This document shows positions 1 through 64,000 of a stretch of DNA of 64,000 bases, piece by piece. A program made the translations under genes and the position numbers. Every line of letters begins with the position of its first letter. Positions within the stretch are counted from its first letter, which is position 1. Source of the DNA: Anthoceros angustus (taxonomy: Eukaryota > Plantae > Anthocerotophyta); the NCBI GenBank assembly GCA_010909165.1, contig MU008160.1, forward strand, positions 1,612,001 through 1,676,000. The letters run 5' to 3'. Below the pieces are notes generated by a model, which had not been told where the DNA came from, did not search any database, and saw only the letters and a list, made by a program, of their open reading frames with translations.

Positions 1-134
1 CGTCGGTAAAGGAAACTTGCTGTAAAACAGCTTCCTTTCCTGTTCCGGCCTTCCCTGTATAAGGGGAGTACAGGCGATTTGCTTGGTTAGGAAAGGAAGG
101 GATCTCAAGAAAATTTGGTTTGAATTTGTGAGAG

Positions 135-3100
135 ATGGCGAAGGACCAGGATCAGGATGAGGACAGTACTAGTCCAGGCGTGTTGCCGTTCTACTACGAA
201 CCGCAGGAGGAGCAGCAGCAGCAGCAGGATGCTACGTATACACAGGATGGCTCTGCAAGCAGCCAGCCCCGAGCTGTCCATGAAGAATTGGACCAGTCTC
301 CCATCGAGCAAGTGGCGGTCACTGTGCCGACAGTCGATGATCCCGGCCTGCCTGTATGGACGTTCCGGATGTGGGTGCTGGGCTTGGCCTCGTGCCTGGT
401 CCTGTCCTTTGTGAACCAGTTCTTCGGGTACCGGACAGAGCCGCTCATGGTCTCCTCCATCTCTGCGCAGGTGGGTGTTTGGTTTTGGGAAAGGGGCTTT
501 TTCTCTGGTGAATTTGCCATGCAAAGGAAGGATTTGATGGAGGATGGGCATGGCGTGTGCAGATCGTGACGCTCCCGCTGGGAAAGCTGATGGCGGCGGT
601 GCTGCCCGCCCGGGTGTTCCAAGTCCCCTTCACCGGGTGGAAGTTCAGCCTGAATCCGGGGCCCTTCAACGTGAAGGAGCACGTGCTTATCACCATCTTC
701 GCCAACGCCGGGTCCGCCTTCGGAAACGGGAGCGCGTACGGCGTGAGCATCGTGGATATCGTGAAGGCGCTGTACAAGCGCAACATGAGCCTCACGGCGG
801 CCTTCTTCCTGGTCCTTACCACCCAGGCAAGTCATTTACATGCCCAATTTGAAGGCTCCGTCCTCGAGCTTGTTGCAATCACGATTTGGAGTGAGGTCTC
901 GCAGGGAAGATCTCACTCTGATATTGTACAATGCACATGCATTGCCTTGTGCAGACCCTGGGCTATGGTTTTGCAGGGCTCTTGAGAACGTACCTTGTGG
1001 AGAATCCGCACATGTGGTGGCCCAGCAGCCTCGTCCAGGTGCAGCTGTTCCGGTCAGTGTCCATCTTCAGCGTCTCCGCTATGCACAATTTTCGAATCCT
1101 GCTCCTTATCGTTTTCTTTTGTTTCCAGGACATTGCACGAACAAGAGAACGGCAAGGGCCTCAGCCGGCTCAAGTTTTTCCTCATCGCATTGGTATGCAG
1201 CTTCGCATACTACAGTCTTCCCGGCTTCATGTTCCAAATGCTCACATCCCTATCCTGGGTGTGCTGGGCATGGCCACATTCTGTCCCAGCGCAACAAATC
1301 GGTAGGTTAAGTTGCTTGGTGATCCAGGATCGTTAGATCGTTAGGGAGGGGTTTTGTAAGTTGGAAGCTTTGGTGGTGTGTAGGTAGGTACTAAAGGTTG
1401 GATGTAAATGTTACGTAGGATCTGGGATGAAAGGCTTGGGGATAGGGGCCATCGGGCTGGACTGGTCTGCCATCTCTTCCTTCTTGGGCAGCCCATTGGT
1501 GACGCCGTGGTATGCCATAGCCAACGTATTTGTGGGGTACTGCCTCACCATCTACGTTGTGCTTCCCATTGCGTACTGGACCAACCTGTTCCAGGCTAAG
1601 ACTTTCCCCATCTACTCGAGCCGGCTCTTTACAAGGGAGGGGCATCCCTACCCCATCACCTCCATTGTGAACAAGCAATTCGAGTTGGACCAAGCTGCGT
1701 ACAACAGAGTTGGACCTGTTAGGATGTCCACATTCTTTGCCATCAACTACGGGTTTAACTTTGCTGCTCTTGCCGCTACTCTGACGCACGTGATTCTCTT
1801 CCACAGCAGGTAAAGAAGCACTCACCTTTGTCAAGAATGTGTTTCAATACTAGACCAGTGCTGATACTGGTGTCATTGAGACTGACAGAGTGCAACATGT
1901 TGCATGACATGTGAATTCCTGCAGGGAAATATGGCAACGCTTCAAGGCTTCCCGACAGATGAAACCCGACGACATCCACACCCGTCTGATGAGAAAGTAC
2001 CCTGACATTCCCCGTTGGTGGTTCGTTGTCCTGCTCCTGGCCACTCTCGGGGTGTCCATTGTAGTTTACCAAGTATATAAGACAGAGCTACAGCTGCCCT
2101 GGTGGGGCTTGGTGTTTGCCTGTGCGTTTGCTGCATTCTTCACGTTGCCCGTCGGTATCATCGGAGCAACGACAAATCAGGTGAGAGCTAGCTGTACAAT
2201 AGAAGAGAGGAAGACTCGTTTCCGTTCCGGTGCTTGCTGGTGTTGCTGTCGCCGACCTATTTATTTACATGGTCCTACTGGCCTTGTTTTCATCAGTTTA
2301 TAGGACTGAACGTCATCACGGAGTACGTAATGGGGCTGATCATCACGGGCAAACCCATCGCCAATGTCAGCTTCAAAACTTACGGCTACATCAGCATGAC
2401 CCAAGCTTTGGCTTTCTTGCAAGACTTCAAATTGGGCCACTACATGAAGATCCCTCCCCGCAGCATGTTTGCAACGCAGGTATGTATACATCTCCAATCA
2501 TTCCAAGCTGCAGGTCTCGTTAGTCTTGCAATCTCAGAAATTCAGGCACCTGTTTTCCTCTGTTCTTGTCTCTCCGGCTTTGTTGTTGTCTGTCGGGCAT
2601 GCATGTGATGTCTTTTTGCAGGTACTGCAACATGATCTTTGCTAACTGGTGGTGGAACTTGTTGGACGTGATGTGAGCAGTTTATAGGAACAATCGTTGC
2701 TGCATGCGTGAACGTGGGAGTGGCATGGTGGCTACTCAACACAGTGGAGAACATCTGCGACGTAGAGCTTCTGCCTCCCAACAGCCCCTGGACATGCCCG
2801 GGGGATCGGACTTTCTTCTCAGCATCCGTGATATGGGGACTAGTAGGACCCATGAAGATATTCATCAAGGGCCACTACCACGTGCTCAACTGGTTCTTCT
2901 TGCTGGGAGCTCTGGCTCCCGTGCCCATATGGGTGGCCTCCAAGCTGCTGCCTAACGCCAAGTGGGTGCACCTCATCAACATCCCCGTTCTGCTGGGAGC
3001 TACAGGCATGATGCCGCCTGCCACCAGCGTGAACTACACCTCCTGGTTCGCTGTGGGCGTTATCTTCAGCTTCTACGTCTTCAGGTACTACAAGCCATGG

Positions 3101-3292
3101 TGGAGACGTTACAACTACGTCCTGTCGGCAGCTCTGGATGCAGGAGTGGCGTTCATGGGCGTGGCTCTCTACTTCAGTCTGCAGATGAAAGACAGGAATC
3201 TCAATTGGTGGGGCAACAATCTCGACAACTGCCCTCTGGCAAGTTGCCCCACGGCGCCGGGTGTGAACGTCACTGGGTGCCCAATATTTTAG
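135..3292 (+). CDS. OPT: Oligopeptide transporter (OPT family, PT clade), 8 exons
   Basis: Exons 135-470, 563-826, 955-1052, 1129-1301, 1419-1809, 1925-2180, 2297-2479 and 2681-3292 join in frame. Motifs: [73 protein letters not shown]. Intron 2 is GC-AG. Confidence 0.95.
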
Positions 3293-3327
3293 GTTTCCGA
3301 GGAGCCTCCCAACCATCTGTATCAACA

Positions 3328-3461
3328 TAACAAAGTTCCCCTGTAAAGCAAGCTTGAATGAAATCTTCCCTGATTGAAAGAATGAACATGGCAGTAACAA
3401 AGTTCCCCTGTAAAGCAAGCTCGAATGAAATCTTCCCTGATAGAAAGAATGAACATGGCAG
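3328..3461. repeat. 67-bp tandem duplication (2 copies) just downstream of the OPT stop
   Basis: TAACAAAGTTCCCCTGTAAAGCAAGC...GAACATGGCAG occurs at 3328-3394 and 3395-3461 with 2 mismatches. Confidence 0.9.
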
Positions 3462-4704
3462 AGAAATCGATTATGTGGTTTAGATTTTTAATTATTGGTA
3501 AAATTTTAAGTATGAACTTAGTTTACTCTTAGAGTTAGAAAGTAACTGAGAGCATTCTCATTCGTCTCATTATCTTTTCCCAGGGCAATAAAAACATAGA
3601 ATGAACTTAGGAGTTATCTTTTGTCTACGTGCTCATGCCTCTAACAATAGCTCTACTAGGTTTACACTCACTTATGTCTCCAAACAACCAAGTCTATGAA
3701 GTTCACAATTCATATTTGGGTAATCACATCTCCAAGCAATTAGTGTAGACCCAGAGCACAACACAAACAATTCCAAATCCATAGTTTACAACAAGTCTGG
3801 GCGGTGTAGTTGCTTATCACACTAATCCCTCACATTCAAGGTTTCTTGAAACCTAGGCTTAGACATGAATGCTAATGATTACAAGATTTTTTTTCATTTG
3901 CTTTTGGTGTAAGTTTTCTCGTACCTTTAGTGAATACATCGAGACCAGCTAGGAGAACCTGGAGACCTAGGACTTGGAGATCAATACATTAACGGCCCAT
4001 TGCAGGCATGGATCATCCTTTGAGCCCTTTATTGTAAGATCCTTGGCTGCTCTCAGTAGTCCATAAAAAATAGTGCTCCAAACTGATTAAAATCCTTACA
4101 ACAAGGTCTGCAAGACAACACAATGAAGGGTCTTACAACAAAGGCCGAAGTGCTTCCCAATATGCAGGCCATCTAAGGGCCAAGAGTAGTGAGAGGAGGA
4201 TGACACCCCATCCCATAGTGATAAGGTCCGGAGTCATTTAATCAGAAAGTTCCATTAAACTCATCCTTGGATGTCATTCGTGAAAGAAGGATTAGTATGA
4301 AAATTTTGTTTCGAGGGAAAAGTTATCACTTAGGGAACATTTGAAAAAATAATAAAAAAATTAATATTTCATTCTTATTCTGTTAGCAAGCAGGAATGGT
4401 AAACCCCGAAAGGTCTTCTTCTTTGCAAGCACATAAGATGGCTCTAAGATATTATATGTCACAGCAGCTCCTTCTCCTTCCTCACATATCTCATGTGTAG
4501 ATTTTTCTTCTTGATATGTTCACCGAGACATAGTGATACATGTTTATTCAATGGATCCAAGCTCTGACGTGGTAGTCTATATAATACATCGGATGCAGAC
4601 GCTGTGGAAGTATGCCAATGTACACGAGCATGGCAGGAGACTCCATGCACTTGAAAGTTCTAACGTCTACTATGGTACACAAAAATTGGCGAGTCAGATT
4701 TCGA

Positions 4705-7590
4705 CTACCATCCAGAGAAATCCTTGAATTCTACTCCTGCAGCTTCGGCTTTCCGCTTCTTGCTGATTATGTTGTCCTCTAAGCTGGAGGCGCCAACATC
4801 TTTCACCACCTGCCTTGCCTTCAGGTATTTGCCAACACCGTTACCATTCGCTACAAGAGATACGCCTGATCCTGGATTGCTGAACCATGAGCCCACCTTT
4901 TCCTGTGAGATTGAGAAAGTCTGTTAGCCACCACCTATGCTCAGTGTCAAAGGAAAAGGATGGATGGTACTCACATCCTCCGCAAGTTCCTGAGGAGTTT
5001 TGACTGGCTTGCTCTTCTCCCGTTCCTCCTCTTCGCCTAGCTCTGCATATGGGTTGACGAAAATGGAAACACGCAGGATCTTAATCTCCTCCTGCCACAA
5101 TCTCAAAATGATACAGTTTCGCAAATGTCAGGGAATGACTGCATGGACAACAGCGCTCAATCTCTCATTTAGCCAGATAAACATAGCCAAGGGCGAGAAA
5201 CAGGAGTCTGCCGTTTAAGAGATTACCAATGGCCTGTCGTCATCATCAACAGGGACTTTTTCCATGGCTGCTAGTGTCTCTAAGCCTCCGACAACTTTCC
5301 CAAATATTGTGTGTTTGTAGTTGAGATGCTGAGCTGACTTGTACAAAATAAAGAACTGAGACCCATTTGTATGTGGTCCACTGTTGGCCATGCTAACAAC
5401 ACCCCTTCCTGAATGTATGAGCTTCGAGTTCAGCTCATCTTTGAAAGGCTTTCCCCAAATGGACTCCCCACCTTTGCCTGTCCCAGTTGGATCACCCCCT
5501 TGAATCATAAAATTCCTACAGAAGACAATGACTTCATGTCACATATGGCACTCCACCTCACTGACATACAAAAACAAGCTGAGGGCTGTGGAAACAAGGA
5601 AACCTGATATTCCGGTGGAAAGCAATGCCATCATAATAGCCCTTCTCACAGAGGGTGATAAAGTTCTCACATGCTCGGGGTGTTATATCACAATGGAGTT
5701 CAATGTTGAGGTCTCCATGTGTGGAATGCAATCGGACATACCCTTTCTTTGTAGGGTTCTTCTCAGCTTTCACATACTCAAAATCATTAGTTGTGACTGG
5801 GTCATAGGAGGTGGAAGTAAAGGATCGAGATGCTGCCCCGGTGGTGTACTTGCTTTTGACCTGTGTAGAGGACTCACAGGGTGTAAGTCGCAAAACAAGT
5901 TGTGGAGGAAAGTATCTTCTAAATGGCTGCAAGGTCACAGTGCAATAGCCTACCAGCTTAGTGTTCACAGGAACTAGTTCTCCCTGTGCATGGAGAGCTA
6001 CACGAGCAGCTGTATTCTCAGGTGTCCCGGCTTTAGCAGCCGCTGCACTCCTTCCATGAACTGAGGCTGATGCGGCATCAACCACACTCATGGCTGGTGG
6101 CTTGCCAGGCTTGGATTTAGTGGCTGCTTCCATTTTAGCTGCCCGCTCTCTTGTTTCATCCAAAGCTGCTACTGCAGCAGCTCTTTCTCGTTGGGCCTTC
6201 CCACCACCTCCACCATTCAAGGCAGCCTCTTTGCCTTTGTCGGTTCCAAGTTCGTGCACCATGCGCTTGATATCATCTGACATGTTGATGTTGTACGTGG
6301 GATCTTCCTGCAGCTTTCTCAACTCTGTAGTTAAAATGAGCTCACATTAACATGAGAATGATCACCCACATGGCCCCACGGCCCAATATTGAACCTCCAC
6401 ATCACGGCAGTTTGCTGAAAGCATACCTTCATCATCAAGTTTAAGCTCACGCTTCACATGGTCAAAATCTGTTAGAAGCTTGGCATCCAGGTTATTGGGA
6501 TCCTGTCACAACAGATGAATATCAAAATTCGGTTCAAACGCCAGCTGGCCCTTCAGCCTCACAGGACCTGGGAAACATCCAGTACCATAAACCTACAAGA
6601 AGCCACAAATCATAGCCAATATTGCAGGCTCTGCAAGGCAAAGTTTGCCTCGCCTGAGAGATTGTCAGCCTGCCGTTGTTTCAGAGTTAAAAGCTGACCT
6701 GAATGGTGATGACATCCTCTCTACAAAATGGCTCATCGGAAAGCAGTTCCTTCCAATTTTTGGTCTTAATATTGAGCTCACGAACCGCCTGCATCCCAGA
6801 TCCCATCACAGGTCACCACACTGCGTTGCATGTGATACAACTCATGCAGGAAAACAAGGAAGCTCAATTGAACTGAGAAAGACGAAATCTAACCTCGTAA
6901 CAAAATACATTGCCAGTTGTCTTCACAGCCACGATATGGGTGAACTCGGTGAAAACCTTGTTGAGCACTGGACACTGATATTCTCCTGAAGACGGGCACG
7001 TTTGCAAAGGGAACGTCACTACTGAGCCAGCAATCTAACATCGAAGCAGCTTACCGACTTTCAAAACCCATCAGTCACCTCCAGAAACCATACCATCCGA
7101 ATTTTTGTGGAATCGCAGCTTAATGAGATCCTTCACAGACAACGGTGCCCCAGAAACTGGATTTATTCCATACTTCTGAATGTACGGCACGATGTTCCTA
7201 CACAGAACACAAGCCCAACTCCTCATCGCATGTTGTGTCCTCTCATCACATTAAATCAAATCACATCTCCACTCAAACTTTCACATCCTCATCTTGCATC
7301 CCTCCCACTTACATAATCTCAAAAACATGTCCCTCTGCTGTTCCCACGGGGTCTTCAAACGGGGTAAAAGTCAGCCTGCAGCACCATCCACTGTCGGGTC
7401 AGCAGCAAGCACCCAGGAACATGAAAAGCGACCAAAGCCAAAATTCCGCAACACCAACGTACGCGCAGCAGTAGAAGGGCAGTTGCTTGAAGGGCACTCG
7501 CAAATCCCGATTTTTTGCACCGCCCCACTCTGTAGCCCACTCCGAGCGGGTGATGAACATGCGATCCTTGCTGTGCTGCTTCTTCCCCAT
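4705..7590 (-). CDS. CYP65: U-box/RING cyclophilin (CYP65/PPIL2-like), multi-exon
   Basis: N-terminus [26 protein letters not shown] (ATG at 7590). Cyclophilin motifs [53 protein letters not shown] and [17 protein letters not shown]-terminus EFKDFSGW with stop at 4705. Confidence 0.93.
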
Positions 7591-8295
7591 GGTGAAGCTC
7601 CAGCCACCCAGGCAGGGCACCGACGCCTGCTTAGTCCCTCGGAGACGTCTGTCGGACAAACCCACCCACCAACAGCAGCTCGGTTGCCTTCAACTGAAGG
7701 TATCACGTTCAATCCCCTCTTGTCGGGAACATTCTTGCTTTCATGTCATTGAATATGAACAACCTAGTTCCTCAGCTTCCCAATTTGCCTCTTTACAAAT
7801 ACGGGCTGAAATGTGTCGCGTTGCCCGAGCTGGCCCGAGGCGTCGACGCTAAAGTCTCTAAGAGTCTTTCACAACCCTTTTTCATTTTTGCGCATTCTTT
7901 GGGTGTCTCTACGTCTCCGATAGCAACAAGAGGAGCTGATTATCTTCCAGTATACCAACAAGAGGAGCTGATGTATTTTCTAGTATAGCAACAAGGCCGA
8001 TTTCTAGGGACCAAAGTCCCTCGGATCCCTTACACCCGCTTTCACACACACACACAAAGGGCGCTACACTCACATGATTCCCACAATGGAGCTCTGTTTC
8101 GTCTTGTGCACACTTCCACCGACAGCACCGGTTTAGATTCTCTTCGATCCACAACAATCTTCACAGTTAGTTCCCCAATTAGTTCTCCGTCTCAGCTTCT
8201 TTCTATGGCCTCACACCTCGCATCGTGTACAGTGTTCAGTCACTCCTTCACCCAATCTTCTTTCTCTCTCTCGATTCGCCCCGCAGGCTTCCACC

Positions 8296-8320
8296 CACAC
8301 ACACACACACTCTCTCTCTC
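8296..8320. repeat. Compound (CA)n(CT)n microsatellite
   Basis: cacacacacacacactctctctctc read directly. Confidence 0.85.
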
Positions 8321-9049
8321 AATTTCGGAACACAACCAACGGGCAAAGGGTAAGGGAAAGAGGAATTCCTGGGCGTCACAGCAGGCGTTACGAGCAAGCT
8401 CCAGACCCGCCCCGTGCCAATCCCTCGATTTCCTCCTCCGTTGTCAGAGTGGTATAGTGAGTATGGCGATTTCTCAAGAGGTGTGAAACACAAAAGTTTA
8501 GGCCCCTTTAATTTTTTTATTAGAGTTGACAAAACATCGATCAAAACGGACTCGAAAAAGTGCCAAAAGAATCTGTTAGTATTCCTTTATGGAAGCTTAG
8601 ATGCAAGTGAGTGCAAATAAAGATCTAGGTAGAGCCAGATAACTTACATGCAGGAAGGGAGCTGCATGTAGGGAGGAAAGCTAGCATGAAATGATGTGGG
8701 GGAGGCATCAATTACACAAGGGAAAGACGAGTAGGAAGGGTGTGTTGTTCTATGGATGGTATAGGGCAGTAGTTGGCCCTACCAGAATGGAGTGGGGCTC
8801 CTTACATGGACAGTTTAAGCAAGCGCATAGGATGTCAAAAGCTAGTCCTACAGACTTAGGGTGATAAGGGTGACCCTACATAGATAGGTCCTTCACGCAC
8901 GCCTCCTTTACCTGCAACACACATTTCTCCTACCCGCCAGCCACTTCCCACTATCGTTTCAAAAAGGAATGTTGCAGACATATATAATTAGGTAGTAGGA
9001 ACTCACTACTTCATGGCTGGAGTAGTGAGTTCAACCCTAAGCTGCCACC

Positions 9050-9545
9050 GCAGTCTTCCAACATGGCCACCGTCCTCCCACACCGCCGCCCTCGCACCTC
9101 CTCCCATACCATTGCACACCCCTCTCCTCCCACACCGCCGCCCTCCCACCTCCTCCCATACCATTGCACACCCCTCTCCTCCCACACCGCCATCCTCGAA
9201 CCTCCTCCCATGCAGTCTTTCAACATTGCCACCGTCCTCCCACGCTGCCGTCCTCCCACCTCCTCCCATACGACTGCACACCCCTCTCCTCCCACACCGC
9301 CATCCTCTTACCTCCTCCCATGCAGTCTTCCAACACTGCCACCGTCCTCCCACACCGCCACCCTTCCACCTCCTCCCATACTACTGCACACCCCTCTCCT
9401 CCCACACCGCCATCCTCCTACCTCCTCCCATATCGCCACCCTCCCACCTCCTCCTATACCACTGCACATCCCTCTCCTCCCACACCGCCATCCTCCTACC
9501 TCCTCCCATATCGCCACCCTCCCACCTCCTCCCACACCGCCACAA
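9050..9545. repeat. C-rich minisatellite, about 10 units of roughly 36-58 bp with alternating subtypes
   Basis: Recurrent core CCTCCCACACCGCC...CCTCCTCCCATA, followed by either ..TGCACACCCCTCT or GCAGTCTT..CACCGT. Confidence 0.85.
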
Positions 9546-9892
9546 ACCCTGCCTCCCACATCACCACCAACTTCCTCATTCTCCTACATCATCACTAACT
9601 TCCTCATTCTCCCATACCACCACCAACTTCCCCATTCTCCCATACCTTCTCTCATCTACCCTAAACACCACCATGCATAAACACAAGCAACCTCGCCCTG
9701 ATCTCGCGCTCCACTTCCACAATATGAAGCACATAAGCCACAACTAAACCCACGAACCACACTAAAACCCAAATTCGAGATATTTTAAGGTGTATGTGAA
9801 ACGGATTAAACAAACCCCCGTTTTTACCATAATCTACTTAACAAGTTATCACTCCCATTTTATGATGGAAGTGCTACACCTTAGTGTGCATA

Positions 9893-10174
9893 GGTTCATC
9901 AACTGAAGCGGAGTATAATGCCCTGTCATTAGCAGCCAGGGAGATACGTTGGATTCGTCAGTTCCTCATGGAAATCCACATCCAGCAGACTACACCAACT
10001 AACCTACTGTGCGATAACCAATCGGCAACAGCCCTATCTGCTAATCCAATTCTACATGCCTGCTCCAAACACATCGAAATACAATTCCATTATATAGGCA
10101 GGTGATAGAGCAGAAAATCATAGCTTAGCTATGTTCCTATGGCCAAGAATGTTGCAAACCTGTTAACAAAGGGG
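9893..10174 (+). mobile_element. Ty1/copia RNase H remnant
   Basis: SSTEAEYNALSLAAREIRWIRQF..LCDNQSATALSANPILHACSKHIEIQFHY..LLTKG. Closely parallels the copia RNase H at 53314-53745, but is frameshifted after FHYI. Confidence 0.9.
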
Positions 10175-10399
10175 TAATTTTACTCTCCAATCTCCTTTGG
10201 CTGGTTGGCCTTAAAAGGCCAAGCTCCCTTGGAAGGTCTCATTCCTCTCCTTGGGACTTGGGCATCCTCTTCTTCTTGGCCTCAAGCCTTAGGACTTGGA
10301 CCTCTCCTTGTACCTTTGGTCCCCTCTTTCGGACTCAAGCCTTGGGACTTAGGCCTCTTTAGGTGACTCTCTCTTGCCCCAAGCATTGGGCTTTAAATT

Positions 10400-11370
10400 A
10401 AAGGGTCCTTTGTCTATTTGACTTATGAGCTAAGCATAGCCTAACATCATCTTAGCATGCGTAGCATCTCCTTAGCAAGCCTAGCATCGCCTAGCACACT
10501 TAGCTTACTCGCGCGCCTAACAAGCCTAGCATACTAAGCCTTGCGAGGCCTGGTATCACCTAACTTGCCTAACAAGCTTATTAATCCTAGCACGACTATC
10601 TAACGTACACAAGAGATCGTAGCTTGTAACAATAAGAGAGAGTAGCTTGCACGTCGTGGCACAAACATACTCTCCCCACAAGAACAACCACAAATTCCTC
10701 ACACATTGCTCTTAGAGTATATACTAGCCCTTGGCATTGGCATATTCCTAAGATATCCTATTGGCATCAGCATATGCCGGAAATATCCTAAGAATACACT
10801 ACAATATGCAAGAAATATGCTAAAGCATATTACTTGTGCTTATCCACTTAGCTGTTGCTAACCATGTTTAATTAACACTAATAAATGCTTAATTAAATTA
10901 ATTATATTAGATTAATCAATTAATAATTACTTACTTAAAGATAAGTAATTAGATTAGCGAATGCTAACCATATACTAAACCCAAGTGCAGAGATTAGTGT
11001 CACATGCGTGACAGGGAGCTCTGGGTGAAGACGGAGATGATGGCCTCAGCGCAGCTGCTTGAGCACAAGTGGCAGAAGGAATATCGGGTCCTGCAAGGGC
11101 AAGTCGAGGAGGCCATCCAGCAGGTCGACTCGGTCTTCGCGTACTACCATGCAGAGTTGTTGAAGGTACAAGGCAAGGAGGTCATCCAGCAAGTCGACTC
11201 GTACTTCGTGTACTGCATGGGTCGACTCGTACTTCGTGTACTACCATGCAGAGTTGCTGAAGGCGCAAGGCGAGGAGGCCATCCAGCAGGTCGACCATGT
11301 AGAGTTGCTGAAGGCGAGGAGGCCATCCAGCAGGTTGACTTGGACTGCAAAGTTGCTGAAGGCTGTTAGC
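10400..11370. mobile_element. Probable decayed retroelement sequence (CTAGC-rich short repeats, AT-rich stretch, 69-bp repeat ORF)
   Basis: Many (C/T)TAGCA(T/A) motifs at 10425-10600. Repeated ggccatccagcaggtcgac..catgcagagttgctgaagg at 11100-11340. It adjoins the copia remnant. No diagnostic protein motif. Confidence 0.4.
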
Positions 11371-12722
11371 GCTGTCCGCATGCCTGAGGAAACTTCGGGT
11401 TCGGAGGAAGGATCCGAGGAGCCTACAAGAGGGGTTCCGATTAGGGACATAGTGTTGTATTCTTTCTAGTCGCCAAGTGCGGGCGTGATAAGAAAAGTCC
11501 GAGCAGGATGTGTCGAAGTATGTAGAAACTCATTTAGTAGCAGTGGAAACCATTTACCGTTGCACGACCGATATACCGCAGTCTACTTCCGTAATCTACC
11601 AGGCCAGAATGCAAGTTGTAGAGGCTCCTTCCAGTAGTTGTGGAAGTCACCTGCCGTTGCCAGACTTATGCATCTCCGTGAGGCCGACATGCACGGGGCT
11701 TAGATGCGAGGCCCGTGCGTTCCAGTACGCATTCTCGTAAGTGGGTCTGAAGGAAAAGGAAGGTTCTGATCTGGTCCAATGAGATTAAGTAGGGGTGTGG
11801 GGAGTACGAGGGGTCCGTGAATTGAGCAATATGGGCCCATGAAGCTGTTGCAGAGGTTCTTACAGCAGAGCTGTGGAAATCGTATGTGGGATGAGGTGCA
11901 GGAGCCGGTGGGCCCCTTCCTTTCCTGGATGATGATATACAAATATGGTCATGGCAGCCGGTGCGTCGTGTGAGCACGTCCCCTTGGATCAGCTCCACTC
12001 TCCACGCCCATCCCCTTTTAGTCTCCAGGGGTCCCATGCCAGAGCTGCTGGAGCGCGGTGTATCCTGGCACTTCGTGGATGTCAGCTGACTTTCTGTGGG
12101 TTGCAACCGCTCGTTACTGTGCCTTGGCTGTGGGCTACCCTCTCTCTGCTGGGCGTCATGGCTGCTTCACGGGATCTCTGTCACACAGTGGCTGTCTCGT
12201 TGGCTGCCTTGATGGACTGTGGATCGGTCCGGCTAGATCTCCAGCCTCGCTATTCCTATTTGGTGTCGTTCTGCCCTGCTCCACCGGCCCAGCTCACGAT
12301 AGCTGGCCAGACAGATGCTTGGTCCTCGCACCCGCTTCCTCCTCCAAGTCCCCACATCACCGCCTGTTTGCTCCACCAGCTGCCTCAATGTCCCCACATC
12401 CGACCCTGCAATGATAATTCTCTAGCGGTATCTTGATTTTGATGCATACAGGTTGGATGATGGGAGCCCATAATAGGTCTCCTACTGGAATGCTAGACTT
12501 TTCCCACGACTTTCACCACAGGCTGTGCCCATCGGTGAAGTGAACTAAGGGCTTACCGAACTCCGGGGGAATTGGGATCCAGTCTTCTTTCACATTTAGA
12601 TCTTCGTCATATTCCTCGTCCTTCTGCTGAGTCCTTTGAAGAGAAGGGGTATTTGTCATAGCAGACGGCGGTTCTGCTTACAATACCGGTGGCAGTGAAT
12701 GCTCTGATCTGTCGAGCATCAA

Positions 12723-15700
12723 ATGGAGGACAAGGGGTTTAATTCCATGTTCAGACTGAAGCACACAGAATTTGCCAAGATGCTTCTGAGTCAGACCCAA
12801 GTTTGTAGGTATGCGTGAACCAATTGGCGGATCAGTTTAACAGCTTGCTGAGAGATAGAGTGGAATCTGCTCTTGATTTTGGGGGCAGGTATAGGATGGG
12901 TGATCAGCATCTCACGGATATCATCAGCAATGTGCGAGCGATTGGAGTCATACTGGAAAAGATCTCTCTGCAATCACAGGATATTCAGCTGAAAAGGGTC
13001 TCAGTCGATCCGACATCTATTGACAACGACAGTCTGGAGTTTGTGACTGCCTTTATTGGCAGGCTGTCTGCTCTAGAGAAGGAGATTGAGGCGAGTGGGT
13101 CTGGCCGTCCTGTGTCTCGTGCTGGGGAGAACGCCCTTGACAAACTGCGGAAGGGTATACATCAGGCAGGAACATCTCTTGGACTCGCTGGTCGACAAGA
13201 GGTACACATGGCTGATGTTGCGATGTGACTACCTTGCCGTGCATGCAGTAGATGGAAATTGTGCCGTTGTGAAACCACCTGAAGTTGATGAAAGCCTTAG
13301 CTTTAGTGAAGAAATGACTCCCTGGTTCCAGTCTGAATGCCTGTTTCTTGCTTGTAGGTGGTTGTGGGACAAAAATCACCGCTGCTGTTTCAGCGCAAGG
13401 ACCGCCACCTTGATGATTTTGAAGATTTTTTCTCAGCTTTGGAGGACGATGAAAGCAACGAAACACTTCTGATCAACACAGCTCTGTTATGCTCGAAGGC
13501 TGATGTTACATCCAACGGCCACAACAGGACCAGCTCCTGGTTTGGTTGGTCTAAAGCTGCAGGTTCTATGAGAAAGGGCTCGGAATCTTCTTCTCCTGAT
13601 GTGCGCAAGGGGAAGCTTGCACGATTCGGACGATCTAAAAGTGATGCTGAGATTACAGCAGCATTGCTTCATAAGGATGTTGGAGTTAAGAAATCACCAG
13701 GGAGGAGCATCAGCAGATCAGAGCGCACAGCCGGTGGACTACTGAGGAGGCTGGCATGCTGTCTTCGGCCAACAGGTGGTTCTCAGGTATCTTACAGTAG
13801 AAAGCTTCTCGAGCTCATACAGCTGCATCCCACGTTGCTGTAAAATCAATTTCTTAGGAATTCAAATGCTGGGCACATAGCAAATGGTAGACTCTGATCT
13901 ACATATCTTGGGACAACAGCAGCAAGTAGGGAGAAAGGGCTGACACAGTCTCATTGCCACCTAGGTCTCCTCTGTCAGTTACACACCTGATGCTGCTCAG
14001 GACACAGAGAAACTGGGCAGTCAACTGCTTGCAAAATTGCAGTACTGGGACAAAGAGCTGGCAAGATTGAGGGATCAAGCAGTCAATTGTGGAGCCTTCT
14101 TACGCAAAAGCCATCTTACTGTAAGTGAAAGGCGAATTTTTAGTCCTCTAAAATGAGGCAAATTCCAGCTTCTGATCGAGGGCTTCTCCCCTTGTAGGAA
14201 ATTTGCACCGGTCTGGGGCTGAAAAACACCCCACCTACATATGTGAGGGTGAAGAGGCTTGCGGATCTGGTCTTGCAAACTCTGAGATCTGGCCCACATA
14301 AGGTTGTCTTGCTTCATGGCGTGTTTGGTATGGGCAAGTCGCTCCTTGCACTCGACATTGCACTTGAGCTTGAGAATGGTGAGCAGTTGATGTAGGTGGT
14401 TGTTGCAGACGTTTCCAGCAGAATGCAATCTTGTACAGCTGCATGTGAACTAGTGTATACATGCATGTGAAATTTTGGGATGCTGCTCAGGTCTTGATTA
14501 TCCGGGTGGTGTATATTATTTACACTTTGGTGAGAGATTTGGAGAACACTGCGATGAGGCCGAATTAGACACTAAGATAATAGAGCAGCAGAAGCTGCTG
14601 ATTATGCTAATGGCTTATGATGGTGAAAAGGTGTCGGAGACTCCAGGTGTGTCGAAAGCAGACACAACTCAGTTACTTGCTTCCAAACTCTCAGGTGAGC
14701 ACATTTGGCTCACTATGCTGTAGTTATTTTTGATGCCCCGGTGACCATCATGTTTCGAATAACCTTCTCTTCTGTAAAACAGGAAAGCGGTCACTTCTAA
14801 TTATGGATGAGGTTTGGAGTCCAAAAATTGTGGAGAAGTTCATGTTCCCCGGGCACAAAGGCAAGCTACTTGTGACAAGTAGCCTCGGGCTGACTGGAAG
14901 TATGCTGACTGATGACAATATACAGAGGCAGTGTGTGGGGAGTGCTGGAGTTTCTTCCTGCACCCTGATCCAGGTTGGGTCAGACGATTACTATGGCAAA
15001 CAGGTTGACCATCAGATTCTTGAGTCATGTTCGTGGACAACTATTGATCCAGACCGGAAGGTATGTCCCACCATATCCTTGAAGTTTGCAAGCTACACCC
15101 TTCGTAACTTGTGCGGTGCAGTGAAAGATGATGAAGCGTTTGGCTCTGTTTAGGAGTCAGCTACCAAAATACTGGAGACCTGTGGTGGTTGCCCTCTTGC
15201 TCTGAGCATAATTGGGGGCATGTTACGAGGCAAAGATGCAACTGCATGGGCCAAATTGTCAGCCGAGCTTCAAATCCTGCTTGAAGGCCTGACAAAGAAG
15301 GTGTCAGAAAGTGGAGCCACAACCACGTCAACAGACGCTGATACGTCTTTCTATTCAGCTTCCATGACCCTGAAAGATGAGGTCAGGGGTGTTGCAGATG
15401 GGTCTTTCCTTTCAATGCGCAAGAGCAACTTCAGTGATCCATCCTTGCAATGCTTTGATGTAAATTCATACTCAGCGGCGTCAAATTTGAAAGATGATGT
15501 GAGATTTGTTACAGAGGGGTCCTTCCTCTCTATGCGCAGCAACTTCAGTGATCCTTTCCTCAACAATATCGGAGTTCCCACAAGGACTGGTTCTTGGCGA
15601 ATAGATTCCGTTCGCATTTCTGATCCTGGCATCAAGGTGGCACCTGCTCCAGAACAGAATGTGGAGTTCTGGGTTATAGAACCAAAACGTTTGCCCGGTC

Positions 15701-18700
15701 CTGATCCTCACTCAGTACTGATTGGGGTGATTGACCTGTGCCTTAGCCACCTACCAACCGAACAACAGAATGCATTCAAGGCAATGAGCCTGTTTGAGAG
15801 CGAATGTCTGATTCCTGCACCTGTGGTGGAGCTTGCACTCGAGGTCACAGGTGGCAAGTTGGCTTCACAGTTTACGCAGCTTATGGGCCATCTTGTGCAG
15901 TCAGGAGTGGTGTGTCAGAACGTTGATAAGGTTAGACTTGCCTTTTACCATTTATTATTGTGTGTGAAAGCATTCTTACGGATTTTGGTGAAGACTTGGA
16001 AGTTTCAGAAGTTTATGACAAGGTGAAGTTCTTGACTTGTTCATATTCATGGCAGTGATATGGTTCTTTTCGCTGTTGCAGAAATTTTACTGGGTCCACT
16101 CCATGATCTCTCGATACTTGGCTCGATATCGTGCAGACATCGGCACCTCTGTCCTACAGGTTCATCCAGGTCGTTTGAGTCCGGATGTAACAACTGAAAG
16201 ATCTCGTGGTTTAAACATTGGACGTAAGATAAGGCTACTTAATGCCTTTCTGCTTTCCTATGGTCATGGTGATCTGAGGAAAATCTCTGTTAACCAGTTA
16301 GGGCTAGAGTCTTCCGTGTTGGGAGGAGTCATGGATGATGTACAGCAGATGGCTTTCTCCATGTACACAGAGGAGGGAAGGTTACCAATTTTGGAGCCTG
16401 AGCATCAGGCTGATATGGTCTTGGCAGCCACTTTGCGCCAGTCAGGGAATCTAAGGACAAGCTTAGGGGACTTGAAGGGTGCTCTTGCTGAGCTAAACAG
16501 ATCGTACAAGTTAAAGCCGGACCACGTGCTCACGCTGCAGTAAGGCTCTTCACCCATTTGTCGATTGTGCATTTGACTTTGAGAAAACGTCTGCACAGAC
16601 AAGCACAATGTCAGACAGCACAAGAGTTATTCTATATTTCTGACCTTGGTTGAAGTAGCTAGCAGAAATGCCTCCTGAACATATGCAGCTCAAGGCTTGG
16701 CCATGCATGTGTGTGTCAGGATGAGGGGAGCTATCTTGGTGCATTTTGAAGATTACGAGGCTGCCCTGGCTGATGTGGACAAAGCTGATGAGCTCGCACC
16801 CAATGACAGCTTTACCCTTCAGTACTCTCGAATAACTTTTCTGGTGTGATTCAGAAGGTTTCCTTTGACACCCATTAATTACAGGTGGCCTGTTCCAGAA
16901 TTCGGGGCAACATCAAGCGGTGTGTGGATGACAACGAAGGGGCTCTGCACGATCTGGAATTGGCAAACGAGTTGGAGCCAAATAAGAGCTTCACTCTCAG
17001 GTTTGAGTTTTTGTAAACCGAAATTTGACACATATCCAGCCATATTCACGACTAGAGAGAACAGTGGCTGCAGAAGCAAGGCTGAAGTGTTAAAGTTTAT
17101 TGTGCAGTGTCATGGGAGCTGTCAAGCTCAATCTCGGTGACTATCGTGGTGCATTGATGGATCTGGATAAAGCTGCCCAAATTGAGCCCAATGACCACTT
17201 CATCCTCACGTATGAAGAGTCCGAGCAGCCGTCGCAGATTAGCATATTTCTGAGTTTGTGCTGTTGCCAACTGAAATCCATGGGTTGCCTCTGGTGTAGA
17301 GTGAGAGGCAATACAAAGCTCCATTTGGAAGACTACCAAGGAGCGATGGAAGATCTTGACAGAGCCTTGGACAGGGCCCTTGAGCGGCTATCCTCCAGCA
17401 AGTCCATGTCCAAGTCAGTTTGTGACAACCATCACCTTGGGATCAGTCGCATCCATCCCGCTTACTCCTGATCATCGACCATAAACTCTCCCCATGTCTG
17501 CAGTGCTGTATTGGACAAACCAGTCGATGGAGCACAAGATCCTAACAGAAGCTTCACGCTCAGGTTTAATCAGCGTCTACTCTTGCCAGAACAATATTAA
17601 GTCTTCTTGCTGGATGCTTGAATGTCTGTGTGGTTACAGTGTTAGGGGAGCCGTGAAATTGAACACGGGAGATCTTCAAGGAGCTTTGGCTGACCTCGAT
17701 GAGGCTGATGAGCTGTACCCCAACGACAGCTTCACTCTCAAGTAAGTTTTGACCTAAAGTTTTGAGCTAGTATGTTTCTCGCGAGTTGATGAAATCTGAG
17801 GGATTAGATCAGAATGCCAGATTTTTGTCTGCGCAGCTTGCGAGCAACAGCAAAGGTTCAATTAGGAGACTACACAGGAGCGCTGGAAGATCTCAATCAT
17901 TGCTGCGAATTGGATCCCGATGACACGGACGTCCTAAGGTACTCTACAGTTTCTTGTGCCTGCTCATATATTTGAGGGGAGAGCTAGGTCCTGCTTGTGA
18001 AGTGCATGTTCTAACGTACGAGTTTGGTGTTCCAGGCTAAGAGGCAATGTCAAGAGGCTCTTAGGTGACTGCAAAGGGGCACTGAAAGATTTTACCAGGA
18101 GCAATTTCATGGAGCCACGGAACAGCTACACTCTCAAGTACCCGTTTCTTTTCTTTTAAGGATTGTTGATGATCGTTTTAGTTGTGTCTGACATATTTGG
18201 TTCTACCAGATTCAGAGGAAATGTGAAAAGGTGTCTAGGTGATCACCGTGGTGCACTGGAGGACCTGAATCTGGCGAATGAGTTGAAGCCAGATAACGCC
18301 TACACTTTGTTGTGAGTTGTTGCAATGCGTCTGACATGATGTTCAGAAGGGAACCTCATTTCATAATACATTTACTGACCGTTCCTTGCGCGGCAGGATA
18401 CGAGCCAGTGTTAGAGGACTCATGGGGGATCATGAAGGTGCTCTGGCAGACCTCAACCAAGCTCTTCGGGCAGAAACAGCCAGTGCTTTTGGACTTCTAG
18501 AGAGAGGGGTGGCCAAATACGTCACAGGCGATCTCGAAGGAGCTCTCCTCGACTTAGATAGAGCTTACAAAATTCAACCTCAAAATGCAGATATTCTTAG
18601 ATATCGAGGACGTGTGAAGTTCCTCCTCAACGATGTCGCAGGAGCTAAAGCAGATCAGCTTGAAGCCGGTAGTAGGGAGGTACCAGAAAGGTCTGTTGTG

Positions 18701-18748
18701 ACTTGTCTCGGTCATTTGCCTGTGGAGTCTGTCTTGCTCTCGGATTAA
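12723..18748 (+). CDS. NLR-like STAND ATPase: unknown helical N-terminus, NB-ARC, TPR array (about 18 exons)
   Basis: P-loop GVFGMGKS (14318-14341), Walker B LLIMDEVW (14794-14817), RNBS-B KLLVTS, GLPL-type GCPLAL (about 15187-15204) and VHS at the MHD position (16094-16102). TPR exons follow at 16720-16821, 16899-17000, 17108-17209, 17300-17413 plus 17504-17563, 17640-17741, 17837-17938, 18036-18137, 18210-18311 and terminal exon 18397-18748. Start ATG 12723 assumes intron 12809-12888; ATG 12896 is an alternative. Confidence 0.88.
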
Positions 18749-18878
18749 GATTAATTATCCAAAATCAGCTTCTCCTCCAAACATTCTTTCTAATAATTTA
18801 CCGGATGAACACTGTATAAAAAGCGAAAGATTACCAGTGTCTTATTTCATTGGTACAAAAGAAACCTCCAAAACGTGA

Positions 18879-20954
18879 CTAGACGTCAGCATTCGAAGTG
18901 CCCATTATATGGAAAGGTTGCTTCTGCTCATGTGCCTGGGAATACTCTGCGGTTCTCCCATCGTCCTTGCTCTGCTGAGCAGGCACGACAAAGTCTGGCT
19001 GGTTATTGATTGATCTGATCCAAGCCCATCTGTTATCGTTAACATTAACCACATGCTGAGTGGCTGCGACTTTATCAAGAGGGATGTAACAATAGCCCCC
19101 GTTAACTGGCCCTGCCACAAATCCCGTGTACCCAGCCATGGCCCCATGTACTGCAGAATGAGCCAACAATGTGCAGTAGAGGGTGTCTGCGGAATTGCTT
19201 GGAACAGCTCGCACCATATATGTAGGATCGATATACTTCAGACCAAACGGCTTGTTAGGATTCACTTTTTTCCAATACTGCTTCAGCTCTTTGCTCAACC
19301 AGGCGCCAATATCCTGCAACAACAGGTTCCCTGTTCATGACGACAAATCAGCTGAACATCTATAGATATTTGAAAAACAGTTTAGATAATATCCCAAGAT
19401 TATAGGAAAGTACTGACGGAACAAGAACTGAATGCTGGCAAGTTTAAACTGCTTGCTGAAATTGTGAAGCCCCGAGGACCGAGACTTGCCTGATTCATCT
19501 CTATCATCTCCATCACCTCGTGGTATCAGATGTTGCCCCGCCCCTTCAGCCGTAACAATGACCATATGCCCATTCTCAGCTATTCGATGATTCAGAAACT
19601 CTAAAAGACCGCCTTTTCCTTCCATGAAAAAGGGAACTTCTGGAATGAGGCAACAATCCACATCCCTGTTGCTGAGCGTCGCATGCACTGCAATGTGTCC
19701 AGAATATCGGCCCATGAGCTTCACCAGCCCCACACAATTAGGCGTGCTCTCCGCTTCGGTGTGTGCAGCGTTGATCGCAGCTTGGGCAGCCTCCACGGCA
19801 GTTTGAAACCCGAATGACCTGAAATCCCTAATTATCAGCAAAGCTCACTGACAGAAAACAAGCAGTTGAGCAGGGACGACAGTTCAAAATACCTGTCTAT
19901 GATGCCCACATCATTGTCCACAGTCTTCGGGATGCCAACTACTGAAACCTTCAACTTTCTCCTCTTCACCTCGTCAAAAATCGCAGTCGCACCTCGCATG
20001 GTTCCATCACCACCAATTATGTACACTTGATTCAATCCACGGGCCTGCAAACACGCACTGGAAGCGGATCGACAACAATTCGAAACAATCTACAGCAGCC
20101 TTCCAACGTGGAAAGGACAGCGAAGACTTACATCTCTGAGACTAGCTCCACACTCTCTCCCAAAGAATCTGACATACCTCAATGCTATCAACGATCTTGT
20201 TGAGGTCAAATCCTCCTCTGGTAGTGCTAAGCATCGTCCCACCTCTCTTATGCCAATCGTCCACAACCTTAGGATTCAGCTCTTTGTAGTTTGCCCCGTA
20301 GAAACCACGATACCCTGCCACAACGCCTCTCACATTTTTCACACCATACTGCAAGCAAAGAGTGTTCACCAGCTCCCGGATGACAGTGTTTATCCCGGGA
20401 CAAACTCCACCACAAGTCACAATCGCTGCCTTCACGTCATCTGTTTTATAGTACACTCTCTCTCGCGGCCCAGCTCTGCGGTAGTGAGCCTGATGCAAGG
20501 GCTTGCTAGTGTCCACTGCCACTTCCACCGAGATCATGTCGGTGTCTGTCACATAGAACCCGTCCACAGCATGGAAGTAAGGATTGTAAGCCAGCGGACT
20601 CTCATAAGTCGGTAGCTCTGGCAGATATTCACGCAAGTGAGGAATTTCGTGGAGGACAGGATACTTCGGAGCCATTCCCTGCGCGTTTCCGTCCGGCTCA
20701 AGATTGGATCTCACCACACCGCTCCTCACCCGTTGCTTGCCATCTATGTTTACCATTCTCCACGAATTTTCAGTCCGGTGCCCCAATCTGATCGAGCTCC
20801 CAATGGATCCAGCGCAAGCAGCCCCGCCGTAGCATATCCGTGCCGCTGCCACACGTTCTGCCCGAGCTTCCGAAGCAGTGCTGCGGGAAGCAGGCCAGCG
20901 AATGCGGATGAAGAGACGATCCCTGGCAGAAGCCGTAGCAGCAGTGGCAATCAT
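18879..20954 (-). CDS. PFK2: ATP-dependent 6-phosphofructokinase, PFK2-like, 4 exons
   Basis: [85 protein letters not shown]. The start is uncertain: ATG 20954 (Ala/Ser/Arg-rich transit-peptide-like extension), 20756 or 20675. Confidence 0.93.
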
Positions 20955-21406
20955 CTCGCTGATCGTCCTCAGCTCACGGGTTACTCGCAAACCGGCCAAG
21001 CGTGAAGTGAAACTCACCGAAACAGCCAGGCACAGGGACACATGGCTTGCTCACAGTCCTGCACTTGTTCGTTCCAGTGGCAACCCGGAACGTTGTTCCC
21101 AGTACGTTTCTTACTTTCGGGTTCTTCCAGGCTTGTGAGTACCAGCTCCTGACAATTGCGGCCATTGGTTTTCCATCAAGGTTGCAGGAATCGTGTATTC
21201 GGTTGAAGTAGAGAGGGCTGAAGCAACGAAGTCTCGTTCCTTTCACACTGGTTTCTGGGCGCGCCGGATTTCCTCGAGTGAGTGAGTTGAGTTTCCTCAG
21301 CGTACACCTTGTGTCTGGGCCTGCCGATTCCGTTGAGTGATTTGAGTTCCTTAGCGCCAGACCAAAGCTCCTGGATCCATTGGGAGCTTGATCAGATTGG
21401 GGCACC
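20777..21406. repeat. 36-bp inverted repeat pair (20777-20812 and 21371-21406)
   Basis: GGTGCCCCAATCTGATCGAGCTCCCAATGGATCCAG versus the reverse complement of CTGGATCCATTGGGAGCTTGATCAGATTGGGGCACC, with one mismatch. Confidence 0.9.
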
Positions 21407-21479
21407 TGTAACCCTTCGGGTCTCCCACAGCTGTTCCATGGTGATGGTTTGATCTCCAGAGTTGCTCTTCCCGAGTTTT

Positions 21480-22960
21480 ACGTGGATGCTTGTGACAGTC
21501 TCCAGGCATTGCTGTTTCACAAGAAATCCATTAACATCAGGCCTCTCACTCATCTCCGCTAGGGCACAGCAAGCCTTAAGTGCAGCAACTTATGTTCGGT
21601 CATTTGGGACCACACCTTCCTGTCCCATCCTTGAGTACAAATGCAAAGCCTTTCACCAGCTTGAATATGGGCGTACCCGAGAATCATGGCAGTCCAGGAA
21701 ACCACACTGCGTTGAGGCAATTTCTCCCACACCTGCCGAGCATTCTCTAGGCTGCCACACTTTGCGTATGCATCCACTAGGGCACTCCCCACTACCAGAT
21801 CAGTCTCTAACTTCCGCTTGTCAATGTCCCTGTGGATAGCCCTGACAGTTTCCAAGCATTGTTAATGCGCCACAAGTAAGCTGTCACTGCAATTTCTTTC
21901 CCTCAACTCTCCAATCGTACTGCAAGCCTTAAGTGCACCAACGCATGCTTGCTTATCAGCCACAATACCCTTCTGTCTCATGTGTGTGGACAGCAGCTGC
22001 AAAGCCTCTTCACATTTATCCATCTGTACATACGCCAAGATCATGGCCGTCCAGGACATCACATCTTCGTGAGGAATTTCTTCAAACACCCTCCTGGCAT
22101 TCTCCAAGCTTCCACATTTGGCATATGCGCTCACGAGCATGGTCCCTACAAATCCACCCAGCTCAACCTTACTCTTGCGAACATGGATGTTTGTAACAGT
22201 TTCCAAGCACTGCCTCTTCACCAGCAAGCTATCCCTGCCCTTCCTACTCCCCATGTCTGCAATGGCACTGCAAGCCTGCAGTGCGGCGACATGTGTTCAA
22301 TCATTTGGACTATACCCTCTTGCCCCATCTGTCCATACAACCGCAAAGCCTCCTGACCCTTCCCCTTCAGGATGTATCCCCGCGTCATAGAATTCCATGA
22401 AACCACATCACGATAAGGCATCCACTCGAACACCCACCTGGCCTCCACCAAGCTGCCACATTTGGCATACGCGTCCACCAGCACATTCCCCACAATGACA
22501 TTCCTGACCAACTCTCACACCCTCCTCTTGCATCCGTGCAAACAACTGCAAGGCCTCGTCACCCCTCCCCCTCTGGGCATACCCCAAAATCATGGCAGTC
22601 CATGACACCACATCCCGACGAAGAATCTCCTCAAACACCCGTCTAGCTTTCTCCAGGCTCCCACATTTTGCATAAACATTAACAAGCACTGTGCCCGCAT
22701 AGAAGTCAGTCTCAAGGCCACTTCTAATCACCTCTGCGTGAACTCGCTTGGCAGTCTCCAGGTCCTGCAATCTCACACATGCCTTCAACATAACCACCAA
22801 TATCCGGGGCCTTGGTTTTGACCCTTCCTCAAGCATTTCCTCGTAAAGCGTAAGGGCCTGTCTTGCTTGCCCGCTGTTGGCATGCCGCAAGATGAGAGCT
22901 GTCCAGGCATACTCCCCTTCCCTTTGAAGTGAAACCCACCATCGAAGCTGCCACTTTCAA
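21480..22960 (-). pseudogene. PLS-class PPR pseudogene (frameshifts, internal deletions, stops)
   Basis: Repeats such as LVNVYAKCGSLEKARRVFEEILRRDVVSWTAMILGYAQ are split across ORFs 22408-22890, 22218-22511, 21862-22254 and 21559-21855 in different frames, with no splice signals at the breaks. No E or DYW domain was seen. Confidence 0.85.
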
Positions 22961-24289
22961 AGCTTCCTCTGCCACAGTTGATGGGCACCGGCTGTTGTCT
23001 CGCAGCCTGTGTCATTAACATGTGGAGGAGTCCCGTAGCCTACACAAAGGACCTTCTGATGCATGGCAGCAGAGTAGGTAATCTCAGGAGCTTACCGCAC
23101 GGTCTCGAGGAGCAATGTATCTGAGCTTTGGGTTTTTTGCTGGTACTTCCCTGCTGTTGGAAAGAACCTGGTGCGTCTTCACATGGTGCTATCTACAAAG
23201 TACATTTATAAAGTCTCCGAAATCGCTGAAAAAACAATCTTCACATGGTGTTGGTGTAACTTGTTGTCTCTACACTGCCGATGGTTCTTTGCCGTCTGTG
23301 CTCGTGGCCTGGCCACCAGCAGAATACATTCACAGGCCCCTGTAAATTGTCACAAGGGACGAATTCTTGGGTGAGCAGTAATGGTGAGGACGAATTCATC
23401 TCAGCCTGGCTGCAGACGTGATGACAATAGTGGCGGTGGAAGTACTCACCAATGCCTTTCCTCTACAAGGCTTGATCAATACAAGTTTGGCACAAGTCAT
23501 TTTTCTTACTTTCCGTTTCTTCGACACTGACCTCTGGCTTCTCAAGGTGTTGTGCGTCGACTCAGTGCTTCTTCATTATGTCTTCAATGTTACAGAGCAA
23601 AGGCAAGCCAAGATTGCTACTGCAGAACTGTAGCTAAGCCGGGAATCGCTCAATGAGCTCACAGCCTCATTTAACATTGTCACACTGTTGTAAAACTTAG
23701 GTCAAGAACCGTCTGCATTGTAGCCAAGTTGCACGCCTGGATCAAAGGCAGGACTTGCTTTTAGGAAATTAGGTTTGAAGTTCCCAGAAACAACACGTAG
23801 TAGCGGAGACTGGTACACGCAGATAAGCCCCGGTAATCGTCCTTCATGTCGTGTTCTCCCAGGTTGGGGGCAGGCAGCGACCTGAGATGTTTCAGCACCA
23901 GTGGCTAAACATTATTAGCCCTTGTCGTGATCGCAAAGGACGGCTCGATTTCCCAGAACCACGGCAAGAAACGCATGGACCTCAAATCTCCAGATTGCAT
24001 TCAAAGCTAGCTAGACTCGGGACATCGGAAATGCCGATATCCGCTTTGCTTGCCCTCGGGAAACAAACCGGAGCGATCACCGAACAAGCATCGCAAAGCT
24101 AACAATTCTGCTAGATAAACTGACGGTGTTGCTCGTGCGGCTCCACGCAGTTCAACTACTTACCCGAGTTAGTTGACTTATATCAATTCAGTATATTATT
24201 ATTCTAGGGTATACTTTGAAAGTTTCTATATATCATAGATTCCTAATAAGGATAAATTACTCCTCCTCTATATATAAGTTGTAAGGACT

Positions 24290-25560
24290 GCCAAGAGAGA
24301 CTATACATCTTGCACATTAACTCTTGTAATGATCCTGCTAGGTATCCTCATATCCTAGTGGTTTTTTTCCATTCTATTTGTTCCATGTGGTCATAGTAAG
24401 AGTGTTAATCTAGTCGTGTATCATGCTTAAGTCTACTCTATTCCTATTGTATATCATGCTTTGACTGCTTGGTGTTAAAGATTTGACACAGAGGAGTTTC
24501 TCTTACTGCGTCCCTTTGTGAAAGAATTAACTTTGACAATGAGAAGTTTCTCTTACTTTTTTCCGTTATGACAGGATTATTTGAGTTTGAATTGGAACAT
24601 CGATGAGAGGCGTTATGCATTTTCTGTTTTTGTTATTTCAAAACAAGGTGAGTATCATTCCGAGTTTGAATTGGAGCACTGTTGAGAGGCATTTTGCATT
24701 TTCCGTTCTCATCATTTCACAACAAGGTGAGTATAATTCACATTCTTTTACGGTCTTATTTCCTAAAAGTACTGATCCAATCATGTACTAAACCTTCACA
24801 TAATATTCTAGAATATTTTAGGACATACTCTTGCAGCTTTTACACATGAAAGATTCATAGTAAGGTAACTTAAGCCCTATATAAGGGTCATCAAGAGAGG
24901 GTCTTAGTGTCTTGTTGTGAGGAGTGGGTGGCTCATACTTAATTATTTTTCTGGTGTCATGAGAGTTTTTAGCATCAATTATATACATATTATATACTTT
25001 TAAGATTAGGTAAATAATTCTCAAAATTATGCCAAGAGAGACTAGATATGAGTGGATCCCTCACACTATTTGTTGTATTGATCCAACTAGGCATCCTCAT
25101 TCTTTGGTGGTTGTTTTGTGCTCTGGTTGTTGCGTGTGTTCATAGTAAGAGTGTTGATCCAACTGTGTTCATAGCTTTGACTGCTTGGTGTTAAAGCTTT
25201 GACGCTTGGTGTTAAAGCTTTGATTATGAGTTTCTCTTACTCTCCTTGTGTGAAAGGATTAAAGCTTTGATACTTTTGAGTTTCTCTTACTTCCTCCCTT
25301 TATGATGGAATTGTCTAAGTTTAGATTGGAGCACCGCGGAGGCTTCTCAACACTTTTCTAATTGCTTTCTCATCGTTTCACTACAAGGTGAGCACAATTC
25401 ACATCATTTTAAATTGTTATTTTCTTTCCTAATTCCTTGCTCGTTGTTTCACCACAAAGTGAGCACAATTCACATCCTTTTACATTGCTATTTTCCGAGT
25501 ATGTTGATCTAACCAGATGTAACCTCTTGTGAAGCTTCGGAATAATGTAGAACATGCAGA
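24290..25560. repeat. Diverged direct repeat pair (about 500 bp each, near 24290-24800 and 25035-25560)
   Basis: Shared blocks in the same order: gagagacta, catagtaagagtgtt, gctttgactgcttggtgttaaag, gtttctcttact, acaaggtgag..aattcacat. A partial third copy lies near 25730. Confidence 0.7.
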
Positions 25561-25939
25561 CACAAAAACCAGAGGCAGGTTCAAAGGAGAGGAACCGCTA
25601 GGTACGAGCATCTATGCTAGAAACCCGAAGTCCATGTGTGGACCCTAGAGAGAGCAACCTCCGATCCATCAAGACAAGTCCAATTTCTTGTCACCCTTTA
25701 AATGTCCTTTCCCGAACTTTTTGACTATATGGTGTTAGAGCTTTGACATTTAGGAGCTTGTCTTTGTAGGACACAAGTTTGTGACTCTAAATTGCGGCAT
25801 CATGGACCTTGTCAACATTTCTCCGTGTCCTCTTGATGGTCGATCTACAACTAGGTTAGTCACCTAGTTGTACAAGGTGAGTGGAATTCATGATCTTTCT
25901 TTTCACTTTTTTAATATTTCTCGTCCATTAACCACTGAC

Positions 25940-26460
25940 CCTAAGCAATTGTATATTTATTCTAATTGTATGTTTATTTTCACATTCTTAAAAATTTAAC
26001 TAAAGAATAAGTATTCTAAATGAATCTTAATTTATCATAAAAATCAGAATGAATCTATTGAAGAATAAAAATGAATCTATTTAAGAATAAAAATGAATCT
26101 ATTTAAGAATAGATATGAAGATAAATTGAAGAGATAATTAAAAATAACAAATAATCATATGAAATAACTTCAGATTAATCCACAATATAAATATTATAAT
26201 AAGATAATATTAATACTAATTAAATTATTTAATGATTGAATAAAATATATTTAATAAGAATAAATAAAATAATCTAATACGAAAGAAGATATAAAGATAA
26301 ATATTAAAACTAAAGTAAAGGAATCTAAATTAAATTATTTAATTTAAATATAAAAATACATAAATACTAATAAATATATTTTATAAGAATAATATCAATG
26401 AAGATAAAGTAATATGTGTACTTATGAAATAATATTGATTTAGAGGTTCTTCAGCAAAGT
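25940..26460. other. Extremely AT-rich low-complexity tract
   Basis: Visibly G/C-poor, with repeated aatctatttaagaata and aaataa motifs. No ORF of 60 aa or more. Confidence 0.8.
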
Positions 26461-26678
26461 TGATTAATTAAGTTATAGATTTTTCAGAAGACTTAAACCC
26501 TAAACCGTAATTAAGTTATCACTTCCACATGTTTGAATAATTAATTCACAGATTTTGCATAAGACTTAAACCCTAAACCCTAATTAAGTTGAAGATTTTT
26601 TAGAAGACGAAAACAGGTTGCAAGAAACTTCACTAAGTTTTAGGTTTGCAAAAGACTTCAGCATGTTTTCAGGCGTAG

Positions 26679-26870
26679 GTTGAAGATGTGTTAGAGGAAT
26701 GAAGGAGGAGCGGGGTATCATGTCACAGATGCAAGTTGAAGATGTGTTATAGGCATGAAGAAGGAATGAGGTTTCAAGTCACAAGTGCAAGTTGAAGGTG
26801 TGTTAGAGAAATGAAGGAGGAACGAGTTTGAGGTCACGGGTGCAGTTGAAGACTTTTAGAGAAATGAAGA
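26679..26870. repeat. 56-bp tandem repeat, about 3.5 copies
   Basis: gttgaagatgtgttagaggaatgaagga.. starts at 26679, 26735, 26791 and 26845. Confidence 0.8.
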
Positions 26871-27143
26871 CTTCTACAAGGAGAAATGAAGACTTATACT
26901 AGGAGGAACAAAGAGTCCTAACAAGAGAAATAAAAATTCTTACTAGAAGGAAACAATTGGTAAGAGGATAGAGACTCCTAACCATGGCCTTTTTCTTTCA
27001 CACGTTTCCCTATAGACTTGTTAATTGTTTTTTTTTCAGCTGAAAATCGATATTGAGGGAAGCTGACTTGCCGCGTGATAGTGGGGATTTGACCTAGTGG
27101 TTTTTTTTCTAAATAATTTTTTTAATAATTTTTCTTAGGGAAG

Positions 27144-27340
27144 AAGGTGTTCTCAATTTCGTGGATATGCTCTAGCATTAACTTGACGCGTGATGGTGGG
27201 GATAGTGAGTTTAACACTTTTCTTAGCTAAGGTGTTTTCAATTTTGTGGATATGCTCTAGCATTAACTTGACTCGTGATGGTGGGGATAGTGAGTTTAAC
27301 ACTTTTCTTAGCTAAGGTGTTTTCAATTTCGTGGATATGT
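27144..27340. repeat. 85-bp tandem repeat, about 2.3 copies
   Basis: caatt(t/c)gtggatatg starts at 27154, 27239 and 27324. Confidence 0.9.
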
Positions 27341-27379
27341 CGTAGTACTAATCCCTCGGCGACAGATGATTTCGGACCC

Positions 27380-27960
27380 TTACAGACTTCCAGGTTCCTC
27401 AAACTGATATTAATTTTGTTGGGTAGTTCAGATTCCTCAAACTGATGTTAGTTCAGTTGAGTAGTTCAGTTTCCTCAAACTCATGTCAATTTACTTGAGT
27501 AGTTCAGTTCATCCAACTCTATGCCAAGTATACAATTTTGAATTGATACGAAGTGTATAGTTTAGTTTCGAATTGGTTTAGTTGAACTATGTCAAGTGTA
27601 TGCGAAGTGTACAGTTCAGTTTCGAATTGGTTCAATTGAACTATGTCAAGTGTATGCGAAGTGTACGGTTTAGTTTCAACTTGGTTTAGTTGAACTATGT
27701 CAAGTGTACAGATTAGTTTCGAATTGATGTCAAGTGTACAGTTCAATTCCAAATTGATGACAAGTGAACAGTTCATTTTCAAATTAGTTCTGTTGAATAG
27801 TTCAATTCATCGAACTATGTGCTAAGTGTACAGTTCAATTCCAAATTGATGACAAGTGTACAGCTCAGTTTCGAATTGGTTCTGTTGAGTAGTTCATCGA
27901 ACTATGTGCCAAATGTACAGCTCACTTTTGAATTGAACAATTTAGTTCAAATATCCAGCT
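27380..27960. repeat. AGTTCA/TGAACT-rich satellite with a 54-bp period
   Basis: gaactatgtcaagtgta starts at 27584, 27638 and 27692. Many AGTTCA motifs occur in both orientations, including the palindrome GTTCAATTGAAC. Confidence 0.85.
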
Positions 27961-29329
27961 GAACTGGCTCGCGAACTAGCTTCTCGGACAAACAAACGCA
28001 CAGAACTAAACTAGGGTCGATTGGAAGTGAACTCCCCAAAATCAGTACAAAAAGTAAAGTGGATGGAAGTGACTAGTAAAAACTATATATATATATATCA
28101 TCTTAAATCATCCAAACTATGAGTAATCGTGACAGTTGAATTCAAGGTCGGGAGCAATCCAACTGCTAGTCAATCATTACTTATTAAATCAGCGCATTAT
28201 GAGCAAAATAGTTACCATGATCATTATGTCCGTGCACCGGTTCGAGCTCAATCCGATGTTGACCTGGCCTGGAACGAAAATGGGCGAGCTCCCGAACTGG
28301 CGGTGCGAAAGGGTCCGACATCGGGGGGAATGGCGGAATTTGAAGCACTGCATTTAATGTTCTGATGGCGAGGCTGAGCACGTGTAATATTTCTACGATT
28401 TGAAAAATTCTGTTTTTGGTTAAGGTATTGCATCCATACTATGTATGTATCCATGGGCTCGCAATCTGCTTATTCTTCTTGTGCTCCAGATGTTGTGCTT
28501 CTCTGATTTTCTGCTTTACAGTTTCTACTTTGCGTTTTCTTCATTTCTTCCGTCCTCTTCTTGGGGCTTTGGCTCCACATGAAGATTTCTGGTGCTGTCA
28601 TAAATGTTCAGGCCGCCAAAGCATTTTTATTTTGCAAAAGCTGGAAGCATCTCAGATGTAGGGAAACTGTTGAAGTTATTAGTTAGTCTAGTGTAGAGTG
28701 ACATCAAGGAATTCAAGAGCCAGCGATTTGTACTTCCGTATCTGCATGCAAGTTGAAGGTGATGTGGTCTTTAGATATCCGCTTCCAACTTGCAAGTTTG
28801 TCTATCCATGCCTGTGCAGACATGAGGACAGAGAGTGGATGGATAGACTTCGAAGGCGGGTGCGACGTAGCCAATAGTCACTGAGTGGGTTGAACAACGG
28901 ATGTTTGTTGCTAATGTATTTCAAATTCTTGTGTGCCCATGTACCTTGTCGGACCTATGCTCCTTACGTCATACTCCATGACACCACCATGCTCCTTTAG
29001 TCACTTAGGGAATATTGTTCAGCCATATGCAGTATTGCTTCACTTTGCACACTTGCTAATTCAGGAGGAAGCCTTAGGATTTGTCAGCTTGCTTTGGACA
29101 AGTATTTCGTGACCATGCAAGAGCAGAGGAAAGTGTAACAGTACATCTTTCGCACGTCCTACAAACTGGCAGATGATAATATTTATTGGTGCTTTTTGGG
29201 CTCACGTAGAAAGTGCCGAAGTGTCACAGACTTGGGAACCCCCTCTCTCACCTTGTTCCAGTCCATCGAAGCATGTGGACATCCATGGAATGTAGTGGTA
29301 AGGAGAATGAAGTACAAGAGGCTACATAA

Positions 29330-29560
29330 ACTCTGTACATGACAGAATGCAAGTATAGGAAATAAGCCCTAAGCTTGTGATCAGATAGATGTCCACAGAT
29401 GTGTTTCGAAGCCTTGTGACAAAGAGTAAGCTGAGCTTTGAGGGAAGTATCCAAGAAACAAACAACCCTATCTAAGACACGAAAATCAAGCAATCCTGGC
29501 AGCATATGTTCTTTCGTCCAAGTCCCTGTCCCGAAGGTGTAGACCTGGGTCATCCATTGT
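29330..29560 (-). mobile_element. Possible decayed APE/EEP endonuclease (LINE ORF2-like) remnant
   Basis: Order and spacing of TWT...LDRV...SDHKL in ORF 29248-29598 resemble the EEP C-terminal motifs. No RT was recognised downstream. Confidence 0.3.
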
Positions 29561-30708
29561 TCCTGCCTCCATTGGGAAAATTTAAAATTGGACGTCATTC
29601 GAGAAGCCTTTAAATAAAATATTTAGAATATAGAGAAAATAAGACAAATCAACAAATCCACATGTTCTAATCTTGTCCTTTATCATTGAAAGTTGTCATT
29701 CCAGCTAATAGAACTATCCCCTAGTTCACCTAGTTGCATGGCAAACGTGTACATATGTCTTTCATTTTGTATTTCTTGACTAAGGTTATTATTTATATTT
29801 ATTTTAAAAATATTTATGACCTCCTAAATACTAAAATATGAAGATAACATGATGCCAACATAGATCATAATATTTGAATAAGATAACGAGTTTCAATTTG
29901 TAGTATAGATAAAAGGATAAAAGTCTTCAAGGTAGTATAGATACAAGTATAAAGGTTGAAGCTTCAAGGATACTACGCTCTATGTTGAAAACAAATATAC
30001 GTACTTTCGTGGAATCAATCATATATTTCAATTATAATAAAAAAATAAAAAAAGAATCCTATTGACTAACCTCATCAAATCGTACAGTAAAGGAAAAAGA
30101 GGCCACCAAGGTCCCTCACGTACAAAAGTAGGTCTACCTCCCAACCCTACCTAATTATAACTTTAATACCTAATTTCAACTTAATTGGTGAAAATACATA
30201 TAACAGCGACAGATTATTGGAATACATTCAAGGATCGCTATAAAGTTAATCTTTTCCACCTTGTTAAAAAATCGATGCTACATTCTGTACCGTTCGATGC
30301 TTCTGAATCAAGGCATTGGATAATGTCCACGACGAAAACAGTTAACCTTGACACATCCAGATGCCAACGCGAAGGAGCGTGCCGAGTAACGGATTTGAGT
30401 TTGACTCAGTCGATGTCGTGCAGTCTGAACTCGTCACTGTGAGAAACGGATGTCCTAAATGTCGACCTTCTGACGCACGCACTTCCGTAATCCTGCATTC
30501 GCCGATGCATGTCGTCATACATTCGGCAGTGTCGGGGCTGCTGGATGTGGCGTTCTGTCTTTCCGCCGCAGCTGTGCGGGCCTAGAGTGGGAGACCGGGA
30601 TCGCTGATTGACGACGAAGGAGTGCCGAGGCCTGAATTGCAATGGTGTGCTTGAAGCGCTTGATTCCCAAAGAGTTGCCGAGAAAGAAGGCTGGATCCAG
30701 GTCGAACC

Positions 30709-31846
30709 ATGGCGTCTACACACTCAGCCGGACGACGTCCTGCAGGTGGTTCCCGCTGTGAGGAGGAGGAGGAGAAGGAGGACAATTTGCTGCTGGAGGA
30801 GCTCCCGGCGGGGCCGGCGTTGATGAAGGCCTGTTTTGCAGGAGGTGAAAACTGGTGCTGGAGTTGTGATGTTCTTGTGTGCGAGGGTAGGTTTGGAAGC
30901 TTGTGTGTGGAGATCTGGAGATCTGGAGGCTTATTGGTGTGGTGCAGGATCGTATTGGCTTACGGAAGCTGCTTTTGGTTGTATGGATGGCGTGGTCACT
31001 ACTGCTGTTGGCTTCTGCTTGGCGAACGGTGACAGTTTTGATCCAAATTCTGTAAGTACTGATAGATGTGTGCCTTGCTAGATACATTTGCTTGTAAGTC
31101 AGCTCTTTGGATCTTAATACGTCCTGCTTGAAATTGAGCCATTGCAGGAGGAAGGCAGGATTGCGGCTGTTCAGCTGACCTACGATCCTCAGGAGGTGAC
31201 TTACCACACTCTTTTGCAAACATTCTGGCACTGCCACGATGCCACCGACACTTCGTTCCAGGTCTGTTCCTTTTCTGTGTCACGCAGGCCTTAATGTTCC
31301 TTCCTTTAGGTCTCAGACTTCTTCTGCAATGCCATCCGATGTTCCCCGCACTGCATTGCAGGGAGATGACGAAGCTGTGGAGTCGTGTACGTCTGCTGTT
31401 TTTTGCTACACTGCGAGCCAAAGAAGAACGGCTCATCAGTCGCGCGTGCGGCTTCAGATGACGCTCAGGAAGCGTATCGTTACCAAACTGATACCGGCAG
31501 GAAGGTTCCTCTACGCGGGGGCCTACTACCAGAAGTTCGGGCTGCAGTCACGGCAAAACTCCTTGTTCCAGTCCCTTGAGATCCGGACGCTTAGGCAGCT
31601 CATCGAGTCCACGCTTGCGTGCAGGCTGAACGGGTAAGCGACCAGGATTACCCTTCACAGTTTGGTATTTCCGCTTAGAAGGCCGGTACCGATCTTCGTC
31701 TCATTCCATGTTCTGCCCTTTGCTGCAGTTATGTGACGGGACTGGCGCGATGGAACGGCATTCATAGCCTCCAACTCCAGTCATTTCCTTCACTGTCGGA
31801 GGAGACCCGGGAACAGCTAAGTCGCCTCAAAGGGACCCGTAGTTAG
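30709..31846 (+). CDS. MSRA5: Peptide methionine sulfoxide reductase A5-like (Cys-less active-site motif), 5 exons
   Basis: Spliced product reads KACFAG|GSYWLTEAAFGCMDGVVTTAVGF..|EEGRIAAVQLTYDPQEVTYHTLLQTFWHCHD..|..GRFLYAGAYYQKFGLQ..STLACRLNG|YVTGL. This parallels plant MSRA5 (GSFWRSEAAFGCINGVV, VQVEYDP..LLDVFWSSHD, HQKFELK, ATKLNGY). Stop at 31844-31846. Confidence 0.85.
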
Positions 31847-31990
31847 TGCGGATGGATTCGAGCGTGAGTAGTGCAATGGGAGCCCGAGGTTACTCGTTAC
31901 ACGGGAGCAGCTGAGTCGTCTCAAGTGACCCGTAGATAGTGTGGAGGGATTCGACTGTGGACAGGTATTTAGTGCAAGGGAGCCCAAGGT
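31805..31990. repeat. Diverged tandem duplication of about 95 bp covering the MSRA5-like stop codon
   Basis: acccgggaacagctaagtcgcctcaaagggacccgtagttagtg.. versus acacgggagcagctgagtcgtctcaagtgacccgtagatagtg.. Confidence 0.7.
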
Positions 31991-32344
31991 TTCCCCGCAA
32001 ATTCGATGCAAACAGAGCTATCTAGGCCCTCTTACCCTGCAGTATCTTCTCTGTCAGTTGTTAGTACAGTGTAAACGGTGTGAGGGAACTTCTGTTGATC
32101 CATGCTGAGGAGAGATGTAAAGCTTCTTTTTGCTGTAGTATTAATACCCTTGGTCTAAACTCCATGCTATGCAGCTCTCCGTTAAATACAGGAGGAACTC
32201 AAATGCCACATGAACCACAAAGTGGTAAAGTAGATGGCCACCACTCCTCACATGTTTCTTCTGATCTATCGCCCTTGTACTCTGCCTACCGTTCATTTAA
32301 ATTGCGTCCTTCGTTCCGAACGGAGGAGGGAGGCAGACTAGAGA

Positions 32345-34454
32345 CTATATCTGCAGCGACCCCATATCTACTACTCCGAAGCTTGAAGGACCGCGTCTTC
32401 TAGGACCAGTGGTGGGCAGCTGAGGAGCTGCTTTTGCAGATCTGAGTCTCTCTTTCCGGGCTTTGTTTGTCAAATCCGGATAACTGCAGCAGCAGGATGC
32501 TAGTGAGAAGAGGTACACATAATCCAGGATTAGAGGACCACTTGAACAACGGGCATTGCCATGGCTGCACATACCTGGGTGGTTGTGCTGCTGGTGTTGA
32601 GCGGGGCCGAACTGCTCCACAACAGGCTTTGTACTTCTTCTTGGACCCACAAGGACATGGCTTGTTTCTTGCAGCCTGAACAAGCCACTGTGCTGAACAT
32701 CAATCTTGCACACCTTTTCCATCTCATGTCTTGTAGGACTAAGGAGGGAACTACCTTGGACCTCGTCAACATTGCCCCGTTTTCAGGAGAAGATGGTAGC
32801 TCTTCTTGTGCGAAGGGCAATTCTGAGAATTCCACATTAGGCCCCTCACCACAGCTAGCTTCCATCGGGTCGTCATCATCAGTCGCTCTTGATGCTGCCA
32901 CTGCCTCTTGATTTCCTCTGAGTTCCACAACTGATTCCATAACACCTGCAGAAATCGGAAGGGCTCAATGCCAGGTTCCTGGAGAGGTGAAGCCAGTCAA
33001 GAAGCGTCACGCTCGTACCATCTTCTGTCTCTGAAACCATTGGATCAAGATCAGGTTGAGGCGAGTTGTTCAATTCAGCTATTAGAAACTCTATTGCTGC
33101 ATCTGTGTCTCCATGAACCTCTTGCAAAATCTGCATCACCAGGGAAAACACCTTGATGTCATACCATGGCTGTCTTCTGCAGACGAGCTGCAATACAAAG
33201 CACAATTGCACTAAACTCCACACCTTGTGCACATGGGACATGTCTTGGCATCCAGTGCTTGCAGCTACCATCTTGATGGCAGACTCATCGACACGGGCGG
33301 ATCCAGCTTGTATCCCTCTAGGACCCATTTTGCTGTTATTGGCTGAAGGCTTTGTTGTAGAGGCTGTATCGGTCTTCATAGCAGAGGGTAATTAGTTTGC
33401 TACCAACATTTCTGGAATCACAGGATTCTTCCAATAATCTGATCAGCACCTCATCAAGCTCATAAGCAAAAGGCTCTGACAGACCTCGATGATGATTGGG
33501 ATGGCTGGCCCATTCCCACCGTCATCCTCGTGCCTCACACTGTTATAGTGCTCACCGTCGTGATAAGATCTGCCAACCAACCCCCATCAATCTGAAGTAA
33601 CTTCCAGTCAAAAGCTGGCATTTCGAAATGCTACATAATCGAGAGATTCAAGACAAAATAGCTCATGCAGGTTCTCTCAAATGGATTTGCGTCCAGTGAA
33701 GAGCAGGGACAAGATCACTGACAAATGAAGCGTCCGCTTTGCTGGATCGTCGAAGTTCGTAATATGCCACCTTGGAAACATAAGCTGCAACAAAAGCACT
33801 TATTAACAAGGGTCATTTCTATGAGCTTCCTCCTGGGCTCTGAGGCAGAGCTTAACCTGGGCCGAAAGAATTCGCAAAGCACACTTGATCTCGAAGACTG
33901 ATGGCACATACCCGATGAATGCAAATGTTGCATTGAGTCACAAGCGAGATCGCTTGCAGCTCCATGTTCCCAGCCCATGTGCCATCCTCACGCATGGTCT
34001 GACAGTACTCATCAAAAGGAACTTCATCTTCTACAAAGGGTTCAAATTCTTCTCGGTGGGCCTGTGATCAGATGTGTCTTGTCACTGAACGGAATGCAGA
34101 AATCACACACACCACAAACATCACGTGAGCAGCGGACCTCCAAGTAGTCGACAACTTGCTGTCGGTATTCGTGGTGCTTGTACTCATTGCCCTCCAGTTG
34201 ATCAGATACAGCCCTGGTGTGGCAACAGAAAAGCAATCAGACTGCTATTGGCAAAGCATGTAGCAATGGTCTCAGTGCAACGAGGGACATGGAATAGGAG
34301 GGCTTCAGAGGGACCTGAAGCAGCAATTCCCATCCGCTGTGACTTCAACAATCCTAAGATGCAGCAGACCTAGCTGCTCACGAAATTTTAGAGCATCTCC
34401 TGTCCTGCCCCTTTCCTGCACAGCACATAGGGAGATGTTAGGCTGCAACACCAT
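32345..34454 (-). CDS. OTU7: OTU deubiquitinase with SEC-C zinc motif (OTU7/OTUD3-like)
   Basis: FREQLGLLHLRIVEVTADGNCCFRSL, SDQLEGNEYKHHEYRQQVV, SEC-C motif ARNKPCPCGSKKKYKACCG, and C-terminus DMGSLQI*. The first exon and start codon are uncertain. Confidence 0.88.
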
Positions 34455-36508
34455 AGCTGAAACCCTAGCTGTAAGCTGGATGCTTGAGCTTGTCATACCT
34501 GCCACTGCTTGCAGGCAGGGCACTCTACGATGCATCTCAGAAACATTTTGCTGATCATTTGCGGGATGAGCAAAAAATTGCATCCCGTTCAGCAACAAGA
34601 AACACTCGCAAACCCGCCTCACGCCTGCGAGAACGGGAACCCACCTTCGGCCTGGAAGATTTCGCTCTGCGCGGATGCACCTCCCTGCCTTTCCCCATGC
34701 ATCCCTACCACTGCAGCAGAACTGAGATACTTCAAATCACCTCCTGTCCAGTCGCCTCCTTCCTGCAATGAGAGAAGTCCTTGCCAAACAGCCCACCATG
34801 GCAACCGTCTGCCTCCTCCTTGCTGCCCAGCTGCGGCCCCAGGAGGAATGCACCAGACTGGCAAGAGACTGCTGAGAGTCGTGCGGCGCACCGGCAGCCC
34901 AGTGGGACAAAACTCCGGCCAGAATCGCCTGGGGTCTGCAAACCGAATGGTCCTGTTGGGCCCAAGCATCCGAACTACTTCTTTCTGCTGCAGTGAGCTT
35001 CAAAATGACCGCCGATTGTCCGCAGAACCTGAATCCCCTATGGCTGCATCACATACAGACTATTATGTACTTCTCAAATTCTGGGCAGCTTTGATAGGTT
35101 CTCTGTCTCAGTTTGAAGGTCCAACTCTCTCTCCGTGCAGGATTTCAAGCAGAAGCTATATAATGTTGTCCCTTGTTGGAGAACCAGTTCCCTGAGCAAC
35201 TGTACCGGCTGTCATTCCTTGGACTCTTTGGCGATGTTGTTGAAAGCTCTCAAGCTCTTCATGGCAACCTGGGCTCGCACCCGAACACCATGGAGTGTCT
35301 ACCCACAGTGGGGACTCTACATGCATTGAGGTCGTCCTCCCAGTCTGGATTGTGAACATTTTCCTTCACAGGCCTTGGAGGAATTCCATGAATGGGAACA
35401 GCTTCTTGCCAAACAGGACTGTATCCTGGCTCTAGTTGCTGTGGCTATTGAATCGCAGCAGAAGCTCGGATTTCCAAGATAGCAGAGCTGCAGGTAAGTA
35501 AAATCCTGGGCAAGTCCATCTTGCAGGGTGTCAGAGTGAGTCACAGATGCCATTATTTGCTGGGCTGGCCCGTGCAGTAAGAATCATGCCTCCCACATCA
35601 TTCTGGTTCCAGGTTCTTGTAAGGGCTGAGTGACGTGACGTGAGTGGGGTCTTGGTGGAACCGTCGTCGAAGCCAGTGATCGTTCACAGGTAGGACAAAT
35701 CCAGGTTCTCGTTAGGACGCAGGAGCGTTCGAATCCACTGAGTAAACAAGTGTGGAATCCTTTGCGTCGACAAGTGCAGAATCCATTGAGACCATCCATC
35801 ACCCATCCATTTGGAGAGGAGGGGAGAATCAGACACTGTTCTGCTTGGAGACATGAGAGAACAAAAAACTGTTCTCTTCAGACAGTGTGACCAAATCACA
35901 AACACTTCCTTGGAGAGGAAGAAAGTGTTCCTCACACACAGCATGAATCAGACAAACTGATGCATGCCGAACTTGCTGTGCGATGAAACAAGTTATCTCG
36001 TCCACGGTGGGAAGCTGGGTTGCTTGTGTGGCGTAAAAACATCTGGTAAATCATCACCTGGGTTGCGAAACATCATCCAGTAAATCCTAGGTTGGCTTGT
36101 GCAGTGACAACCCTGGAGGCTACAAAACCCAGCTCCCTGAATCGAAGGTACCTCACCAGGGACACACCACCTGGCATGCACTACCCCCTCGACACGTCGG
36201 CTAGGCCTGTGATGCATGTCATGCCCAGTGGTCGTATTCAGCTTCCAAATCCTGCCTGCACTGTACAAGCTCCTCCCACGCTGGAGCATTCCAAATCGGG
36301 TTTTGAGTCGTCGCCCAAAACACATCACGTCTCCTGCCTCTCCACAACGGAACCCACCACCCACTAGGGAAGAAATCCACACCAAGCACACATAACCGAC
36401 CCTCCAGCAACAGGTGTGGATCGAATGTCCTGCGAGGGCTCGTCTCGGCGTGTCGCAGTATATCCTAGTTGTTCGAAGGAAGAACCAGCTCGCTATCTTG
36501 CATAGACG

Positions 36509-38023
36509 ATGGGTGTCCAGAGCCTTCTCTGGGCCGCGCTGCTCCTGTGCTGCCTGCTGCAGCAACATCAGGGGGCGGAAGCTGCCACAAAGGTAGCCTT
36601 GCACAAGAAGTCTTTGGACGCGAAGGGAGTGCGGAATGCAGCAGCGGCCATCAAGGCTAGGGAAAGGGGGCTGAACAGAGAGCAAGGGGCGGTGGCTTCA
36701 TCCCCCGACTACGTTGCGCTCAACAATTTCTTGGATGCGCAGTACTATGGCGAGATCGGGCTGGGCACGCCGCCTCAGAGGTTTACCGTCATCTTCGACA
36801 CCGGTAGCTCCAACCTGTGGGTGCCGTCGTCCAGGTGCTATCTGTCGCTGACCTGCTACTTCCACCACAGGTACAGCTCGGGCAAGTCCAGCACGTACCA
36901 GGCAAACGGCAAGGCATTCGCCATCCAGTACGGGAGCGGGTCTATGTCCGGGTTCCTGAGCCAGGATGATCTGACGATCGGGGATTTGGTTGTGAAGAAG
37001 CAGGTGTTTGCAGAGGCCACGAAGGAGCCCGGGCTCACTTTCCTGGCTGCCAAGTTTGATGGGATCCTGGGGCTGGGGTTTCCGGAGATCTCTGTGGGCG
37101 GGGTGGTACCTGTGTGGGACAACATCTGGGCTCAGGGGCTGGTGCCAGAGAATGTGATATCCTTCTGGCTGAACAGGGATGCTGATGGGAAGGATGGGGG
37201 GGAGCTAGTGCTTGGCGGGGTTGATGAGGAGCACTACACTGGGAGCCATGCGTATGCTCCTGTGACGAAGAGGGGGTACTGGCAGATCGAGATGGGGGAT
37301 GTGAGGATCGGGGGGAAGAGTACTGGGTTTTGTGCTTCAGGGTGCCAGGCTATTGTGGATTCCGGGACCGCCTTGCTGGCTGGGCCCACGGTCATTGTGG
37401 CTGAGATCAACCATGCTATCGGGGCCACCGGGGTGGTGAGCCAGGCTTGTAAGCTGGTGGTGGAGGAGTACAGTGATGTGATCATCGGGATGCTGCTGGA
37501 GCAGGTGGAGGCAGGGAAGATATGCAAGCGTCTTGGGTTGTGTGGTCGTGTGACTGGTGCTGATGCTGTGATCAGGACCGTGGTGGATGAGGATAAAAGT
37601 AGTGGGTTGGGCAAGGAGGCTGTGGGGAGGGATGCTGCATGTGCTGCGTGCGAGATGGCTGTGGAATGGGCGCAGAACCAGCTGAGGGACAACAGGACCA
37701 AGGCTCAGATCGAGAGGTATTTGGATGAGATTTGTGACAGGCTGCCTAGTCCTATGGGTGAGTCTGTGGTGAGCTGTGCGGATGTAGATACCTTGCCCGA
37801 TGTCAGCTTCACCATTGCCGAGAAGGAGTACATACTCTCGCCCAGAGACTATATCCTGCAAGTGGGCCAGGGGGCGGATGCGCAGTGCATCAGTGGGTTC
37901 ATCGGGCTCGATGTTGCACCCCCTGCAGGTCCTTTGTGGATTCTTGGAGATGTGTTCATGGGTGTCTACCACACTGTTTTTGATTATGGCAAGGAAAGGG
38001 TTGGCTTTGCCAGAGCTGTGTAA
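36509..38023 (+). CDS. Phytepsin-type A1 aspartic protease with plant-specific (saposin-like) insert, intronless
   Basis: Single 504-aa ORF with a signal peptide, DAQYYGEIGLGTPPQRFTVIFDTGSSNLW, IVDSGT, PSI cysteines (CKLVV..CKRLGLC..CAACEMAV..CDRLP) and ILGDVFMGVYHTVFD. Confidence 0.96.
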   Translation: MGVQSLLWAALLLCCLLQQHQGAEAATKVALHKKSLDAKGVRNAAAAIKARERGLNREQGAVASSPDYVALNNFLDAQYYGEIGLGTPPQRFTVIFDTGSSNLWVPSSRCYLSLTCYFHHRYSSGKSSTYQANGKAFAIQYGSGSMSGFLSQDDLTIGDLVVKKQVFAEATKEPGLTFLAAKFDGILGLGFPEISVGGVVPVWDNIWAQGLVPENVISFWLNRDADGKDGGELVLGGVDEEHYTGSHAYAPVTKRGYWQIEMGDVRIGGKSTGFCASGCQAIVDSGTALLAGPTVIVAEINHAIGATGVVSQACKLVVEEYSDVIIGMLLEQVEAGKICKRLGLCGRVTGADAVIRTVVDEDKSSGLGKEAVGRDAACAACEMAVEWAQNQLRDNRTKAQIERYLDEICDRLPSPMGESVVSCADVDTLPDVSFTIAEKEYILSPRDYILQVGQGADAQCISGFIGLDVAPPAGPLWILGDVFMGVYHTVFDYGKERVGFARAV

Positions 38024-38031
38024 GATGTCAG

Positions 38032-38220
38032 ATGGCCCAAGGCGTGGGCAACGATGATGGCCTCGCTCTGGTGCCTCTGCCCTCCCCAGAGGACTGCACA
38101 TCTTGCGACTCAATCGGGCTCCTCCATGGTTCCATCTTTACGCCACTGATTCTTGGAGTTGTCCTCATGGGTGTGTACAAACAGTGTTTGATCATGGCAA
38201 GCAACCTGTTGGGCTTTCTT
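38032..38220 (+). pseudogene. Degenerate duplicate of the phytepsin 3' end
   Basis: gattcttggagttgtcctcatgggtgtgtacaaacagtgtttgatcatggcaag aligns with gattcttggagatgtgttcatgggtgtctaccacactgtttttgattatggcaag (about 37957-38010). Confidence 0.7.
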
Positions 38221-38934
38221 CTGGTCCAGCCGCAGAGCTGCAAGTGATGGGTTGGTTTTTAGGCTCTATGCTTGGGAGGGGGCATTCCTCTGATCCATCG
38301 ACTGTTGTTCATGTCATGTATGTACCGTTATCTTATCGATCTGCTCAGGAGTGGAGTCTTGTGATGTTGCGTATCACTCAGTTAGACGTGGTAGATGGGA
38401 CGTGTACACTCTTGTAAGATGTTTGTGGACTCTTTGTAGTTTGTCTGTCCGTTTGTAAACTTTATTTGTTCTGCTGAGGCATCAGGTTACCTCAGTTTTC
38501 CCTCTTGCTGCAAACAGAAAACGGTACTTGGGCCTTGATTCTGCCTTCTTTTCCTCAATACAAGAAGAAGTAGGAGCTAAAGCTAGGTGAAAAAAGTGTA
38601 ATACAGATACATATGGTCTCATCACTATCAAGATAACGAGATCCGTTGCGTCAATAACGAAGATCAGTTACCAGCCCTTCTTAGTACTCCTCCTCCTTTA
38701 CCAAGATGTTCTCTTCACCATTGAACATTATCTAATCAGATTTCACGCGATCCCAACCGCAAGGAGATGCGATGGATGCTTCAAAAAAAAAACAGCAAGC
38801 AGATGCTGTAGACGCCACCTAGTTTGTCAACACACAGTCTGATCTCAGCGACCCACTAATTTGTCACCACACAAATCCTCGCCCTCGGAGGTCTGATGCT
38901 TCTAGGTAGATAAGTAGGAGCAGCAATTCATGAA

Positions 38935-40129
38935 TCAGAAGGCAATCTCGGTTCTCTCAGCAGAGAAAATGCCTGAGGGCATGTCCTTGGCGGGTAACAA
39001 GATTTGCCACACAGCATCTCCTGATGCCACTTCAGGGCTGCGCCACTCATGTTCCTCAGGGAGAAACGACGTTCCAATCTCGCTTTGCGTATAGTCACTG
39101 GCCAAATCCGTGGTGGTCCACCCAGGGCAGAACGTGTTCACGTAGATTTTCTGTCCTGCCGGCCTCGCACCCAGTTTCGTAGCCAAAACCCTTGTATAAG
39201 CGTTTACAAACGCTTTTGATATGCCGTAACTGGTTCCCGACCACGGACTTTCGTTGTCGCCCTTGAGTTCTGCGAAATACTCCTGCACCAGTTCATCCAG
39301 CGCCTCCTCCGAAAGCTTGTCTGCATTGAGTAGTGTCTGCCTTACAGATTCATTGGTAACTCTCTGCAAGGAGCAAGCCAATGCACAGTGCAAGGATGAG
39401 CTTCGCAGTACTCCTGCATTCAGAGTCTGCAACCATCGAAGCAATGTGATAGAAGCTACAAGGCTCACCTGCAGCAAACCTAGTCTTGAGCTGACGGTAA
39501 GCACTCGTGCACCAGCTTCAGATGCCCTCAGTAGAGGCAAGATTGTGCTTGTTATATTTTTCACAGCGTAGTAGTTTGTGTTGAAGGATAACGCAGCGGA
39601 ATTCTCTGGGTCAAAGACACCTGCATTATTGACCTGTACAGAAGACGAGAACAGCATCAGGCAAACATCTACCGCCCTGCTGAGTATACTAGTACTAACA
39701 GACGGAAACCGCAGCAATGTACTTGCAATCAAGGTAACAAGGTATGTACTTAACACCCACCAGAATATCCACACCCCCGTACTGCTCCTTCAACCAGTCC
39801 GCCAGCCTCTGTATGGATTCAGCACTTACAACATCCAGCTGATGATACACAACAGGAAGGCCCTCAGCCACAAGAGTCTTTACAGCTGCTTCCCCTCGCT
39901 TCACGTCCCTTGAAGTCAGGACAGTGATTATTCCTTTCTGGGCGAGCTGTCTCACAATCTCAAATCCTATCCCTTTGTTTGCCCCGGTCACAACAGCCAC
40001 AGTATCTTCTGACCACCATCTGCTCGCATCAGAAGAAAACAAGCGGCAGCATAAGCACAAAGCCACTAACAATCAACTTGCATTCACTCTTCCAATCTTA
40101 AGCTCACACCTTTCACTCTGGGGACCCAT
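38935..40129 (-). CDS. Short-chain dehydrogenase/reductase (carbonyl reductase / neomenthol dehydrogenase-like)
   Basis: MGPQSER|WWSEDTVAVVTGANKGIGFEIVRQLA, DIL|VNNAG, catalytic YGISK, VNTFCPGWTTTDL. Confidence 0.92.
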
Positions 40130-40684
40130 CGTGTAGCCCGAGCTGTAGTTGTCTATCCACTGCCTCCTGCTCCCCTTGTACAGACCCTTTTATGCTGATC
40201 GTGGTGGTCTTTGTTGGGGGATTTCTAGGGGACCTTCATCTTCACAATTGTCTGCGCGACCCTCGTTTTTTATTTGTTTGACTAGAAAGTTGACATCACC
40301 CAAAGCTTTCCAAACTGCTCCGATCTTGTCATGTGAAGGCTGTGGTCCCACGTAGACCAAAAATGATTTTTTAGGAGACCTGCCCTGCATCATCGTCACG
40401 TCCTTCTGCGGACTTTCCTCGACAAGATTTTCCTCATTGTTGAAAGTTGAAATTAACCAATGCTTACAAGCTGATAGAATCTCGTCATCTGAATCTCGTC
40501 GCCGACGACGACATTGGAGCCGACCCAGCAATGTATGGCAGCCCTTACTCTCGGGCAAAGGTAAAAGGTGGGGAGTTTTAGTGGGTGAGGGAGTTTTTCC
40601 TAAGTCCCACATAACCTGCGATGGTATCTAGCACGTACTCAGACGACCTCGGGAAGAGTATAGTCTCTTCCTGTTGGGATAATA

Positions 40685-40930
40685 CGATGTGGTAACATTG
40701 GGGAATCAGAGCCCTTGCTGAAGATTTCTCCCCCGGGTTTGTTTTGATTTATTTTTAAAATATCAAATTAAAAAAAATCTGAATCTTGGTCTTCATATGA
40801 CCTTGGGAAGAGCACAATCTCGATGTGTAACATAGGGGAATCAGAACCCTTTGTTGAAGATTTCTCCCCCGTATTTGTTTTGATTTATTTTCAAAAATAC
40901 CAAATTAAAAAAACCTGAATCTCGTCATAT
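40685..40930. repeat. Tandem duplication of about 130 bp
   Basis: ggggaatcaga..ttgaagatttctcccccg..ttgttttgatttatttt..aaattaaaaaaa..tgaatct occurs twice. Confidence 0.8.
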
Positions 40931-41133
40931 GAAGAAGACCAAGAATATTTCAGTTGAAATCCACGGACGACGGATTTTTCGTCACGGGACTGATCGTCTA
41001 GGGATTCAGAGCCCTGTCGTGTGGACGGTTTGTGCAGAAACGTTTCTTACAGTAGCATGTGAAGAGGCTGGGAATTGGTTTATCGGTAACCCTAAGAAGT
41101 TTCTGTCGGAGCACCAGAACGACTACTTTCTTG

Positions 41134-41773
41134 CTATCTCCTACGTGCAGCAACGCGTGGTTGCCCTACTTGACCCCCAGCAACACCTTCTTCCGGGATG
41201 TTAGCCATCGCACTCAAAAGGTTAACAAGGATCATGGCAGCAGGGAACACGTACATCCACTGCAAAGCACGGACGCACATGTCAAAGTTTCACAGCATAT
41301 GCATTGCTGGTAAGGGGACAGTCTTCCACACTCTAAGCGCCGTGAATGAGGTGAGGGCGACACTTACATATTTTTGCCAGAAAGTTTTCTGGACAGGGAT
41401 CTGGACTTCGCCTTCTGGGCCTGGCTCGCCAATTGGGCCAAGGTCTCGGACTAGTGAGGTCAATCTGAAGGTAAAAGACACTCATTTACGTTTCTTCGTC
41501 ACTAACCTCCAACAGCAAACACACCTAGTGGAGAGCACTTACCTTGTGGCTTGCTCAGTGCTCTTCACTGCAACATGAGCCTGACTGGACGATGGCCACT
41601 TCTTCGGCTGCACAGACATGGCCAGCCAATATGAAACAACCATATCTCACAACCAGGACAGACAAAGAAGGAGATCGAACAACCGGTTAGTGACGAGTGG
41701 AGACTTACTTACGTAGACTTCAGGACGAGGAAACGGGCAATCGCCTTTAGGTCCATAGGAAACTCCAAACACA
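41134..41773 (-). pseudogene. EMC10: 3' half of an ER membrane complex subunit 10 gene (4 exons, 5' half missing)
   Basis: Spliced with GT-AG introns it reads VFGVSYGPKGDCPFPRPEVY|PKKWPSSSQAHVAVKSTEQATR|LTSLVRDLGPIGEPGPEGEVQIPVQKTFWQKY|WMYVFPAAMILVNLLSAMANIPEEG..*. This matches the plant EMC10 C-terminus (SFWAKYWMY + TM). Confidence 0.8.
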
Positions 41774-42420
41774 GAACCTTGAACCTTGAACCTTGAACCT
41801 TGAACCTTGAACCTTGTGAAGAACCGTGAGGCGATTTTTATTGAGGTGAAAAACTGATGGGGGAAGCCCATCCAGAAGCGACAACCAACCAAAGGAGACC
41901 AGGAGATCGAGATGGAGAGGAGCAACTAAGCTCCCTACCTAAAGTCACCTACTGCAACCACAATGTCATATGCAGGAAGAATAAACGGCCTGCAAACCAT
42001 GGAGGTAGAGGAAGATGCGTCAGCTACTGTCACTGCCTTGTGGAAGATCGTCGTTAAGAGCGCCCGTTGAAGGGCAATTGAAACCCGTTGTTGGAAGTAT
42101 CTTTGTGGAAATACGAGGGACGGCCATAGCGTATGCATCGCAGTAGCTTTGGCAGGACTTGACAAATTTGTCAAAGTCCTCAGCCATTGCCCCATACGTT
42201 TCTAGTGCAAGCGGAATAAAGAGGTGGCCCGCTTGCATCCTGCTATATTTGCGGACCTTGAGAGCCGTACTTCCAACAGCAACCCAACCTGGACGGTTAA
42301 TAATGACATGAGCGGAGATGGTATCTCGTGTAGGATCGGTAACCACCACATCTGCCACCAAAACCTGGTCGTGACAGACAAGATACAGGTCAGCCCTAAT
42401 TGAACAACATGTGCGGAGAA
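41774..42420 (-). mobile_element. 5'-truncated non-LTR retrotransposon with restriction-like endonuclease (CRE/NeSL/R2-group-like) and a (TTCAAGG)6 tail
   Basis: RADLYLVCHDQVLVADVVVTDPT..KVRKY..FIPLALETYG, then in a shifted frame FQQRVSIALQRA. AATAAA (+ strand 41837-41842) precedes six GAACCTT units at 41774-41815. Confidence 0.75.
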
Positions 42421-42660
42421 TATACACTGATTGAACAACATGTGCGGAGAGTATACACTCTGCGGAGAGTATGTGAAGAACCCGATCATGTGGACTTCGT
42501 TTTTTCCTTTTCGGTAGTCTATACTTCCATAACATGTCTATATATGTATACAGGCCCGGCTATGAAATGAATGAGCTGGTACGGCGATTACATATCCATG
42601 ACACGTCTATAAATGCAGGCCCGGATATGAAATGAAGGTAGGGCGAGCCTTCTGTTAAAA

Positions 42661-43566
42661 ATGGCGGGTCTTGACGAACGGCAAGCGAGGACTCAAGAGA
42701 GCGATGACGATGGCGATGAGCAACCCGAGGAAATGACTCTGAAGTCGGTGAGTGGTGGCGATGGAGCAGCTAGGGTTTGCATAGATGAGGATGGATGCCA
42801 TGCCGCATGCCTTCCAGCTGACCGTGTCGTTGGCAGGGGCGAATTGCGGCCGAAGACAAAACCAAACAGGAGCGAGCCAGTCAGAAGAGGTGCGCACATG
42901 CATACATTCCAACGCTCTCATAACAAGCGAGCTGTGATGGAACCGATTGCGTGACAGTTGCTTGTGGCATCTGCACCAGAATTGCAGCTGAAGCCAAGGA
43001 AAGGCGGCGCAAATGGTCTGAGAAAGGGAGTGAAAAGAAGGCCAAGGAGAAGGGGAAGCTCGACCCGGTGCTGGAAACGGTCGCTCCTGCTGTTGACAGC
43101 AGCGGATTCCTTCCGGAGGATATTGTTCGTTATCTCACAGCACGAGAACAGTAAGGATTACATCCGTTGCAGATGTGTGGATGTGTAGGAGTGATTCTTG
43201 TAGTATCCTGAGGAGAGAGCGGTTCAATTTCATACTCGTTTTGCACACAGAGCTGCAGAGGTTGCTGAGCCGGAGCCTGAAGGCGAGGAGGAAGAAAAGA
43301 CAGTCGTGTCTGTGAAGAAGCGGAGAAAGTCATCAAAAAGGCTTGACGACAAGGAAAGCAGGTGAGCCGGGGCCGACATCCAGATGTTCTTCAAAGCTGT
43401 TGTGAGGTGGCCTATTGAGTCTGGTGTATGTTGATGCAGGGTGCGAGTTGTGGTGTTGGATGATCACTTCGGGAAAGGAGTGGCACAAGCGGCTCAAGAT
43501 TTCAGACGGGAGCGGTTGTTTGGATCTCGAGTAAATCGATCCACTGCGATGTTGGCGAGGTCCTAG
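42661..43566 (+). CDS. Small nucleolar NOL7/UTP16-like protein (NUC129-like C-terminus), about 4 exons
   Basis: Acidic N-terminus (SDDDGDEQPEEMTL), FLPEDIVRYLTARE, basic patch KKRRKSSKR, terminal exon VRVVVL..AAQDFRRERLFGSRVNRSTAML*. The family call is from recalled similarity. Confidence 0.6.
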
Positions 43567-43594
43567 CGGTAGTCTTGTATCTGATTCAGAGGTA

Positions 43595-43749
43595 GGAGAG
43601 GCCAGAACTGTCATCGGGAGAAATACTGGTTTGGGAGAGGCCGGAACTGTCATCGGGAGAAATACCGGTTTGGGAGAGGCCGGAACTGTCATCGGGAGAA
43701 ATACTGGTTTGGGAGAGGCCGGAACTGTCATCTGGAGAAATACTGGTTT
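43595..43749. repeat. 39-bp tandem repeat, 4 copies, between convergent genes
   Basis: Unit GGAGAGGCCGGAACTGTCATCGGGAGAAATACTGGTTTG with no spacers. Confidence 0.92.
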
Positions 43750-43882
43750 AGAGAAATTGCACTGTGACTGCGACAGCTATCACCAGTACGACTGCAAGCA
43801 ATTTGAGCTTAAATTTGAGCTTGTCATCCACTTTGAGGCCTGAAAAAAGAGGAAGACAATGTACAATCAAGATTTCTGAAGT

Positions 43883-46205
43883 TTAGTAAAAATTCACAGT
43901 TGCGAAGGGACCGGATGCACTACCTTGCTTCTTTCTTTCCTCTCTTGCTGCCTTCTCTTTTGCCAACGCTGCCTCCTTCCTTTCCTCTTCTCCAAGGCGT
44001 CGGCGTAGCACGTTCAAGACGGAGCCGAAATATAATGCCAACACTGTACATGTCATAGTGGACACATTGTATGGCATACTGAAATCTGGCGTTGCCAGTG
44101 GAACCACCAGGCTTTCTGTGTAAATCTGCACCGGTCGGCCAGCCTGCACAAACAATTGTGAGGAGAAAACCCTCAAAATCAGATCGACTTAAAGCAGGAA
44201 GGAAGTCGACAAACTGCTTTCACTAGAGTTTCTACCTCAAAGTTTTGTAGGAGAGGGGTGCACCCCTTCTCATGCTTTGTGCCTGTGCGGATCTCAGGGA
44301 AAGTAATCAGTGCAGACGGAAGGTCAAATCCACGGTTCGCATCTGGAGGATGTTCATCAATGCGAAGAAACCCCTGCAGAATTCCCACAACTGTAAGAAC
44401 TTTTGCAGGGACGACCTAACAAGCACTGAAATATGATCTGCTTGTAGAGTCACCTTATCAAATTCTACACTTATAATAATGTCCGTGGCGTTGGATGGCA
44501 GTTCTAGCTCCATTTCAACAACAGTTGGGTACTTTCGAAATTCTGAAGGCGACAGCCTGACAGACTTGGCTATATGCAGCAGTGGCACTTGCTGCCCATC
44601 CGTAGTAACCATTGAAGTGTGCCAGTAGAGGTGGATGTACCAAGGGAACATCTGAAAAATACTCACAGAGGTGCTTCCCTGCTCTTGTAGATCTCTAGCA
44701 TGCATGTCCCATTTTCCTGCTAATGACTTCCCTGCTCCGGTGTTGGCCAGCAGTTTGATCACCACTGAACCCTTTTGATTCCCGCTCCCAGTCAGAAATC
44801 TAGTGGCCCGGAATGGGCCATGGTGAGCAGACCAAACAACTGGAGCCTTCCACAGCAGTCCAACATTCAGAGGATGGGTTTCCTTTGCTTTTGAAACGTC
44901 ATAGACAAGCAAGGCGGAATCCTGACTGGACCGTTCCTGCCTGCCTCTTAATACCGTTTCTGGTAATGCACGCAGCACAACGGCGTCATTGTGCAGGAGT
45001 TCCCTCCCCCACGAACCGTTCAATTCCACCCCATCACCCACGTCCTTCGCATGCGGTTCTGGTCCAGTTGATTTGTGAGTGCTCAATGAATCCACCAGTG
45101 TATCTCCAAACTCCAAGTACACATGGCTGGAGCTCGCAATTGGGCAGCTCCCTGTTAAGCCGGCTCCAAATAAGGATTCCAAGGACCAGGAAGGCTGTAC
45201 AGTGTGACGAAGCTTTGTCACCCTCATTTCATCTCCCGCTGACGGCCACATAGCAAGAGTCAGGGACTGCTCCAAAACCGTCCCCGTGGGCAGACCATCT
45301 GCCATGCCAAAGTCTCCAGACCTCACATGCACTTTCAGAGAATGGTAGAGCCCTCTGTAAATGCTGGGCCTGTCCATCAAAGTAGCGAGACCGGCCTTGT
45401 CTCTGCACGGAAGCAGCTTGAGCCATGGAGTCAAATTCTCGGTGCAAGCAGCCTCACGTGGGAGGGCCCCGTACCTCATGGAATTGCCGGTGCTTCTCTG
45501 TGCAGTCGAGGCAGTACCTTCCTTCCCACACTCATGTCTACTTGCATTAATACCCACATTGCAGCCTCGCAATGGTGCCAAATCTGGCCGGAATGCAGGC
45601 CCCGGTGCAGCATAGGTTGCCGTAGACTCAAGAAAATTGATGGAAGAACTGAACAGGCCCGAGAGAGCATTTGTTAGTTCCCCCCAAGCGCGATCCACCT
45701 CCTCATCAGGAACACCAAAAACAGCCCAAAGTTCAACACCTTTGGGCTTGGCATTGGAGCTGGGAACAGCATCTGCAGATCCCCAGCGCTGGTAATTCCA
45801 TCTTCCCTGTGTGAAAGACAGCTCCATTTCCCTAATCCGGAACTTCTGAACCTGCCACACACATCCATCCATCCATGCTTCTCAGCAACTGCAATCCTGC
45901 ACCTTCAAGCAGCCAAGCCTTCTGAGAAGCGGGCTGAGAGCAAACAAACTCACCAACTGAAAGATGGCCTTGGAAAAGATGGTGTGGTGATGTCCATAGG
46001 AGGCAACGGGAGGCGAGGAGGAGGTGAAGAAGAAGTGTGCCAGCACCTTGCCGTCCGGCAGAGGCCGCAGCATGAGTTCTTCTGAGAAATCCTCCACATC
46101 TGCTGCCGGTGTCCGGCAGCTCAGTCCGGAACCAGGAACTCCATGCCAGGCAATCAGCAAGAGCAGCAGCAGCAACAGCCGAACGTGAGGCCGCGCATCA
46201 GCCAT
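43883..46205 (-). CDS. PIGT: GPI transamidase subunit PIG-T/GPI16
   Basis: Signal peptide, FSEELMLRPLPDGKVLAHFFF, ELSFTQGRW, LPREAACTENLTPWLKLLPCRDKAGL, DEHPPDANRGFDLPSA, LATPDFSMPYNVSTMTCTVLALYFGS. Confidence 0.95.
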
Positions 46206-46457
46206 CGCTGCTGCTTAGCTGCTTCAATCAACTGAACTCGCATTACGGCCGCGACGCTGAGCATAATTCATAGACGATTCACACCACGGAATTCATGGTG
46301 TTCCTCCGCTGCTGGTTCTCAAGGTCGAACGTTCTACGATGCGTGAAATTTAGACTACGCCAAGGGAACTGCTGTTCTATTGTACAGGTGTCTATAAATG
46401 TACAAGAATTGCACAAGATACTAACTATATATACATAATACAATGAGCTGCGCTGTT

Positions 46458-49400
46458 CTAGCATTTTGGGGTAAGAGAGAAGCTCCTCGGATTGATAGTT
46501 AGGCTTTTGGTGCAATTGTCCGTCTTGTAGATGCCGATTAGTCTGTCGGCGAGTTCAAACATATTGTTCCGCAGGCTGCGTGCATTAAACGAGTCGTTTT
46601 AGAAGAGAGTATTGAAGAGTAGGGACATAATTTGGATTTTCGAAAACCGGATGGCGGTTTTACCTGATGATGACAAATTGAGCGTTTTTGGTTCGTTCTT
46701 TGATGTAGTGACCCACGATAGAAACGTTTTTGAAATCTGCAACAGTTTGAATGGGTCACATCTGGCCGAAAAGTAACACGATCGAAAACGGACGAGGGTG
46801 AGCTAGTAAGCAAGGGCCTAACCCAGTGCAGCGTCGATCTCGTCCATCACGTACAGTGGAGTTGGCTTGTAGTGGTGGAGGGCAAACACCAACGCCAGAG
46901 AGCTTAGCGTCTGCAGATACAGAGAGAAGGTTGTGAATACAAGGCTAGCGAGGTAGGGGAAGGTTGAAATGACTTGGGAAAGGAATTGACAGGTTCACCT
47001 TCTCCCCTCCAGATAAGTTGGATATGTTTTTCCAACTTTTCTTGGGAGGCCGAACACTGAAGACAACGCCCTCGGCGAAGGGGTCTAAGGAGTCAACAAG
47101 CTCCAACTCAGCATCTCCTCCCAAAGTGATCATCTGCATGACGGCCCGCATAAGCATCCGAGCCAAGAGACTAACTACTCTGAAGTCAAAAGAGTTGCTA
47201 GTCTTGCTTGGACAGTACCTGATACATCTCCTTCAGCTTCATGGAGATGAGGTTGAAACCAGTCATGAATTCGTCTAACCTGGTCAAACGGGTTGGGAAA
47301 TATGAGAGCTTAACAGACAATGCTCACACTAGCTTCTTCGTTAGATGACATGGCAACCTACGTCGAGATGCTGTGACCCTACATGGGAAAAATGCAGCAG
47401 TGTGTGACACAAGCTCACCTCTGTTTCCGCAAGTCGTCATGGTTCTTTTTTACTTGATCTCTTTCTTGAGTCAGAGCATTCAGCTCCGCAACTCGTTCTC
47501 CATACTGGGCAGCCTTTGATCGAAACCTACAAGAACGACGCCACCCGTCATCCGTGGAGCAAGCCTCAATACAACCATGTCTGATAAAATTCAGGATTAC
47601 CAAGGTCAGGACATACTCAGCAATTGCATTGAGGTTTGGCTTCATTTCCTTCAATTCAGCCTCTAATTTCTTTACAACTTCTGCAGCATTCTTCAACATG
47701 GCTGAATCAAAATTGAAAGTCAAGGCAGCTTCAATCAACTGTGGGTTCACTTCCTCCTCCCGTAATCTGCGAACACACAAGACAGGCTAAGATACTGTGT
47801 CACGTGCACGAGGTCCACTATCATTGTGAAAAGCACTGAGGCACCAAGCACCACACATACTTCTCCACATGCTTGTTCAGATCTTTCTCTGTATCTTCTA
47901 ATTTTTTTTGGAAATGTTTGCCCTTGGAATCCCATTCAAGAGCTAGCTTCTTGTTATCTTCCAGCTTGTACTGTGCATCGACCTGGCAGGATAAACTAGT
48001 TTACAATCAAGAATGGTGTGAATGCATAACCAGCATTTGATAATAACACCATTGACTCACCTCTGCAGACCGTATGCCCTCAATCATTTGTTTTGCCTCC
48101 ACATAATGTTGTTTGATTGCTTCAACTTGCTGGCGTTGCTTTTCCAGAACCTGCAGAGGGTTGAGTACACAGGGATGACTAACCAATCGTCATGAGAATC
48201 TGTTAGGAGTGGTGTCGCAATCTCAGTACCTCCACTAGTTGGTTGTATTTCTCCTGAACATCGAAAGCTCGCTTCTCTATCTCCTTAAATTCAATTGACT
48301 TTGTTTCCTTATTCTCAAAGCATCTAGTCCTTTCGGCTGTTGCTTCTTCTATTCCCTTCTTCAGCTTCTGGATAGTTTTGGTATTCGTGGTGATCTGCAC
48401 CTTCTTCCGGTTGATCTCCGAACCCTTTGAGTCAATGTCCTGTCATGATAGTTCCCATGACTTCTATCAGCATCTACTGAATACGAAAAAGACAAGATGG
48501 ACAGGAGAAATGGACAGCAACTGTGAATAGCACCTTTTGAATTCTTTCAACTAGAGACCTCTGCTTCTTCAGGACATCTCCACCAGCGTCTTCCATCTTC
48601 TGTTGCAGGTCACGAACCTGATGCCCCAAAACAGCAACATGTAGAGATGGTCAAAGAGATTTCAGTTGTTCCATCAGCAGAGATTTCTGTCAATGGTCTG
48701 CACCTTTTCCCTCAGATATTTCGAGTGGTTTTGCAAGTCAGCCTGGTTTGCTTCAGCTTCAGCCAGGGACTTCTCCAGCTCTTTTATCATATCCAGCTCC
48801 TCCTTCTTTGGATTAGCTTCAGCTTTCAGCACTTGCAGTCGGCGTATCAGATCATCTTTCTGGACAGACAAGCCTTCAATCTGCCAGCCTTCAACAGAGT
48901 TAGAATGATTGGGGGAGAAAGATACAGGCCGGCTAGAAACTGAAACATGCTGCCCACGTACTTTCCTGCTCCAGAAACATTTTCCTTCTGATCACACATA
49001 CATTCTTCCTTTCTATACATTGTCAATTCCACGCCCTACGCAGGAGAACCTCTGGAAAAACTTACCTCCATACGACTCTTTTGTATATTGAGTTCCAGTT
49101 GCGAAATGGCCTTCTCTGCAACCTGATATTGCTGCACAGCAGCATTTCTTCGTGAACGTAGGGCTCTGAGCTGGTCTCCTGCAGAGGCTACTTCTCCCTC
49201 CGCGTTTCGAATGGCTTCAGGAGAGACACTCACGGCCCGAATGGATGTACCCATTTTCCCACCTCTGGGCTTGCCCCCACCACCACTCATTGTTCCAGAT
49301 TTCTCGAACATGACACCATCCAGAGTCACAACCCTGCTGAACTCCTTATCTGGGCCGTATGCAATTCTTGTGGCCTGATTGATTACATTATCGAAGGCAT

Positions 49401-52400
49401 GAATCGAGGCTGCCTGACCAGCTCGGAACTGAACAAGGCCATTTGACTATTGAAGACACATTTGCTCAACAGGTACCTGGTCAAGATCTTTGGCAACAAC
49501 AGTGTTGCCAAGGTTGACAAAGAAAGCGAGCTTTATTGCTGCATCACGCACTGTCACCAAGTCAAACAGACGAGGGACTCCTTCTGGCGTCCGAACTGAT
49601 TGATTCATTCTTCGAAGATGGTCCTGTTGTTTTTCCTACAAGGACGAAAACAGCTTCCTGTAAGAAAATAGGCGGAGCAGAGTGCAGAAGAAGGTGCAGT
49701 GCACACGAGAACTTGCCATGATGAAAAAAGTTGCAACTCCTAAACCATTTGAGCGCAACAGTTCCACACATGTCTGTGCTGCTGTGGTCGTTTCGACCAC
49801 AATGTAGTCCAGGGCTCCACATGCTGTGGAGATGGCGACATCATACTTTGCTGCAGGTGGAAATTTTCAGCCATCAATACTCCTAACACCTGTTCACATT
49901 TCTGAGCACAAACACTTCCTGCATTGGATTTGTCTACCAGAAGTAGAGGCCTACCATCGATTGCTCCAAGGTCTCCTAGTCGACCGTAGATTCCAGATAT
50001 AGATCCAGACTCCTTCGCTTGAAGAATGGCTTTGAGCACAGAACCTTGACTGCGCTCAGATTCCATGGTTCCTCGCAGCTCATTGAGTCGTTGACGAGCT
50101 GCTTGCTCAGCAAGCGCCACCGATTCTTCCTCCTTCTGACATACCTGTTCCGACCAGGCCAATCAGGCTCACCGCTTTGCACCACAACTTGCGAAATGCT
50201 AGCACACCCTCATGACAGTCAGTACCTGCTCCTCTGAATGGCCATCTTTAGCAAGAGACTGATTCTCTGTGAGTGCGAGTTTCAGTTTCTCGAAGATCGA
50301 CTCCTTCTCCACGACCTGATTTGCTAAGTCTTCTATAGTCCTCTGGGCATCGACGTATGCAACCCTTCCTGCATCATGCTGGACAAGGCCTCCAGTTTCA
50401 AGCAACCTGGGCAAATCAACCACCCACTGATGCAAAAAAGAATCAAACGATCCTCGTCATGAACTCACCTTGTCCTGCAAAAGCTTCCTCTTGGTAGTGG
50501 TCAAGTCAATAGTGCTTTGACATTCTGCCAGCCGTTTTTCCCAAGGCTCTAATTCTGTTCTCACCCCAGCGAGCTCTTTCCGGTACTGCTCCACTTCGTC
50601 TGCGAAGTCAATTAACAGCTGGTTAGATAGGCGGAAAAGGAGGCCCAGGTGAAGCAGATTCAGTTGGGGGCATGAGAAGCACACCTTTCGAGTTCTCCAC
50701 TAAGCTTTCGAGCTTCTTCTCATCTCCAACCAATTGTTCAGAGAGTTTCGTTATCTCTGTCTCCAGGGTAGGGATTGCGACAGTTGCTTGCTCAATATCC
50801 CTTTCCATTTCGTCAATTTTGGCAGTATCCTGCACATGGCCAAATGTCTCAGAGCGAAACCACTGACCCGCCTTGTTGACATCGGGGGTGCATTCAGGGA
50901 CAGTGGTGACCTTCAAGATTTTCTCATCGAGCTTTTTGGTCTTTTGCTTCATATGCTTGAGGTCTTCTCTATACTTCAAATCTTGTCTCTCAAAGTCCTT
51001 GAACTGTTCAGAGCAACGTTTGACTTCCGTTTCGAGGTCCTGCCGCATGTAAGGCAAAAACAACAAAAATCAACAATCGAGCACATCAAGAGGCTTCTGG
51101 AAAGCTACGAAGCCTGAAACCAAACCTCTTGACACTTGTTCTCTTGTTTATATTTATCCTCCAGCTCCGCCATATCCTTGGAATGCTTTTCTAGCTTCTC
51201 TCTGAAGGGACAATCGTAGGTAAGGACATAGGAAGAGCTGTGCAGGTGTGATCCATGGTTGAAGCAACACATACCTTCCCTCTTTCAGCTGCTCGTCCAT
51301 GCGTGCAACAACGTCATTAAAATGAACTGCCTTGGCCGTTGCATCCTGAAGGGCAAGCTCAACAGCTTTGCCTCGCCACCTCAGCAGCTCGGCCTCTTTG
51401 AGCAAGTATGTCTGAGCTTCATCCTTGGCATCCTGACCAAGACCCTCTCATAATCAGTCATCACTTCGTGTATGAGCAATGCAGGTTCAGTGCCTTTCGC
51501 CCTTTCGATTACGGCCCTACCTGCAAACCGTCCTTCTCCTTTTCAGCTATCTTCACTCGATTCACCATGCTCCCCCGTTTATCGTTTAGCTCCTCTAACC
51601 TGCACGAACAGAACATGAAGCAGCAGACCAAAGGGCATATCACGATGGCACTCAAGGGAAGGAGAAAAGCTCACATTTTGCTGGCTTCTTCAATCTTCTG
51701 CACATACTGATTCGAGCCAATGATGTCTTCCAGGTATTCGAGAAATCCTTCATCATGAGGGGTTTGGGCTTTAGGCTTCATCAACGAAATTTGTTCAACT
51801 TCGCCCTGTACAACAATCAACAGAGAATCCAAAGCTGGAGAGCTGGACATGCAAAAAGGAAAGAGCTACTACCATGCGATATGAACGATTCCAGCTATTC
51901 TGATCGACCATTGAAATCGAGGTACCAAGATTGTCACCTGAAGAATAAGGAATCGATTGTTGTCCAAGTCTACACCTTTTGCCCTCAGTTTCTTAGTAAC
52001 CTCTGTAAACGTACTCGAACGATCGTTTATGAAATACTGCGAGGAGTTGTTCCGAAAAGCAACCCGGGTGATCACGAAATCTGTCCCAGGGACAGGTGCA
52101 TAGGATTCATCGTCCTGCCAACCATGATCGGCACACTGCTTAATCCATCGCACGTATCTGTCCCTGAGGCAATTCTGGACCAGAAAGCCTGACTTCAACA
52201 ACTGAACCTGCAACAGGCTTTACCAAATCGACGATCTCCTGAAAATGCACTGAGACACGGGCTTTCTCCAAATTCTGGTGATTTGTGGAGTTGTGAATGA
52301 GCTCTGAGACCTTGTTCAGCCGCATCTGTGAAGCCCCGCACCACAGACCGCACTCTCAGTGTCACCACAGGCGCCGTACATTCTCAACAGAAGCAAACGC

Positions 52401-52728
52401 AGCTACCTGCTTAGCGCGCTTGCCGAACACGAACAGCATGGCATCGATGACGTTGCTCTTGCCACTCCCGTTTGGCCCCACAACCGCAGAGAAGCACTGG
52501 CCATGGAGTGCGAGAAGCGAGCCGATCAGAACCACATCAAATGAGCAATGCCTCGGGAGGGTGGAGTGTAGGTTGAGCACACACCTTGTGGAAGGGGCCT
52601 ACATGCTGCACACCGGCATACGACTTAAAGTTCTCCATCACCATCTCGGTTATGAAGAGCCTGCCCTTGATCCCCGCGTCTGCTTTTTCCCCATCCTCGA
52701 CCGGATGCTTCTCCTGCTCCCGCCCCAT
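46458..52728 (-). CDS. SMC4: Condensin subunit SMC4 (CAP-C), many exons
   Basis: [17 protein letters not shown], Walker [37 protein letters not shown], hinge [31 protein letters not shown], signature [24 protein letters not shown]. Stop at 46458. Confidence 0.96.
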
Positions 52729-53315
52729 CCGCGCTCTCCTCACAGCACCTGCAAGTGATCCAGCATTTGCAGTCCAAGAGCGAATCCGGCAGCCCCGCCG
52801 GCGAGACTCGCAGGTGCTGGAGGAGAAATTGGCGGGAAGCTTCAAACCCGCTTCGTACGTTGAATTTAGGTAGTGCATGAGGCTTTTTTGCATGAAGTCA
52901 CGCATCAGACATTTCATATTTGACACCCGACGAGCTCTCCTGGCAACGCTCTTGCAAAAAAAGGATCTCGATACCTACATAGCTCGAGAAAAAACAAGAG
53001 GTGCGCTCAAAATCCCTGCAAAATAATGGAATGCGGCAACATTGTGCAAAAATGGTCCTCCCTTTAAGGTGTGTGACATGTAGACATGATTGCATTGGAA
53101 CTCCCCATGTAAGCTTGGGGAGGACGGAAGAATGCTCTGATGGGATGCCATTCATTCCAGCAAAAAAACATAAGTTAAGCATCCTTGGGACCAAATACCG
53201 CTCGGATGGGATGCCACTCATCCCCAAACAAAAAATATTATGCCTTTGCCTCCACAATGTGCGGGGCCACCAGCTTCGTCTTCTCAGCGTGTAGGGTTAC
53301 TCCAGATCAAAAATC

Positions 53316-56300
53316 AGGCATGATGATCTATCATCTTGAGCAATGTAATTGACAACTCCATGAGCAGCATAGATCTATGTTGCTCATGGAGTTGCTTTGA
53401 CAGTCCCTTAGTGAGCAGGTCTGCCACATTCTGAGTTGTAGGCACATATTGCAGCTGTATTATCTTCTGCTCCATTGCTTGTCGAATATAATGAAATTGG
53501 ATTTCGATGTGTTTGCTGCGAGCATGTAAGATGGGGTTTGCTGATAGGGCAATAGTAGATTGATTGTCGCATTGTAAGATTGTTGCTTCGGTCTGCTTAA
53601 CATGTATCCCATCAAAGAATTGTCTAATCCACGTGATCTCCCTGGCTGCAAGTGACAAGGAGATATATTCTGCCTCTGTTGAGGACAGACTGATGGTGGA
53701 TAGCTTTTTACTCTGCCAACTGATGGCTGATCCGCATAAGAGCATACAATAGGCTGCTATAGACTTCCTGCTATCAACGTCACCCGCCTAGTCAGCATCA
53801 GAATAACAGGTGAGAGTAAAATCACTTGTCTTGGTATACTTCAAACATAAATGTCTGGTTCCCTTTAGATATCGTAATATTCTCTTGACCACTACCCAAT
53901 GGCGCTTTCCAGGATTGGAGAGATAACGAGATACTATACCAGTGGCTTGAGATATATCTGGTCTGGTCCAGCCTGCCAGGTAGAGGAGGCTTCCTACAAC
54001 CTCACGGTAAGGGATTGCTACCATTTCTACTGAGCCATCAGGGTTAAGCTTGAGCTTGAAAACCCACTTTGAAGTGATGGCTTTTCTATCTGCTGATAAC
54101 TTGACCAATTTCCAAGTTTTGTTGTCAACTAGTGATTGGTATTCGCTATCTATAGCCTTCTGCCACTCTGAGCTTTGTAGAGAACTAAGTGCCTCTTTGT
54201 ATGTGAGTGGTGTGTCAAGAGGCTCCATGACAGTGAGGGCTACGTGTTTAGACATCTGGGCTAGACTTATACGCACATTGTCAGATGCACTAGGACCTGA
54301 TTGTGAGATAAGCGTCTCACTTGAAGTGTAAGGAGGCTCTAACCATCTGCTAGGGCGACGAATTCGAGTTGACCTACGCAATGGGATCTGATCTACTAAA
54401 AGTACGAGCTCTGCTTCTAAATGATGTGCTGGTGGTTCAGGCATATCTGCTGAAGGCATATCTTCATGTGGTTGTTGTGCAGGCTCATGATCAACAGGTT
54501 CATGTTCAGCAGGTTCATGTTCAGGAAGTACTGGTTCGTCAGGTGCTGGATCTGGTTGTTGAAGTAAAATGTCCAGTGGTGGTACTGGCTCTACAATATC
54601 TGAATCAGGATCAGAATCATAGATTGTGTGCAGAAAAACTAGGTCAGGTTCTAAGGCTGCGTGTGTGTCATTGAAATGTTCAGGTGGTGTGTGTCCATAA
54701 ACTAAGGCAGTGGATAAGGGAGCATGGCTGCTGCTGGATTGAAGATGGGACTCCAAAATGAAAACCTCATTGAAACTTATGCTTTTGGCTATGGTGAGCT
54801 CCCGGGTAAGTGGGTTGAATAATTTATAACCCTTTATTGTATCAGAATATCCAACGAACACATGCTTTGTAGCTCTATGATCCATCTTGTGCCGCTTGTC
54901 TGAAGGCACATACGCATAAGCCACAGCTCCAAAGGTACGTAAATGACTAATGCGTGGTTTGTTGCCGGACCAGCGCTGATAAGGGGTTGTATCATAGAGA
55001 GGCTTCAAAGGCAGCCGATTAGCAATGTAATTGACAGCATCCATTGCTTCGGCCCAATAACCTCTGGTAAGTCCTGCTAGTTGCAAAGTTGCTCTGGTCC
55101 TTTCTTGTAAGGTACGATTGTAGCGTTATGCATAAGGATTCTAAGGAGGATGGTGAGGCACAGTTAATTGATGTACAATGCCTTTCTGTTTGCAGAAGTC
55201 GGTGAATTCTGCGCTGAGATATCACTTAGCATTATCACTACGAAACCGCTTTATCACATGGCCTGTTTGTGCCTCTGCCATTGCAGTGTACTCTTGGAAC
55301 TTGGTGAAAACTTGCTGTTTGCTTTTCAGGAAATAAAGATGATAGTAGTGGCTCCATTCGTCCAAGAAGGAGAGAAAATATATGGCCCCACCAAAGGAAT
55401 AGGTTGACATAGGACCACATACGTCTGAATGATGACCTCTAGCAGGGAGGATGCACGTGTAGGGGAAGGATCATTATATGGTTTCTGTGTAAGTTTGCCT
55501 ACTTGACAGCTCTCGCAGAAAAGTGAAGGATTGGGTTTAAAGGTAAGACCATCCTTGTATAAATCTGAATGTTGAATTATACGCTGGAGATAGGCTAGGC
55601 TAGGGTGACACAACCTACAGTGCCAGAGGAAAGATATACTAACTGCTGGATGTGCATCTGCAACATTTGACTGTTTTGTGGTCTTCTGATTGTCACCAAT
55701 GGTGATGTGCAGGTGATACAAATCATGGTAGGGGTAACCACACGCTAGAACAAGTGATGGCTATGAGATAGGTGAAACTATACATGAAACAGGAGTGAAA
55801 GTCATCTGCAAGCTATGATCACAAGTTAGTTTATGCGCGGACAACAGATTTTTTGTCATACTTGGCACATGTAAGACACCCTTGAGCATGATGTACTGTA
55901 CATGATTTAGTAGTAGCTTGATTTCACCAGTCCCTTGAATGGATAGACCGTTGTCGTCTCCCAGTAATACGAACTGATTTGTTGTTGATTGATGATAGGT
56001 ATAATACATCTCCCTGGAGTGACAGATATGATTAGTGGCGCCGGTATCAAGAAACCACATGTTAGTATCTGCTTTTGTTAGGGATAGACACACTGCTAAA
56101 ATTGCTGGTGCCTTTGTATTGTTGGGGGCTGGTCTAACAGCTACATTTGTCTCTAGTGCAGGTCGCCTGGGCTCTCCTGCAGCTTTCTTACGGCATTCAT
56201 TCTCATAATGCCCGGGGATGCGACACCAATTGCAGGGACCTTTAACCCTATGTGGTGCTCCATTGCTGGATGTTGCAGCATTGCTGGGTGTTGCAGAGTA

Positions 56301-58014
56301 TAGTCTTCTGCTCCCAAAATTAGGTGTGAAACCTCGACCTCGACCTCGTCCTCTTCCTCGAGAGGTAAAAAGCACATGTTGCTGTTGAGGTGATGATGAG
56401 GATCTTGCAGAGCCTATTATGCTTGACTCCTCTTCAAGGGCAGCACCAAAAATCGCTGAGAGCGTAATGGAGGCTCCCTGACCTGGTTGTCGCAATATAG
56501 CTAGATGAGATGTGACAAAAGGCCTGTAACTTGGAGGTAATGAATTTAGAAATACTGTAGCTGATCTTGATTCTGTTAGGATATCTCCAGAAGTTGCAAG
56601 TCTGGCACGTAGAGTGCGGAATCGATGCACATGGTGCTCGATTGTCTCATTTTCCTTCATACGAAGGTTATACAATAGTCGTGTAGTATTCAGGAGGGAT
56701 TGAGGATCTTTGGCAGAAAACATTTTGTGGAATATCTTCCAAACATCATGTGAGGTTTCTTGTCCAGATGTGTGCTGCATCATATTTTTATCCAGTGCCG
56801 ATAGTAAGATGCTTCTTGCTTTCTTATCCTTCTTAACCCAGGCTGAGACCACATTAGATGCTGGAGTTCCTGGTGCGGCTTGAGTGGCTTGAGGTTTAGC
56901 CACACTGCCGTCCACGATGTCCATAAGTTCATGTTCTTCGAAGATGGCCTTCATACGCATCTCCCATATAGAAAAGTCGGACCCATTGAAGCGGTCACGA
57001 TCTCTGAATTCAAGTTTTGCCATAGTTGTGGTTTTTCTATCACTAAGAGAGTGTGTGTGGTGTGTGCAGACAAGACATTACCTATGAAGGACTGCAGGGT
57101 ATCACCTACAGTATGGTGTGAGTGTCGTAAAAAAGTGAAGCAATGCCAGAGAGTGCAGATTCAACTGGCTCTTGAACAACTAATTTGTAAGAATCAAGGT
57201 CAGCTGGTTCGGGGGAAGGCTCATAGGCCATTTCTACTTTCTTATATGAACCAGCAAGCATATCACAGACAAAAGAAACTACAGGGTCTCTAGTGGAATA
57301 TGTGGGAAGGTCTCTTTGATTTTGTGCTAGGGTTAGCTGTGCCACTTTCTTCTCAAGTGACCAAGTTGTTTACGCAAAGCGATGATCTCTAGCTTTGTCT
57401 TGCGTTGTTGTTCATAGGTATTTTCTTCTAAGACTTGTATTTTATACAGGACAGGTGCAGGTCGATTTTTGATTGAACATTGGTCAGGTCTCGTCTTCTG
57501 TTGTGGTCTTTGGTTGTGGTAAGAGTGTTGTGTCTGACCGGGAATGCAGGCGTGAAGGATCGCAGGTATCACCTACAGTATGGTGTGAGTGTCGTAAAAA
57601 AGTGAAGCAATGCCAGAGAGTGCAGATTCAACTGGCTCTTGAACAACTAATTTGTAAGAATCAAGGTCAGCTGGTTCGGGGGAAGGCTCATAGGCCATTT
57701 CTACTTTCTTATATGAACCAGCAAGCATATCACAGACAAAAGAAACTACAGGGTCTCTAGTGGAATATGTGGGAAGGTCTCTTTGATTTTGTGCTAGGGT
57801 TAGCTGTGCCACTTTCTTCTCAAGCTGACCAAGTTGTTTACGCAAAGCGATGATCTCTAGCTTTGTCTTGCGTTGTTGTTCATAGGTATTTTCTTCTAAG
57901 ACTTGTATTTTATACTGATGCGGTGTCGATTTTGATTGAACATTGGTCAGGTCTCGTCTTCTGTTGTGGTCTTTGGTTGTGGTAAGAGTGTTGTGTCTCA
58001 CGACCGTGAATGCG
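53316..58014 (-). mobile_element. Defective Ty1/copia LTR retrotransposon (gag-PR-GAGpre-IN-deleted RT-RH)
   Basis: Gag ORF 55761-57023 with zinc knuckle CNWCRIPGHYENEC and protease WFLDTGATNH. Also LWHCRLCH, integrase (IKRFRSDNA, YWAEAM), RT start (WQKAIDSEYQSL..KWVFKLK) fused to IPYREVVGSLLYL, and RNase H (STEAEY..CDNQS..KHIEIQFH). Internal stops and frameshifts are present. Confidence 0.93.
57085..58014 (-). repeat. Two tandem LTR-like units (57085-57548 and 57553-58014) separated by 4 bp
   Basis: Both start TGAAGG on +. Copy 1 ends ATGCA and copy 2 ends ATGCG, with spacer GGCG. Long identical stretches; CAAT and TATAAAA on the minus strand. Confidence 0.8.
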
Positions 58015-59313
58015 AAATCGGAGGTGAGCTGGGGCAACTAGGGTGTGAGCTGTAACACCCAAAAAAGCAATGTGATGTTTTGGGAATGTCACGTCTGCAA
58101 GGTCTGTTGCTCCTGTTCCTTGCCATTTCTACCTACGTGTAAGTGTGTATTGCAGAGTTGTGAAGTGGAGGATGCAGATCTGAACCGTTTTCTTGTCTGC
58201 AAATGCTGCAGGTCAGAAGAACGAAAATCTGTGGACAGATCTGTGAGGAGTGGAAAATCCTCCATTCCAGAAAATTCTGGTGTAGCGTATGTAGATTCTA
58301 TGAAATAGATTTAGTGCACTGCAGTGTTTGCATGTCTGAGGTTGTTGTGCAGGTGGGGGCACGTGAGTGGGAACCATGAAATCCATCCATCGCAATTGGA
58401 TGCATGGCGTGGTTCTCACCTGCGCGGACCTACCAGTGCAATCATCTTAGACATGGATAAAGTGCTCTCATACCATAAAGAGCGTCCGCACAAACACGAG
58501 ACCGGACGAGGAGAGGCAAGGTGCTCACAAGCGAATGTTCAATTTAAGATCAAGAAAGATGTTCATGTCCAAAAGAAGTTGTAACTGCTTCTAGAATGCC
58601 CCGTTTCATAACTCGATTATAAGTTAGGGCTGCTTATATGGAGAACGATTCATCTCTTAACAGAAGTGAAAAGCGATATGAAAAAGTGACACCAGATTTA
58701 ATCCCAAGAACGATCATACCTATTTTCTAGATTTGACCCTGAGAACGATTCAACACATATTTTCAAGATTTAATCGTAAGAACGATCATACCTATTAGAG
58801 AAATATAGATCAAGAAGAAGAAGTCTATTATAGTCCACATGCATGAAATAGACTTCTATTATGGAAGAAGAAGAAGAATTCTATCATAGTTCGCTTGGAC
58901 GAAATTTCTATTATGGGACTTGGTATTTAATACCTTGTTGTATTAAAGTGGACTAAATTTCCATCATGGCGCTTGGTATTGAACAACTTGTACCATGGTG
59001 TGCCTAAGTAGCGATCTAAGGGCACGATGCTTAACAGCGGCGTTCTTCAAGTTAGGGGTGTCCATTTGGCCAAAGCTATTTGGAAACACATTTTACGGTG
59101 GCTTTCCGGTTTTCGATTTCATTTGGCTTTCTGGTTTTCGATTTCTCCCCGGCGCTGTGGCCATCCATAAAATCCATAAACGAGTTCTAGAAACGAGGTT
59201 TAAGTGCGGTGTGGTGAAAACCAAGTTTCTCGTCAATAACGAGAGTACGACTATAGATGGTCTAAGTGGCGCACGGGAGTGACATCCTTGAAGGTTTTGC
59301 GCGGAAGGTCGCG

Positions 59314-62275
59314 ATGAATCTCGGGCTGCTAGGTGCGTTGAGAGCTGGATGTTTGTGTAGGTTTTCGCGCAGCGCCGGATGCTGAGCTGATGGTTTGCAT
59401 CTGTTGTGTTTCAGACCCGTTTGACACCGATTATCCGGAGAGGATAGAAGAGTACCTGGAGTATAAGGTGACCAAGTGTATAGCGTTCAATCGGCGGGGC
59501 ACGATTCTCGCAGGAGGCTGCATAGATGGAAGCATTGTGCTTTGGGACCTGGCCACCAGGAGTGTTAACAAGGAACTCTGCAACCTGGATTGCCGAGCAC
59601 CTATCACAAGTTTGAGCTGGTCCAAGTGTGGACGTCGGCTCTTATCAGCTGATACTGAACGGTCTCTCACCCTGTGGGATGTGCAAGCTGGGGAAAAGCT
59701 CGCCTACAAGAAACTCAATCAGACAGCCCTGTATGCTCGGCTGCATCCTGGCACCAAGGATCCTTCTGTGTGTTTGGTTTGTCCGGTTTCCAGTGCCCCG
59801 CTGCTTGTGGACTTCGAAACCGGGGACTCCCATGTACTCCCGCTCCAGGCTTCTTCCTCCGGCGCGGATGTGAAGCAGATTGCGCGTGGGAAGCAGGGGG
59901 ATCTGGGCAGCTATGCGTCCTCTGCTGCTAGCTTTAATAAGAGGGGGGACCTCATCTACGTAGGGAATTCGAGAGGGGAGATACTCATCGTGGACACCAA
60001 GGAACGGGAGATTCGTGCAGTTGTGGAGACACCTGTAGGGCAGGTGATTAAGCAGGTTGTTTTCAGCAGGGATGGCCAGTATTTGCTCACCAACTCCGGG
60101 GACAAGACTATTCGGATATTTGTAAGCCTTTTGCCCGTGAATGGGGCAGCCTCTGTGCTGGAAGAGTTGGGTGGAGGGGCAGAGGCTGACCTGGAGACGT
60201 TGAAGGAGAGGGGAACCAAGTGTCTGACCTTCAAGAGGAGTTTTAAGGATGCTATCAATCCTGCGCAATGGAAGGCACCTTGTTTTAGTGGGGACAGTGA
60301 GTCAGTTGTGGCGGCATCGGCCAATAAAGGAGAGCATAAAATGACTATCTGGAACAGGGAGTTTGGGCAGATTATGAGAGTGTTGGATGGGCCTAAGGAG
60401 GGCCTTGTGGATCTTGCATGGCACCCGATACGTCCGCTTCTTGCTTCTGTCACCATGGCCGGCCTCGTGTATTTGTGGGCTAGAGACTACACGGAGAGCT
60501 GGAGTGCCTTTGCTCCAGACTTTAAGGAGTTGCAGGAAAACGAAGAGTATTGTGAGAGGGAAGATGAGTTTGACCTGATGCCTCCAGAACCCGAGAAGGC
60601 CAACTCATGGGGGGAGGTGGATGAGGATGTGGACATCATGACTGTTGATAGAGTTCCAGCGTACAGTGATTCGGATGACTCTGAGGATGGGTTGTATTAC
60701 TTACCAACGAAACCTGAGGGGGATGTGCCTGTGGAGGTGGATGTTCAACAGCCCACATCTCCAAAAGTTAATGGCAGGAGTACTTCGGACTCAGGGGGCT
60801 CGCCTCTTTCTGCTGCTGATCAGAAGCCAATCGGAGAAGTGGATGGGGACACGGGTACAGAAGCTGACATGGAAGTAGACGAGCCAGACCCGAGTTCCTC
60901 TCACTTGGGCGACTCCCCCATGGGTGAGACTTTAGGTTTCATGAGGGCCGACGCTGATCCAAAGTCTGGTGGCAGGTATTGCATGATTGTGATTCATCCT
61001 GAGAGATAACGTATCTCTGTTGTCTGGTTTCTTGCAGAGGAAGAGATAGGTCCAAATGGGCGCACAAAGCGGAAGCGAAAAATTCCTGAAAAAGCAGCAG
61101 AGTTTCAGGCTGAGATGGACCGAAAGAGTCAGAAAAAGGTCAACTCTGTTACAACCCCGAGGCCCAAGACAGACGCCAAGGTCAGTCCAACTGCTGTGAG
61201 TAAGGGGGCTGCTGATGCTGAGGAAGAATCGGAGTCTGGGGGGGGGCGGAAATCTCAGAAACTGAGCAGTTCATCTACACCATCAGCGAAGGCGGAGTCA
61301 AAGGATTTCTCTGGCTCCCTGAAGGAGGCCGCATCCGGTGATGATGACTCTGACTTTCAGGATGAGCAGGTGAGAAGAGTTCACCAGAAAAGCATGTGTG
61401 AAGTTACTCTCAAGACTGCTAACAGTACAAAATCTCCTCTTCCGGCCAAGACAAAAAGTTTGAGACCGGGTGCTGTCTCAAAGCCAAGTGGTAGTGCTAC
61501 CAAGCCTTTGAACTCTGTGAAACTTGGAGCGACTCCAAAGCCTGCAGGTGCTCTCAAGCCTGTCAGTGCAAAGTCTGCAGGTGCTCCAAAGACTCCAAGT
61601 GCTCCGAAGTCTTCAGGTGCCCAGAGGCCTCCAGGTGCTCTGAAGCCTGCAGCTACTCCAGGGCCAGCAGGCCTGCTGAGGCCTGCAAGTTCTCCAAAGC
61701 CTGCAGCTGGTCCGAAACCTGCAGCTACACTGAAGCCCGCAGCTGGTCTGAAGATTGGAGCTGGTTTGAAGTCTGGAGCTACTCCAAAGCCTGCAGCTGC
61801 TCCAAAGCCTGCAGGTACTCCGAGGCCTGCAGCTGCTGCAAAGCCTGCGGCGGCCCCAAAGTCTACAGGTGCAATGAAGCCAGCATCGGCTGCAAAGACT
61901 GCAGCTGCTCCAAAGTCTGCTCCAAAGCCTTCAAGTGCTCCCAAGCCTTCAGGTGCCCCAAGGCCAGCAGGTGTCTCTAAATCTCCTGCTGCGAATGCTA
62001 CGAGTACTGCTGTCAAGTCTGGTTCTGCTACGAAGATTGCCAGTGGTATGAAGACCGGAGCTGCGTCAAAGCCTGGTAATGCTTCAGCGGCTGGTATTGC
62101 TCCAAGGCCTGGTGCTTCTCCGAAAGTTACTGCGGGCTCCAGAAATATGGCTAATTCAAATGACGAAGATGACGACGCTCCGAAAAGGACTATCAGACTC
62201 AAATCTGTATCAGACTTTACCAGTGGTCAGCCTCCTCCTGCTCAAGCCTTTTATAGATCAGGAGTCATCAAGTAA
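59314..62275 (+). CDS. RBBP5: RBBP5/RBL (COMPASS WD40 subunit) with long Ala/Pro/Lys-rich C-terminal extension
   Basis: MNLGLL|DPFDTDYPERIEEYLE, CIAFNRRGTILAGGC, LAWHPIRP, WSAFAPDFKELQENEEYCEREDEFD, EDVDIMTVD, then GRTKRKRKIPEKAAEFQAE. Probable introns 59333-59414 and 60924-61037. Confidence 0.93.
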
Positions 62276-62992
62276 ACCACAAGTTACCTCGATGTTATGT
62301 GACACGAGAAGGTTTGCTCTGACGGATTTGAGCTAGGCTTGTCAACGGTTGGTGCCTCGCACCGTGCTGGTGGGGTTCCAAACTGTTTGTAAGATGATTC
62401 TGCTGTCACGGGTGGAAAGCCTTCTGCAGGGCAGCCACCCTTTCATGCATCAGGGAAATGGTGTACAAGTCACACGGGGCTGGAATTCGTCATGGGCAAA
62501 TCAAAACCAGCAGCGTAGTTTTTCTTGTGAAGACTTGTCAAGCAAGCTGTCATCCCCATCGGTTACAAGGTCAAGACTTTCTAGGACATGGCCACAATAT
62601 TCTTTTCGGGGCTTCAGCCAGCCGTACTCTGAAGGAATCTCTGCCCTGGTGATGGTGCTGTCTGGTTGACACAGTTCTGGGTACTTCCCATGGCGCACAA
62701 TCCCCCGCCCAAGTTTGCCATCAACGTTTGGAGGTTGAAATGATCAGTGAGAAGCGTTGCATCAGATAGCGCAAACTATTTTGTATACACGAGCTGGTGC
62801 TAGTGAGGGTTGTGCTGGATCCTCAACATGGAGATATCTTGCCGGTCCTACTCCTGCTCGTGTTTTGCTCCTCTTCACGTTTCAGGGATTCCTTGTCATG
62901 TGTCACGGTAAGTATTATAGGTATCTAGTTATGTCTACTTAAACCTAACTGTAAACAAAATTGTTTCGGTTTGGGTTCCGCGCCCCTCGGTT

Positions 62993-64000
62993 CTAGAATA
63001 TTTCCCCTCTCCGCGGCTGGCCGGACGGCGGTTGGTCCCAACGTGATTCGCTCATTAGTCGTCCCGAAGCAGGAGTGGGACTTGGCGCCACTTGATACAT
63101 AGTCGCATAGCCGATGCCTGCGTGGTGAGGGGACACCGAATCCCTTCTGAATCTCTTGGGATCGTCTTGCGTTTCCCTCTGCGTGTGGCTCCTCCTCGTC
63201 GGGGATGTCTTGGGATCGTCTTGCGTTTCCCTCCGCGTGTGGCTCCTCCTTGTTGGGGATGTCTTGGGATCGTCTTGCGTTTCCCTCCGCGTGTGGCTCC
63301 TCCTTGTCGGGGATGTCTTGGGATCGTCTTGCGTTTCCCTCCGCCTGTGGCTCCTCCTTGTCGGGGATGTCTTGGGATCGTCTTGCGTCTCGCTCCGCCT
63401 GTGGCTCCTCCTTGTCGGGGATGTCTTGGAATCGTCTTGCGTCTCGCTCCTCCTGTGGCTCCTTGTCGGGGATGGGCTTCCAGGTCTCTTCTTATGAGAA
63501 TGACGACTCGTTGGTCTCCGGCTGCTGTGCCGTGGCGTTTCCTGCTCCTTGCTCTTGCTGGGCGCAGACCACGAGATATCTACGCCCAGCTCTCCCATCG
63601 CCTTTTCTATGCGGATTTGCAAGTCCTTCGCAGCAAGGTCAGCCTGTCGTTGTGGATCGCTCGGCTGTGTCACCCACCTGTTTATGTTGTCCTGTGGGAT
63701 CTCCATCCATCTGGCCTGAAACTGGGAGCTTGCGCCCACACCGATGTTGAAGCCTTGGTTTGACTTGACTGAAGGAGACAAAATTGTTGTCCTCTGCCCG
63801 GTAGGGTTGGAATTCGAACCTGAATCACTGGGAACAGAGGTGCGTGTCGGGGTTGCAATCCTTGCATGGTGGATTTCTCTAGGGCCCACCCGGACCTCGT
63901 CCTGCCCTGCCTTGTCCACCTCGCCGGGTTTAGTGATTCCGCGGTCTTCAACCACCTGCATGACATTTCCACATTCTGCATCCTGGGGCTCTGCTGAAGT
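62993..64000 (-). CDS. 3' part of an unidentified ORF with an Arg/Ser-rich 18-aa repeat (open to the window edge)
   Basis: The frame is open from 64000 to the stop at 62993. No recognisable domain, so it could be a host gene or a transposon ORF. Confidence 0.45.
   Translation of the reverse strand, partial: TSAEPQDAECGNVMQVVEDRGITKPGEVDKAGQDEVRVGPREIHHARIATPTRTSVPSDSGSNSNPTGQRTTILSPSVKSNQGFNIGVGASSQFQARWMEIPQDNINRWVTQPSDPQRQADLAAKDLQIRIEKAMGELGVDISWSAPSKSKEQETPRHSSRRPTSRHSHKKRPGSPSPTRSHRRSETQDDSKTSPTRRSHRRSETQDDPKTSPTRRSHRRRETQDDPKTSPTRRSHTRRETQDDPKTSPTRRSHTRRETQDDPKTSPTRRSHTQRETQDDPKRFRRDSVSPHHAGIGYATMYQVAPSPTPASGRLMSESRWDQPPSGQPRRGEIF
63154..63474. repeat. 54-bp tandem repeat, 6 copies, in frame in the minus-strand ORF
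   Basis: Units start at 63154, 63208, 63262, 63316, 63370 and 63424, and encode SPTRRSH(R/T)RxETQDDPKT. Confidence 0.93.

Follow-up and report, generated by a model that had tools for sequence, protein, structure and literature searches.

Candidate receptors of the NB-ARC-TPR type are encoded by 24 genes in the brown alga Ectocarpus, and half of these genes are clustered together with pseudogenes (Zambounis et al. 2012, PMC3341825). There is evidence that their exons have been shuffled and that positive selection has acted on them, their birth and death is fast, and in about half of the genes each symmetric exon encodes one repeat unit of 42 aa (126 nt, a TPR plus linker; PMC3341825). In plants, the TNPs have been stated to be the sole TPR-containing NLR-like class (PMC9806590): These TIR-NB-ARC-TPR proteins, or XTNX, are conserved low-copy proteins of land plants with an N-terminal 'X' region, their evolution is purifying, and TPRs replace the LRRs (PMC9806590, PMC5662649). 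Introns are missing from nearly all of the corresponding genes, none being conserved among them, and in one study the NBS was degenerate, with the P-loop alone being detected (PMC5662649). Finally, an NB-ARC or NOD domain followed by TPRs, without a TIR, has been described for the charophyte Klebsormidium, for bacteria and for fungi (PMC7145615; Dyrka et al. 2014 via PMC9806590), and the Klebsormidium NB domains were reported to be devoid of typical R-protein signatures (PMC7145615).

The gene analysed here lies in a 64-kb window (the whole stretch of DNA that was studied). With the Ectocarpus genes it shares the order of an NB-ARC domain and a C-terminal TPR array as well as the organization of one repeat per symmetric exon, which the first-pass annotation of the locus had correctly noted for the alga. 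In contrast, its repeat exons are phase-2 exons of 34 aa (102 nt rather than the 126 nt of the alga), the window contains a single locus, the exons have a frozen order and are under purifying selection, and the NB-ARC domain is of the plant type. The likeness to the TNPs lies in a conserved NLR-like protein with TPRs in place of LRRs; however, our gene has no TIR, it contains 17 introns and its NB motifs are clear. Since a TIR is part of the TNPs and almost all of their genes lack introns, the gene is very unlikely to be a TNP. Unlike the Klebsormidium proteins, it has R-protein signatures, and sequence searches with exon pieces detected no relationship to the Klebsormidium, bacterial or fungal NB-TPR proteins. 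The canonical CC-NLRs and TNLs (NRC4, Roq1, ZAR1-type) resemble it in the set and order of the NB-ARC motifs, the helical N-terminus and the three-part STAND layout; its NLR-like nature had been recognized in the first-pass annotation, and the three parts are an N-terminal domain, the NB-ARC and a C-terminal TPR array. In contrast to them, the sensor is a TPR array instead of LRRs and evolves slowly rather than fast, the N-terminal region has no detectable similarity to CC, RPW8 or TIR domains, this region is separated from the NB-ARC domain by a largely disordered linker of some 195 residues, and the ARC region contains a duplicated insert.

Gene structure and transcripts

The coding gene extends from 12896 to 18748 on the plus strand, and its 18 coding exons, separated by 17 introns, encode a product of 1342 aa. 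From the N- to the C-terminus, the protein consists of a lineage-specific helical and disordered region, a plant-type NB-ARC domain and approximately 13 canonical 34-aa TPRs. The start was placed at the ATG at 12896 for three reasons: The RNA contig of run X1 is unbroken and thus unspliced across 12760-13199, an in-frame TGA is present at 12875 within the unspliced leader, and the alignment with the orthologue L001 begins exactly at this methionine. The unspliced contig and the TGA codon speak against an alternative model in which translation starts at 12723 and 12809-12888 is an intron. The stop codon is the TAA at 18746-18748.

RNA contigs from four runs (X1, X2, X4 and X20) display 15 of the 17 intron junctions. 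All junctions of the TPR array are present in the contigs of the four organisms, as are the eight upstream junctions that could be checked; four of the five joints that are not displayed are accounted for. The joints are the same in X2, X4 and X20, which represent relatives with about 95% nucleotide identity. A single isoform was found in the assembled transcripts of the four organisms, contig-level data from which rare isoforms are dropped, and the read depth in X1 is even over the TPR and NB exons. Moreover, RNA of the gene is present at moderate depth in 22/22 listed runs. The gene is expressed and appears to be an intact, constitutively spliced gene of a non-seed land plant. Within the window, tblastn revealed no paralogue: All matches were the gene's own exons on the plus strand.

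The N-terminal region and the NB-ARC core

Exon 1 (12896-13201, aa 1-102), supported by the X1 contig and the L001 alignment, encodes a helical region whose C-terminal 47 aa are identical in L001. AlphaFold2 predicts three helices for this exon at low confidence (pLDDT 52, too uncertain for a fold search). Neither Pfam nor PADLOC nor database searches gave relatives of exon 1 besides L001, and a search of a language-model atlas with exon 1 yielded a score below the recognition level. PADLOC gave generic P-loop matches and nothing more. The protein starts with MGDQ, and the Asp after the Gly presumably breaks the PROSITE rule for N-myristoylation. Exon 2 (13358-13786, aa 103-245), whose junctions are seen in RNA, encodes a low-complexity linker that is probably disordered. 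It has diverged from L001 (53% amino acid identity, 22 gap columns, pN 0.319), with SSWFGWSK and LLRRLACC as conserved islands. Exon 3 (13965-14120, aa 246-297; junction 13786/13965 present in RNA) is helical, precedes the NB domain and is 68-69% identical to L001. No TIR or other Pfam family was found in aa 1-297 at E<=0.1, in agreement with the description of the gene as non-TIR in the first-pass annotation. A search of 5.8e9 proteins with the linker exon and an N-terminal alignment gave no relatives beyond L001 ORF pieces; because the length filter hides full-length relatives, such blank searches are weak evidence.

The NB-ARC core is encoded by exons 4 to 8. Exon 4 (14198-14378) contains the P-loop GVFGMGKS (14318-14341, aa 338-345), which fits the Walker A pattern GxxxxGK[ST] of NB-ARC proteins, and has weak Pfam matches to AAA_16, NACHT, NB-ARC and nSTAND. 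Exon 5 (14491-14694) covers the RNBS-A region and is the best-conserved NB exon (81% amino acid identity to L001, pN 0.116). The Walker B/kinase-2 motif LLIMDEVW (14794-14817) and the RNBS-B motif KLLVTSS (14863-14883) are both located in exon 6 (14783-15060), for which the top PDB match was Apaf-1 (weak, E 1.1). Exon 7 (15154-15930) encodes the GLPL motif CGGCPLAL (15181-15204) and, after a lineage-specific insert, the winged-helix region. Within the insert, a stretch of about 30 aa is duplicated, with copies at 15355-15447 and 15472-15561; a match of this duplicated insert to the 2827-aa protein P0002 (E 8e-14) was set aside as probably spurious, as this protein is highly repetitive and the matches reach about 30% identity and 26-36 bits each. 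Finally, exon 8 (16082-16539) encodes an MHD-like motif, YWVHSMI (16088-16108), followed by a helical linker and the first TPR (a weak TPR_11 match at residues 122-147), and ends in phase 2. At the MHD position the sequence is VHS, with the His retained and the Asp substituted. Thus, kinase-2 is followed by RNBS-B, GLPL and MHD in the order of NB-ARC proteins, and in local alignments LLIMDEVW, KLLVTSS and CGGCPLAL are collinear with the canonical plant NB-ARC proteins P0003 and P0004.

When scored exon by exon, not on the spliced protein, against Pfam NB-ARC (PF00931, gathering threshold 23.5 bits), the P-loop exon reached 13.3 bits and the GLPL exon 21.9 bits, both below the threshold, and the orthologous piece P0001 of L001 reached 23.9 bits. 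Exon 7 matches positions 184-223 of this model (E 1e-4), Roq1 and NRC4, both NB-ARC proteins of plants, are its top PDB matches, with the similarity lying at the GLPL motif, and its language-model neighbours are STAND winged-helix domains, including those of TANC1 and NWD1. The same exon gave four matches only among 1.84e9 representatives, and searches with the exon pieces returned L001 ORF pieces and weak GLPL matches to angiosperm NLRs but nothing else.

These data bear on the idea that the gene might be the TNP orthologue of this lineage after loss of the TIR. TNPs are the conserved low-copy TPR-bearing NLR-like class of land plants, our gene is likewise conserved and apparently low-copy, and about 140 disordered residues are found roughly where the TIR would be expected. 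However, a TIR signal is absent at E<=0.1, 17 conserved introns contrast with the nearly intronless TNP genes, and kinase-2, RNBS-B and GLPL are plain, as opposed to the P-loop alone that one study detected in XTNX. Moreover, when the ARC exon was used for an exhaustive phmmer search, canonical NLRs were weakly matched and TNP-type proteins were absent from the results. We therefore consider a descent from TNPs improbable.

The TPR exon array and its conservation

Seven exons of exactly 102 nt encode one TPR each, as had been proposed in the first-pass annotation: All seven intervals are exact, preceded by AG, followed by GT and free of stop codons in phase 2. With their counterparts in L001 and the amino acid identities in parentheses, these phase 2-2 exons are 16720-16821 (L001:5840-5941, 73%), 16899-17000 (L001:6040-6141, 85%), 17108-17209 (L001:6243-6344, 82%), 17640-17741 (L001:6760-6861, 82%), 17837-17938 (L001:6946-7047, 67%; TPR_9 E 1.4e-6), 18036-18137 (L001:7160-7261, 79%) and 18210-18311 (L001:7332-7433, 64%). 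This list was not complete, since the presumed intron at 17210-17639 (430 nt) holds two further phase 2-2 exons: 17300-17413 (114 nt; L001:6427-6540, 114 nt), which encodes the first part of an interrupted TPR and an insertion, and 17504-17563 (60 nt, seen in RNA; L001:6612-6671, 60 nt), which encodes its end. Together, the two exons specify a single TPR that is interrupted by some 24 inserted residues. The joints 17209/17300 and 17413/17504 were seen in 4/4 RNA runs, and the donor of the 114-nt exon is GTCAGT. An eighth 102-nt exon at 17300-17401 with the donor GTCCAT had to be discarded, as the RNA puts the donor at 17414. About four TPRs lie outside the exon-per-repeat scheme: one at the end of the exon 16082-16539, and approximately three, followed by a short tail, in the last exon (18397-18748; junction 18311/18397 seen in RNA), which exceeds the thresholds for TPR_11 (E 6e-8, 32.7 bits) and TPR_2 (E 9e-8, 32.1 bits).

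Pfam TPR models were matched by six of the eight repeat exons that were scanned singly (five of the seven 102-nt exons and the 114-nt exon). The columns G8, A20, L21, D23 and P32 show little or no variation, as in canonical 34-aa TPRs, and the C-terminus contains TPRs only and no leucine-rich repeats. Repeats of the 42-residue TPR_10/12 type prevail in the NB-TPR proteins of fungi and bacteria. Residues 2-29 of the exons align to positions 7-34 of the TPR profile; thus, the introns split a codon near TPR position 5, in helix A. The phase-2 introns are therefore indeed at one position of the repeat, but their length within the array is 72-107 nt and not up to 180 nt, as the 180-nt intron is located upstream of the array.

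It had been suggested that the symmetric one-repeat exons serve to diversify the ligand-binding array by shuffling or combinatorial skipping, as proposed for Ectocarpus. Indeed, 9/9 internal repeat exons are in phase 2-2, and skipping or shuffling would keep the reading frame and create no stop codon at a junction: The exons end, in order, in CA, CA, AG, AC, AA, AG, AA, AG, AA and TT, and since none ends in TA or TG the absence of junction stops is a trivial consequence. Several donors deviate from the consensus as had been noted; this is not special to the TPR exons, however, since non-TPR introns of the gene equally carry donors such as GTACAC, GTATCT and GTTAGA, and all of them are spliced. 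Rare isoforms would be compatible with the contig data, but these contigs contain one and the same isoform in four organisms, and the even depth over TPR and NB exons in X1 also speaks against combinatorial skipping. Moreover, tblastn detected TPR relics neither in the 72-107 nt introns nor on the minus strand, and a local cluster is absent, whereas Ectocarpus has all of these (PMC3341825).

The comparison with L001 also bears on this idea. The two loci are syntenic, each being followed downstream by a PFK gene on the minus strand, the exon pieces are all collinear between them, and the sizes of the TPR exons (102, 102, 102, 114, 60, 102, 102, 102 and 102 nt) and their phase are identical, even though synonymous divergence has reached saturation (pS 0.57-0.96). 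Each of the seven 102-nt exons and its positional orthologue are each other's best match, and these pairs share 64-85% amino acid identity as compared to 30-64% between paralogous repeats. With a pN of 0.145, the exon-per-repeat block is below the other exons (0.17-0.32, and 0.20-0.32 for most of them), exon 5 (0.116) excepted. The TPR block is under strong purifying selection and belongs to the most constrained parts of the protein. Within the repeats, the orthologues are about 87% identical in helix A (positions 5-14), as compared to about 68% in helix B (positions 17-30). As two deeply separated lineages and close relatives were compared, the depth of this conservation rests on one orthologue. 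Neither the Ectocarpus-type signs of shuffling (relic or antisense exons, incongruent order, variable repeat number) nor clustering in the 64-kb window or diversifying selection on the repeat block was found. The observations that the first-pass annotation had itself named as counter-evidence, i.e. a single isoform, a conserved repeat number and order and purifying selection, are thus largely what our analysis revealed. The idea of diversification is largely refuted at the evolutionary level, and we regard it as very improbable as an explanation for the array.

Origin of the array and possible role of the protein

We favor the interpretation that the gene encodes a conserved STAND sensor derived from ancient tandem exon duplication, with a frozen array rather than a device for diversity; our rough estimate of its probability is 0.72. 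A single unit, a 102-nt phase 2-2 exon with a short intron, would have been duplicated in tandem to give the array, and this origin would explain why all introns interrupt the repeat at one and the same codon. The array would have been frozen ever since, with each repeat keeping its own identity under strong purifying selection that may be strongest on helix A, the helix that faces the concave groove used for binding. The symmetric phasing of the exons would then be a relic of the origin of the array and not a working diversification mechanism. From the architecture alone, we infer how the protein might act: The TPR superhelix would bind a conserved ligand or partner protein and thereby keep the NB-ARC domain ADP-bound and off. 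Binding or loss of the partner could cause nucleotide exchange and oligomerization, and the oligomer may gather the N-terminal helical domains for signalling.

A protein of the same architecture might have a non-immune role with no part in cell death: As a STAND scaffold for housekeeping or development, similar to TPR-bearing P-loop proteins of animals such as NPHP3 or TANC, it would regulate a conserved cellular process. The strong purifying selection on the sensor, the conserved synteny, the lack of local expansion and the presence of RNA in all listed runs would fit such a scaffold, and so would the winged-helix neighbours TANC1 and NWD1. However, both the NB-ARC motifs (DEVW, LLVTS and GGxPLA) and the top PDB matches point to the plant NLR type, and the apparent limitation of the gene to one lineage would be unusual for a core cellular function. 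Moreover, the repeats are 34-residue TPRs, in contrast to the 42-residue type of NPHP3. We judge a scaffold role unlikely, although clearly less so than a TIR-less TNP.

The slow evolution of the sensor suggests a conserved ligand or a guarded host target. It is tempting to speculate that the gene founds an undescribed NLR-like class of land plants, with a helical N-terminal domain, a plant-type NB-ARC, 34-residue TPRs and no TIR, that is confined to one non-seed lineage, possibly the hornworts, and whose sensor owes its conservation to the monitoring of a ligand that is itself conserved and stems from the host or a symbiont. This proposal is tentative, and we see it as possible rather than probable; if true, it would contradict the view that no NLR-like class of plants other than the TNPs contains TPRs (PMC9806590). 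The gene provides no new mechanism for the diversification of receptors. Rather, it would provide a clean land-plant case of a repeat array for which one symmetric exon was duplicated in tandem and which thereafter remained unchanged for a very long time, and therefore a counter-example to the notion that symmetric repeat exons are generators of diversity. Moreover, it adds a TIR-less NB-ARC-TPR architecture to the non-canonical NB-ARC proteins of non-seed plants. The land-plant origin that had been assumed for the locus is borne out by the neighbouring phytepsin gene, whose product has its closest relatives among moss, lycophyte and liverwort proteins.

Splicing of the exon-per-repeat array

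The gene under study (12896-18748, plus strand) has 18 coding exons and encodes a protein of 1342 amino acids with about 13 TPRs C-terminal to an NB-ARC domain. The first-pass annotation had proposed that the TPR array is built from seven symmetric exons with one repeat each. Indeed, all seven intervals are exactly 102 nt long and flanked by AG on the 5' side and GT on the 3' side, with one open frame of phase 2 at entry and exit. Splicing was checked at the contig level by aligning contigs of four public RNA runs to the region 12760-18755: Run X1 matches the window to at least 99%, and the runs X2, X4 and X20 are from relatives with about 4-6% nucleotide differences. All predicted junctions of the repeat block were confirmed by RNA contigs (16539/16720, 16821/16899, 17000/17108, 17209/17300, 17413/17504, 17563/17640, 17741/17837, 17938/18036, 18137/18210 and 18311/18397), and those upstream of the block that are visible were present as well. 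The RNA contigs also revealed that a presumed 430-nt intron contains two further symmetric phase-2 exons on the plus strand (17300-17413, 114 nt; 17504-17563, 60 nt), which jointly form one TPR into which about 24 residues are inserted. When eight repeat exons were scanned singly against Pfam, six matched TPR models (the 114-nt exon and five of the seven with 102 nt), and the last exon was above the TPR_11 and TPR_2 thresholds. Residues 2-29 of the repeat exon align with positions 7-34 of the Pfam TPR profile, thus the intron falls within the codon for (approximately) TPR position 5, so that an exon spans one repeat length in a register offset by five residues. The array arose by duplication of one exon-intron unit. 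Since none of the exons has TA or TG at its end, junction stops are impossible in any exon combination, as had been claimed. The donors described as weak are non-consensus in the repeat exons, but this is not peculiar to them: GTACAC, GTATCT and GTTAGA are found in other introns of the gene.

Conservation of the array in a distant orthologue

Searching exhaustively with the ARC exon (exon 7, 15154-15930), we obtained one close cluster, P0001, a piece of an orthologue that is encoded on the 10-kb genomic contig L001. This contig carries the whole gene and is syntenic with the window, as the same PFK gene lies downstream of it on the minus strand. The two lineages diverged deeply, as shown by synonymous differences that are saturated throughout the exons (pS 0.57-0.96) and by a phytepsin from the L001 sample with only 69% identity to that of the window.

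Several lines of evidence speak against the earlier idea that the receptor is diversified by exon shuffling or skipping. First, the array is unchanged in order, sizes and phase in L001 (102, 102, 102, 114, 60, 102, 102, 102 and 102 nt) despite the saturated pS. Second, exon similarity follows position: for all seven 102-nt exons the reciprocal best match is the positional orthologue (64-85% amino acid identity), as compared to 30-64% identity among paralogous repeats inside one species. Third, the pN of the exon-per-repeat block (0.145) is below that of all other exons except exon 5 in the RNBS-A region (14491-14694; 0.116), with values of 0.302 for the ARC exon and 0.319 for the disordered exon 2 (13358-13786). 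Finally, at the contig level of the four RNA runs, the joints in the three related organisms (X2, X4 and X20) are identical to those of the window, and the depth of the X1 contigs is even over the NB and TPR exons. This is the pattern that the first-pass annotation itself had named as speaking against diversification. Moreover, tblastn searches of the 64-kb window detected neither a paralogue of the gene nor repeat relics, be it in introns or on the opposite strand, and the array introns (72-107 nt) are too short for concealed exons.

Helix A of a TPR lines the concave groove. Identity between the orthologues is about 87% in helix A (TPR positions 5-14) compared with about 68% in helix B (positions 17-30), and the positions that are most variable among the repeats (e.g. 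5, 6 and 13) are nonetheless kept between the species.

A TIR-less member of the NB-ARC-TPR proteins

An initially predicted 5' intron was rejected: The RNA transcript is unspliced across this region and there is an in-frame TGA at 12875, thus the coding sequence starts with the ATG at 12896, which coincides exactly with the beginning of the orthologue alignment. All database and structure searches were performed with exon pieces of the protein. For residues 1-102, three helices are predicted with low confidence (pLDDT 52), and the final 47 of these residues are identical in the orthologue. Residues 103-245 are of low complexity with short conserved islands; in the disordered exon, SSWFGWSK, GRS.S and LLRRLACC are kept across saturated divergence and may function as linear motifs or as sites of lipidation. 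The exon pieces covering the N-terminal 297 residues match no Pfam family, hence a TIR is absent, in agreement with the proposed non-TIR nature of the receptor. The N-terminal regions had no match in PADLOC, and the orthologue was their sole match in protein databases, in a word-indexed search whose length filter hides full-length relatives.

The top Pfam match of the nucleotide-binding region is NB-ARC, and the motifs GVFGMGKS, LLIMDEVW, KLLVTSS, CGGCPLAL and the MHD-like VHS align collinearly with those of canonical plant NB-ARC proteins. In the PDB, the top matches were weak throughout (E 0.07-1.1) and comprised plant NB-ARC proteins, Roq1, NRC4 and Apaf-1; exon 7 has STAND winged-helix domains as its language-model neighbours. 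The GLPL motif and the winged helix are separated by a lineage-specific insert, in which two copies of a roughly 30-residue motif (LKDxVR..GSFLSMR.SNFSDP.L) are found at 15355-15561, both of them retained in L001. The repetitive 2827-aa protein P0002 matches this stretch eight times with about 30% identity, probably spuriously.

In Ectocarpus, NB-ARC-TPR genes also have one repeat per exon, but these exons encode 42 amino acids rather than being 102 nt long; this family comprises 24 genes, of which half are clustered with pseudogenes, and bears signs of shuffling and positive selection (PMC3341825); no such features were observed here. TNPs are said to be the sole NLR-like class of plants with TPRs (PMC9806590). 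The TNP/XTNX genes have a TIR, are nearly all intronless, and in one study only the P-loop of their NBS was detected (PMC5662649), whereas our gene lacks a TIR, has introns and possesses NBS motifs beyond the P-loop. TIR-less NB-TPR genes have been reported from Klebsormidium (PMC7145615), bacteria and fungi (via PMC9806590); no relationship to any of these was detectable in the exon-piece searches. We therefore regard the gene as a new member, restricted to its lineage, of the NB-ARC-TPR type of STAND proteins.

Our data establish the architecture, expression, splicing and conservation pattern of the gene. We infer from these that it encodes a STAND switch: the TPR solenoid would bind a conserved ligand or partner via the helix-A groove, this binding would govern nucleotide exchange and oligomerisation of the NB-ARC, and the N-terminal helical domain would provide the output. 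This putative output may be immune or cell-death signalling or, less likely in our view, a non-immune housekeeping function.

Neighbouring genes and transcripts

At about 12038-12895, the X1 RNA contig that is unspliced over 12760-13199 extends for another 722 nt in 5' direction; the leader is thus very long or, alternatively, this contig is fused with a neighbouring transcript. At 18397-21041, another X1 contig (5832 nt) reaches from the TPR exons to about 4.7 kb downstream of the stop codon, which probably takes it into the PFK gene, convergent with ours on the minus strand. The two genes, which are neighbours in L001 too, have 3' ends that are no more than about 200 nt apart, possibly with an overlap.

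The neighbours are plant-like: a phytepsin with saposin insert, Gpi16, PFK, an OPT transporter and a copia-type LTR retrotransposon (53788-57023, minus strand) with ORFs for gag, the Pol beta-barrel, an SH3-like domain and the start of RVT_2. A strongly C-rich stretch (9013-9747; GC skew -0.38) with nested tandem repeats (periods 26, 52 and 110 nt) lies inside a proline-rich ORF of 244 amino acids without a Pfam match. The AT-rich island at 24000-28000 (GC 0.32-0.38 vs about 0.48 elsewhere), dense in tandem repeats with periods of 21-92 nt, probably represents degenerate repeat or transposon sequence. Coding-strand tandem repeats of 18 nt x 25 (61533-61973) and 54 nt x 6 (63154-63474; 95% identity) lie inside the ORFs 61115-62275 and 62993-63961, respectively, neither of which has a Pfam match. 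Databases hold no near-identical entry for the phytepsin; its best named relatives are from mosses (60-64% identity), a lycophyte (57-62%) and liverworts (58-60%), with similar values for seed plants. Hence the window stems from a land plant, most likely of a non-seed lineage that annotated databases cover sparsely; composition and intron size hint, as no more than a guess, at a hornwort. This aspartic protease is encoded by a single uninterrupted ORF of 504 amino acids (36509-38023), as is its 69%-identical counterpart on contig L002 (4001-5545) of the L001 organism, thus the gene is intronless in both.
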